Origin: Laetmonice hystrix
Lineage: Eukaryota
NCBI GenBank assembly: GCA_965235115.1
Contig: OZ249443.1
Coordinates: 9,424,001 to 9,488,000 of the forward strand
Reading direction: 5' to 3'
DNA: 64,000 nt
Notes under the pieces: generated by a model
What the model was told of the DNA's origin: nothing
Databases searched by the model: none
Seen by the model: only the letters and a program-made list of their open reading frames with translations
Made by a program: the position numbers and the translations under genes
Shown here: piece by piece, positions 1 to 64,000 of the stretch
Position numbering within the stretch: position 1 is the stretch's first letter
Layout: each line of letters starts with the position of its first letter

Positions 1-145
1 TCGGCCGTCTAGAGAACCAATAGATATCAATGTAAAGTACACGAGAAAAATATCCAATCACTACGAGGGGATCTTTTCCCTATTTATCATAGGTATGGTA
101 CTTATGAAATATGGGCTTCCTCATCATATGGAAATTGTGATTTTA

Positions 146-767
146 GACCCCAGTTACACAGGAGGTACGACCTATTGCCGACTTCTAACAACCACTGGTC
201 GGTAGTTGGTTGTCAGAGGTCGTATACAGGTTTTTGGCAGTCTGTAAAAGGTTACCAGTGTTCGGTAAGTGGTTGTTGGAGCATTTTGGTCGGCTGGAGG
301 TTTATGCTGCTGCATCGAAAACCTTCTGCCGACCAAACTGGTCGGGAAAAGGTTTTTCTTGTCTTTAATCGTTTGGCCGAGGCTGGGCGACATTTCTCAG
401 ACTGGTCTCAGACTGGTCTGCCGGCTCTTGCCGAGCAGTTTTTGGTCGGTAAACTCCAGCAACTGACCGGTAATCAGTTGGCGAAATATACACGAGCAAT
501 CGCCGACCATTGGCCAAACGTTCGCCAAACATGGACAATTATTTGACAACATTCCAACGAGTGGTTGTCCATCAGTCTTCAATAATTTTCATTGAACGGA
601 CAATTTTCGTACGACACTCGGGAACCTGTCGTACTACCGATCGGCAACTACTCGCCCAATTAAATTGATGACAAGATTGGGGGTTTTGGTCGGCAGTGGT
701 TGTCGTTGGTCGCAGCTTTTTTTGATTGCCAGAGGTCGGCAGTCGTATCTCTTGTGTGACTGGGGTC
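146..767. mobile_element. Non-autonomous TIR element (PIF/Harbinger-like MITE), 622 bp
   Basis: Left end GACCCCAGTTACACAGGAGGTACGACC; right end AGTCGTATCTCTTGTGTGACTGGGGTC is its imperfect reverse complement. TTA flanks both sides (143-145, 768-770), the TWA target duplication typical of PIF/Harbinger. Confidence 0.75.
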
Positions 768-802
768 TTAAACACCAATGAAAACCAATGGTCGGCGACC
801 TG

Positions 803-1610
803 GGCCCGGTTTTCAGTTTGCAAACCGAGTATTAAATGTCCATCGTTAGTATCTTCGAGAATAAAACACTTTCCGGTCCTATATAGCCACCTATTGACAT
901 GTATGAAGACACACTGTTGCTGATTTCTGTTAACTAAAATTCGGACCGAAGCTAAAACATGATAATTAGCAGGAGTTTGAATTTGCCTCCGCTCCCCGAA
1001 AGGGGCGCTGCAAATGACGTTGAACAACATCCCATAATAGTCCTAGAGGTCTTCAGGTATCGCTCCACCATATTTGAACATCATCATACGCTTGCTTAAT
1101 TAGTAAATATGCCTCCGGGGGACGAAAGTCGATGTATGCAACAGAATCAGCTAAAAAGCTGAGAAAGAATGAGTTGGGCAGAAGACGTGACAGTGCTCGT
1201 GGCATTGAAATAGATCGGCGGATGGCCTTGAAACTCCACGCGCCGACTAGTCCGAGCGTCACGACTGTGAGAGTCACTGACACTGACCGTGGGATTGCCG
1301 CTGTTATACGGTTATCCAAAATGGCCAATCGGTTCGAAGGTAGAACGTTAGATTGCGACGGAGCCAGCTGAGCGTTCTCACATTGTATTTGGTTGGTCTC
1401 ACTTCAATTATTTATTTGAGTTTTACATGTGACACTAAGCTGATTTATATGGCAGGGTGTCGATATTACAGGTTTTAAAAATAGTGGAACTTTAAGACCG
1501 AACTGCTAATTGGTCCGTCAGATGAAGTCAGCCAATAAGAGACCATAACACAAGTCAGTCTTAAAATTCCAGTCTTAAGATTGGTAAAATGACGAACTAA
1601 AATCCGGGCC
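803..1610. mobile_element. Harbinger-like non-autonomous element with CTG TSD
   Basis: Termini GGCCCGGTTTT and AAAATCCGGGCC form a short TIR of about 11 bp; CTG lies on both sides (800-802, 1611-1613). Confidence 0.55.
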
Positions 1611-2707
1611 CTGGAGTAGGCAACCATACGGTTCGTTCCACCATCGTCTTATGAAACATTAGTAGACCTACTGTGGCGGTCCCCTGATGGAGTGACACCA
1701 AGCTGACATCCTTCACCTGACAATGTTGAGTCAGTGCTATGTAAACGGCGTAAATATGCATTGTCTTTGCATTTTGAAAAGGTCTGTGATCGATGCGGCA
1801 GATGTAGTATCGTGTTTCCGAAGTAAATTTGATCAGGGCTGCGGTCGGAGACCAAAGGTCTTCTCATAACAGGATGGAGAGGGGGGTCTGTTAGCATCAA
1901 CGGTCGAATCCCCCCCCCCCCTCCCCACCTTTCCGGCGCCTATATTTTGTATCAATTTGGTTCCCGATCTTGGATTCCAGCTAGCGTCCGCTTTCAACAG
2001 GTGCTCCTTGGGTCATATAAAGCAACACGGAAAAGATATACAAAAGGCCCCTGTTGTTTGTCTGTGTGATATGATATCGCTGCATCATCGTTATACAGTA
2101 TCTCTTGTGACCGACGTGTTTACGGAAATACATCAAGTCTACATTATGGTACGGTAAGGTTTTGTAAGAAGGGACACTGAAGTTCATGGCCCGTCCTCTG
2201 GTGACCATTGACCCTCGTCAGCGCCGAAATGAGGCAAGGTATGGGGAAGTCAGTCTGTCAGTCAGGCAGTGTTTTTTTAGATTAGATATATAGAAGGGGA
2301 GGGGGATATTTCTCTTGATATGGAATTAGAACAAATTTTGTTCAAAAACGTCTTCTGCCCAACTCTCTTTTAAAAAGAGACCGACAAAGGGACAGATTGA
2401 CGGACGGGTAGGTCTGAGGGGCCCGTCTCACTAAAGGCTGGTTAATAACCAGGGCCCATATTCATAAAAGCCTGCTAAGCCTAGTTGGCAACTATTTTGG
2501 GCCTTAGCTGCCAACTAAGCCTAGTTGGATACTAGATATTATTCATAAAATGCCGCTAAGCTTAGTTGACTGCTAAATTGTCTGCTAACTTTAGAGGTGA
2601 TCTTGGGTACCTCTAAGTCACTAGTTGACAACTAAATCCTTCATTTGTATGTTTGACTCTGACATGAAAGCATGGCTAGACGGATGAGGAAGGATATAGT
2701 ATTCAGA

Positions 2708-3125
2708 GACAGGTGTAATCCAACTGATATTTTTATGATGATGAATTGATCAAGATAGCTCGATTTTCACGGGAAGGCATCATGTTTAATAACGTTTATG
2801 TTGATAACTTTTCAAATGTTTGTTGGCGATCCCATACAAATATCACAACAAACCTCCTGACGAGGTGTCAACAGAGTTTAACGAGCACTATCTGGGAAAA
2901 TTAACAACTTTGTAAAGTTGCCTGAACAAGGGCAAGTTGATGTAATTTAAGATGAACAGGGTCAGGAACTTTCCAGGTGTTATAGGCTGTGACATATTTG
3001 GATAATTTCACCCCATCTTAATGAGGCTGACTATATCAACAGGAAAGGTTATCACTCCATAAACGTTCAAGTGACATGTGACCATAAGGGGAAATGGATA
3101 AACATTGTTTATAGATGACATCCTT
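2708..3125 (+). pseudogene. PIF/Harbinger (HARBI1-like, DDE_Tnp_4) transposase relic
   Basis: Frameshifted translation gives [99 protein letters not shown]. This matches the Harbinger FPGVIGCIDGTH...[11 protein letters not shown] motif, with stops and deletions. Confidence 0.85.
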
Positions 3126-3235
3126 GGTTGGTCCTTTAGGCTGAGTTCACATAGGAATATACGGCACGGGTATACGGTGCACGTTTTGCAGGGCACGCGA
3201 ATAGCTTAAATCGTACAATAGGATCCTATAATACA

Positions 3236-4498
3236 GGTGTAACGATTAAAATAAACTATCGTAAAATAAACTACCGTAGTTTTTTTTAAACGTTTACAAA
3301 AAACTACGTAGTTTGTTTTAAACGTTAAAAAAAACTACCATAGTTTATTTGCAACGATTTGCCATGCCGGAAAAACTACCGTAGTTTATTTTAAATGTTG
3401 AAAAAAAACTACCGTAGTTTATTTCAGCCATTTAAAAAAAACTATCATCGTTTTAAATAAACTACCATAGTTTAAAAAAAAACATTTAAAGAAAACTACC
3501 ATAGTTTGTTTTAAACGTTTAAAAAACTACCATAGTTTATTTGTTATGATTTGCCATGCTGGAAAAACTACCGTAGTTTATTTTAAATGTTGAAAAAAAA
3601 ACTATCGTACCATAGTTCTACCACCCACGCACCTAATCATTCCTAATCATTCCAACCTTCTATGTACATGCATGTGTTGGAAGGCATTCATGTAATTGTA
3701 ATGTTCTTTTTTGAAATAAGAACGGTCTTTTGTATTTGTTCGAATCGTATTGAGAATAAAAAATATTTTCTAAATGGACATTTTACCCCTTTTTTCGCCT
3801 GAGCTGGGGAAATACAATTGACCCTGGGGTGTGTTACAATTGACCCGGGTATAGGGGACGATTGTAACACTCGACACCGGTTGGAAAATTGTCCCGTTCT
3901 CCATAACTGATCGTTTGATTCCAACCATTTTGGTCTGCATAATGGAGGAAACATTGGGGTAAATGTCGATATTATTGGAGGCCCTCTAGTTCAGTTGGAC
4001 TTTCCGTAAACACAAATAATGTGAAAAATGTTACAATTGTCCCCGGTCTCCCTACTTTGCTTCAGTCATTACAAAAAAAAACTATCATCGTTTTAAATAA
4101 ACTACCATAGTTTATTTCCAACGTAAAAATAACTACTATAGTTTATTTCCATGGAGGAAAATTGGAAAAACTACTAGCATGGCAATAAAACTACGGTAGT
4201 TTGTTTGCAATGATATAAAAAAAACTACGGTAGTTTTTTTTACATGTTTAAAAAAAACTATGGTAGTTTTCTTTAAACGTATAAAAAACTACGGTAGTTT
4301 TCTTTAAACGTATAAAAAAAAACTACGGTAGTTTTTTTTACATTCAAAAAATTCATTGCAAACAAACTACCGTAGTTTTATTGCCATGCGAGTAGTTTTT
4401 CTGTAACAGTAAAAAAAACTACCGTAGTTTTTTTTTATATGTTCAAAATAAACTACGGTAGTTTAATTCCAACGGTAGTTTATCTTAATCGTTACACC
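3236..4498. mobile_element. Level-4 TIR element packed with AAACTACCGTAGTTT subrepeats
   Basis: GGTGTAACGATTAAAATAAACTA at the left end and TAGTTTATCTTAATCGTTACACC at the right end. Dozens of near-palindromic AAACTAC(C/G)(G/A)TAGTTT motifs lie inside. No TSD identified. Confidence 0.65.
3630..4053 (-). mobile_element. One-ended fragment of a TIR family starting TAGGGAGACCGGGG
   Basis: Ends in TTGTCCCCGGTCTCCCTAC at about 4053; the same terminus appears as TAGGGAGACCGGGG at about 26366. The other end was not found and the left boundary is approximate. Confidence 0.4.
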
Positions 4499-5419
4499 GG
4501 GTCACATCAGAGGGCACTATTCGAAAAGGCCGTATAGCTGCGTAGAGTATAGTATAGTGGGAATCGTGCTTGGTAGATTTTAGTGCAGCGTATACCTTGG
4601 GGTGCCTGTGTTTAAAAGTTCAGCATTTATACAGTTCTTGATATTTTTTTAACTAAATCTTCAGATCTAAGGGCCGACATATAGGGGTATTGGCTCTGAA
4701 AATTTCAAAGAAATCCGTTCAAGAGGAGGGGAAAGGGGGCACCTTTCAATTCATGTCGGGAATTAAGACACTGGCGGGCGGCAGGCGGCTTTTATATCTC
4801 AGTCTGGGGTGCCTGTGTTTAACAGTTCAGCCTCATACAGTTCTTTGTATTTTTTAACCAGTTTTTTTTATCTATGGGCAGATACGTAGGGGAATTGGCA
4901 CGTGTGCTACCGTTTAAGTGACTCGCCGTGCCCGTATAGCGTATAGCTAATAGCGAATAGCGTATACCATATATACCGTATACTCCTATGTGAACTCAGC
5001 CTTAGAACTGTCTGTACATTGAGTTCTATAGGCACACACAGTTCCTGCATGCGTTATGCTTGGTGGTTTGGCACACGGCTAACTGCTAAGTTAACAACGA
5101 ACTAAATCCTAGTTGACAACTACCTGGCACTGTCCCTATCTGGGTTTTATGAATGTGGAAATAGCAGGAAACTATGGAGCAGGAAACTAGGCATTTAGCA
5201 GCCTGCTAAGGCCTAGTTGGCTGCTAGTTTAGTAGGGTTTTATGAATATCGGCCCAGATCGTTAAGTTAACATATATAGCAGTGAATGGAAGGCTGCTGG
5301 TTACAGTAACCAGCAGCCTTCCATTCACTGCTATGTTAACTTAACGATCTGGTTAATAACCAGCCTTTAGTGAGACGGGCCCCTGAGTCCGTACATATAC
5401 GGACAGAGGCGGAGAGATA

Positions 5420-5700
5420 ATTTTGCACCGGACTTTTTTCAAATGTCTGGTACATTTACGAACCTCTGACCCTGGAGTCTGTTCCGACATGTTTTGATGC
5501 TGGTGCTGCAGACTGTTTGGCAGCAGAGTAAGCAGCTGCGACTGGACAGTGGCCAATTGACGCCATGAAGCTGAGGTATAGCGCCAGTTGATTGACCTAG
5601 GCGGTGACACTGTGGACGATCGACAATTACTGTAGTCTACCTCCGCTTGAGACCGCTGCAAGCGTGGACAAGCAATTCCGCCGGTAAACGTTTTCTCCAA
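5420..5700 (+). pseudogene. Degenerate LINE reverse-transcriptase fragment (CR1/L2-like)
   Basis: Broken frames read ...LRLDSGQLT... and IDLGGDTVDDRQLL, resembling RT LD.G.L...FIDLSKAFDTVDH.ILL. Confidence 0.45.
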
Positions 5701-6366
5701 CTGCCTCGGACATGTGTTCGATTTAATTACGCCGGAACACGTCCATAAATGGAGATCTCATTACCATTAGTCTCTTTCATTACGTGGGATTGGAGTAGAT
5801 ACGATTGCTCGTATCTAAGAGATAATTATAGCTATTGCAATGTGATTTAAATAACAATCGTCCACTTCGAACTGCTTGAATTCTTTGGGCGCAGAGGCTT
5901 TCAATCTTTAAAATTGCACATGTATGTGGGCCGCGCACATTTAGGGCAATCTCCATCAAGTCTGAGGAGGGACCCCCGCATCTAGAGCTTCAAACTCTCA
6001 ACAGGCCGGACTAGAAACCCTATACGTTTCTGTAAGGATTCGACCCATCACAAGGCATGTATCTGTAATTAAGAATTCCCTTTTACCTCTTCTCACAACA
6101 ATGGCTTCATTTCCAACAAAAGCTGACGACATTTTCATATCACAGGTTGCCTGTTTGACTGTAAATATTGCATGGCATATGTCGCTGCTAATTAGCTTAC
6201 CAAGCACATAGCTGAAATTACCAGAAGAAAATTAATGTGAAGTAGACACTTGAAGTTGAACTATATCGACTTCGGCTCAGAATCACGCGGACAGACATGA
6301 CAATTTTCTCTGCCCTTTCAAAGAGAAACATGATCTCAAACATATAGTCTCGATGTCGATTGCATT

Positions 6367-6558
6367 AGGCTAAAGAGAGACGGAGGGTGAGGGAGAGAGG
6401 GAGGGGAGGAGGGAAAAAGGCAGAAAGAGATAGAGAGGGAAAGAGAGGGAGAGAGGGGGAGAGAGAGAGAGAGAGACGGAGACGGAGGGTGAGGGAGAGA
6501 GGGAGGGGAGGAGGGAAAAAGGCAGAAAGAGATAGAGAGGGAAAGAGAGGGAGAGAGG

Positions 6559-6599
<41 letters not shown>
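6367..6599. repeat. Compound GA/GGA microsatellite with an internal duplicated block
   Basis: Purine-only tract; a block of about 110 bp occurs twice and ends in pure (GA)n. Confidence 0.9.
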
Positions 6600-6601
<2 letters not shown>

Positions 6602-7974
6602 TTAGTAGTTTTACGTCATGGCGGGCGACAACTAACGCCATCTTCATGGAAAAAACACGCGGTGAAATTAGAAAAATGTGAATTGATATAAGCGATTTAT
6701 TGTCTCGCGGGTCCCGACGGGAGAGGGGCAATAAGACTACGACCTCTATGGGTCTGTATATCTGCTGTTAGTATACAAATATAGGCCTACACTTGAATAC
6801 TGGTTGAGCCAGTTTGCTTCCAGCACCCGTCAGATCGCTGGGTGTGGCCTGTGATTGTTACAATCCTTGAATCAGTCATGAAATATGAGACCATTTACAA
6901 TACTATTATCATTATATCCTGATGATGCCGTCTTCCCGCTCGGATGACGTATCTGTCAGATCATGGCCTGTTCCTTTGAAAGGTCCCTTCCTAGTACCCG
7001 TCCAGGGGCGAGTGTACTAGACGGTGACTGTCCGGGTGTGTGTGTGTGTGGGGGGGGGGGGTCTTGGGGTGGTTGCCCTATCACCGTATAATCCATATTA
7101 ATAGGCCTCCCTTCCTACCCATTCCTACCCCTCAAACGGAGTGAATACTTTGAACTTCTTTCTTCTTTCAATATGACCACGAGCCTTATCTATGGGTTTA
7201 ATATCAGAAATCATTCATCTCTCGGTCCTTTCTAGGTTCCGAGCACAACAATCCGCATGACCCAGATCCGATCCTATTTTGCAAATATTGGCATGGGGTT
7301 GTCAAAAGATTATATTCCAAGCATGTCCCATACGTTTTGGATCAATATATCAGATCATACAGAATTAGGGGGCATGTCGCCAGAGGCGCTGGAGTTCACT
7401 CGAAGCTGTCGAAGGGGGGAAACGCCCCCAAGCCCCTGAGCAATTACGTATCAGGCGACCCCCACGACGTTTTCATAGGAAAATTTATACCGCCCCCGTC
7501 CTTTCCAAAATTCTTTGAACAGCCCTGACAAGAAATGCTCACCCGTTTCCCCCTATGTAATACATGCACATGAAATATCGTATATATGGGTTAATGATTG
7601 CGCCCATTGACAAAAAGACATAGTTCAACATCAATGACGTTCACCTGTACGGAAATACTGTACATTGTTCTCTGTGTAACCTTCGCTGATTCCATAAGAC
7701 AGACCGTTTACCCTAAAAAGTCATCATTCCGCCAGAACGATTCATCTCTGATATCTTTAAACGGTTAGAATGGCCATTTAGACCTACTGAGTTGGGGGTA
7801 TTTCCACCCTTAGCCCCCCCCCCCCCCCCCGGTCCCGCTCACACACATATTCATTCATGTGCACGCTAAAGCCCTCTTTGGTCGATTGCCTTAAACCTGA
7901 TCTCCATTCAATCCTGCTCTCCGATCAATGAGAAACAAAGCCGTTTTTGAAGTATGACAAACAAGTCGGCGAGT

Positions 7975-8018
7975 GGGCAGGGCAGGGCAGGGCAGGGTAG
8001 GGCAGGGCAGGGCAGGGT
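7975..8018. repeat. (GGGCA)n microsatellite
   Basis: About 8 tandem pentamers visible. Confidence 0.9.
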
Positions 8019-8109
8019 GACGTAAGAGCAGTCCTGTCGGGTCGATGCTCATTATTGTGTGATTAGCATGGTCCAACACCGACGGGACTGTTATATAACA
8101 ATAGATTAA

Positions 8110-8900
8110 GGGCGGACCTTACCTGATAAGAGTAGGTGTCCGGCGAGAATAACCGCACAGGAAACAGGAAAAGTCGCCATGATCAGTCATTATCCTAATG
8201 CGCAGTGAGTGGCAGAGAGTGGCCGTTGGCCCCGGGAGAGTGTATTCCCTGTTCCGGTGGTCTTCAGTCTTTGTGTCCACGTGCCCGCTGACTCTCACGT
8301 CGCCACAGAACATGATGGAACTGTTACGTCCATGCTCTGGAAGGCTTCCATTATCTAAGCACACTTCGACCTCTCGTCCTCTTAAAGTTGCTGATCCACC
8401 TCCGGGATGTCTAGATATCTTCGCAGATCGTTTAGTTGTCTCGCAGGGGGTGGTATGAGGATTAATGGGTTTGACTTGCGGCTTAAGTCGGTCTTGTTGA
8501 CATTGCCAGACGGGCTTCAGATCAACAGATGCTGCCGATAGCTCTGCCAATCGATTTCACCGACTTCGCTCCTCCCCGAGTCCCACAACTTACTGAGAGC
8601 TGTTGCACAGGTGGTTAAGTGCCGGTTTCTGATGTAGTTGTCAGCCGTAATGGTGGACTGCCTGGTGACGTACACCCCCAAGAAATCGGAGCGCTCATTT
8701 GTTGGCGATATGTTTGCGGACACAATTATTGTCTGAATCGTTGTCGTCTGTCACTGTTTCTCTGAAACCCAGCGTCCCGTGGATTCTATAAGAGAAGCCG
8801 CACTGATAGATCTGGCACTGCCGAAGGTGTGCCGCCAAATGCCTGATGATCTCACTGACGCTAGATGGTCGTGTGTAACTCCTGCAGCAGCAGCAGCTCG
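8110..8900 (-). pseudogene. Possible decayed RTE-like LINE 3' portion
   Basis: Fragmentary minus-strand motifs DFLGVYV, GEID, AASVDLKPVWQ, LDNGSLPE, RLKTT and a 3' AGGTAAGGT end loosely resemble RTE C-termini. Many stops; the similarity is weak. Confidence 0.35.
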
Positions 8901-10950
8901 CCACGAAGTCATCTCGCAGGCTTCGAGACGCCCGCTTATGCCATCAAATGGACCAGTCCACAGTGGGACTTCAACCAGCGCTACCGTAAGGGGGCGCTAG
9001 TGGGGCAGGCCGACTACACAGGCCTTCAATAAAATGTCGCGCATTAAAATCGACACTCTCCGGTGTCGGAGTCTCGTCACAGCTCCCAATGATGTAGTGT
9101 ACCCCTCTTACTGACAGCCCATTTTAATTCAAGAATCTTTGTGAAGAAGGACCTCCCCCCCCCGCCAGTTCTTCGGTTCTATACTCTTTCAGATTGTGAA
9201 ATTAAATTGGACAGGAGCGACATTGATGCTGGGCCGACAGGAGTGTCCTGGAATCTTTCATGACAGAGGAATGCTCCTACTTCGCTCAAAACTGCTTATT
9301 TTGAAAAGGGTATTCATCTGAAATGTACAGCGACGGACTGCTGATGCAAAAAGCAGGCATGAATTGCGACACCATTCAAACGTCCAAATAGATGGGGACG
9401 TTCACGTTATGATGCAATAGCGATTCTGCCTGCCGGAAGCTGTACGGGTGGTCAGGTCGTGACCTTGCCTCACGTACACGGTGCAAAACGTGTGGCGAAA
9501 CCGCTTTAATGAATTTAACATCCTCTATCGGGTAGAAACGGAGCTAGCAACACCGCCAGGTGGAGCCAGTGATGACAAGCTCAACGTCCACTCTACTTAC
9601 CGCAAAAGCATCGGGTTGAATCATACCTGCCGTGCATGCGATGCCTGCCTTGCCTTGTGATGCGTTCCAATTCCATTTGGTGAATTCGCGATAGAAAAAA
9701 AACGTAACCGAAGCGGGCTCATGTATAACAGAACAGGGCGACAATCCGGCAGACAACAAACAAAGCTACTTGTTCCAGCACGCGAATTTAACATTGGAGG
9801 TTAAGAGCCAAGATCATTATAAAACAAGCAATCGTGATCTACCAGCCTTGAATGCGGTTTTATTCATAGCGCAAAGTCAGGACATAATTATGTTGGATTT
9901 GCGGTGCGGATTCAGGACTTGGAAAAGGATTTCCCATTGGAAACAATACCGAAAAAGGGGGTAAGCAGGGTCAAGTCGGGAAGATGCATCCGATAGGCGA
10001 AAGAAACATTGGTTCAAAAGGGCGTGGGTGTTCCAAAACCTTTGAACCGTAAATGCCCTTGGAGGCCTTCTTTCGCGATAAATTATAATAAAATTCCCTT
10101 TTGTCGTATCACCAAGACAAAATATTTTATGGACAGAAGTTTCTGGGTTTTTTAAGGCACCATGATGCTGCGCTTTTCGTCATGAGAACTAACGGCGGAC
10201 GAGTCTCTTGATGGTTTATAATCGGGCCACTCATAGTCAAACACCTGTCGGCTGTAAATCTTGCTGTATCTCCCCAGAGCTGTGATTTTCACTCCTCCAG
10301 TAATCAGTGTTTCCCTAGAGTTCAGTGGAAGTGCACGGGGACTGGAAGATGTCACCAGATGGCGCAGCAGTCGGGCACTGTGATATATGTATATGGGTCA
10401 TCAGTAATCAGTACAGGGTGGCTAGGAGTGGTAGTTGACGATAGGTGGCGCTCGTGGCGGAATCCTTGACTCGTTCTATAAAGATACACATCGATGGAGG
10501 TTGGGGCCTGGTGGTGCCGGAGGTACTTTACCCTTCTCGAAGGCGAACGAGGAGAGCTAGGCATCACTCTTTTGTCAGTGGCAAACGCTAGACACGGAGT
10601 CCTTGACATATTTTTTAATGTCTAACTGCATATATACTAGTATTCAAAGCCAAAATTAATATCTTTACTAGTTATCAAGTGCATGGGCCAGACGAATGGT
10701 GTGACATTCGGATTATCGGCGATATCGGTAACATCTGAGAAAGTATAGGGTGGCCACTTCATTTCAGTGCCACTATGTGGGCCCAAGGTATTCCAGAACA
10801 TTTACATGGGTATTTGGTATTCGGGCACTCGTTCGCTATGCCGGATCTCTCACAGCTTTACCCCATGTGACTCGTCCAGTGATGCAATACCTGCAGTAGC
10901 AGATCAGGACTCTGCCATGGCCTGCATTCAGCCCCGAGGTGTTTCCGATC

Positions 10951-13900
10951 GTATGGCGTGCCATCTGTTTCAAAACTCACGACGCGCGTCATCTCACTCA
11001 AGACGCCCGTCGGGAAGCCCAGATAGCGCACTATTTCGTCAGATGACGCGCGTCGTTTCGTGAGATGACGGGGGGAATTATATGGCTATGCTGGGGCCTA
11101 TAGAGGCCTATATGGGGTTATGTTTTTGTATCATAGGCCTAGGGCCTAGAACCTAGGCCAAGGCTATAGGCCTATAGATTTGCAATGGAAATTTTAGCTT
11201 AAACCTAGCCTGTGCCTATAATTCCTATAGGCCTAGGCTATAGACTACCCTAGACTAGGCCCTAGGCCTACATTCCGAACATAGATCTAGGCTAATAATA
11301 ATAAAAATAGGGCCTAGATGTTGATTATAGCCTGTTTGTAAGCCTACCATAGTTTTGGGTGGCATGATGCCGCACATCGTTTCGCGGGATAGCCTAGGAC
11401 TATAGGCGTACTTCTCCAAGTAGGTCTAGGCCACACTAACCCCGGCACATGACCCGCCCCACCCCGCCACACGGCCCGCCCCGCCACACGACCCGCACTA
11501 ACCCCGCCACACGGCCCGCCCCACCCCACCCCGCAACAGGGCCCACACTTACCCCGCCACACGGCCCGCACTAACCCCACAACAGGGCCCACACTAACCC
11601 CGCCACACGGCCCGCACTAACCCCGCCACACGGCCCGCCCCACCCCACCCCACAACACGGCCCACACTAACCCCGCCACACGGCCCGCACTAACCCCGCC
11701 ACACGGCCCGCACTAACCCCGCCACACGGCCCGCACTAACCCCGCCACACGGCCTGCCCCACCCCACCCCGCAACAGGGCCCACACTTACCCCGCCACAC
11801 GGCCCGCACTAACCCCACAACAGGGCCCACACTAACCCCGCCACACGGCCCGCACTAACCCCGCCACACGGCCCGCCCCACCCCACCCCACCCCACAACA
11901 CGGCCCACACTAACCCCGCCACACGGCCCGCACTAACCCCGCCACACGGCCCGCCCCACCCCACAACACGGCCCACACTAACCCCGCCACACGGCCCGCA
12001 CTAACCCCGCCACACGGCCCGCACTAACCCCGCCACACGGCCCGCCCCACCCCACAACACAACACGGCCCACACTAACCCCGCCACACGGCCCGCCCCAC
12101 CCCGCCACACGGCCCGCCCCACCCCACCCCGCAACACGGCCCACACTAACCCCGCCACACGGCCCGCCCCACCCCACAACACAACACGGCCCACACCAAC
12201 CCCGCCACACGGCCCGCTCCACCCCACCCCACCCCACAACAGGGCCCACACTAACCCCGCCACACGGCCCGCCCCACCCCACCCCACAACACGGCCCACA
12301 CTAACCCCGCCACACGGCCCGCTCCACCCCACCCCACCCCACAACAGGGCCCACACTAACCCCGCCACACGACCCACCCCACTCCACAACACGGCCCACA
12401 CTAACCCTGCCACACGGCCCGCACTAACCCCGCCACACGGCCCACACTAACCCCGCCACACGGCCCACACTAACCCAGCCACACGGCCCACACTAACCCC
12501 GCCACACGGCCCACACTAACCCCGCCACACGGCCCACACTAACCCCGCCACACGGCCCGCACTAACCCCGCCACACGGCCCGCACTAACCCCGCCACACG
12601 GCCCGCACTAACCCCGCCACACGGCCCACACTAACCCCGCCACACGGCCCACACTAACCCCGCCACACGGCCCACACTAACCCCGCCACACGGCCCACAC
12701 TAACCCCGCCACACGGCCCACACTAACCCCGCCACACGGCCCACACTAACCCCGCCACACGGCCCACACTAACCCCGCCACACGGCCCGCCCCACCCCAC
12801 CCCACAACACGGCCCACACTAACCCCGCCACACGGCCCACAGTAACCCCGCCACACGGCCCGCACTAACCCCGCCACACGGCCCGCACTAACCCCGCCAC
12901 ACGGCCCGCACTAACCCCGCCACACGGCCCACACTAACCCCGCCACACGGCCCGCCCCACCCCACCCCGCCACACGGCCCACACTAACCCCGCCACACGG
13001 CCCACACTAACCCCGCCACACGGCCCACACTAACCCCGCCACACGGCCCGCCCCACCCCACCCCACGGCCAACACTAACCCCGCCACACGGCCCGCCCCA
13101 CCCCACCCCACGGCCAACACTAACCCCGCCACACGGCCCACACTAACCCCGCCACACGGCCCGCTCCACCCCACCCCACCCCACAACACGGCCCACACTA
13201 ACCCCGCCACACGGCCCGCACTAACCCCGCCACACGGCCCGCCCCACCCCGCCACACGGCCCACACTAACCCCGCCGCACGGCCCGCCCCGCCCCACCCC
13301 ACCCCACAACAGGGCCCGCACTAACCCCGCCACACGGCCCACACTAACCCCGCCACACGGCCCGCCCCACCCCACCCCACCCCACAACACGGCCCACACT
13401 AACCCCGCCACACGGCCCACACTAACCCCGCCACACGGCCCACACTAACCCCGCCACACGGCCCGCTCCACCCCACCCCACCCCACAACAGGGCCCACAC
13501 TAACCCCGCCACACGGCCCGCACTAACCCCGCCACACGGCCCGCACTAACCCCGCCACACGGCCCGGCCCGCCCCACCCCGCCACACGGCCCGCACTAAC
13601 CCCGCCACACGGCCCGCACTAACCCCGCCACACGGCCCGGCCCACCCCACCCCACAACACGGCCCACACTAACCCCGCCACACGGCCCGCACTAACCCCG
13701 CCACACGGCCCGCCCCACCCCACAACACGGCCCACACTAACCCCGCCACACGGCCCGCACTAACCCCGCCACACGGCCCGCCCCACCCCGCCACACGGCC
13801 CACACTAACCCCGCCACACGGCCCGCCCCACCCCACCCCACAACACGGCCCACACTAACCCCGCCACACGGCCCACACTAACCCCGCCACACGGCCCGCA

Positions 13901-16844
13901 CTAACCCCGCCACACGGCCCGGCCCACCCCACCCCACAACACGGCCCACACTAACCCCGCCACACGGCCCGCACTAACCCCGCCACACGGCCCGCCCCAC
14001 CCCACAACACGGCCCACACTAACCCCGCCACACGGCCCGCACTAACCCCGCCACACGGCCCGCCCCACCCCGCCACACGGCCCACACTTACCCCGCCACA
14101 CGGCCCGCACTAACCCCACAACAGGGCCCACACTAACCCCGCCACACGGCCCGCACTAACCCCGCCACACGGCCCGCCCCACCCCGCCACACGGCCCACA
14201 CTAACCCCGCCACACGGCCCGCCCCACCCCACCCCACAACACGGCCCACACTAACCCCGCCACACGGCCCGCACTAACCCCGCCACACGGCCCGCACTAA
14301 CCCCGCCACACGGCCCGGCCCACCCCACCCCACAACACGGCCCACACTAACCCCGCCACACGGCCCGCACTAACCCCGCCACACGGCCCGCCCCACCCCA
14401 CAACACGGCCCACACTAACCCCGCCACACGGCCCGCACTAACCCCGCCACACGGCCCGCCCCACCCCGCCACACGGCCCACACTTACCCCGCCACACGGC
14501 CCGCACTAACCCCACAACAGGGCCCACACTAACCCCGCCACACGGCCCGCACTAACCCCGCCACACGGCCCGCCCCACCCCACCCCACCCCACAACACGG
14601 CCCACACTAACCCCGCCACACGGCCCGCACTAACCCCGCCACACGGCCCGCCCCACCCCACAACACGGCCCACACTAACCCCGCCACACGGCCCGCACTA
14701 ACCCCGCCACACGGCCCGCACTAACCCCGCCACACGGCCCGCCCCACCCCACAACACAACACGGCCCACACTAACCCCGCCACACGGCCCGCCCCACCCC
14801 GCCACACGGCCCGCCCCACCCCACCCCGCAACACGGCCCACACTAACCCCGCCACACGGCCCGCCCCACCCCACAACACAACACGGCCCACACCAACCCC
14901 GCCACACGGCCCGCTCCACCCCACCCCACCCCACAACAGGGCCCACACTAACCCCGCCACACGGCCCGCCCCACCCCACCCCACCCCACAACACGGCCCA
15001 CACTAACCCCGCCACACGGCCCGCTCCACCCCACCCCACCCCACAACAGGGCCCACACTAACCCCGCCACACGACCCACCCCACTCCACAACACGGCCCA
15101 CACTAACCCTGCCACACGGCCCGCACTAACCCCGCCACACGGCCCACACTAACCCCGCCACACGGCCCACACTAACCCAGCCACACGGCCCACACTAACC
15201 CCGCCACACGGCCCACACTAACCCCGCCACACGGCCCACACTAACCCCGCCACACGGCCCGCACTAACCCCGCCACACGGCCCGCACTAACCCCGCCACA
15301 CGGCCCGCACTAACCCCGCCACACGGCCCACACTAACCCCGCCACACGGCCCACACTAACCCCGCCACACGGCCCACACTAACCCCGCCACACGGCCCAC
15401 ACTAACCCCGCCACACGGCCCACACTAACCCCGCCACACGGCCCACACTAACCCCGCCACACGGCCCGCCCCACCCCACCCCACAACACGGCCCACACTA
15501 ACCCCGCCACACGGCCCACAGTAACCCCGCCACACGGCCCGCACTAACCCCGCCACACGGCCCGCACTAACCCCGCCACACGGCCCGCACTAACCCCGCC
15601 ACACGGCCCACACTAACCCCGCCACACGGCCCGCCCCACCCCACCCCGCCACACGGCCCACACTAACCCCGCCACACGGCCCACACTAACCCCGCCACAC
15701 GGCCCACACTAACCCCGCCACACGGCCCGCCCCACCCCACCCCACGGCCAACACTAACCCCGCCACACGGCCCGCCCCACCCCACCCCACGGCCAACACT
15801 AACCCCGCCACACGGCCCACACTAACCCCGCCACACGGCCCGCTCCACCCCACCCCACCCCACAACACGGCCCACACTAACCCCGCCACACGGCCCGCAC
15901 TAACCCCGCCACACGGCCCGCCCCACCCCGCCACACGGCCCACACTAACCCCGCCGCACGGCCCGCCCCGCCCCACCCCACCCCACAACAGGGCCCGCAC
16001 TAACCCCGCCACACGGCCCACACTAACCCCGCCACACGGCCCGCCCCACCCCACCCCACCCCACAACACGGCCCACACTAACCCCGCCACACGGCCCACA
16101 CTAACCCCGCCACACGGCCCACACTAACCCCGCCACACGGCCCGCTCCACCCCACCCCACCCCACAACAGGGCCCACACTAACCCCGCCACACGGCCCGC
16201 ACTAACCCCGCCACACGGCCCGCACTAACCCCGCCACACGGCCCGGCCCGCCCCACCCCGCCACACGGCCCGCACTAACCCCGCCACACGGCCCGCACTA
16301 ACCCCGCCACACGGCCCGGCCCACCCCACCCCACAACACGGCCCACACTAACCCCGCCACACGGCCCGCACTAACCCCGCCACACGGCCCGCCCCACCCC
16401 ACAACACGGCCCACACTAACCCCGCCACACGGCCCGCACTAACCCCGCCACACGGCCCGCCCCACCCCGCCACACGGCCCACACTAACCCCGCCACACGG
16501 CCCGCCCCACCCCACCCCACAACACGGCCCACACTAACCCCGCCACACGGCCCACCCCACCCCGCCACACGGCCCGCCCCACCCCACCCCACAACACGGC
16601 CCACACTAACCCCGCCACACGGCCCACCCCACCCCACCCCGCCACACGGCCCACCCCACCCCGCCACACGGCGCGCCACACACAGCCACACGGCCGGCAC
16701 ACGGCCCGCCCCACCACACGGCCCGTTCTGAGTGAGACGACGCGCGTCGTGAGTTTTGAAACAGATGGCACGTTTCAAAACTCAGAACGCGCGTCGTCTC
16801 ACTCATGACGCGCGTCATCTTTTGAAACAGATGGCACGGCATAC
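10951..16844. mobile_element. TIR element of a GACGCGCGTC-rich family carrying a large minisatellite
   Basis: Left end GTATGGCGTGCCATCTGTTTCAAAA; right end TTTTGAAACAGATGGCACGGCATAC. GATC flanks both sides (10947-50, 16845-48), a candidate 4-bp TSD. A third copy of the terminus lies at 42785-43200. Confidence 0.7.
11431..16724. repeat. C-rich 23-bp minisatellite (RCACTAACCCCGCCACACGGCCC) with CCCCA pentamer inserts
   Basis: About 5.3 kb of tandem units. A higher-order block recurs at an offset of 2697/2679 bp (12001 vs 14698; 13007 vs 15686). Confidence 0.95.
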
Positions 16845-16895
16845 GATCGAACACGCATGGGATGAGTTCGACGCCTGTCTCAGCAGCCAAGGAAC

Positions 16896-16917
16896 TTCTT
16901 CTTCTTCTTCTTCTTCT
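16896..16917. repeat. (CTT)n microsatellite
   Basis: About 7 tandem CTT units. Confidence 0.85.
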
Positions 16918-17599
16918 TTATTTTTGCGCCGTAAAAAATATATTTAAATATGTTACCCATGTACAGGCACACATATTTGGAATCGCTAATGGAAGCCATA
17001 TTATATTCAAGTAGAATTTAATCATTTCATCTCATGCTAAGCGTTGTTATTCGTGATCATCTATTCATGTGTTGTCCAGACCCATGTGGTTTAAAATCAT
17101 TTTCCACGAGGGTAAACGTTAGGGTCGCTATGCCACCTCCCTTAGAAGAGTCGTTTTATGAATTAGTTTGTATTGGATACTCACCCTGAAAGCTGCCAAC
17201 AACTAGGCAATCAATTCTGACAGGCTGCAGATAGCCGCATTATAGTTGTTAAACACCCTCACACAACAACTCTTCCGGGATACCCTTGGAAAAACATTGT
17301 TCTTGTACAAAATAGATGAGCTGTCAAAAGTTATGGTTTTTTCGTTAGGGAGTATGCCGATAATGCTTCTGTGGACAATCTATTGCGCACTCCTAGGATA
17401 ATGACAGTAGTATATCGGGACTGGCGGCGCCATCAAAGGTTATAACCTGCGCATGAGTAGGATTGGCAGAGTGTTAGTACGAGGGCCTCCATCACGAACG
17501 GGGTGAAGAATATTCCGAATTTGGACCGGACAAATTGAGCCGGTCCTTTCAATGTAGCTTATACCCGGAGGTTCTTTCTGTTGCCGGATAAGGGCATGT

Positions 17600-17930
17600 G
17601 GCGGGATCTAGACTGCTTTATTGGCCTTATTATTGATGAGGGATTGTGACATAATAATATCGTGTTTTTGCCTTACACGAAGTCGAGTTAAAAGGATCAG
17701 GGGTGCGTTTCTCATCATGTCGTTAGCTTGTCGTATCGTTAACTCCAATGGGTTTTCAATGGGGATTTTAACGCACGACAGGATAACGATAGATGAGGAA
17801 CGCCCAGGGTAGTTGGCGAGTAACTGGCTTTTATCAATGTCTTTCCATGGTGTTCTGGTGGTAAAAAGATAATACGGAAATGTCAACGTGACATCATCTT
17901 GACTACATCATAGAACTGAATGTAATCAAA
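17600..17930 (+). pseudogene. Possible LINE apurinic endonuclease relic
   Basis: NGDFNAR at about 17758 is followed about 140 nt later by HLDYII. These are the GDFN and IDY motifs of APE-type endonucleases in the expected order. Frames are broken. Confidence 0.4.
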
Positions 17931-18400
17931 AACAACCTCAGCAATGAAACAACGCCAATGTTTATCAGAGGCGACTATTATATGCCAAGCTTACATGCCT
18001 TTAATCGTCAGAGGGGTTTTGGAAGTTAAGATGCAGTTCCTCTAGGAGATTGAGCAGCCGACTGTGCTGCAGCCCCAGTCGTGTGGTAGTCGCGTGCTAG
18101 TCTCCTAGTGGAAGGTACATAGCAACAATTCCTAGTGGAACGCACATAGCAAATATTCCTGAACTTAATGAATCTCATATAATAAAGGTTAATGTTTTCA
18201 ATAGGTTAAATTAGAATTGGATGAATGGCATTATCACTGAGGAAGCCATGAATAAACTAGAGGTTGTATAATGTAAATGTTTATACAGCACACACACACC
18301 ATTGGACAGTTTTTCAGGTCAGATCTGAACTGTATACGGAGCACTGTAAAGGACATGAAGAAAAAGAATCTTTTTAAAGAAAATATTTTCTCGTAATGTC

Positions 18401-18612
18401 GACTTAGTGGCGTCAATAACTCGTTATTACGACTTAATGAAGTCAGTAAGTCGTTATTACGATTTATCGTGTTCGTTTCAGAGAAAAAATGGTTTCAGAG
18501 AAAAAAACCGACTAAGTGATTTTTTTTTCTCTGAAACGAGTGCGATTAACTCGTAGTAACGACTTAATGACGTCATTAAGTCGTAATAACGAGTTAATAC
18601 CGTCACTAAGTC
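18401..18612. mobile_element. Foldback/MITE-like inverted repeat
   Basis: GACTTAGTGGCGTCAATAACTCGTTATTACGACTTAATG is mirrored at about 18550-18612; TCGTTATTACGA subrepeats occur inside. Confidence 0.6.
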
Positions 18613-19378
18613 GTACTTGATATCATATTTTTGTTTACGAATTTTTAAAAATATCTTTGGGATGCTTACAATAATGTTAGGCTGGTTGCCTAACATAACA
18701 TAAGGTTGGTATTTAAACTGACTCTTAGCTCAAGCCCAGAGCTACTTAGACGTGGCCACCCCTAGCTCTGCGTCAATATACGTCAAGATCACGGCCCCAC
18801 AGTAGGCCGAACGCCGTGTCTGGCGTAGCTCCCGTCTTCCATCCAGTGACCTGGCACTGGTCATGCTATAGAATATGTTGGCTGGATTAGTCGTGGCTTG
18901 TGGGATCTTGCCAGTACACATAGAGCAATACGTCTCGTGATGAATGGGAATCAATGGATATGGTCTCTCAGTGTGATGTCTGGACGCTGAACCATGCCAC
19001 CTGCCAGACTAGGTAGGTATTATACAGTAGAGGTCCGTCTATATCCGTCGGGTTGACAACCTGGGGTCAGTCCTGACCAGTTAAATCAAACTTATCTCTC
19101 AGTGGGTGGGTCTTTTTTTCAACATTGATGTACGTGTGTACTATACTTATAGCGTCGGTGAACCAACTTGTGAGAACTCTCTATAATATTTCGACCTCAA
19201 TACTCCCTAGATAAGAAATTGTGCAGAGTATGTCTGTTGATTTTTTTTCTGCTTGATAATGGCCCACCTCACGTTCTCTCCCCTCTTTTTTGTCTTCTTT
19301 CCCACTTTTCGTTCTTATAGTCACAACAGAGTTATGTTGTGCAACTTGCCACGAAGCATCAGTTTAAGTAATATTTAA

Positions 19379-19820
19379 AGGCAGGGTAAACACCTACGGC
19401 AAATAAGGTTTCGTAGACCAAATGAAACACCAGCATTTACCTCAGGGCAATAAATGCCACAATTACGCTGTCTAAATGAAGTAATTAACGTGTAACTGCC
19501 CGATGTGTGACGCCGCTGGTTCTTACCTTGACCTTCTTGTGTGTTCATCACAGCCGAATGCTGCACACCGCGGCGTATTGCGTAACATTACGTGTTACTC
19601 TGCTCACAGACCTTGTCTACACGATGTTTGGAGTCCTAACGTTTGTAAACGTCCGAGGTGATGAACACACAAACAGGAACCAGCGGCATCACACATCGGG
19701 CGTTTACACGTTAATTACTTCATTCAGACAACGTAATTTTGTCATTTATTGCCCTGAGGTAAATGCTGGTGTTTCATTTGGTCTACGAAACCTTATTTGC
19801 CGTGGGTGTTTACCCTGCCT
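19379..19820. mobile_element. Kolobok-like MITE, TTAA TSD, about 150-bp TIRs
   Basis: TTAA|AGGCAGGGTAAACACC...GGTGTTTACCCTGCCT|TTAA with long, highly similar inverted arms. A TTAA target with purine-purine termini fits Kolobok better than piggyBac. Confidence 0.75.
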
Positions 19821-22147
19821 TTAACTATGGTGCGAGTAGGTTCAATTTCAGGTATTAGAGACGGCATGCGGACCTGGAATCGAAGAATTACCACGCGCAC
19901 CGATTCCATCACGATCGAGTCGTCCGTTTCAGGATGTGCAGCGTTTCACCAGTTTCTGGCCGGACGGTACTCGGGTTTCTGGGACAAATTGACATTTGGA
20001 CCGTAAAAAAAATACAAACCCATCCCATCTCATTCAGTCCTCCTATCTTCCTGTTCGGCACCAACTCGGCAAGTCAGTGCAATTTATTGCTTCTCTTGGC
20101 CCGTAATACCATGATAAGAAGAACTGACTGTCAAAACCAGATAGACAGAAACACTACCCAGCTAACAGTTTGACCTTTCCGTGGTTTAATTCGGCCTGTG
20201 TGATCCCCGTGTGTTTCAATTACTTCATCACGACCCGTTAGTGTCGCAGTACGGTCCACGAGTCGTAAAAACCTGCCTTCAGATGTATTGTGGGACCGCG
20301 TCGGTTTGGGACTCATTACTGGAAGGTACGTTAACGATTCCAGCGGAAAACCAGATTTTGGAGGGTCTCCAACGAGTATGTTTACTCCAAAGCACGTTCG
20401 CCACATGGCGTTCATAAATCGAGGCTTTACGAGTACCTACTAACGCTGGTGGGGTTACTGCCACCATCAGAGGCACCGGAAGATCAGAGACAAACATTCT
20501 ACCAATGACCTAACGACTCTCGAGTAAAATCTCGCCCCAACCGTAAAACGTCTAAGTGCTACTTAGGTCGTCCTGACGTCTCTAATCTTGGATTTGAAAA
20601 GTTCACGTGTATTTTGGAAGCACTATATTCGGATCAAGAATTGAGCTATGTTCAGACAGGATAGACCGGATTACTGATCCTGTCTAGATCTGCCAATCTT
20701 TCGCTAACCCGCTATACTACCAAGCGTTCAGACACAGGCAATATACCCAGGGGCGGATACAGGATTTTGGTAAGGGAGGGTTAAGGGGGGGGGGATTTGC
20801 TTGGGGGTGTCGGGGGTCTAGGTCGATGTACCGAGGTTCAAGTCGTACTATCTAGGCGAATAACTCAGGCGACTCAGTGTTCACATTGTGGCTATTACTT
20901 CAACAAACTTTTTAAAGGGAAAATATCTTATCATTTCCAGTCTACGATCAACCCCACAACCACTTCCCGCACCAGTCCTTGTTCCATTCTTCGCCTCTCA
21001 CCAGGTGTGGGGACGGAGAACCATCTTTACCTGTGAATATGTTAAATATCCATAGGACTATCCAATCTACCCTTGGGAACTTAAGACATGTTGTTCTTAC
21101 GGCTGTCTGAACAAGAACATCGACATTACGACTCGACCTCGCTGCGGAGGAGAGGCCACGGCATGTAATAGGCCTATACTCGTCCCCTAACATTCCAGTG
21201 TTGTATGTATAAGGATAGTTTCCATTATACCACACTCTGGTCATTAGTCTATGGATTGGTAGAAGATGAGTGCAGACAAGACTGGAGATTGCCTTCGGCA
21301 AGGACTATATTTCACGAGAGTTGCAGTAGCGGCGGAACAGATAACGTATGGAAGGGGGGGGGGATTTTGCTTAAGGTAATATGGGGGGTGGGAAGGGGGG
21401 CGCATTTTGTGTGAGGTAGTGGAACATGGTTTTATCATATTTTAATTTCGTTTGACCACAATGGTCAGTTCCAACCCCTATTATCNNNNNNNNNNNNNNN
21501 NNNNNNNNNNNNNNNNNNNNNNNNNNNNNNNNNNNNNNNNNNNNNNNNNNNNNNNNNNNNNNNNNNNNNNNNNNNNNNNNNNNNNNNNNNNNNNNNNNNN
21601 NNNNNNNNNNNNNNNNAGATAGAGAGAGAGGGAGTGAGAGGGAAAGAGAGAGGAGAGAGAGAGGCTTGCAATCCTTTATCGTGACTTTCCTAGGCGATTG
21701 TTAGATCGATGTCGTCCTCGGCTCAGATATTTGTCGGTGTCAAGTCTCCCACCACGTCATGGCAATCAGCCAGGAGGCTAAGGGGCTGGTACACTGGCAC
21801 GCCAGGCCGATGTACCATGAAATATTGCTGCATATGCGGACTGCATAATTTCATAGCCTAAGAAATGAAACATTGATGTCATGAAATAATGCAGCATGCT
21901 GCACTATTTCACAGATAACTTGTAGCTATGGAATAATGCTGCCTATGAAATATTGCAGCAAGATTGGAGATTCGTACAAGGAATCGCAAAGATGTGACAC
22001 GGGCATACGTAGATGACCTACAGAAGTAAATCTACTGATGAATCATGTTTCCTGCACTAACATTAACAGCGCACGATCCTTCGTTACAATTTGATATATA
22101 CCTGTTTCCTCCTTAAAGTAAGGATAAAATCCTTTTATAACATCTTA

Positions 22148-22356
22148 GGCCCTGATCCACTGAGGCGATTGTCCTTACGATGTGCGTGCGATATTGACAT
22201 CACCCTTTTATTTTACTGGGATATTGAGATTAAAGGATGGAACACATTTCCAGAGACAAGGAAGGCCAGCCAGGGAAAATTACCGAGTGAAATACCACCA
22301 TTATTACAAAAATCGCCTGGCCTTCGCAAGGGAAATCGCCTTAGTGGATCAGGACC
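22148..22356 (+). mobile_element. About 210-bp Harbinger-like MITE (second copy at 50360-50570, inverted)
   Basis: TIR GGCCCTGATCCACTGAGGCGATT; TTA/TCA flanks; the interior is homologous to the 50360 copy. Confidence 0.7.
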
Positions 22357-25300
22357 TCAGCGGATTTTTTAGGCTTTAATTAAATCGAATCAAATACGCC
22401 ACCAATGGTAAGTCATGCCCAAAACTAGTGCTGCACCTTTTTATCTATTTTTTAATGTCCTTAGGAACGGGCGAACTTGATATAATGCTGTCGGTCAGCA
22501 TTGTAATTAGTGGCTTCTTCGTCTTGATATCTGAAGCCCGCGCTGTTTTCTGTAAAGGTTAATGGAAAGCTGGATGCGAGTGGTCCATTTCTACCCAGCA
22601 GGCCTACTCTTACCGTATAGCAGTTGTAAACAGTACATGGTGTTCCTTGAACATCGCCTACAGTTTGGATCCTTATAACGTGAACAGCACCGCGTGTCTG
22701 ATGATAACGTCACGTGTTCTCAGATGACGTGGTGTATCCATCCGCTACGGCTAGGTGAAAAGGCAAGAGGTGGACGGACATCCGGTACATGGCCATGATA
22801 GCTACGCGAGTCGGATCGCCGGCTAATAAGGCAGAAAAAATATACTGCACATGTCACCGGATCATAGGGTTCAGTAGCCATAGAAAAGGTTGATTGTTTC
22901 ATAGCTGACCTGTCTAATTAGTCTGCCTCTGTGGAAACTGACTTATATCAGGCTACGTTTAGAATTTTGAAGGTGGCGTTCGTTAAAAGGAAGGGCAGCA
23001 GTGGTCTAAAACAAATTTTACCTCCTAGCATTGGCAACTCAAGATAGGAGGGGACTAGGCCGACCCCCCCCCCCCCCTAATGACCCGAGTGGATTTTGGA
23101 CAGGGGCAGAATCACTGAATGTTGGAGAGTATAAAAATAAATTTCCACCGTCTGTTCTGAGTGGATGGAATCAATTTAAGAGTACTCATATCGAGGGGTG
23201 ATGTTAAGGTGTACTGTTGCCAAGGGTCGTATATTATATTGTCACTTACATGTCAGATATTTTGTTCCTAGATGAGATATTATGGGATTGTTTCTTGTAC
23301 GCAGGTATGATCCTTCAGAGCCTATATTACGGTCTACCATAAGTCCAGCGTGATAACAAAAACAGCGCCACAGAAAGTCTAAGGACATTAGGTTGCAGGT
23401 GTGCTAAAGATAAAATGTCATTGCCACTTTGACCATAAGCAAGCCAATCAATCATTAATATGAGTTTTCATTTGTCGGTCAGGTGGCCCCCTCCACGCAT
23501 AGCACTGGAGTGGCTTTTGTCCGGGAGCAATTGCTTTTTGTAATATTCATAGAGACATTCGCCATCTCCATGCAACGCGAGTTGTATACAGTAAATGGAT
23601 CAAGCCTCAGGTGTGGCGTCAATAGGGGTGATTTGAAAGCTATTGTTGGAGAACAATGAAGACGCCAGCGTCCCTTTCTAGCTGTAGGGAAAATGGTCTG
23701 ATAGATTGACACGGATGCGGCGATCGGTTTCCGGGGGTCAGAGGTCAAATGACGTCTGTTGTCATAGTTGTTGTCAAGAAGGCGTGGCGTCTAAATGGCC
23801 TTGACCTTTCCAAAGCGTCCCGATGTGCGCGCCCATATCATTCTTACCAAGAATGTAATGGAAACAGATCTATTCCTCCGATCTTTAATATCTCTCATCA
23901 GAAAATGGTTTGATCCAGATGTGCTCGGGTGAACCTTGTCACCTTGAACCATAATAACAGGATGTCGAGATGGTGTAAGGATATTGTTTATTGACAGGAA
24001 GTACATGATTAGTCGTCATCACCATGTGAACTCTTAACCTTGTCAATGAATGTTCCTGTAACCACTGCCAACTCGACAACCTTCGAAGAGAATGAGTTAA
24101 TTTCCGGTGTCCCGCTGATCTTAATTACGAATGCTCCATACTTTTAATCAGAGTTACTTCCCGGAAAGACGGTTTCAATCATGTCAATAATATTGAGGAA
24201 CGGAATGTTATTAAAGTCGGAAAGTCTTATAAGACGTTTCCTGTGTGTCCATCGCGTAGCTCCTTGGTCTTTGTAAGGTCACGGTGAGATCAAGTGGCGA
24301 CCTTTGTGACCCTGGTTGCTGCTGAGAATCAACAACGGTCTTTGTCAACATAGACTGTGAATTTTCGGGATAAAATATACAAATGGTACATCCTTGAACT
24401 GGATCCATTCAAACGTGACCTCTTCATGAAGAGTAGAGAGTTAGTTATCTTGTGATGGAGCTCTCTCTCGGGCGGTCTAATTTCATCAAAACGGACTGGC
24501 TGCTTAAGACCAACACAACCCAGATGTCGGCAAGTCGTCAGGCGACCAATCACTGAGATTTGTCATGAGACAGCAAACGAAGGAAGTCATGAAAACTGTT
24601 ATTCGTCTTAAAATCATTTCCTCGGTATAATGCAAGCATTTGCTATAATGACTGAGAATCATACATATTTACGAGAAAATGAAGATTTCACATTCCGATT
24701 TTAAATTGATGTTGAACTCCTAGTAGAACTCAGTAGCGCCATTTAACTGACGCTTATAAAACAGACACGCCAGAAATTCAATTTACCCCTTGACAACGAT
24801 GTATAAGACATGACAAACCATAGCTTTAACTCCCTAGCGTGTCATTAAATTGTTCCATTTGCCGGTTGCCAATCAAAACTAATCCGTTCAATGGACTGGG
24901 GATAACTTCATTGGTGGATTCAGCAATTTATATCTCGGTCCATTACTTCCTGATCAGTCGTGAAGTCAGGTGGGACCACATTTGATGAGTTCGATCTCCC
25001 TCAAGTGTGTCCGCTGTGCTGCCATATTAATATTTTAATGTTTCATTTTCATTGTGATTTATATGTTTAACTTGCTGCATCGTCACACAGATAACAGGAC
25101 ACGTAATAAAAGTGAATCTCGGCAATTCGTGGTTATATCAATCTCCCCGCTCAGATTGGCATTCAGAGTGGATGTGCCGACATGTAAGTATAAAACAGGC
25201 TGACAATGACTGACAGCCCGATTCTGAGGTTGTTCATGCATGAAATGACAATGCCATTGCGACATGATGACGTATACAGTTTATAGGGGGAACAGTTTGA

Positions 25301-28300
25301 CCATTGACTTTGGGGCAACCCATTTTATATATGGGTAACGGGCTTTTCTTCTCTGCATACCTTTGCTTCTCTGCGTTTTTTTAAATATACATCTTCCTTT
25401 AGCTATCTTCCAAGTATAGTTCCCAACGAATACCCAATAATGCGCCCCATAGTGGCCCGTCATACCCCTATAAAAGGGACCTTTAAGAAAAACGCAAAGA
25501 TATTTGAATATGCAATTATGTTGTGATTCTAATTTTCGGACATCGTAATGGTTGATATGATTATCTGGGTATTATCTGAACCACTTCTATGACATATAGA
25601 ATTTATGAGAACGAGAGTTTGCGGTATCATATACCTACAAAATGGAAATATCGACTTATTTCGAAATGAAGTGTAGCAAACCATATGGAATTCGCTTACT
25701 GTGGCAGCCATATGAATGGCCTCAAAAGAAACAAGACAGCATTTGTGTGTTTTAATGGGTGGTATTTGTTTTCACATCACAGGTTGTACATTGTCAAGCA
25801 ACACATCTTAATAATAGATACAATACTAAAGTCGTTTACATTTAATCAGGTTAATAGGATAACTGGTTTATAGAATACAGTGAGGGTAAACGGTGGTAAA
25901 ATGACATTAGGATAATGGCTTCAGACGGCAGATTCGTGGACGACTGTACTTATTATTCTTTGTTGACCCATGCTGATTACCTCATTCCTTTTATTTTTAC
26001 TTTCATTAGTAATAGATACCTGACCGTATTATTATGCATTCTATCTGATTGGGCATGTCCTCGTTTAAAACAATGAAATATTATTTTTGTTCAAATCAAT
26101 CGAAAAAGGTGTCGTAATTAGTCTGAATTACGCTTTGCTGATTGAACCGAGAATTGGACAAGGACCTCATGAATTCTAAGTCTGAGTGAGGTTGGCAGAA
26201 TTCACACCACAAACCGAGACCGAGTCCCAGTAGTGTACAGTCTCGTAAGTAGTCTAAGTAGTCTGACCATCTTCTCATCAATACTTTTACACTCGAATTG
26301 AACAGGCGACAGCACTGTAGGCATGTGTTCTTCCCTGGAGAATCCCCTAGATAATCGGATAATATTAGGGAGACCGGGGCTGGTTGCCCCATGCGTTGGT
26401 AGTCACATTCTTTGTAGTTCCTTTACTATAGCCACAAGGGGAAGTAGGCCTATTGGCACGGCTTCACTTTTGCGGTAGACTGTTATACTTCAACAAACGT
26501 CGAGTAGGGGCCGGTAACGCTTGCCATCTTTGTACGCTCTGGCCGTACATCGTGGGGGGTCTGAGATTGGTAATGACGTATTTCCGGGATTCCCAACGCT
26601 CCCGTGAGAAAGGTTCGGCTGAAAACGGAGGCGGCGACTTCCTTGAAATTCGAGAACTGCATAGTGTGGAAGGAGTGAAGAGTCGCAAAATATAATATTC
26701 TATCATGCCGGCCGATATTGAATCATATTCTAGATCTAGATCTGCTCAGGGCCTAACTTAATAATAGGCCTACATGTCACTCTGAACAGGACAGGGTGGC
26801 TCACGGCCAGCAAAACACCTGGCACTGGCAGGCATGGGTCGCTGTCACTCAGCTACAGCCTACACCATCAATTTCAACTCAATTTTTCATACACATGTGC
26901 TACGAATCTACGTAACCAAACTTGCCACAGACAAAGGTTCATATCATATGTTCTAAAACTAGGAACATGGTTTTTAATCTCTGGTACAATTTCAACAAAC
27001 ACAGGTGAGGTCTAGGCAATGTTCTAACACGCGTGTTCAGGGGCGAAGGGCCCGGGAGACCCCACTGAGGACCCCGGCCGAGTCCACGGCACGGAGCGCT
27101 ACCGACGCTCAATGGCGAAGACAACATCAGTTTGCTTTTGCCTCAAGACAGTCGAGTCAAGTTAATAGTCGATTTACTTTTTCACCAAATGTCACTGTCC
27201 AGTGACAACGATAGAAGTTCTAAATTTGGTAGAAGAAATCGTGTTTAAGCGGGCAGCCGCCATCACGGAGGCACATCCTCAATGTATTTTTAGATAAGCC
27301 AATAATAAGTAAGCTATCAAAGACGGGAGTGTGACCAATGACAGCCAACCTCTCAGTAGGCGTTTCTGGGCTGCTGGTAGGCTCTTACTCGCGTCGACCC
27401 CAGAGCCACCTAGCGAGTGAGCCGGGTACCAGCTTAAGTCTGCCGGGGCTGGTTGTCACGTTAGATCTCGCCCTGGCCTGGTCCCAGCTCTATATTGACT
27501 TCGTATATAAAGCCTGGTGATGGCCAATCGAAGCAAGCGTTGTGATTGGCCCATCGAAAACATGGACGCAAACGAGGTATAGTTCCGTACCCTCCGTATT
27601 TCTCCAACAAGACACAAATATTTTCGCCAATCCCTTTAAAATACAAGTGTTAAATGTCCTCGCGTTTCTGGATGTAAACATAGCGTCAGGAGTCCCCACA
27701 CCTGCTAAGGTCTGCATACGCACGGGCATGTTGCTACTGTTGGCCACTCCCGGCCACGCTCCAAGCAGAAGTCAATCACTCTGTTAACGCCGGAGGCGGA
27801 AGTGATTAGCTCCGAGGCGGAAGTGCTTGGAGATAACCACTTCCGTTTTACAGCCTTACATAGCGGATGCGTATGGTTAAGGCACCGGGTACCAGGCTAG
27901 ATCTCGCCCTACCAAATCTCGCGGTCGTGCGGCACCTGTCAGCGGCCATCCACGACTGAGACCAGAAACCACGAGGAGGACCCTTATCGTGTCAGGAACG
28001 CACCGCATATCACGAGACATAGTAATCTTTCTGTAAATATGTATGTACTGTACATACAGCCTACACACACACCCCACCCGTACTTTGCGAGTACGAGATT
28101 TTATTTTTCAAGTAGGCCACGAGATTTTATTTTGCGAGTACGAGATTTTTAAGTACGTATACGTACGAGGGCCTATCATACGCACCATAGGCCTACGTAT
28201 CATAGTAAAGGTGACGTTGTTACCCGACCGGTTCAAGTCGTTTCGGGCCCCTTTCCTATGATCTGACCTGGCTGTTAGTGTTTGCCGCCACAATCTCCAT

Positions 28301-30515
28301 ACCGACTCCCATCGTGTTCTTCATCGCAGTTTCCTAGGGCCTCCTTTCGATTCTCAGATGACTTTCCTTTAAGGTAGTGAAGTGTGTCGCGTCACCAGCA
28401 GCCGGGAAACGTGGCACAGTCATGCGCGCTTGAGTAGATTAGCAAATAATGACAAATTTGCTCGTTTTATGAGACTCTAACAGGGTGGAAACATTTCGAG
28501 ATAGGCCACTCTCGTCATTGCGGATATATGTGCATGTACACATGAAAACAATGGGAAAGGAACAATTCCCGAATTCTGAATTACATTCGTGTCTCCACAG
28601 TCAATATCGCAATCAACAGGCGAATATGGATGCATTGTTAGCTTGTTCTCAGCCATCCCATTGTCAGTGGTGGCCTCATTGAACATCAGTGTGGCCATCG
28701 TGTAAACGTTAATTTACAACGCATTAATTACCGTGTTGTACGGGCCAATGATGCAATCTCGTGGCAATATGAGCTAATGAGGAACGTACTTCGAAGAAAT
28801 AATGTCAATAGTCTCAAGTCATACGGAAGTAAATTAAATTAATTTATATTTTTCACTCCCTCACTCTACTGTTTGCTCGGGTACTAGGCCAGCCAGTACC
28901 ATGTAGGGACTCCTCACTGTACTGTTTGGCTCGGAGTGTCCACAACACGTTTCTTAACAGATATGAGAGCATCATGTTACTGTATCAGCAGCATGTATCA
29001 CCATTTGAATTCTCTTCTCCTGCTGTTGTCAAACAATGTCAACATTAGCCAAGCGTTCCGGGTTCTGAGCGATGTTCTAAGTGATCTTCTAATCTATCTT
29101 TTATCCAATAACGCTGACGGCATGCAGCGCTGCTTAACATTAATAATTCTAGTCACGGCAGTGAGTGGCCACATATAGTCAGGGAGTGCTCTCATGCGAA
29201 TATGTCGATTTATAGACATCCTGGGGAGAAAGCGAGATCATGTTAAAGGGGCACATTGTGGACATCGATTGACGTCTATCTATGCTCGATAGCGTAAAGG
29301 GCATAGAAATAAAAATTCCTGAACCAACACTGACTGTCACGTTTTCACTGCAAACGTGAATATTTTGCAAATGAAATGGTCACTTATTGGTCAGCGTGAA
29401 CAGACAGAAATCAGCATCAGTTTATAGGTAGAATTTGTTCAGGTCCTTTATCCTTTTAGGGAGAAAATTCGGTATTTTATAATTGTAAATATTGTTCGCA
29501 ATGGCTCCCTTTAAGAAACCACCTTCTTGGGGAATCGTGGCCCTGATGGACGATTTACTCAGTAACAGACAACCAGCACCCTGCATGCAGTCGGTGCTTT
29601 GGTTTCACATACATTTGTATAACCTCATAGCTCTAAATGAAGGCTGAACCAGCCTGGATGATGACACAGCAGTAATAACCAGACAATTTACACACTCAGG
29701 ACTTGATATTGGACATAAGATGGCCTGTCGGGAATAAGGCGTGATTTAGGACGCCCAATCACGTCATATCGTTTCGTACAAGTACCCAATAATTATGATG
29801 AATATACGTGACAAGGCTATATATATAAAACGTCTGTAAGTAGGATGGTGTGCCCTGTTTCATTACCTATTGCCTGTTATCTAATGATACTTAATATAAC
29901 CTTCCTCCCATTTCCTTGATGAATATTATCCATTCCTCGTTTATTTTTTTCGTCTCTGCCTTGCACGCACTTCATACGACGGATCCGTTCAAAACAAGCA
30001 CCAAACATCTGACATGTTTTGATTTGATATGCATGGGCACTTGCCCCCCCCCCTTAGCTATACATTGCTAAGCACCAATTACCGATTGATTGGCCAAAGG
30101 ATATATTTATACCCACTCAACTTTATAAACTACATTAGTAGCGTGGCTAGAAAGGACATTACAACAATTTATTTCTTCCTGTATAAGCTCGATTGATATT
30201 ATTAATCAATTTATCGCATCGATCGATTGACTTTTATCCTGATTTAGATAATCTCAAATCTGAGAAAATTACATTGGATTACATTGGATTACATTGGATT
30301 ACATTTGAGCGAACGGAAGCTTATAATTAGTGTTTCGCAATGTTCTATTTGTAGGTGACGTTATGTGGAGAGCATGCATGACCTCTGCCAGCACTGATTA
30401 TTCAACCAGGAAGGGGCCATGTATTCAGTATTCTCGGTGCGCAAATCTATAAATCTGAAAATTCGTGTACGAACCATTTAATCTGGTATATTCAATACTT
30501 AATGTACATGGATTA

Positions 30516-31075
30516 ATATAAAGTTATCAACTATCTCAATGTCCCAGACAATTCCTCATTATAATTGTTTAAAGTTATCAACTATCTCAATGTCCCAGAC
30601 AATTCCTTAGCTATATAAAGTTATCAACTATCTCAATGTCCCAGACAATTCCTCATTATAGCTGTATAAAGTTATCAACTATCTCAATGTCCCAGACAAT
30701 TCCTCATTATAATTGTATAAAGTTATCAACTATCTCAATGTCCCAGACAATTCCTCATTATAGCTGTATAAAGTTATCAACTATCTCAATGTCCCAGACA
30801 ATTCCTCATTATAATTGTATAAAGTTATCAACTATCTCAATGTCCCAGACAATTCCTCATTATAGCTGTATAAAGTTATCAACTATCTCAATGTCCCAGA
30901 CAATTCCTCATTATAGCTGTATAAAGTTTTCAACTGTCTCAATGTCCCAGACAATTCCTTAGCTATATAAAGTTATCAGCTATCTCAATGTCCCAGACAA
31001 TTCCTTAGCTATATAAAGTTATCAGCTATCTCAATGTCCCAGACAATTCCTCATTGTAGCTGTGCACAGTTATCA
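30516..31075. repeat. 51-bp minisatellite with 46-bp variant units
   Basis: Unit ATAAAGTTATCAACTATCTCAATGTCCCAGACAATTCCTCATTATAGCTGT, about 11 copies. AGCTGT and AATTGT variants alternate. Confidence 0.95.
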
Positions 31076-33035
31076 ACAGCGTACAGTGTCTATGATTCAT
31101 CGACCGACTAAATCATTCCTGGCGAATAGTCCTCCCTTTCTGAATGTAACTGCTGAAAGTAATAAATATTTATAAATGTATACTTCTAAAGCAGCTTTGT
31201 ATTGATGCCGCTATACTGACCCTTCAGTGTTATTTTAGCTTGAATATATCGTAAGTAATTCTAGCCGTATTGCAATGGCGCGGACGCTAATTGCGTGGTG
31301 TGAGTTCGTTTTGAAGCGTAAATATTTGTCTGATATAGATACACGTACGTCTGATGAAAGTTTCCGTTCGGGAAAAATACAATATGAGCTCACTCCTATG
31401 ATTACTTGCAGTAGTAAACTAACATTATGGCCATTAGCCGAACCGGCATATAGACTCAGCCGACAGATCTGTCATTCTGTGTGATCATATGACGTCTGAT
31501 TGTGACAAGAACTCATGAAATAGTTTTAATCGTTTCCTGCCAAAGTGATTGATGGTGTTAATCTGTAAAAGGGGGGCGGGTTCTTACAATCAAGTAAATG
31601 AACACGCACGGGAGAAGGTAATCTGACGGGAAGAATTACAGAGAAAATGTACACTGCGCCATTTATCTCAGATAAATAAGTATGAATTATTACTTTGCTT
31701 CCAGAACAGGTGTATTATACTTGTATGTCAGCGGACATCGATAAGGCGTACTCATTTACAAGCTGGATTTAATTGGTATAAATCATATGCTGGATTACTG
31801 ATAAGCCTGGCAGGTGTGACCGTCAAAAGCCTATATTATAAGGCATGCGTTTATGATATATTTGGTTTCATCTTGGGTTATTTGTAAAACGTCATTTTAA
31901 TCCTCCTTGGATGGATGGTCCAAAGTATACATACTAAGTACCCGACCCCGTCAGATTTTCTCTGTGTATTCCTTCTACCTCTTCATCGATCTTCCCATAC
32001 ATTGGTCACCCTCGTAGTGAATCCTAAAGCCCAGAACTACATGTATGTGTTGAATATCTGACGTGTCTGAATCGAATAGCCAGCACAGAGAGTTTTACGA
32101 GAGACTAGAGTAATGGAGCCCTCTCCGCATTTAGAGAGAAAAAACTTGGCGGGTAAGAACAACTCTGCATCTTTTGGTCATGGGAAGAGAAGCAAGCTGG
32201 AACGCTTCCCCAGAGGTCTGTTCTTCCTTCTTCCTGTCGGAGATCGATATGAAAAAGGAGCAATAAAGGTTGTCAGTTTATAACGTCAGCAGCATAACTG
32301 AGCAACAGTGATGCTGCGGTTGGACCTTGGCCAAGTATAATACTGGATGGAATTGGCCATTTTAAGTGTCATTGCATGGATAGACCATGCAGAGGGTGAT
32401 AACCCGGGGGTCGGCCGATTTCAATGAAATTTGGTGGACATGTGCACTTGACCAACTTATGAAAGAATGTACGCTAGCAGCCAAATCCATTCGGTTCTTT
32501 CCGAGTAAATGCCAAAAATTTATTTGGAGGTCTCTGGAGGCCATTTTCCAAGGATTTTCAAGGGGTTATTTCGGGTGGCCCTCAACAGAAAACGGTAGAA
32601 GCTACAACATTGCCCCTTTGAAAGCCGCTTCCCCATCATATGGCCCACTAAATGGCAGAAAATCATAAAAATATTTCTTTAAGTCTTGGAGATAGGGGGC
32701 AAAGTATTGCCCCTACCCACAACGTGGTATTATCTTAAGGCATCTTTAGGGTCCAATATCTCAACTGCGGCAGGGATCTGGATGTTGAAACTTTGTGGAA
32801 ATATTGCCAGTATCATGGTCTTTCAAAATCAGAAAGAAAAAGTTTGGGCGCTACTGCCATTTATGAATGGTAGCCGTGGACATTATAACGATTTTACGGC
32901 ACTTTGCAGTGCTGCCCTCTAGCGTTAATGTGTAGAACTACAGGCCCCTAGCGGAAATGTGTAGGCCCTACATATACAGCCCCAAGAAAAATCTGGTTTC
33001 AGGCCGAACAAAATGTTTATTTTTTATCTAAACCC

Positions 33036-33310
33036 AGTGGCGTATCCAGGGGGGGTTCCAAGTATCCCGGACCTCCCCCCCCCCTTAAAAATTACTATGT
33101 TAAGGACATTTTGGTAAACAAAAGGGGGTGTAAAATGCATCATTTTAACCAAAGGAAACCTTCATATTTCCATGTACAAGATGTCCTGAGATTGCATTAT
33201 TTGATGCCTTTTTGTTAAATTTCCTAGAGGAGCATGGCCTAATGGCCATTTCGGCTCAAGTACCTAAATTTCGGAAACCCCCCTTTAAAAAATTCTGGAT
33301 CCGCTACTGA
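33036..33310. mobile_element. Short hAT-like element with CAGTGGCG-type termini
   Basis: CAGTGGCGTATCCAG at the left end and CTGGATCCGCTACTG at the right end; no clean 8-bp TSD. Confidence 0.5.
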
Positions 33311-34469
33311 AACCAGTGGCCGAAATATCACGTTTTTCAGGCTATGACGCACCAGGACAAAATCAGGGCCGATCAGGTTCCGATGGCCTAGTAAAGGTAG
33401 TAAAGCAGTACTAAAGCCGGTGATCGGGCGCAGTAGGCTACCAGTGCCACTTCTTGTCGACGTCGAAGCATAGACTCTAGCAACTCCCGATCCCCCCCCC
33501 CCCGAATTAATATCAAAAGTTATTTGATAGGCCTCCTAACCCAAACGGTAACAGGTCAACCCACACCCAGGCGACTCGCCCTGTCAACTCGCACCTCACC
33601 GCGGGCCGCCCATCGGTGGGCGGGCCTTGGCCACTGCATCTCCCGGCGTACCGTCACTGCGTCAGCCACATGCCCGCCAGTGCCAGTGGACTAGCGGAGG
33701 CCAACGTGACTGATTCGCTTAGGGAGGCCTATCAAACCTACATCACCTCTCGTCGCCTCAACTAAATCGAATTTGACTTCAATAAAATCAATACGACCCT
33801 GACTAAATCTCAAATCGGCTTTGGATCTGCGTGGAGACAAGGGGTCAGCGGCCAAACGGGAGCTTCGTAGCCAAACAACACCTCCCGGAAGCGAACGTTC
33901 TGTTCTCCCCGTACTAGAGAGTTCCACTAATCGACCCAACACTGGCGATCCCCGAACCGGAGAATTAGAAGGCATTCAGTTCAAGAGAAAGAAAGTTACA
34001 AGTGATGAAATTCATGACATTTATAATATTTGTCAAAGGCAAACAAAAACTCATGTATTCGGAGTGGTCGTTGTGGTGTCGGCCCTTTCGTTCAACATGT
34101 CCCCTGGCGACAGTTTCTGCCACTAGCCGTTATAGCTGAAAACCAGGGATGATCACGGCGCTCAGTAAAAAAAGTGAAAGGAGCGCCCAAACTTTTTATT
34201 GTTTTGAATGAAAGACCTACACTTGATGTCACTTATGGGCAAAAATAATTGTCCCAATCCCTGTCGCAGTGGAGATATCACAGTGTGAAAATGATGTACT
34301 TTTCAATATTTGGGCTCTTTGGGGGGACAGTGCAATTTTAAGGGACATAATACCTTCAATTCCAGGATTTTCAGAAAAAAACTTTAATACGAGAAGATGG
34401 CATAAGACCTCTACTTTAATATTCCTATAAGTAATATGTGGTCCTTTGGCTAGGAAAGGAATGAAAAAT

Positions 34470-34629
34470 CGACCAGTGCTGCCACCTGTTGGTGGAGGAA
34501 AGGTGGAACTCTTTAGAAATAAAGGAAAAAAGGGAGGTGGAGAAATATGGCGGTTAAACAGACGGTGTTTGTGGTTTCTTAAGTTCAAGTCGACCTGTGT
34601 GTGAGGATCGGTGGAAATTCTCGGGAACA
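34470..34629 (+). repeat. 5' LTR (missing its first 23 bp)
   Basis: 160 bp match the 3' LTR; TGTAGCAGACTGCGGGACACCCG is absent upstream. Confidence 0.9.
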
Positions 34630-34631
34630 TT

Positions 34632-34649
34632 TGGTGCCCAGACCCGGGA
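34632..34649 (+). promoter_or_regulatory. Primer-binding site (tRNA-Phe-like)
   Basis: TGGTGCCCAGACCCGGGA starts 2 nt after the LTR. The closest remembered PBS is Phe TGGTGCCGAAACCCGGGA (2 mismatches); the tRNA identity is inference. Confidence 0.7.
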
Positions 34650-34677
34650 AGGAACGTAGGCTTGGTTTATCGTCACA

Positions 34678-37600
34678 ATGGCGCAGCAAGAGGAACTTAA
34701 GAAGCTCAGAAGAGCACTTGCAGCCAGCAAGTCGTGGGTCACTCGGTGCAACAAAACGCTAGCAGCACTGGTGAGTGACATTGAAATTGACGGAGAGGCT
34801 CTCGATAGGGCTACGAAGGAACTAGAAAAAAGACTAGATGCATTTGATCGAGCTCAGGGCGAGCTAGAGTTAGGTGTTCCAGATGCGGAAATGGAACAGT
34901 GCATCGCGGACGCCTCAGACTTTAGAAATGGTCCGCTTGGTACTCTGCTTAAAGCAAGCGCGCTAGCCACCCACGGTGATCAGGAAGCAGATTCTGACAA
35001 TGGCAGCACGGCACACAGTTCTGTAGGAGAACGAAATCTCAATGTGAAGCTACCCCAGTTAGACTTGCCAAAGTTTGACGGTACTCTAATACACTGGCAA
35101 CCATTTTGGGACAAGTTTCGAGCCCTCATTGGTGTGACTGAACTTCAGCCGGTTACCAAGTTCAGCTACCTGACTTCAGTGCTTGAAGGTGAGGCAAAAC
35201 AGGTCATTCAAGGCCTGTCAGTGACTGACAAAAATTATGATGTCGCGTGTAAACTCTTGGAGGAGCGGTTTGGTCGTCCTGAACGCATTATCTTTGCCCA
35301 TATACAAGCCCTGCTATCCCTTCAGTCTACAACTACAACACAAAGGGGTGCGTCACGAGTCGCTTCGCTGTGGCAACTTCAGGATACCCTGCTATCACAC
35401 GTGCGTAGCCTTGAAGCTCTTGGCATCAAGGGGGAAAAGTATGGACTGTTTCTTACACCGGTGATCCTGTCCAAATTGCCAAATGATATCCGCTTAGAAT
35501 GGGCTCGCGAGGGAGAGAGCAAGGAAGCCGATCTGCAATTCTTACTAGACTTTCTGCGTAAGGAAATACAACGTCGAGAAAGGTCAGAGTTGTTCAGGGA
35601 AAACACTACGCAGGGTAATCAGCTGCCAGAGCAAAGAACATTCCCGAAAAGGAACGGCAAGACGCCTGCCTCAGTTTCGGCACTGCATGTGTCTTCAGCG
35701 CCAAGTCATCTCACATGTGTCTTCTGTGAAAAGACTCATCCATCCCACAAGTGCAGGAAAGTGGCCAGAAGAGAGGACCGTCACCGTCGGATCCAGATGC
35801 TGGGCCTCTGCTTCCGGTGTTTGGAGCCGTCACATCGTGCCCAGTCATGCAGCAAGATTTGCAATATGTGTGAGGGGAACCATCACGCTGTACTTTGCAA
35901 CAAGAACTGCTCCCCCCCGTCTTCCTCTTTAACTACAACAAATACCGGCAACATTGAGGCTGGTACCAGTGACAACAAGGAGGCTACCTCGGGTCACAGT
36001 TCGCAGCCAAGCTCTACAGCGGTGAACCTACTGTCTACGAAGACATCCACTGGCCATCCAAGTGTCAGTCAGACTCATACGGCCCTCCCCATTGTTGAAG
36101 TGTTAGTACAAGGGAAAGGGCAACCAGCGGTGAAAGCACAAATTATGCTGTTTGATACAGGTTCCGATAAGACATATGTGTCCAGTAGCTTGGTACAGAG
36201 AGTACACCCTCAGCATGTTGGTACTGACTGTTGTAAGTACGGTGTCTTTGGTGGGGGGAAATCACCCCAGAGTGATGTAAAAGGTGTATACTCATTGAGG
36301 GTAAAGGGAGCAAGAAAAGGTCATGGTAACTTGGTCGCTGTAGAAGTACCTACCATATGTGCACCCATGTATCGCCCTTCAATACCTTTGTCAAAGTTAG
36401 CATTCTGTAACAAGGTAGACTTGGTGGACACTGGTATTACAGATGGAGAACCTGTCACGATAGACATTCTTGTTGGGTTGGATCAGTACTGGAAATTTGT
36501 AAGGGGTGGTGTGCTTGCAGGGGTTGATGGGCTAGTTGCCCAGGAAACCATGTTTGGTTGGATGATATCTGGGTCATGGGATTCCACTTCTTTCGGTACA
36601 AAGCGTTCAGTAACTCAGTTACTCTGTTTGCATGACATCCCAGAACATACCCTGAGAAATTTCTGGGACCTGGAATCAGTTGGTATATCACCCAATGAGT
36701 TTGTAAACACAGGGATGGATCCAATCCTGACTCAGTTCAACAAAGGTGTAAAGTGGGTTGATGGAAGGTACGAAGTGTCTCTTCCCTGGAATGGTAAAAG
36801 GGGTGACCTGCTCAACAATGAGGTCATGGCTCGCAAGCGACTGAGTAGTTTAACCAGGAGATTGGAGGCAAATCCGGTCCTCGGGCAGGGTTATGATGCT
36901 GTTCTAGAAGAGTATGAGTCATTAGGCTACATAGAGGAGGTTGCAGATAGCAGGTCAACTCAATCCTCACCAACTTACTACATGCCTCACCATCCTGTGA
37001 TCAGGGAGTCAAGTGTCAGTACAAAGGTGAGACCTGTATTTGACGCGTCAGCTGCAGGATTTAATGGGGTTTCCCTAAATGATTGTGTTGAGGCAGGTCC
37101 TTCATTAATCCCATCCTTGGTTGAAGTGCTGTTAAGGTTCCGCAGATGGACAGTGGCCCTTTCTGCGGACATCAGACAGGCATTTCTGCAAATAAGCGTG
37201 TGCGAGCAAGACAGGGAGGTACATCGGTTCTTATGGGAGCACCAGGGCAAAACAAGGAACATGAGGTTCACTAGGGTCCCCTTTGGTAACAAGGCAAGTC
37301 CCTTTCTACTCAATGCAACGATCCAACATCATCTCGCTAGCTATACTCAGACCCCTGTTATTCAAGAGCTGTCCAAGAATCTGTATGTGGATGACTGGTT
37401 GACGGGCGCGGATAGTGAGAGTGAGGCGGCTGCCATGTTTGATGAAGGGAGAGAGGTAATGAACGGAGCTGGGATGGAGTTGACTAAGTGGAACTCGAAC
37501 AGTGAAACTCTACAGGGCAAGTTCTGTCTCGATCTGGGGGACAAGCAGGTTGGCACTGCCTCTCTCAAGGTCTTGGGTGTAGGGTGGGACGCCCATGAGG

Positions 37601-38942
37601 ATTGCTTTTGTTTCTCGGACTCTGAAAGTTTGATCCCCAACCCGGAGGGGATGGTCTGTACCAAGAGAGCCATACTGAGTCTCATCGCCCGTATCTTCGA
37701 CCCCCTGGGGTTTCTCATTCCTCTCATCATGACAGCCAAGTTCATCTTCCAGGAGCTATGGTGCTTGGGGGTGGATTGGGACGAGGAGGTTCCTGTAACT
37801 ATTCAGACAAGGTTTGTCGGGTGGGCAATGGGACTAAAGTCTGCCTCTCAACTCAAGATCCCAAGGTGTTTCACAAACCGCGATAAATGGAAGGAAGTTA
37901 GTGGGAAACTCGAAATACACGCTTTCGGGGACGCTTCACAGAAGGGGTACGGTGCAGTAGTGTACTGTCGGTTGCCGGTTGGGGATGGCAACACTTACCA
38001 AGTTTCCCTAGTCATGGCTAAGGGTAAAGTAGCACCCCTAAAGAAAGTAACCTTGCCACGTCTCGAGTTGCTGAGTGCACTTCTATGTGCTCGCCTTGCC
38101 ACATTTGTGATGAAGGCCCTAGAACTGTCGCCGTCACATGTGTCTGTAACATGTTGGACCGATTCTACAATTGCCCTTGGTTGGATTCAAGGGGATTCTT
38201 CGAGATGGAAGCCCTTCGTGGCTAACAGAGTACGAGAGATCCAGGATCTCACAAGTCCATCTGATTGGAGGCATTGCCCAGGCGTGGACAACCCGGCAGA
38301 TATAATATCTAGGGGCTCTTCAGGTAGTGAGCTTGCCACTTCTACTCTTTGGTGGAATGGCCCTCAGTGGTTGAGGTCCAACATCACTTATGGTGACCTT
38401 GGCGGCAGGGTTAACGACACCCACGAACAGGAAGCTCAGGACAAAGATGACCTTACAGCCCTTAACGTTGAGTCTCATGAGGAGGCTATCACAGTCAGTC
38501 AGTACGGTACGCTGGGACGGGCCCTACGTATTACGGGGCTGGTTCTCAGATTCATTCACAATGCAAGGGGGAAGGAGTCTAGCCGGACTGGCGCCCTATC
38601 GCTGGAGGAACTGTCAGACGCTAAAGTGAAATTGTTCTCACTGGCTCAGGAGGCAGCATATGCCGAAGAGCTGCATTGCCTTAAGAAAGGCCTCCCCTTG
38701 AAGAGAGACTCTTCTCTCCTACAGTTGAAACCCTTCATTGGACCAAACGGGTTGCTAAGGGTAGGTGGTCGACTCCACAAATCACCGCTAGAATATGAGG
38801 AGAAACACCCTGTCATACTCCCTAAGGGTCATTTGACATTACTGTTGGTTCGCGACCAGCACCGAATGCTGAAGCATGCTGGAGTAGACACAATGATTTG
38901 CTCTTTACGAGCAACATACTGGATAGTGAGTCTCAGGCGGCT
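34678..38942 (+). CDS. BEL/Pao Gag-Pol, N-terminal part (Gag, Cys-His knuckles, protease, RT, RNase H, start of integrase)
   Basis: Motifs: LPKFDG..W.PFWDKF; CVFCEKTHPSHKC, CFRCLEPSHRAQSC, CNMCEGNHHAVLC; LFDTGS; KVRPVFDAS; RVPFG..ASPFLL; LYVDD; FGDASQKGYGA; TLPRLEL; WTDS; NPADIISRG; HRMLKHAG. The ORF-track stop at 38958 lies inside the LINE insertion. Confidence 0.95.
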
Positions 38943-40512
38943 CACTATAGCTCAGTAAGACAAAATAGTGGCGGCTAATAAGACAAAACAAAAATTGCAA
39001 CAAAAATACCTACATAACATTCCTAGATGTGACCAAAGCATACGATAAGGCATGGATCGATGCCATCATGTTCATACTTCACAAACAAGGATGCACAGGA
39101 GCCACCTGGAACCTAATAGATAAACTCAACAATAACCTAACAGCTACAATAAGAACATCCCACGGCAACACCAGACCCATAAAAATAAGAGATAGCATAA
39201 GACAAGGTGGAGTCCTAGCGGTCACCCAATACGCCACACTCATGGACGAAATCAACAAGGAAATAATCAAAGCCAAAGAACTCCAGGAAACCAACATCGA
39301 CAAGAACTCAATCTGCCTCCTGTGGGTAGATGATGTAGTCCTAATAACAAACAACATGGATGACCAAAAGAGACTATTAGCAATAACAAACAGAGTGGCG
39401 AGTGACCTGAGAATAGAATTCGGAAAAGAAAAATCAAAAACTATGACCATAGGTAAGAGAAACCACGACAATATACTAACAATAGGGGACGTTACCATAG
39501 AACCAACAAATAAATACAAGTACCTGGGAGAGACTATTAACAATAAAAACAACATAGACGACCACATCCAAGAGACAGAAAGAAAAACTGAAGCAGCACT
39601 ACAAACCATCCTACAGATAGCAGAAGACGACAACTTCAAAGGCATAGAGATGGAAACCATATGGACACTAGTGAAAACATGCATAATCCCGATAATAACA
39701 TATGGAGCTGAAACATGGACCATAAACCGAACCCAAATGAAAAAACTGAATACAATCCTCGACAACATAATAAAAAGACTCCTAAGAATACCCCAATCCA
39801 CCCCAAGAGAATGCATATACGAAGAAACCAAACTCCTTGACATTGAACACATAATAGCCACAAAAAAAATTAACTATGCCACCAAACTACAAGGAAATAA
39901 CCTGAAAAGCATGAGACAAATAACCCAAGACAACAACACTAAATCATGGAACCAAAGAACCAGACAACTGGCAGAACAGATGAGCATGGATATACCAAAC
40001 CTCCAAACAATGGGGATACACCAAAGGAAAGAGACAATAAGGAGAATGGCGAAACAACAAATGGAGGAGAAAATGAAGAATGACGGGAGAAACAAATCTA
40101 AGTATATATTCCTAACAACAAACAAGGAAGATGGAAAAAGAACACCGACATACCTACAGGAACTAACAAGGAATCAGGCAAGTGCAATATTCATGGCAAG
40201 AACAAGGATGATAAAAGCCAAAGGAAACTATAAAAACAAATATAATAACCTACAATGTAGGGGGTGTGGCCAAGAAGATGAAACACAACAACACCTTATG
40301 GAAACATGCCCAGGAATACACAAAGACGATGAGACAAAAACCCTGATCTCGCAAATATTCTCGAAAGACATGAACATAGTGCATAAGGCAGCAAAAAACC
40401 TAATAAGAATTAATACCCATCTAAATGAATGGGATACAGCGTAGCCCCACCCCCACAGGGGAACGGGCGTCCCGGCGATCTGGGAAAAACGCACGGAGAA
40501 AAGAAAAGAAAA
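38943..40512 (+). mobile_element. 5'-truncated non-LTR retrotransposon (RTE-group-like; clade unresolved)
   Basis: A-rich strand; RT and C-terminal zinc knuckle; short 3' UTR ending in a (GAAAA)n tail. GGCT(A) flanks both junctions, and the host reading RRL|AKRV rejoins across it. Confidence 0.9.
38972..40444 (+). CDS. LINE ORF2 C-terminal part: RT plus CCHC knuckle (no start codon)
   Basis: LIRQNKN..TYITFLDVTKAYDKAW; DSIRQGGVL; CLLWVDDV; YKYLGE; PIITYGAETW; CRGCGQEDETQQHLMETC; open to TAG at 40442-40444. Confidence 0.9.
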   Translation, partial: RLIRQNKNCNKNTYITFLDVTKAYDKAWIDAIMFILHKQGCTGATWNLIDKLNNNLTATIRTSHGNTRPIKIRDSIRQGGVLAVTQYATLMDEINKEIIKAKELQETNIDKNSICLLWVDDVVLITNNMDDQKRLLAITNRVASDLRIEFGKEKSKTMTIGKRNHDNILTIGDVTIEPTNKYKYLGETINNKNNIDDHIQETERKTEAALQTILQIAEDDNFKGIEMETIWTLVKTCIIPIITYGAETWTINRTQMKKLNTILDNIIKRLLRIPQSTPRECIYEETKLLDIEHIIATKKINYATKLQGNNLKSMRQITQDNNTKSWNQRTRQLAEQMSMDIPNLQTMGIHQRKETIRRMAKQQMEEKMKNDGRNKSKYIFLTTNKEDGKRTPTYLQELTRNQASAIFMARTRMIKAKGNYKNKYNNLQCRGCGQEDETQQHLMETCPGIHKDDETKTLISQIFSKDMNIVHKAAKNLIRINTHLNEWDTA

Positions 40513-41604
40513 GGCTAGCGAAGCGGGTTAAGCGAGAATGTGTTGCCTGCCGCAGGCAAGATACCAAAGCCTGCACACAGCCGTGTGGACCACTCCCATC
40601 GGAGAGAGTCACCGAAGCCCCCCCCGTTTTCGGTGACGGGCCTAGACTTTGCAGGGCCGTTGTTTGTTCATGATTTGCCAGGGCGGAAACTTTACTTCCT
40701 CCTGTTCACGTGTGCAGTGGTCCGAGCTGTCCACATAGAACTCGTTGACTCAATGTCACTTGAAGATTGTGTACTTGCCATTCGCCGGTTTTGTGCACGC
40801 AGAGGAAAAGTAGACACTTTCTATTCAGACAATGCCAAAACGTTTGTTGCTGCATCCAAGGTTGTTCAGACCCAGTTTGGCCTCCAAGCCCCAAAGTGGA
40901 AATTCATTGTGCCTCGCTCGCCTTGGTGGGGAGGCTGGTGGGAAAGGTTAGTTCGTTCAGTGAAGGGTGCCCTGAAGAAGTCTTTGGGTACTCGTTGTCT
41001 TTCTCGGATAGAACTCGAAACATGTTTACAGGAGGTTGAAGCCTGCATCAACTCCAGGCCTCTCACATTTGTTGGGGACGAAAGGGACAGCCCTACCCCC
41101 CTCACACCCTCTCATTTCCTGATCGGAAGAGGTGCTGGGGTCCTGCTAGAGATTGATAATGAGGCGCTCAAATCTGTATCCCCCTCCTTGTTCAGAGAAA
41201 GGTACACACTAGTACAACAGCGGTTGGAGTTGTTTTGGAGTAGATGGCGAAATGAATACCTCCGCAACCTCCCCACTTCTGTTAGAGGTACAAAGGGACG
41301 GTGTGACCTAAAGGTCGGTTCTGTGGTGCTAGTACAAGATGATCAAAGACCACGTATGAAGTGGCCTCTTGGTGTTGTATGTGAACTGTATCCTGGATCC
41401 GATGGGATCGTTCGAAGTGTGCGGGTGAAAACAACCAAAGGTGAACTCACTCGATCAGTGCAAAGGTTGCATGACCTCGAGATTGTTGAGCCTGTCAAAG
41501 ATGCTTGTGTTCCAGTACAGGAACCCCCAAATAAGACTGAAGTCACAGTCACCAGAAGCGGTCGTAGTGTCAAACCAAAGGTATTCGACGGGTTTCAAAT
41601 GTAA
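40513..41604 (+). CDS. BEL/Pao integrase and C-terminal domain (continuation of Gag-Pol; +1 frameshift in C8 run at 40618-40625)
   Basis: LAKRVKRECVACRR..PCGPLPSERVTEAPP / FSVTGLDFAGP..SDNAKTF..PWWGGWWERLV..INSRPLT..LTPSHFL..FWSRWRNEYL..KWPLG. Confidence 0.9.
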
Positions 41605-42015
41605 TGGTTCTTACTTTAAAGAAGTAATTTATTTACTTCAGATTTAGTGGGCGTTGAGTGCCAAATATCATGTAACAGACTCCTGATAGTTTGGGGTAGA
41701 GCTTATACAGCCCACCTTAGTTACGTAGAAGCGTCAATTTAATTGGTAATTAATAGTTAGTTTATTTGGTTTCTTCAGCCTCTCGTGTGCGGTTTCATGT
41801 ATAACGAATAAAGGAGGTTAGAAGAGTTTACCCTGAGTATGTAAACAAAGGAAACCTGATAGAGCTGTGTTTAAAATTTAATATATAGACGGTCCGAGTG
41901 ACCTACATCACAGACGGTTAACAGGACAGATAAATATAGACTTCCTAATAGCATTGTGACATTACTTATCATAAACCAGTATTATTGGTATGCATGTTGG
42001 TGTTATCACAACCCC

Positions 42016-42028
42016 AAGGTGGGGAGTA
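42016..42028 (+). promoter_or_regulatory. Polypurine tract
   Basis: AAGGTGGGGAGTA immediately before the TG of the 3' LTR. Confidence 0.75.
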
Positions 42029-42211
42029 TGTAGCAGACTGCGGGACACCCGCGACCAGTGCTGCCACCTGTTGGTGGAGGAAAGGTGGAACTCTTTAGAA
42101 ATAAAGGAAAAAAGGGAGGTGGAGAAATATGGCGGTTAAACAGACGGTGTTTGTGGTTTCTTAAGTTCAAGTCGACCTGTGTGTGAGGATCGGTGGAAAT
42201 TCTCGGGAACA
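42029..42211 (+). repeat. 3' LTR, 183 bp
   Basis: TGTAGCAG...GGGAACA, follows the PPT. Confidence 0.9.
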
Positions 42212-42784
42212 GATATTGTGCTTTCATTTTACACGGGGTTAGATTGGAACTAGAAGTTGTTCTAACACAGGCAAAGAAAGCCTCACACGAGATCGACAGC
42301 CATCACAGAGAACCCTGTACAGAGGTCAAGGCGATGCACGAGAAGCGAGAGATTAACTCTTATCGACTGAAGCCAGCGGGAGCCGAGGAAATCCGTGATG
42401 GCGATTGGGTCTTATCGTCAACTTTGTCCAGCCTCTGTCGACATAGGGGTGGGTTCACGACTTCCAAAGCCGCGGGGGTTGGGGCAAATGCCAGCTAGAC
42501 AGCAGGCCAAGACCATGAAGGCTGCGACCTCTCGCTGGGCAAAGATAATTGATTCAGACCTGCCTCACCAGAGGGCGTTCAAAGACCAAGAGTGTCCTCT
42601 AGTGAGGGATGTACGTACTAACGGTTCTGCCATTCCCGAATCGGCCAGTTGGCTTGGTTCAGTGTTCAACTAAGGGATGAAGATGAAGTTTTCGTAGGCC
42701 AATATCCTTTCTCCGTGCGAAAAAAGGATTATAAAATCGTACGAATTCGTTTAGAAGAAATGGGATTTTGAAATTGTTACTCAG

Positions 42785-43200
42785 GACGCGCGTCGTCTCA
42801 CGAAACGACGCGCGTCATCTCACGAAAGAGCGCGCTATCTGGGCCCGGTTCTTTTGTCTACTTTTCCACCGTGAGCAATGGTGAGCTGACCTGAGCAAGG
42901 GTGAGCATGAGCTCATGCTCACCGTTTTGCTCACCGTTTTCGTTTTTCCCCTTTTCCCCCAAAAAAGCTTGCTCACCATGAGCATGCCTCACGTAACCCC
43001 TTGCTCAGCTCAGTTCACCATTGCTCACGGTGGAAAAGTATAGACAAAAGAACCGGTCCCTGGGCTTCCCGACGGGCGTCTTGAGTGAGACGACGCGCGT
43101 CGTGAGTTTTGAAACAGATGGCACGTTTCAAAAGTCAGAACGCGCGTCATCTCACGAAACGACGCGCGTCGTGAGTTTTGAAACAGATGGCACGGCATAC
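42785..43200 (+). mobile_element. Terminal fragment of the GACGCGCGTC-rich TIR family
   Basis: Matches the reverse complement of 10951-11070 and the direct sequence at 16725-16844. Confidence 0.8.
42842..43059. mobile_element. 218-bp Harbinger-like MITE with CTG TSD
   Basis: TIR GG(C/A)CCGGTTCTTTTGTCTA..TTTTCCACCGTGAGCAATGGTGA; CTG at 42839-41 and 43060-62. The empty site GCGCTATCTGGGCTTCCC is present in the paralogous copy near 11020 (minus strand). Confidence 0.9.
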
Positions 43201-44539
43201 ACCCGATAACGTTTTGATTCACACCTACCACACCAGGGGGCGCTCAACGACCCAGAGCGTCCTCTAGTAATGCACAATACGCACTAGCGGATATGGATTT
43301 CCAGAAAAGGTCTATCGGCTTGGTTCGGAAACAGTTGTGTGATTTCGTCTATACTATTCTTGTATTTTATTGTTAGTCCTATATGTATAGTTCTATTATC
43401 GCTGTTCGTCAGTCCGCTTTTGGCATATCGTGATAAAACTTACTGCGCGGTGTGACGTTACTTAACTCGGTTATGACGTCTAACACGCTTGGTGGGAATG
43501 GTAATGTTTCTAGGGTTTCTGGAAGAGTCAGAGTAAAACTTTTGATATGTCGCATACTGACATGCCATTTGTTTTTTTGTTTTTTTGCTCTTATATTTGA
43601 CCCCTGACCTATATATTTGCTCATTATTGTCACAGGAAGACAATGACAATTGTCGAGTTCAGTTTTGAAGAGATCACGCCATGAGTTTAAGACTCCTGAC
43701 GTCAAACAGACTTCAGCTCCTTAGTCAAAACAAATAGGCCTAACTCGAGAGAAACTAGTTTGATGGAGCTGACTTAATTTATGAATGGTACCTTAAGAAA
43801 TTTTCATTACGATTTTGACTGTGATCTTTAATGTAAATTGTGAGGGTCGCGTGAGCTTAAAGTTGGGTTAAACGGCCAAATTACAGGCAGTATTTTCTTT
43901 TATATCCAGATTTAAAGGTGTCTAAAAAGGACTCCGTTAATTAATTGAATGTACCATTGTAAATATGATTCATATAATTGATGTGTATGGATCAACTAAA
44001 AGATGAAATGACACTTTCCAAAAAACACTTTAATCTTTAATATGCTAAACATAGCAATTATTTCGTGTAATTGTATCTGCAATTATTAGGTGTAATCGTA
44101 ATCCGTTTCTACCCCATCATCAAAGAACCGTGTTGCAGTGATAATCTGTACCACTGAAAGCACGAGCCTAATCTACTTACAGAGCATTCACTTTTACAGA
44201 CTACAGAATGAAGGAAACAAACCCATACATGTTATTTGATTGCCTGTATTTGGTTATATGTATTTTTTGTACTCGGAGTACACAAGAGTGTGTATCTCTG
44301 CATTATGATAGTTCTTCTATTATATACTATAAAACTGTATATGAATGGAAAAATAAAAGACGGAACAATTGATAGGCATTCTATACTTATATTCATTTCA
44401 TGTTTGCAAAAGCATCTCAGAGATTGGAATCGCACTGCCGTTAGTTGGAGACTCCGTCCTCGTCTTACAGTAACGCATACTTTGGTCGTCTACAAAATTG
44501 ACTTCAGTTTCGAGGATGTACCGAAAGGCCCCGCCAGGC

Positions 44540-44682
44540 TTGCCAATTCCTCCAAGTAGAGGCACGGGTTAAGGTGAGGCGACCGTCAAGTATTGCCGGG
44601 CAATACGACCACACAATCTGACGACAGAGGGCAGTGGAAGCTTCTCTCCACGACATCACGCCATCTAGGAATAGATTAAGGT
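44540..44682 (+). mobile_element. Possible RTE-like LINE 3' end
   Basis: DRGQWKLLSTTSRHLGID* resembles the DR..W C-terminus of RTE ORFs. Confidence 0.3.
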
Positions 44683-47600
44683 CAAAAGTGTAAAATGACT
44701 TAAAGAAGGAAACTGTCTGCTAAAAGCCTTTAATAATCTGGTAGGTTCTTTTCTGGATGTTGTGTTTTATTTTTTCGGTTTTTGTTTTTCTCATTTAACA
44801 TGAGGAAATGGCATGTAAATATTCTTCTGTAGCATGATCTGGTCCTCTTGACAGCAGATGTCTGGTTTAAACACATGGCTGACAACTTTTTAAACTTTAA
44901 TTACTGTAACTTGTATTTCTGGTTATTATCGCGATGTCTTAGAATGACGTCATACCTAATAACCACGTGACCTGCTGACGAACGGGAACGGAATGTCTGT
45001 GGGAGAGAAGGGCAAAATCATTTATTATAAATATATACCCATTACCTCTGATACAGCTACTCTGCATAACCATATACCCCTAGAAGTTGGCAGATTCCTA
45101 TACAGCCCGTTACAGACTCTTTCGAAATAAATAAAGGGCTACATGGAAGAGTAGGAGTGTACATGTAAATGGGCGATAGGAACATCAAATTAAAATTTGA
45201 CTTTTATTAAAATTTCCACTATTGTTATATCGTAGGTGATCTGTTTAAATATTATTTAAAGAGTAGCATAAGAAAACGACACATTTAGGTAAAAAGGTGC
45301 AAAGAGTTAGACTGAGACATTGTTAAGAACCCAAGGCAACGCATNNNNNNNNNNNNNNNNNNNNNNNNNNNNNNNNNNNNNNNNNNNNNNNNNNNNNNNN
45401 NNNNNNNNNNNNNNNNNNNNNNNNNNNNNNNNNNNNNNNNNNNNNNNNNNNNNNNNNNNNNNNNNNNNNNNNNNNNTATATAATATATTATATCTGCACA
45501 ACACTGCGGCACCTTCTTACTTCTCGCAGTCAAAGTGAACGACCAGAAATACATTGAAATTATAATTTTAAAAAATGAAAGTATATGAATATATTATGTA
45601 TGAATTTTCATCCATATTGTACAAAACTATGCCTGTGAATGTTCGTGCAATATAGAAGAGAGTAGCAGCCTCGCCTGAGAATCAGCGCGGATTCATTGAG
45701 CATTTATAAATTGGTGCAAATGACGAATGTAATACTATTGAAGCCACTGTAAATCACACAACTGACGTACATATCGTCATTTGAACCATTTATACTCGAC
45801 ATCTCGATATCTGCGTATTCTGCGTAGTACTCGTTAACGCATTTGTCTTTGACACATAATAAAAAGACAATATTTCATATCTCATTACATAAAGAAAGGT
45901 GTCAATTACATTTCCATATAATCCTGAATGGAGGTTGCTACCTTATATATCCACATTGCACGAACCACAATGACACTTTCTCACACATAAATATACATTT
46001 GTTAGTGTTTAAGACAAAGGCTAAATGTCAGTGATCATGCCTCCTCTTCATACGATGTATATTTGGTGCTTGCACTAGGTTTTAGTATTTTGAAAAATGA
46101 ACATTTACTGCTTTGAACCGCCTAAGCTCAATCACCCCAACTTTTAATAGAGATCACTTCCGCCATGGAAGTAATATTCGTAACGGGACAAGGGAGAGCT
46201 GGCGATTCGAGTAAATGAATATCTTCAAAATACTCGTAGAGCGATCGAGAAGCAACACGTAGATACCCACGGTTTCCTCCAGGGGGCGCCTTACTCGGCT
46301 AATATGCTGGAAATATCCAAACACAGCTACTTGTACATGGCGAATTTACCAACTTTCACTCTTTCCTTTAACGCGTCCAGAGAACATCATTTTGGGTGGG
46401 CATTTTTAAAAAAGAAACTAAAATGCGACCAGAATGGAATGGAACTGTATGGAATTTTCTCCACCATCTTGGCATACTAAAAGCTACTCGTTTCACAGTC
46501 ATCCCGTGTTCTTCGAAAAAAATCTGCGCAACTTCAAAGGCCATGCCGACGTAAACGTTATGAATCGAACATCGAGGAGAAGAAAATTTCAGGAGGGTTA
46601 TTTTTGCCATCACCGAGGAAAGCGACGTCAATAGTAACGAGGAACGCTGAAGCCTGCACTTCCTCCCAAGGTCATGGCTTCACCTTGGTCAATATTGTGA
46701 GAATTCCAAACATTGGCAAGAGGAAGAGATCATGAAACTCTTCTAATGTACCAATACTACGTACTAACTGATGGTAAGCAGACGCTCAATTAATGCGCGA
46801 TAATTAGGAGGTATGAAGTAATAATTATATCTTCTTTGTCATCATATGGTTTTCTGGTTCTTCTAGAAAAGCCTTTAATCTGCTATAGGCCTACACGATT
46901 TATCAGTCCAAATAAAATAATGAAAATATTGCACATATTCATGTGTACAGCCTTCACAAATCTACACAGCAGCAGGAAACACGAAGGCTCGTTTTTAACG
47001 TCACCGTATTTATATCCATTAATTTTACTCGTCTCCCAGGCGCGATGATTTCAACGTACGCCATTCGCGCACGCTCCGCAAGGATGGGTGACATTCAAGG
47101 CGTTTTGGAGCGAGTATGGTTACAAGGCTTTCTGACCTTTTACTTAAGTAGTCCCTTTATCTGATACGTCATTACGGGATACTTTAAAGTCAGAGAAGGG
47201 CAAGCCAGGCTCACGTATTCGGTACTCAGAGGATAACCTACAGGTTTTAGGAGAATGCCATTCTGACACCCAAGAAAAAATAATGGCAAGCTATTGATGA
47301 GATCTAAAATTATACAGGCTATATTATAGTGATTTACAACATGCGAGAGATTGCTAGACATGCATTGTTAGTCCTGTGAAAAGCTGTGCTTCAACCTGAT
47401 TAACCTGAAGAAAACATACCCGTAGAAGTTATATTTACCACCCTGTTTCGGTTGCTTATTTCTTGATACCTGCTTGATGTGAAGTAAATCGACTTGATAT
47501 AATTATTGTATAATCTTCCCGAAATCACAACAATGGGTAGTATGTACAATACATCCACGTTCTTTGAGGACTTAGCTTTTATTGTAGGCTACCATTGCCG

Positions 47601-48268
47601 CATCAATGAATGGTAACACGACCAGCATGTATCTTCTGAATCGGTGAAAGTGATGGATGTTATCCCTGATCAGTGTTTCTAACAGTCAGCAGCTGACAGA
47701 GGTTTAACTAATGTCTGCGTCCTACAGCTCACGTCAGGTCGTGTCCGTGACGTCATCAATGAGCGATATTGAAGGTTTATATAACGTAATACCGCCCATA
47801 TACAATGTACACGATAGAATGCCTCCTTGGTGACGTCACGATCAGACGACACGGATGGGAGATTACAAACGTTTGACAATGGCACAGAGCCTCAACACAA
47901 AAAGAAATGTCAAAGACGGATTAAACGGATATAGGCCTAACGTCCACGACCCGGATATCACAACCAGGTAATCTGATGGATATATTTTAGATGTATGCAA
48001 TTTGACAAACGTTTTTTTTCTAAAAGTCGATGTTATTGCGGGAGGGGTTGTTGAAAAGGCCTAGAAAAATATATGCGTAATCAGAAGATTGTTTTTACAT
48101 AGAAAGATAAACATAATCCATACAGTCCTTAAAGCTCTACTTCAACATCCAAGACAGTCTTCCTAGTTAATACAAATGGACCTGCCACCACCCTGCTGTC
48201 TTGCCGACATATGAGTTTATGAAATTGAATGATACATGACGTGTGACCGACGACCGTAAGAAACTTAC

Positions 48269-48340
48269 CGTGATCTCGTTTCTGAGCATGACCTTGGAGT
48301 TTGTTCAGGAAATCTAGCACGGCTCTCAGGTTAGTCCTGT
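48269..48340 (-). CDS. 72-nt exon (D)RTNLRAVLDFLNKLQGHAQKRDH
   Basis: Acceptor atgatttcag, consensus donor gtaagt; paralogue of 62573-62644; contains KR. Confidence 0.75.
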
Positions 48341-51300
48341 CTGAAATCATTCCAACAAAACTCCACGTGTAAACACCATGTATACAACGTAATATAATGT
48401 AACTAGCAATAAGTAGAATATGTAATTTATTGAATTTTTATATATCCATGAATCTTCAATTTAAAAATTACCATGATTGGAGTCACGTTCAAGACCAGAA
48501 ATCTCGTTTCTTCCTTCTGAAGCAGAATATTCGGGATGTCACAATAGCAAATATGTGATGGCACAATTTCGCATCAAACGCGGTGACACATAAATGACTG
48601 TATAAACGCACAACTATAACACAGAAAATTATTTGCAACGTCACAATAACATAAACGTGATTGCACAATGACGCATAATTCTTTATGTGAACCCCGTTTC
48701 CCATTCCTCAACATTTTCTTATTATTAGATTGCAATGATTGTGTTATTTCAATTCGAGAGTCCTTTCCAGTTCACCGGAAGGTGGCCACCTATAATTCCT
48801 TGACAAAGAGCTGAGGCGACGAAAGGTGTTTACTGTACAATAGCCAGTTAAACATCAGCCACCAACCAGAACTCCAACAATAGCCGACAGCGGAGACGCT
48901 AACAGTAGCTGTACATAATTATCAGACTTTGTCTCTGGATATTATGGATACTATAATAGTGGGGACTAGGTTCTGCATCTGCTGCATCGCAGGTAATTGT
49001 CAACGTGAGAAATTTAGCATATTACGCGTAAATCAAGCTGACGCGGTGAAAATTATTTTAATTAAGAAAATAGAATTAAAAGAAAGAAAACGATCCGCAT
49101 CACATTTGCCAAAAAATGCTTAAATGCACCACCCCCACCCCCAAAAAGGACAAAGAAATGCTCTTTACTTTAATTATTCAATGACTATAGTATTCACAGA
49201 ATAGCGTTCAACATTGAAAGTACAGACTATCGAATACACAGACAATAAAAGAAAACAAAAAATGAATACGGTATGTTGAATAGGACTAGGTCTGTACCTC
49301 TTTCACCCCGAAGGTGTCGAGCGAATGCTACATGACAGAACAAAAAGGTTAGATATTCATTAAATACCAGACGAACGTAATACATCTATTTCTAGTTAAA
49401 TCTGATTTGCATCTCTTGAGATATATAGTGAGCATAGTTTGGGAATGCTAGGCTACGTAAGTATTCACTGTGTTTCATTGATGTAAACTAATTCAGCACG
49501 AGACTCTGTGTGAAATGCCTGGAATATCGTGCATATATCACAGACACTGCTTGGATGATTTATAAATCTGCGCGGATTACACACAATACCGTCTTTCATA
49601 TTGCAGCTAAAGGCAGATTTCCCTCGGGTAAAGCTGTAGCCTAGGTATCATAGAGTAATCCGTTAGGGGATCCAGTCAACCATTAATAAGATCTTCACTC
49701 ATTATGTGTAAACATTAGGTATCATACTAGGCTTAAAGGGATCCACCTCAGTTACATTGGGTGATATTTTCACAACAGCAAGTTATAACAGTTAGCAGTT
49801 ATACTTTATAATAATGTACAATATAAACAAGGGGCCGATTCGGTATGTACCTTCCACAAGACCAGCATTTCTCACTCACTCACTCACTCCTCCCACTGAC
49901 TCACTGACTGACTCTTAAGGCTTCTAAAGTTATTTTTTTAACCGGTTGGCGAAAGAGGAGTAAATTGAGAACAGGGCCAAGACCAAGCAGAATTCCTGTG
50001 ACACTTTATCATACTAGTTAACAAAATAGAGATATAGAATTGTCCTAACTATCTCTGAGAACGAAGGCGCCGCAGCCCTACCTTCGTTATGTGTCAATTT
50101 TCTGAACGTCATGTGTCCTTGGAATGGGTGGATTAATGAAGTGGTAATTGAATTTAAGTGTTTAACTATAAAAATACTGAACGAATATAGCTCCTGAAGC
50201 GGATATTCGCAGTAATATGACAATACGAAAGGTACAGAAGAAGCACATCAAGAGGAAAAAGTAGAAGCCACTCGTACTCATGACATACTGCCCCTAGACT
50301 TTAGAAGATAAGTTTAATACTTTCGACTCCAATAACACCGTGGTAAATATTTAGCATTAAGTGCTAAACCCACCAAGGCGATTCCCCTTGCGACGGCCAT
50401 GCGGTTTTTGATTTAATGGTGGAATTTCACTCTGAAATTTTTCCGGGCTGGCCTTCTCCGTTTCAGGAAATGGGTTCCATCCTTTAATCTCAAAATTACA
50501 GTAAAATAAAAGGGTGATGTCAAAATCGCATGGGCGTCGCAAGGGGAATCGCCTTTGTGGGTTCAGCACTTTAAGTCTAGCATGTGTAGAATATTGAGAC
50601 GATATATGCCGATAATGAAGATTAAGTAATAGTTGACCAACATAACAACAAAGACCACGTACCTTCCTGTCGCTTGATTGTTCTGTAGGGCACGGGGCCA
50701 TCTGTCGTGGACAAACACATATGTATGATGAAACGTTTGCTATCTCATAAAATACAACCCACTCATCAAAACGTGTCAGCAGAGACTTCTTTCCGTTTTC
50801 GTGTTTAACTGAACAATATTTTTATATGGAACGCTTTGAGACAAGGAGGTGACCTCGCATCTTTAACATGAACGTGACGTCATGAAATATAACAAAAATT
50901 AATCATTCTCTCTGGATACATTCAAGAGAACCTTTTTTTCAGACAAGGCTGTACATCCGCGCGCACTATTTGTCCATACAAATGACTTGTGCCAAAACAA
51001 AGAATAACCTTTATAATACATATACTGTACATTAATTCAGAAGAAGGTTCCGCCTACATTTTCCATGTCGTATACCGATGATCCACTTTGATAATTTCCT
51101 TTTGATTCTCCTGACATATTATGTACTTAAGCATCGAGACTATACCGTCCGGGTTAGTAGGTTTCCCATGCCGTGTCAGTCTCAGTGATTCTTGGTATAT
51201 TAGTGGCGACCTGCTCCCCTTCCCCGGAGAAAGTCAAAGCAACATAAAAATGGTCCATAAAAATAGGGAAGAAATGCGACCTCCCTTCCTGTAGAATGCG

Positions 51301-54300
51301 ATCAAATAATAATATTCAATGTTGAGGTCTTTCAGAGGAGTCTGGCTAACATTCAGGCCTCTGAGGTTTGGCCATCCAAATCAGGAGTCAGACTCCGGCC
51401 CTCTGTGTGTGATTCTCGCGGACACGTTATTGGAAACAATTGCGTTTCAGTCAACTTTTCCTCAGACATAAGCATGATGATTAGTTATTGTGCACCCCGT
51501 TCTTAAATGCATTCATCTCATGCCCCTAGCTTCCAGGGAAATAAAAAAAAAAGTATTTCTGTAACACTACTTTTATAGGCCTAGCGCCCAGACATGCTTA
51601 TTATTACGAAGAGCCTACTGCAACAACAATGTTGTATTACTGAAATGCCAATTAAATGAGTACGTAAGAGTTGTATAGCATCCCTTCAGGTTCAGCTGCA
51701 TTGTGATATACCTTAAGAACCTTAAAGCAAATAAATCAATTAGAAGATTCCGATGTCTACATCTCACATCCCAGCTTGTTTAGATCGAACAGGTGTGATG
51801 TTTCTTGAGGGTTTAGGTTCTAGGCTCTAGGTCATTACGCTGCTGCTGCGTTCGATCTACCGTTAGTATAGCTAAATCTTACTGTATGTTAGAGACTACC
51901 GACGATGGTACCCACTCACTACAAACCTGGGTTAGAGGAAGCCCAGTTTCGTTCTACTTCAGAGGTTTCTCCTGGAAGGTAATTTAAGGTTAGACGAGTT
52001 AGGAGTTTCTTATACCAGGACATATTGGGACTGACCCGCACAACGCCCTTTACTTAAACTTCCTTTGAGGACCTTCTGGAACTATCCACTTGCTTCCTTA
52101 GTCCATGCCCTGGTTCCTCGCGTCTTCTGCCGTTGTAATGCGTCCAATGCAAATGCGTTAAATAGGGCGAAAGATGGGGTTGGGAGTTTGCTGGAGCCTG
52201 GATGGGAAGGGTTTTAGCTTTGAATGAAGAGAAGGGGGGAAACGGATTAATCCTAAGCGGTAAGCTAGAGGTGTTGTGGAGTTAGCGGGTCTCGCCGGTT
52301 AGTTAACACATTCAGCGATTTCTCTCGTTCCCGCCACTAACCTGGGTTCCTGTGTGTTGTACATGGGGGAGTACTTGCAGAATTATAACCTCTGCTTTCT
52401 GGAAGAAAAGCACGCAGCATATTTTGCTTTTCGCTCGGAACAAGTGTCCCTAGCCAATGGGCTAACGACCCGTCCGATTTACAGTGCCCTTCTCTTGTCC
52501 AATCTTATTCCGTACCTCCGACTTGTTAAACAAGCAGCGTTTGCCCTTGGACCTGTGTGAAAGATGGGACCTGTTCTCACCCAGAAGTTAAGAGAGACGG
52601 TGCAATCTCAGGTAACCTCCGTCTTGTCAGCTGTGTGGCTTTTCACGCTTCAGAGGCGGAACACCATTTTGTATCTTATCGTATCAACAAAGCCTGTTAC
52701 TTTGTTATGTTCCTGGGAGTACTCATAAAAAAAGCCCTGTGTCTGTTTCTGTTTCCTGAAAGGCTGCGCCAGGACAGGCAAGAGAGGACGCGGATCCATT
52801 TGGAACGAGAATGTGTCGACATTGCTGAATAAGATCAAAGCAAAGATGTGTGTTCCCTAGATGTGAACTCTGCTAAGTCGGGAAAATATTGACGCCAAAT
52901 ATGAAAAAGCGATGAAGCGGCTTTATTGGGACGCCAACAAAATCGGTTATAGTAATCAGAATCGTCCTAGGAAAAGCCAGCGTTTGTAAACCGTATTTTT
53001 TCTGCTTCACGTACATTTAGTGGCCCAAGCGCCTACTTAGTAAGGGATCTTATCATTTTGGAAGAAAAAGAGCACCCTAAATTAAGACTGATCTTGCATA
53101 TCAGCCAAAACCGTTCTTACAGGTACCTAAGAGATCTTGGTAAACTTGGTAAACAAAGAGGATGGAAGAAGAGAATTGCATTGGTGTAGAGGAATTAAAA
53201 TCAGGTCATTACCTTAACCACTATGACACCATAATATAGGCCTATATAGGTAGGACGCATTGTCCCATGAAAAATGTATACATATAACTATGTAACAAAA
53301 AGGACAGGTACTTAAAATCTAAAATGAATAGAGCTATAATCCATAGGGACAATAGCTATTCATTTTTGTCCCACCAAAGATGATACATTGCTCATTTACA
53401 ATGACATTGATTTCTTTAATGTACGTCTTGGGATGTACATGATTAAACACCACAGACGAATGACATGAAGACTACATATCCTGTTTTCAGATGTATGAGG
53501 AAAGGGCATTTAACGCCTTTGAAGAACCTCGCGAAATGAAGCAAATAAGCGGATATAATCTTCGCAGCCGTGGCACATGTACATGGGCATTTCGTACATT
53601 ATTTGTATCCGTACCAGAGAGACTAGTCTATAGAGCCCTACGACCAGTCTCCCCGGTCAAATCAATGCATATATAAACACAACGTCAGGGCCATAGCCAG
53701 GCGGAGGCAGAAGAAACAGCTGCCACAACTTTGGGCCAGTTGAGTTTGAGGGAGGGCATGACTACAAGTTTCCCTTCGCTTTGCCCAGGGTTTTCTCTGC
53801 TTTCCTGGCCTGACTACGACCCTGGAAGAAATAAAGGGGTAAGCAGAAGTTACAGGCCCCTATGGAATCCTTGACGTAGAAGGATAGAATGAAACATTTA
53901 GGGAGTGTTGTGGCCGCCAAGGGGTTGAAGACCTCACCTTCGTTCCTCTTGTAAGGCAAACTGCCATCTGCAAGGCCGGAAACAAATCACGAGATTAAAT
54001 TAGATTAGAACAACCTGAGTATAGGATTCATAGAAACATGGCCACTCAACCTCTGTTTGGTCCGAGTTCTACTTAAAGTTAACAACGATGTGTTCTCCGA
54101 AAGAAAAATTATTCCTCTTTTGCCAGTAAAAGAAAGAGAAACGAAACCACATTCGCTGAGATGGAGGTGTCCAGAGTTCTGGAATACATTCTTTTATCTA
54201 GCTGTTTTACCTTTGGTTGCCTGCAGCACATAACAAGCGAAAAAGTCTACCTGGAATAATTTTATTAAGTATTTTATATTATGAGTTGATTTGGTGACAC

Positions 54301-57300
54301 AATTACGATAGAGACTATCGATAGTCAGGAGGCTTAATGTTGAGTAGAATTATATCTAGTATTATGGTACACTTATACTGCAATCATGAAGGGATCAGAA
54401 ATGAAACAGATGTTGCAGTGCATCAAATGGATAGTAAAGTTTCTCTTCATTTTCGTATATCGGAAGTGGAAAAATCTCACACCCAAGACACCTATAGTAT
54501 AAGATACCAAAAGGTGGATTCAAGCGGTGGTCTAATAGCGATAGAGTTGGAAGAATTCGTGATTATGCCCGAGCATTTCTGGCACAGAGGTGTTCGCATC
54601 ACCATCTAAAAGAAAATATTTCGTAAACTAGCGCAACTACCTTCATTACGTTTGAGAGTGTCACTCAAACTCCGGTACGGGATACTTCCGTCTGTAAACC
54701 GAGTGAGTTTAAAACGTTGTCACATATTATGATAAACGCCTTCTACCCAAACGTATCTTTAACTTTGTAGCTAATTTTCACAACAGATTATCAACTAACC
54801 GATAGCCGACTACATTTATCATGTTTAATGATAACTTAGATACACGGTACAGGCTAATATATTGAGCACGGCTATTTAATATTTAATAGTTTTAGTAATT
54901 AGATCTGGTTCCTAGCGGCCCTAGTATCCACGTGGAATTACGTCCATCAACGTCAAAAAGAAAACATGTCAAAAGCTGGTGCAAATACCTTCATTACGTT
55001 TGAGATTGCCACTCAAACTGCGGTACGGGATACTTCCGTCTGTAATACATAGTTACTGTGATCAATTGCTCTTTTCTAACACATTGGTCCTTAATTTATG
55101 GTTTTTTTTTAATTATCATAGTTTATTTAATATAATTTACACGACGGTGCTAAATGTTGTAGACGTCATCCTTTTAAAAGAAATATTTCGTAAATTGACG
55201 CAACTACCTTCGTTACGTTTGAGATTGTCACTCAGACTCCGGTACGGGATACTTCCGTCTGTAAACCGAGTGAATTTTAAACGTCAAATACCATGATAAA
55301 CAACTCCTATTCAAACCTATTCGGTAAGCTTCACTCGTTATATCCTGGCAATAAACGAGAATAAGTAATGATTACATTGGAACGTCTTACTCCTTACACC
55401 GCAAAGAATAGATTACCCAAATGTACACTATATTAGGAATTAAATAATAATTATTTTGTTTACAAAGTAATAGCTAAGACGGCGGTTCTGCGAGAAGTTG
55501 GACAGTTTCTAGTGGAACAATAATTTCTAGTGGAGTTGTGAATGTCACGAGTGTAAAGAAACCCTTTCAGAAACTGCTGAAAGTACCTTCGTTACGTTTG
55601 AGATTCTCCCTCAAACTCCGATATGGGATACTTCCGTCTGGAATCCGATTGATTTGAAAACGTCGTCACATAATTACTATCATAACTGGCTCATTCCAGA
55701 CATATTATTCTATATTTTGTGAAGTCTCCAACATGACAAAAAAAGATGAGATAACGTAGGTTCCCTATATTAGGAGATAAATAGTTGACGCGTTTTTAAA
55801 AAAATATAATTAAAATGGCGGTTCTGAAAGAGGTTGGACAGTTTCTAGTAATTTCTAGTCTACTGGGGTTGGTGACGTCAACGCATTATAGAAACCTTTA
55901 TAAAAACTGCTGTAAGTACCTTCATTACGTTTGAGATTCTCCTTCAAATTCCGGTATGGGATACTTCCGTCTGTAACCCGAATGATTTGATAGCGTCGTC
56001 ACATAATTTCTATGATAAATGGCTCTTTCCTAACAAAATAGTTTTAATATTATGAAGACGTTAACGTAACATTTTAGCCATTGACCAACTTAGCACACTA
56101 ATCTTGCGTATCTTGCCTTCGTATATTGGGGATACTTCGGTAATTTAGAAGGTTTCATTCCCAACACCACCCATTGGCACATATTCATGTTGTGTCTGTA
56201 CACGGCGGTCTTAACATTGAATTATTGGCACCACTAACTTAAAGAAAACTTTTAGAAACAGATACCTTCATTACGTTTGAGATTAGCACTCAATCTTCGG
56301 TACGGGATACTTCCGTCTGTAAAACGAGCGAAGTTAAAAGGCTCTCAAATATCGGGATAAACGGTTTCTATCCACACATATTAGTTATTCACTAACTCAT
56401 TCTGTAGTGTTAAATTATGCTACTTGTGTAGTATCAACATGACTAGGACGGTCCTGTACACAGCTATAACACAGATCATGGACGGGATTAATAAAACCAC
56501 CACCTTAAAGAAAATATTACAGAAATTGCCCCAAATACCTTCGTTTCGTTTGAGATTGTCACCCAAACTCCTGTATGGGATACTTCCGTCTGTAAAGCGA
56601 GCGAATTTAAAACGTTGTCAGACATATAAGTTATTTATAACGTTCCACCCGGAATTAACTACAAACTAGTTGGGCCCAAAGGGGATTCCTTGAGTTATAG
56701 TGTCGATAACGAACAAAAGTAAATCGGGTGACTTTATTTCTCGTACAATGGCTTTAAATATGGCATAAGATTGACACAATGAAATATGGCGCAAGGTAGA
56801 CGCAATGTCGTCCACCATACAACTCAAAGTTTCACTTGCGCACGCGCCTGCGCTGTCGTGTCGGAAGTGAATGGATTGCGCTGCTTACTAAGTTACTCTA
56901 ATGGCATTACTGTTTGTGTACAATTTGTCACACTTGGTACGGAAATAATGGCGGTCGGATGGCAACATTCGAGGGGTTTCGTATTAGAAGCCAATTCATT
57001 GGAATCTAGTGTGGACGACTCTACAGAAATAACGTTGGCAGACAAATAAGTGTCTCGCTTCCTACCAGAAAATATTGTGGAAGCGCGAGAATTTGCGTTT
57101 GATAAAACACTTTTTCTGGGGTATTTATGTGGAAGAGGTATATGCACTTTTTTGGAAAAACAAACCCTGACACTACAGAGAGCTGGTGCTTGCAGGCAGA
57201 CAAACAAAGTGACAAGTATCTGACCTGTCAGAGTATTTGCCCCAAGTCCAACCTTAATAAGTTGGAGTCACCTTTCTTTCAGTAAATGGTGATTCCAATG

Positions 57301-60300
57301 AATTGCTCTGCATATTGAACTGTGAGGAACAGTCAACTAAGTGAACATTGGTATTTCATCGTCCGCCATACTGTGAGCCATATTTCGGCGGCTCGCTCAG
57401 TGTTTTCGCGGATTGCGTTATACAGCCTCGACACGAGCTGCGTCGGCGAGAATGTGTCATTGTGTCAGTGAAAGTGATTGGTCGAGGAGTCGTGGGATGA
57501 TGAATGAGCCGCTCTATACGTTGGTCGTGTGGGCACACACACGACAAGTGTTTGTTGGCAATATCTTGCCTTGACAAGTCCTCGCTGCCCTATTCCTGCT
57601 TCTGATCGTCTTCCATGAATAGCTTATGATTTGACAATGTCTGACTCTGAACTGATCCTTTCTCATGACATTAATTGTTACCTTAAAGTAACAGGAAGCC
57701 ATATCTACAGGACGAGTCACATTATCTTTTAACTGATGAACGGTGTCGTATGTCTCGCAGAGACATGCAACGGGTTCATCAAAGGCATACGTATATCAAC
57801 ATGCATAAACAGAACTTGGTATGGGGAAATACGCATCGTTCCATGACGTCACAAGTCACTTGTTTGATGATTGCCTACGCGACGTCATGAGCTAGTACAT
57901 GACGTCATACTTGGACAATCGGAATGCTACACGGTACATATATCTGGAAAGCACGAATACTGCTGACGTATAGAGATAGACATTAGTCATACTTCTCATA
58001 AAAAAAAACAATCAAATGGAGATCGAGACCCATTCCGGAACGAGACTGATGAAAGGGGCGACTGTCACTTTGTGCTAGACGGAAGCACAGCTTACCTTCG
58101 TTTCTTTTATACGGCAACGAACCATCTGTAATGAAAACATTATTGGCGTGAAATAACATGGACAACTTCCTGCCGAGAACAAAACGGTTCTTACAAACCA
58201 AAGCAACTCGGTTAGTGAGAACAAATAGGTGAATGATGTGTTCCGATGACAGGACACGCGCGCGATTATCCGGACGGTAAAGCTCTGATTGTTCCGGGAC
58301 GCGCTCTCTGGGCCGGCTTGGTGGGCGATAATCAAAGACCTCTGCGTTGTATCCGTCACCCTTATTACGAGGACATTGTACCTGGGTGTCATGGCAACGA
58401 GCAGTGACTGCATAGATTGAGCTGATTGGCTGCGTGGGATAATATAAACATTATAGGACACATGTAAACAGAGAGTGTATAGCCAATATTGCCATTAGTT
58501 CAAAATCATGCGGAAAGTATATTTTTCTACAAACGGAAACAATAATTGAGTTGAAAATCAAACATGACTGTATTGTTCTGGGTCAGTCACTGGAGGGGGC
58601 ATTATTAGAGAATATTGCACGTTGCAAGGGTGACTTTAGTGCTTCATGCTACAATAATAAGCTCGAGGTGATTGCAATGTCTACCTTAGTACATTGCTGA
58701 ATTATAAACCAATACGGAAGTAGGCCTACTGGTTTTTCTATAGCTGGCCTGACGTATATCCTTTCAAATGGTTGGTTACATCGATTTCTTTTCAGAACTC
58801 CTGATCCTGGTCACGAGTTATCACTTGACCTTTTTATTTACATAAAAAAAATCAACATGCCGAAGCTATATTTATTTTGTATTTTATACCGTCCATTTAA
58901 ACATGCGGCGCTGATATCGAAGAAGCTTTTATGCCTAAGTCGACCAAAAATATTACAATGTCGCATGATTCGGGTTTGCAAATCACCCATGAACTAAAAA
59001 TGGACGCATAATGTAAATTATAGCGGCACCAGCGTGTACTAACGAAACAAAATATAAATGTTAGCCGCACCAGCGTGTGCTAACGAAACATAATGTATAT
59101 CAAGATTCCATGGATGAAAACCTTCGCAGTAATTATCGTGACTTTTATAGGAGGCCGTGGCTTCATTAAGAGGTTCTAGCTACTATGTTGCCCACCAAGT
59201 CACGTTCAAAGAGAACCGTTTAACAAAACTTTTACTTGCCATTTTCGGGCAAAGGCGAATAAATAATTTTCCCAAAGAACTTTTCTTCGACCTACCTTCA
59301 TTTCGTTTATGTGAGTAGGACACTTGCTCATCTGAAAGAGACAAAAATATGGAAATTGTCACTGAGCGATTCCTGACGACCAAAGAAAAGAGATACTTTC
59401 TTCTACTGATTAGCGGCAAATGTGAACTGGCATTTGACTCAGCATTTTGCTTTAGAGGTACAAGAAAGCTGAGACGGCGATATGGCGGATGGCGGGGAGG
59501 GAAGGGGGCAAGGAAAATGAGGCCTTAGAAAGTCCCAGATCCGATTGCTTGCTCAGTAATTAAGGTGTGACATTGGTCCATTTGGCCAAACGCGCCGTTT
59601 GCTTTAAAGATCCATGTACGGTACTCCGTGTGGACTCGACTTTTTGACAGATTTGTAGCCCGCCCGATATCTGACATCAAAAATAAATCATTTCGCTCTC
59701 TCTCTCAAAACTTTTCAAAGGTTTGGCTTCAACAGGAAGTACGGTCAGGTTGAAATTTGTTACGCTTCAAAATTACTGTCTGTAGCAGTATACGAAGTGG
59801 GAATCACCATGTTTTTAATGGATACAGAATCCGGCTTCTTATTTTGCCCAGCTGTAGGCTGGCAAAAAGAATAAATATAACAAAGGAATTGATTGTTTCA
59901 AAACTGACTTCATATACTTCGAACAAAACAAGTTAAATCATTATAGTCCCTGTCCATCTTTTACGTTGGTCATTCTATTCCAGGGATTTGTCATAATAAA
60001 GTTTTCATACTCAATTAACAATAATACTGTGGCCATAGGCGGAATAATGTCTCTGCATTAAGGCAAAAAGGAATATAGAAAAGATATCTTTTACACACGA
60101 GAAAAGTTTTGCGATTGAAACTTTTTATGCGTTCTTTGTGACTAACAGCTCGACGTCACCATGCGTATTTAAAGAAAAGATCTCTATAGCTAAGATGAAA
60201 GACATGAATAGAGTACAATACAATTTCAAATAACTGTCTTGAAATATTCACATCCGAACGAGCAGTAGCAAAGAGAAATATGTTCTTGGGAGGTTCATTG

Positions 60301-62644
60301 TATAAATTTATGTTCATTAAGTTTATAGAAAGACGGAGGGTAGGAATTGCATTCAGGTAATATCATTCGTAGCATTGGGAATAAATGCGTTTGAAACATA
60401 ACGGTTTAAACGCTCGCTTTACTGTATTCTTCTCAAGATGTTATAGTATGCGCGTTCTATCTGCTCGTGCCATTGGGGGGGGGGGGGGGGTGCCATACGG
60501 TAGTCCGTATGGAACACGTGTTCCATATGGACGGATTTGATTGTACACGTTACTGGGTGATGCGACCTTAACTATGAGGGCCTATAGAAACGCCGGATCA
60601 TGTATTATAAATTACGCTAGGCTGTTCCAACAGCAGGCCCCACCCCCCAGTCTGCTACCACTTTGTAAGCACCGTGACTGTAGAAAAATGGGGGAGGGTG
60701 TCCACTTGACAAACCGCCCAGTCACGTGACTCTGCGGATAGACTATAGCTATCGGAACGACCAAGCCATTTCCGGTGTACTTTGCATTCGGAAACTAGAA
60801 TTCTAGTTCCCGAAAGCAGAGTAAACCGGAAATGGCTAGGTCGTTCCGATTGAGACTATAGGTACAAGCTAATAAATGCTTATTTGTTGTTAATTCTTGT
60901 TTACTGTTGGCTCTTTTCCTCAAATTAGAAATATTTTCATGTATTCAATGTATTCATGCCCCAGCAATCGAGTTCCATACTTTCCCGCAGTGAAGTACCC
61001 TGTTACGTACACTGCAGTACCACTGCCGCCATCTGTCGGGATAGGTTGCCACTGAAAGATATGCCACCTTTCACGAGTGGAAACATCAACCTTTAAAGAT
61101 AAACATGCTCCCGAGTGCTGAGGCTTCTTTGTGGGAACCTCGGCTTAGTATTATATGAATCACCTTAAAACGCAGACTACAAGTAGATAATGCTGTTTTT
61201 TTTTACATTGTCATTTTGCCAGGAATAGACATCAGACACAATAGATTTAATGTCGCTTCAATAATGTCTGATGATCTCAAGCCATTCCTGGCCATTCATA
61301 TTTGGTGGCATCCTGGAGGTAATACAATGCCTGCTAGAGATACCGGATGGACCATTGTAGTTACCAGAAACTCCTGTATCCATGCAACATTTAATCTCAG
61401 CGTCTACCACTTGCCGATACCCCCTCCCATCCCCATTTTATTGTTAGAGCTTTACGCCCATACTTTGCGTCCATCATATTAAAAATTGTCAGAATATGCC
61501 GCGGTCACCGTCAACGTGTGTGAGTGAATTGAAAGTTTACGTCGTGTCGACAGTCACGTCAAGAAATTGGCATTTCTCTCGTTATAACCAAACTAATAAT
61601 CCTCCTGTGAAGTATCATTAATCCTTTGTATTTAGAATGTAACGTTTTACTCGGCAATTGTTAAATAATATTGTTCTTTGCTTAAAGAATGTCAGAATCA
61701 GTTATTAAAGAAGATTGTTCGTGTCACATCAGCCCTCCGGAGAGTATTTATCGCCACTCTGTATGTTGCAGTCGCCCCCATAACAGATAGATGAATTTAA
61801 CCAAAAAATCTACTGCGTCCTTAAAAATACTTGTTTAAATCTGGAGTACCTTCAGATCCAGTCGAGTACTCTCATCCTCTCACGTGACACGTGATCCCAC
61901 GTGAACCGTGAGTGTCACGTGTGTCTAACGTCACAGTATATTTTCACATTCAAACTACAACTTAATACGAAAAGCTGATCAGACGTACGCCTACTTCAAA
62001 CCTTTCTTAACACAAGAAGTCAACTAACACAAATTGATCTCTTGAACAACTAAAACTAAGGATGCACGCATGCAGCTTGATTCAGGCTTCTCAAGGCGAC
62101 ACAGTACGAGTTCAGTTGTGCCCGCAGATCCTGCTGAGCGAAAATCTCGCGTCGTATTCTCTACAGCGAGATATAGCGGGAGCCACTGCGCATGGGCAGA
62201 GTGAAGGAAAGGGAAAGTTATATGCAAGGAATGCTAGATGCCTGTCAGTCAGTAAGAAAATTATGTCCTTTTTAACGTAATGTTTTGATCAGTTAGTGGA
62301 ATGCAACTACTGCTAACCCTTATAGTTGCAAAAGCTACTATTAAAAGCTTTATCATGCATGTACAGTACTGAGTACAAGCGATGTATTTAAATATCCTAC
62401 GTTCAGAGGTTCTGCGCAAATCTAGAAGCCATTAAAAATCTTATGTGTGATATCCAAAGTGAGATTGGAAGCAGTAGAAAGGTGTGAAGCTTGGTTAGAG
62501 ATTGGGTGTGGTCTAAATGTTGGTAGATTTGTTTACAGAGGCATTCAAGCGACCGTTGAACTCCCTACTGACCTTTCGTTCTCTGTAGGAGTTCGTTGAG
62601 GGTTTTGTCCAGTCGGAGAAGAATGTCCCTCAAACTGTCTCTAT
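48269..62644 (-). CDS. Micro-exon gene encoding a repetitive, probably secreted peptide precursor (partial; span of supported exons)
   Basis: At least 15 AG/GT-bounded exons, all multiples of 3 nt, all phase 1-1, with no stops when joined. Recurrent DG(S/P)(I/L/V)PY..KR(N/Q)E motif; nucleotide variation at conserved residues is synonymous. Confidence 0.8.
48496..48516 (-). CDS. Candidate 21-nt exon (E)GRNEIS
   Basis: Acceptor attctgcttcag; weak donor gtcttg; contains RNE. Confidence 0.3.
49298..49327 (-). CDS. Candidate 30-nt exon (A)FARHLRGER
   Basis: Acceptor ctttttgttctgtcatgtag, donor gtacag; phase 1-1 and open, but no homology to the other exons. Confidence 0.4.
50082..50117 (-). CDS. 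36-nt exon (G)HMTFRKLTHNE
   Basis: Long AG-free pyrimidine-rich tract ending ccattccaag; donor gtaggg; NE-G end as in the repeat exons. Confidence 0.6.
50360..50570 (-). mobile_element. About 210-bp Harbinger-like MITE (intronic), TTA TSD
   Basis: TIR AGTGCT(A/G)AACCCAC(C/A)AAGGCGATTCCCCTTGCGAC; TTA on both sides; interior homologous to 22148-22356. Confidence 0.75.
50663..50701 (-). CDS. 39-nt exon (D)GPVPYRTIKRQE
   Basis: Acceptor tttgtccacgacag, donor gtacgt; clear diverged paralogue of the DGSIPYR..KRNE exons. Confidence 0.8.
51927..51971 (-). CDS. 45-nt exon (G)ETSEVERNWASSNP
   Basis: CTAAC branch-like motif plus ttaccttccag acceptor; donor gtttgt; ends AACCCAG. Confidence 0.55.
52342..52398 (-). 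CDS. 57-nt exon (E)SRGYNSASTPPCTTHRNP
   Basis: Acceptor cttttcttccag, donor gttagt; open in phase 1; ends AACCCAG like the next exon. Confidence 0.55.
53938..53967 (-). CDS. 30-nt exon (D)GSLPYKRNE
   Basis: Acceptor tttccggccttgcag, donor gtgagg; same peptide as 58096-58125 with six synonymous codon changes. Confidence 0.85.
54641..54691 (-). CDS. 51-nt exon (D)GSIPYRSLSDTLKRNE
   Basis: Acceptor tttacag, donor gtagtt. Confidence 0.85.
54989..55039 (-). CDS. 51-nt exon (D)GSIPYRSLSGNLKRNE
   Basis: Acceptor attacag, donor gtattt. Confidence 0.85.
55208..55258 (-). CDS. 51-nt exon (D)GSIPYRSLSDNLKRNE
   Basis: Acceptor tttacag, donor gtagtt. Confidence 0.85.
55587..55637 (-). CDS. 51-nt exon (D)GSIPYRSLRENLKRNE
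   Basis: Acceptor attccag, donor gtactt. Confidence 0.85.
55920..55970 (-). CDS. 51-nt exon (D)GSIPYRNLKENLKRNE
   Basis: Acceptor gttacag, donor gtactt. Confidence 0.85.
56266..56316 (-). CDS. 51-nt exon (D)GSIPYRRLSANLKRNE
   Basis: Acceptor tttacag, donor gtatct. Confidence 0.85.
56539..56589 (-). CDS. 51-nt exon (D)GSIPYRSLGDNLKRNE
   Basis: Acceptor tttacag, donor gtattt. Confidence 0.85.
58096..58125 (-). CDS. 30-nt exon (D)GSLPYKRNE
   Basis: Acceptor ttttcattacag, donor gtaagc. Confidence 0.85.
59296..59331 (-). CDS. 36-nt exon (D)EQVSYSHKRNE
   Basis: Acceptor tttttgtctctttcag, donor gtaggt; KRNE end. Confidence 0.8.
60743..60861. mobile_element. About 120-bp palindromic MITE-like hairpin (intronic)
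   Basis: Arms ATCGGAACGACC(A/T)AGCCATTTCCGGT..ACTAGAA are mirrored around GAATTC; CTATAG at both ends. Confidence 0.65.
62573..62644 (-). CDS. 72-nt exon (D)RDSLRDILLRLDKTLNELLQRTK
   Basis: Acceptor ttttgattgcag, donor gtcagt; same length and DR..LR..L..L.K pattern as exon 48269-48340. Confidence 0.7.
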
Positions 62645-63139
62645 CTGCAATCAAAACCAGCAAGACGAGCTGTAAGCAGCGCCACCTGTTGTCATATCTA
62701 AAGCTTGAACACAAACGAAAGTTCTAGAATGAGGACGTCACAATGAGCGGACGTATGGTATCAGTCAACATAACGAACGCTATTGTCTGTTCGTCCAAGC
62801 AACCGAAGGCGTCAGAAAAAGTAGCTTGAGGTTACGATGCTGGCCTGTAATAAATAATCAGATGAAATCGTTCAGTGTCCGTGTCTCATTATGGTCCTTT
62901 CATTCAGTCGTCTCTTGATAACCATAGAGACTCGAAAGCAACCTGTCATAATGTCCTATCTTTTTTTCGTAACAGCTGGCACCCTCGGCTAAATTTTTGC
63001 GTGCCTTTCCTCTGTGACATTTAGACCCAAAATATATCTGATTGATATCGTCTAGATACTTGTACTTGATTTTACAAAGACTTCTGTAGTTCACATAGTG
63101 TCTATGCCTCATAGCTATGTCTATGCCTCATGCGTGTAG

Positions 63140-63196
63140 TTTTTCTTTCTTTCTTTCTTTCTTTCTTTTCTTCTTTCCTTTCTTTTCTTTCTTTCT
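63140..63196. repeat. (TTTC)n-like microsatellite
   Basis: Pyrimidine tandem tract. Confidence 0.85.
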
Positions 63197-64000
63197 ATAA
63201 AATGGACCGTGTGTCAATCGATAGATATATCAAGGTGCCGGGGCGTTGCCCTACACCCCCTCATAATTATATCGATATGGATGGTGGTAAGAGTCAGGGA
63301 GGCGCGCCAGGTGTGGGGACTGTTTGATGACGGTCGGTTACACGTGACGTCGCCTACAGACAGACTTTCAACACGACTCCATTTACTGTCGTCAAAACCT
63401 ACCGAGATAGTCAGGCACCTTCCGTGGGGCAGTATGGGCGACACAAAACCGAAACAAGATCCGGTAAAACCAATCAGAATATGTGGCAGTGAAACATGAC
63501 CAATTCTGAACAGAGATCGGAGGGTTTAGCCTAGGATGAGTTGGAGAGCAAGTAAATTGTTCATGAGAACGCCATTTAGCTGGAGATTCAGGGAACAGAG
63601 AGGGACTTAGGAACTAATTTGTTCTCTGTTCCGAAACTTTCGTAAAGGCAACCAGATAATCCGACACTACTATGAAAGGTACGGCCTTTTCTGCCAGCCA
63701 ACCTATAGGGCTGTCATGAAACCCCCTCCCCCTGAAAATCCTGGATGCATTACTGAGTTTGGTGTGCGCGTAAAGACATCTCATGACCAATCACTTAGGG
63801 GAAATAATGATAGCGACACGCTCCGAAATATCATCAAAACAATACGGGTTACAACCCTTCTCTATTAATAACCTAACCCGTGATGGCGACCATTACTGTT
63901 GAAAATGTAAGGAATTACGGAACAAATAGAATTATATTTCTTATTTTTTCCTTTGTGTGTTTCCCTCTCTTTCATGCGTTCTCCCCTTCCATCCTTCCCT

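Follow-up and report, generated by a model that had tools for sequence, protein, structure and literature searches.

A micro-exon gene of the annelid Laetmonice hystrix and its probable orthology with the Platynereis PY proneuropeptide

The minus strand of the analysed stretch of L. hystrix DNA (64,000 nt in its whole length, hereafter the window) carries an array of very short exons, and this raises the question of which gene these exons belong to and what their product might be. The gene order of the mitochondrial contig is of the annelid kind, and on these grounds a mollusc or cnidarian host was rejected. A first-pass annotation of the DNA had placed an array of phase-1 micro-exons between 62644 and 48269, and we found every exon that it listed. 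There are 16 of them, of 30-72 nt, with lengths of 72, 36, 30, 51 (seven times), 30, 39, 36, 30, 45 and 72 nt in the order of transcription. All 16 are preceded by AG and followed by GT, have a length that is a multiple of 3, are in phase 1-1 and have G as the final base; because they terminate in G, the split codon encodes D, E, G or A. When joined in phase 1, the exons gave an uninterrupted frame of 248 codons with no stop, in which KR(N/Q)E, the proposed KRNE/KRQE module end, closes 11 exons and the module start DG(S/P)(I/L/V)PY opens 10. No motif exon of this type was found on the plus strand. A profile of the 51-nt module, run against the whole 627-Mb genome, matched these seven exons only, with the best score (45.9 bits) for coding exon 9. 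Similarly, the degenerate pattern GxxPYKRNE+G matched only two 30-nt exons in the genome, coding exons 4 and 12, and its reversed control gave no match there; the locus is single-copy. The exon array is far beyond chance.

The exons lie within the span proposed at first, but the gene extends past both of its ends. Our gene model covers about 30 kb of the minus strand and consists of 18 coding exons with 879 nt, encoding 292 residues (Table 1). A signal-peptide exon ending in phase 1 had been expected upstream, and such an exon is present, 10.5 kb beyond the window end and 11.8 kb upstream of exon 2. Its product contains Met, a hydrophobic core of 14 residues and a cleavage motif made of small residues, and aligns with the Platynereis signal peptide from residue 1; the signal peptide was called by hydrophobicity and homology. 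No such exon had appeared when the nearest 11 kb upstream were screened in a simple way; exon 1 lies just farther out. At the other end, the acceptor of the last exon is gcccttctctcccacag, in phase 1, so that DIPFPF is encoded immediately after KRDH. The 3' UTR runs to about 44.88 or 44.75 kb, with ATTAAA at 44901-44896 and AATAAA at 44771-44766. A last exon starting from the acceptor at 48060 (GLFNNPSRNNIDF, stop), which had been chosen on splice context, was rejected because the homologues require DIPFPF after KRDH and such an exon was found at 44996.

Table 1. Coding exons of the gene model (window positions unless a contig is given; a slash marks the exon border).
Feature	Position	Strand	Content
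Exon 1	C8:9498494-9498584 (L012:494-584)	-	predicted signal peptide, ends G/gtaagt in phase 1
Coding exon 2 (first exon of the first-pass annotation)	62573..62644	-	72 nt, conserved amphipathic helix A of propeptide
Coding exon 3	59296..59331	-	36 nt, spacer closing with first KRNE
Coding exon 4	58096..58125	-	30 nt, short PY module DGSLPYKRNE
Coding exon 5	56539..56589	-	51 nt, extended PY module, core RSLGDNL; first of seven tandem exon-plus-intron units
Coding exon 6	56266..56316	-	51 nt, extended module, core RRLSANL (internal RR)
Coding exon 7	55920..55970	-	51 nt, extended module, core RNLKENL
Coding exon 8	55587..55637	-	51 nt, extended module, core RSLRENL
Coding exon 9	55208..55258	-	51 nt, extended module, core RSLSDNL
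Coding exon 10	54989..55039	-	51 nt, extended module, core RSLSGNL
Coding exon 11	54641..54691	-	51 nt, extended module, core RSLSDTL; final tandem unit
Coding exon 12	53938..53967	-	30 nt, second short PY module, same peptide as exon 4
Coding exon 13	50663..50701	-	39 nt, DGPVPYRTIKRQE; contains DGPVPY
Coding exon 14	50082..50117	-	36 nt (84 nt if from 50165); uncertain
Coding exon 15	49298..49327	-	30 nt; uncertain; based on frame and AG/GT only
Coding exon 16	48472..48516	-	45 nt; uncertain; based on frame and fair splice sites
Coding exon 17	48269..48340	-	72 nt, helix B ending in KRDH
Last coding exon (18)	44956..44996	-	(D)IPFPFVSRSRGY and stop at 44958-44956; DIPFPFVSRSRGY, stop

Three exons of the model (coding exons 14-16, in the region 50082-48472) could be chance open AG..GT stretches, as they were placed on the basis of frame, weak-to-modest splice sites and loose collinearity and have no clear counterpart in the homologues. 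The 5' border of coding exon 14 is ambiguous between a weak AAG acceptor at 50117 and a better acceptor at 50165; its 3' end, AACGAAG/gt, is like those of the module exons, and its product bears only a loose likeness to the NE-GSSxKR stretch of nereidid homologues. The donor of coding exon 15 scores lower than any other in the set, and the exon has no counterpart in the phmmer and family HMM alignments of the homologues. The GRNE..LER stretch of coding exon 16 bears a loose likeness to PRNESLER, with which helix B of the homologues opens.

The predicted protein consists, in order, of the signal peptide, amphipathic helix A, a spacer, 11 KR-flanked PY modules, the product of the three doubtful small exons, helix B with KRDH and the DIPFPF tail. 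The modules are made up of the first KRNE, NEDGSLPY in two copies, seven 15-residue peptides that differ from one another but share the form NEDGSIPYRxLxxxL, and a single NEDGPVPYRTI. One exon corresponds to one PY peptide together with its dibasic site, and the intron lies two residues past KR, within the GA(C/T) codon of the next Asp. The peptides would have C-termini of PY, L or I, and carry no Gly amidation signal.

We consider it highly probable, and the best explanation of the sequence comparisons, that the locus is the orthologue of the 'PY' proneuropeptide gene of Platynereis dumerilii (GenBank KF515930, UniProt V5TCR8; Conzelmann et al. 2013, sequence in Additional file 7 of PMC3890597). 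In blastp, residues 1-103 aligned with Platynereis residues 1-106 at 42% identity, from the first Met and with helix A in register. The phmmer comparison gave 70.8 bits (E 3.5e-14, Z = 5.77e9), and an HMM of 11 family members gave 93.1 bits (E 6e-21, Z = 5.77e9). The Smith-Waterman score of 50 between exons 2 and 3 and Platynereis helix A (L..aLaRLD.aL.E) was reached by none of 20000 shuffles (p < 5e-5), and exon 17 matched Platynereis helix B plus KRDH with a shuffle p of 0.00055; the helix cross-comparisons showed no significance in the same test. The order of parts is also identical in the two precursors, namely a signal peptide starting with MD.K, helix A, KRNE-DGxxPY-KR copies, DGPVPY as the last copy, helix B, KRDH and DIPFPF, and the KRNE-DG junctions that are split by introns in our model are contiguous in the Platynereis cDNA, in the same frame as in the joined product. 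Platynereis PY has 144 residues and three to four short PY copies, whereas the L. hystrix precursor runs to 292 residues and contains, besides two short copies and one DGPVPY copy, seven extended ones in which a 7-residue insert follows PY. Single 23-residue exons gave no BLASTP match to the Platynereis segments, and a full-text search for the peptide strings returned no paper; the link to PY was made through the FASTA supplement of PMC3890597.

The Platynereis study treats PY as a proneuropeptide, grouped with precursors 'often confirmed by MS evidence', and found no PY orthologue outside Platynereis in 2013 (PMC3890597). In its RNA-seq data, PY rises from about 4 to 125 RPKM at 72 h, an onset shared with most other neuropeptide genes of the same table. 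Orthology to PY supports the initial proposal of a precursor that is secreted, processed at KR and carries many peptides, each encoded by a phase-1 micro-exon of its own. The peptides had not been recognised at first, and neuropeptide, pheromone, venom and mucus peptides had been considered alike; they belong to a known family, therefore the gene is no orphan, and the homology favours a neuropeptide. No function or receptor for PY peptides was found in the searched literature.

We found further relatives of the precursor, whose contigs are intronless, 0.6-1.4 kb long and from transcript-type assemblies. The PY module NEDGSIPY also occurs in homologue P0005, and nereidid-like homologues have invariant helices and one to four modules. 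Homologues P0008-P0013 contain no PY modules at all and have an acidic or Ser-rich spacer instead, while retaining the signal peptide, helix A and helix B; KRDHDIPFPF is unchanged in all of them except P0008. KRDH is kept almost family-wide (VRDH in P0008), and 8 of the 11 family members have KRDH followed by DIPFPF. In the family at large, conservation is strongest in the helices and KRDHDIPFPF, not in the PY modules. As judged by sequence comparison, the real hallmarks of the family are the two helices and KRDHDIPFPF, and the PY peptides are a lineage-specific cassette in a variable spacer.

A search of 1.84 billion representative proteins with the 17-position module profile found no module-bearing protein; its sole output, P0001 and P0002, was rejected as low-complexity false matches. 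The profile missed the true family because the relatives have few, short modules. A genome search with the family profile, exon by exon, matched only minisatellite ORFs on C4, C7 and C18, which were likewise discarded; such a search fails because the micro-exons are too short. The gene is apparently unannotated, and the prediction that gene finders would miss it gains indirect support from the absence of module-bearing proteins among the representatives.

To assess constraint on the peptides, we compared the modules with one another. Across the seven tandem 51-nt exons, the scaffold codons had a pS of 0.32 and a pN of 0.002, the variation being synonymous. In the four core codons of the same exons, pN was 0.27 and pS 0.18, values which, coming from four codons only, are not statistically secure. 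The tandem exons are 82-94% identical, as compared with a mean of 58% for the adjacent introns. The intron flanks of coding exon 7 have the next unit as their nearest relative (73%), and the shortest intron of the gene (168 nt) lies directly before coding exon 10. Exons 4 and 12 encode the same peptide although 8 of their 30 nt, and 6 of the 9 whole codons, are different, and identity between their flanks is about 55%. The peptide scaffold is clearly under purifying selection. Alignment to the locus of three DNA-type runs of one sample, the contigs of which show no splice joints, revealed 25 SNPs in 5.5 kb; the only exonic one (59305, coding exon 3) is a synonymous Arg change in KR.

These data bear on how far the PY peptides themselves are the functional output. 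The conserved signals might instead be helix B and/or the C-terminal DHDIPFPF peptide, with the PY array as a lineage-specific spacer filling, cargo or co-released accessory rather than the main ligand. The homologues P0008-P0013, which keep the helices (and, save P0008, KRDHDIPFPF) without a PY module, agree with this, as do the nereidid-like homologues, in which the module number varies between invariant helices. Against it, the DGS(I/L)PY and KRNE codons show only synonymous variation across nine copies, which is difficult to account for if the array is nothing more than a spacer, and we regard this reading as possible but the less likely one. It and the reading in which the PY peptides are signals are not mutually exclusive.

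It is improbable, in our estimation, that the secreted peptides act outside the nervous system, for instance as pheromones, as antimicrobials or in the mucus or epidermis. The Platynereis data are from whole-body RNA-seq and differ between male and female epitokes (53 vs 4.3 RPKM), and the peptides are without amidation, all of which would suit such a role; the classification of PY as a proneuropeptide by the Platynereis authors, among precursors with frequent MS confirmation, and the coincidence of its 72 h onset with that of most other neuropeptide genes point the other way. More improbable by far is a decaying or silent relic, that is, a pseudogene or exon-like repeats in an intron of another gene. 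Searches of sequencing runs with the array and the 3' end matched only three DNA-type runs of one sample, and a module-bearing annotated protein is absent from the searched libraries, both of which would suit such a relic. A relic is difficult to reconcile with a 292-codon frame intact over 18 exons with every AG/GT retained, with scaffold changes that are all synonymous and exons far above their flanks in conservation, or with the collinearity of the model along its full length with expressed orthologues.

Comparable architectures occur in unrelated systems. In the caerulein precursor genes of Xenopus, every copy of a short bioactive peptide is encoded by a separate small exon, and individual mRNAs vary in the number of copies they carry; these genes, with one to four copies, encode a CCK/gastrin-type peptide of vertebrate skin and are not homologous to the L. 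hystrix gene. The symmetric exons of schistosome micro-exon genes (MEGs) allow in-frame skipping. MEGs encode secreted products in very short exons (3-81 bp) separated by long introns (PMC10526429), and the L. hystrix gene is like them in having most of its coding sequence in short symmetric exons (16 internal ones of 30-72 nt) together with a predicted signal peptide. The likeness is architectural only, as MEG proteins are flatworm host-interface secretions and not KR-processed precursors. The exon-per-peptide build has a precedent in the periviscerokinin (Capa) genes of beetles, in which the coding exons are all split by phase-1 introns, one peptide-bearing exon has been amplified one to four times, and alternative splicing between exons is documented for some species (Veenstra 2019, PMC6585902). 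The present gene shares the phase-1 introns throughout and the single peptide per amplified exon with the beetle Capa type. In contrast, beetle Capa is an arthropod gene of the unrelated PRXamide family with far fewer amplified exons, as compared with eleven peptide exons, most of them much smaller, in L. hystrix. The peptides predicted here are not PRXamide (periviscerokinin/pyrokinin) peptides, and the gene is not a Capa-type member.

The seven 51-nt exons arose by tandem duplication of an exon together with its intron. With the PY reading, the exons would be spliced as modelled, the precursor would enter the secretory pathway, and the peptides would be released by prohormone convertases and a carboxypeptidase, presumably with expression of the gene in neurons. 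Since the exons are symmetric, in-frame skipping may be possible and could produce a varied peptide mix. A more speculative extension, which we hold to be rather doubtful, is that the PY locus serves as a splice-selectable peptide library, in which the eleven symmetric micro-exons would be skipped combinatorially by neuron or life stage and diversifying selection would act on the core of four residues in the seven extended modules. If this is true, one gene would yield many peptide cocktails, amounting to MEG-like variation within a neuropeptide gene. We also noticed a local cluster of eight full CRE palindromes (TGACGTCA), which are candidate sites; if the library reading holds, this cluster could link expression to activity.

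The PY family was already known, and what is new is an annelid gene with a notable exon-per-peptide build. This locus and ten homologous sequences make the PY family wider than Platynereis. With its eleven peptide micro-exons, the gene is, as far as we found, an extreme case of a neuropeptide gene with one peptide per exon, and a direct illustration of how peptide copies become more numerous and more diverse when symmetric exons are duplicated in tandem. It escapes exon-by-exon protein searches; therefore, similar genes may be missing from annelid annotations. The gene also allows the question to be posed of whether exon skipping tunes the peptide mix.

Sequence reading of positions 47000-64000, combined with a script scan, identified 16 AG/GT-bordered stretches on the minus strand from 62644 to 48269 (exons 2-17 of the gene studied here), measuring, in order, 72, 36, 30, seven times 51, 30, 39, 36, 30, 45 and 72 nt. 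All 16 are multiples of three with a final G, and joining them in phase 1 gave 248 codons with no stop. The first-pass annotation, which had described at least 15 such phase 1-1 exons with most modules ending in KRNE or KRQE, was borne out on both points, as KR(N/Q)E ends 11 of the 16 exons; DG(S/P)(I/L/V)PY starts 10. Acceptors show pyrimidine tracts and most donors GTA or GTG; exons 14-16 have modest splice scores and no homology support, and exon 14 has two possible acceptors. A script scan of the plus strand for the same motif exon found none.

A profile of the 51-nt module (exons 5-11), searched against the 627-Mb, 35-contig assembly in which the window occupies C8:9424001-9488000, matched these seven exons only, and the degenerate pattern GxxPYKRNE+G matched only the two 30-nt exons 4 and 12. 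Weak matches of the PY profile on contigs C4 and C7 were rejected as spurious minisatellite ORFs; these minisatellites (C4:26899772-26901533 and C7:5556205-5556635) are open in several frames, with ORFs of 120-560 aa. Over the 13 scaffold codons of the seven 51-nt exons, pS was 0.32 and pN 0.002, all variable scaffold sites being synonymous, while the four core codons gave a pN of 0.27 and a pS of 0.18. Between tandem units, exon identity is 82-94%, compared with a mean of 58% over the adjoining 75-115 nt of intron. Exons 4 and 12, although identical in the decapeptide they encode, show 8 differences in 30 nt, and their flanks are about 55% identical. The single individual sequenced carries 25 SNPs at 53900-59400; only one is in an exon, where it changes an Arg codon of a KR site synonymously. 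Judged from these sequence patterns, the micro-exons are coding exons under purifying selection.

Full-text literature searches with the peptide strings returned no match. We found the "PY" proneuropeptide (GenBank KF515930) in supplementary files of the Platynereis neuropeptidome paper (PMC3890597), in which a signal peptide and an amphipathic helix (helix A) are followed by KRNE, DGAVPY, KRNE, DGSTPY, KRNE, a short spacer, DGPVPY-KR, a second helix (helix B), KRDH and DIPFPFAPTK (PMC3890597). The joined product is collinear with this precursor. Searching with the Platynereis mature sequence retrieved the P. dumerilii protein (P0003; UniProt V5TCR8) and four nereidid-like homologues, and profile searches added six proteins, P0008 to P0013. 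One of these, P0008, carries a TSA accession assigned to the gregarine Ancora sagittata; the host of this gregarine is Capitella, so P0008 is probably a host transcript.

Both gene ends were placed by homology to this family. Searching for hydrophobic exons that begin with Met and end in phase 1 yielded exon 1, which has the start context aaacATGG, a 14-residue hydrophobic core and the end G|gtaagt; the first intron is 11.8 kb. With exon 1 added, the alignment starts at the first Met and pairs residues 1-103 with 1-106 of the Platynereis protein (42% identity), keeping helix A in register. The prediction of an upstream signal-peptide exon is borne out, and the earlier interval 48269-62644 holds for the exons inside it and fails as gene limits, since both ends lie beyond. 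A first candidate for the last exon, at 48060, was wrong, as all homologues have DIPFP directly after KRDH. The polyadenylation-type signals ATTAAA and AATAAA occur within 190 nt 3' of the last exon. Runs of N of about 131 nt each occupy 45345-45476 (132 nt, in the last intron) and 21486-21616.

Coordinates of features in and around the window
Feature	Position	Strand	Basis or content
Exon 1 (signal peptide)	L012:584-494 (upstream locus) = C8:9498494-9498584	minus	hydrophobic-exon screen and homology
Last exon	acceptor gcccttctctcccacag at 44996	minus	encodes (D)IPFPFVSRSRGY and stop, in the right phase
CRE palindromes in or near the PY gene	43697, 44945, 47748, 47831, 50875, 55873, 57844, 57900 (span 43697-57907)		sequence match
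Ninth CRE palindrome	18568		sequence match
BEL/Pao LTR retrotransposon	34678-41604	plus	1426-aa ORF with DUF1759, reverse transcriptase and Peptidase_A17 domains
Satellite	11434-16700 (5.3 kb)		23-bp unit ACCCCGCCACACGGCCCACACTA; higher orders of 46 and 69 bp
Tandem array	30517-31077		51-bp unit, 11 copies, 91% matches

In full, the model comprises 18 coding exons (879 nt, 292 residues). It matched Platynereis PY by phmmer at 70.8 bits (E 3.5e-14, database size 5.77e9) and an HMM built from 11 family members at 93.1 bits (E 6e-21). In shuffle tests, helix A (p < 5e-5) and helix B (p = 5.5e-4) each aligned significantly, and helix cross-comparisons were not significant. On this comparative evidence, the PY gene is a real gene and a new member of the known PY family, established in its anatomy, selection and orthology; the secreted, KR-punctuated multi-peptide precursor proposed in the first-pass annotation is matched by this collinearity and the signal-peptide exon.

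The homologues appear as uninterrupted reading frames on 0.6-1.4 kb contigs, so that the KRNE-DG junctions, split by introns in the PY gene, are contiguous in mRNA. In Platynereis, PY mRNA stands at about 4 RPKM before 48 h, reaches 125 RPKM at 72 h and continues to be expressed thereafter. In the proposed processing, the signal peptide would be removed, convertases would cleave at twelve KR sites and a carboxypeptidase would trim the cut ends. The predicted PY products are two copies of NEDGSLPY, seven distinct NEDGSIPYRxLxxxL peptides and one NEDGPVPYRTI, besides an N-terminal helix A propeptide, a Gln-initiated helix B fragment and DHDIPFPFVSRSRGY. Amidation is not expected for any of them, because none of the KR sites has a Gly in front of it. 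Further cleavage, down to the ancestral octapeptide, might occur at the invariant Arg that follows PY and, in one copy, at RR; there is no basic residue upstream to favour it. Since all internal exons are phase 1-1, any subset could be skipped in frame, making in-frame exon skipping a possibility.

The window contains nine full CRE palindromes (TGACGTCA) versus 0.74 expected, a count reached in none of 100 shuffles. Eight lie inside the PY gene or just 3' of it, one of them 4 nt past the stop codon; the 30 kb of upstream sequence has only one. With no flanking sequence in common, the sites do not derive from a single repeat. Some 190 nt 5' of the start codon (L012:740-830, minus strand), tcacgtgtgacg combines an E-box (CACGTG) with an overlapping half CRE (TGACG), and no TATA box is evident there.

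Elsewhere in the window, the BEL/Pao element has more RT and integrase/DUF5641 ORFs after its long ORF and may represent two copies, nested or broken; the satellite is 73% GC with a strong C-over-G skew. All genes of the mitochondrial contig (C35, 16826 bp) are on one strand, in the order cox1-N-cox2-D-(atp8)-Y-cox3-Q-nad6-cob-W-atp6-R-H-nad5-F-E-P-T-nad4L-nad4-C-G-M-rrnS-V-rrnL ... nad1-I-K-nad3-S-nad2, which is the conserved annelid order except for the place of trnG. This gene lies between trnC and trnM, not before cox3. The first ~2.1 kb of the contig (L014:1-2100) is non-coding and consists of four units of ~512 bp.

Beetle periviscerokinin genes have phase-1 introns throughout their coding exons and a peptide exon that is amplified and alternatively spliced (PMC6585902); the PY gene works alike in architecture and lies outside that family, and its resemblance to schistosome micro-exon genes (PMC10526429), another family to which it does not belong, is likewise architectural.

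P0008-P0013, from transcript-type contigs (loci L022 and L023), contain no PY module. Their layout is a signal peptide, helix A, an acidic or Ser-rich spacer, helix B and a C-terminal (K/V)RDHDIPFP, with KRDHDIPFPF in P0009-P0013, that is, in all except P0008; they make up a broader family of small secreted precursors. A full-text literature search for DIPFPF found no paper. Because the modules are absent from these proteins and the helices and tail motif are kept, the PY array fills what is a variable spacer in an older precursor. An alternative reading follows, in which the ancestral ligand would be the conserved tail or helix peptide. As for the PY array, among the sequences compared only this lineage has the seven tandem units and the insert of 7 residues that follows PY, and it is this lineage-specific expansion, together with the exon-per-peptide build, that makes the PY gene noteworthy.
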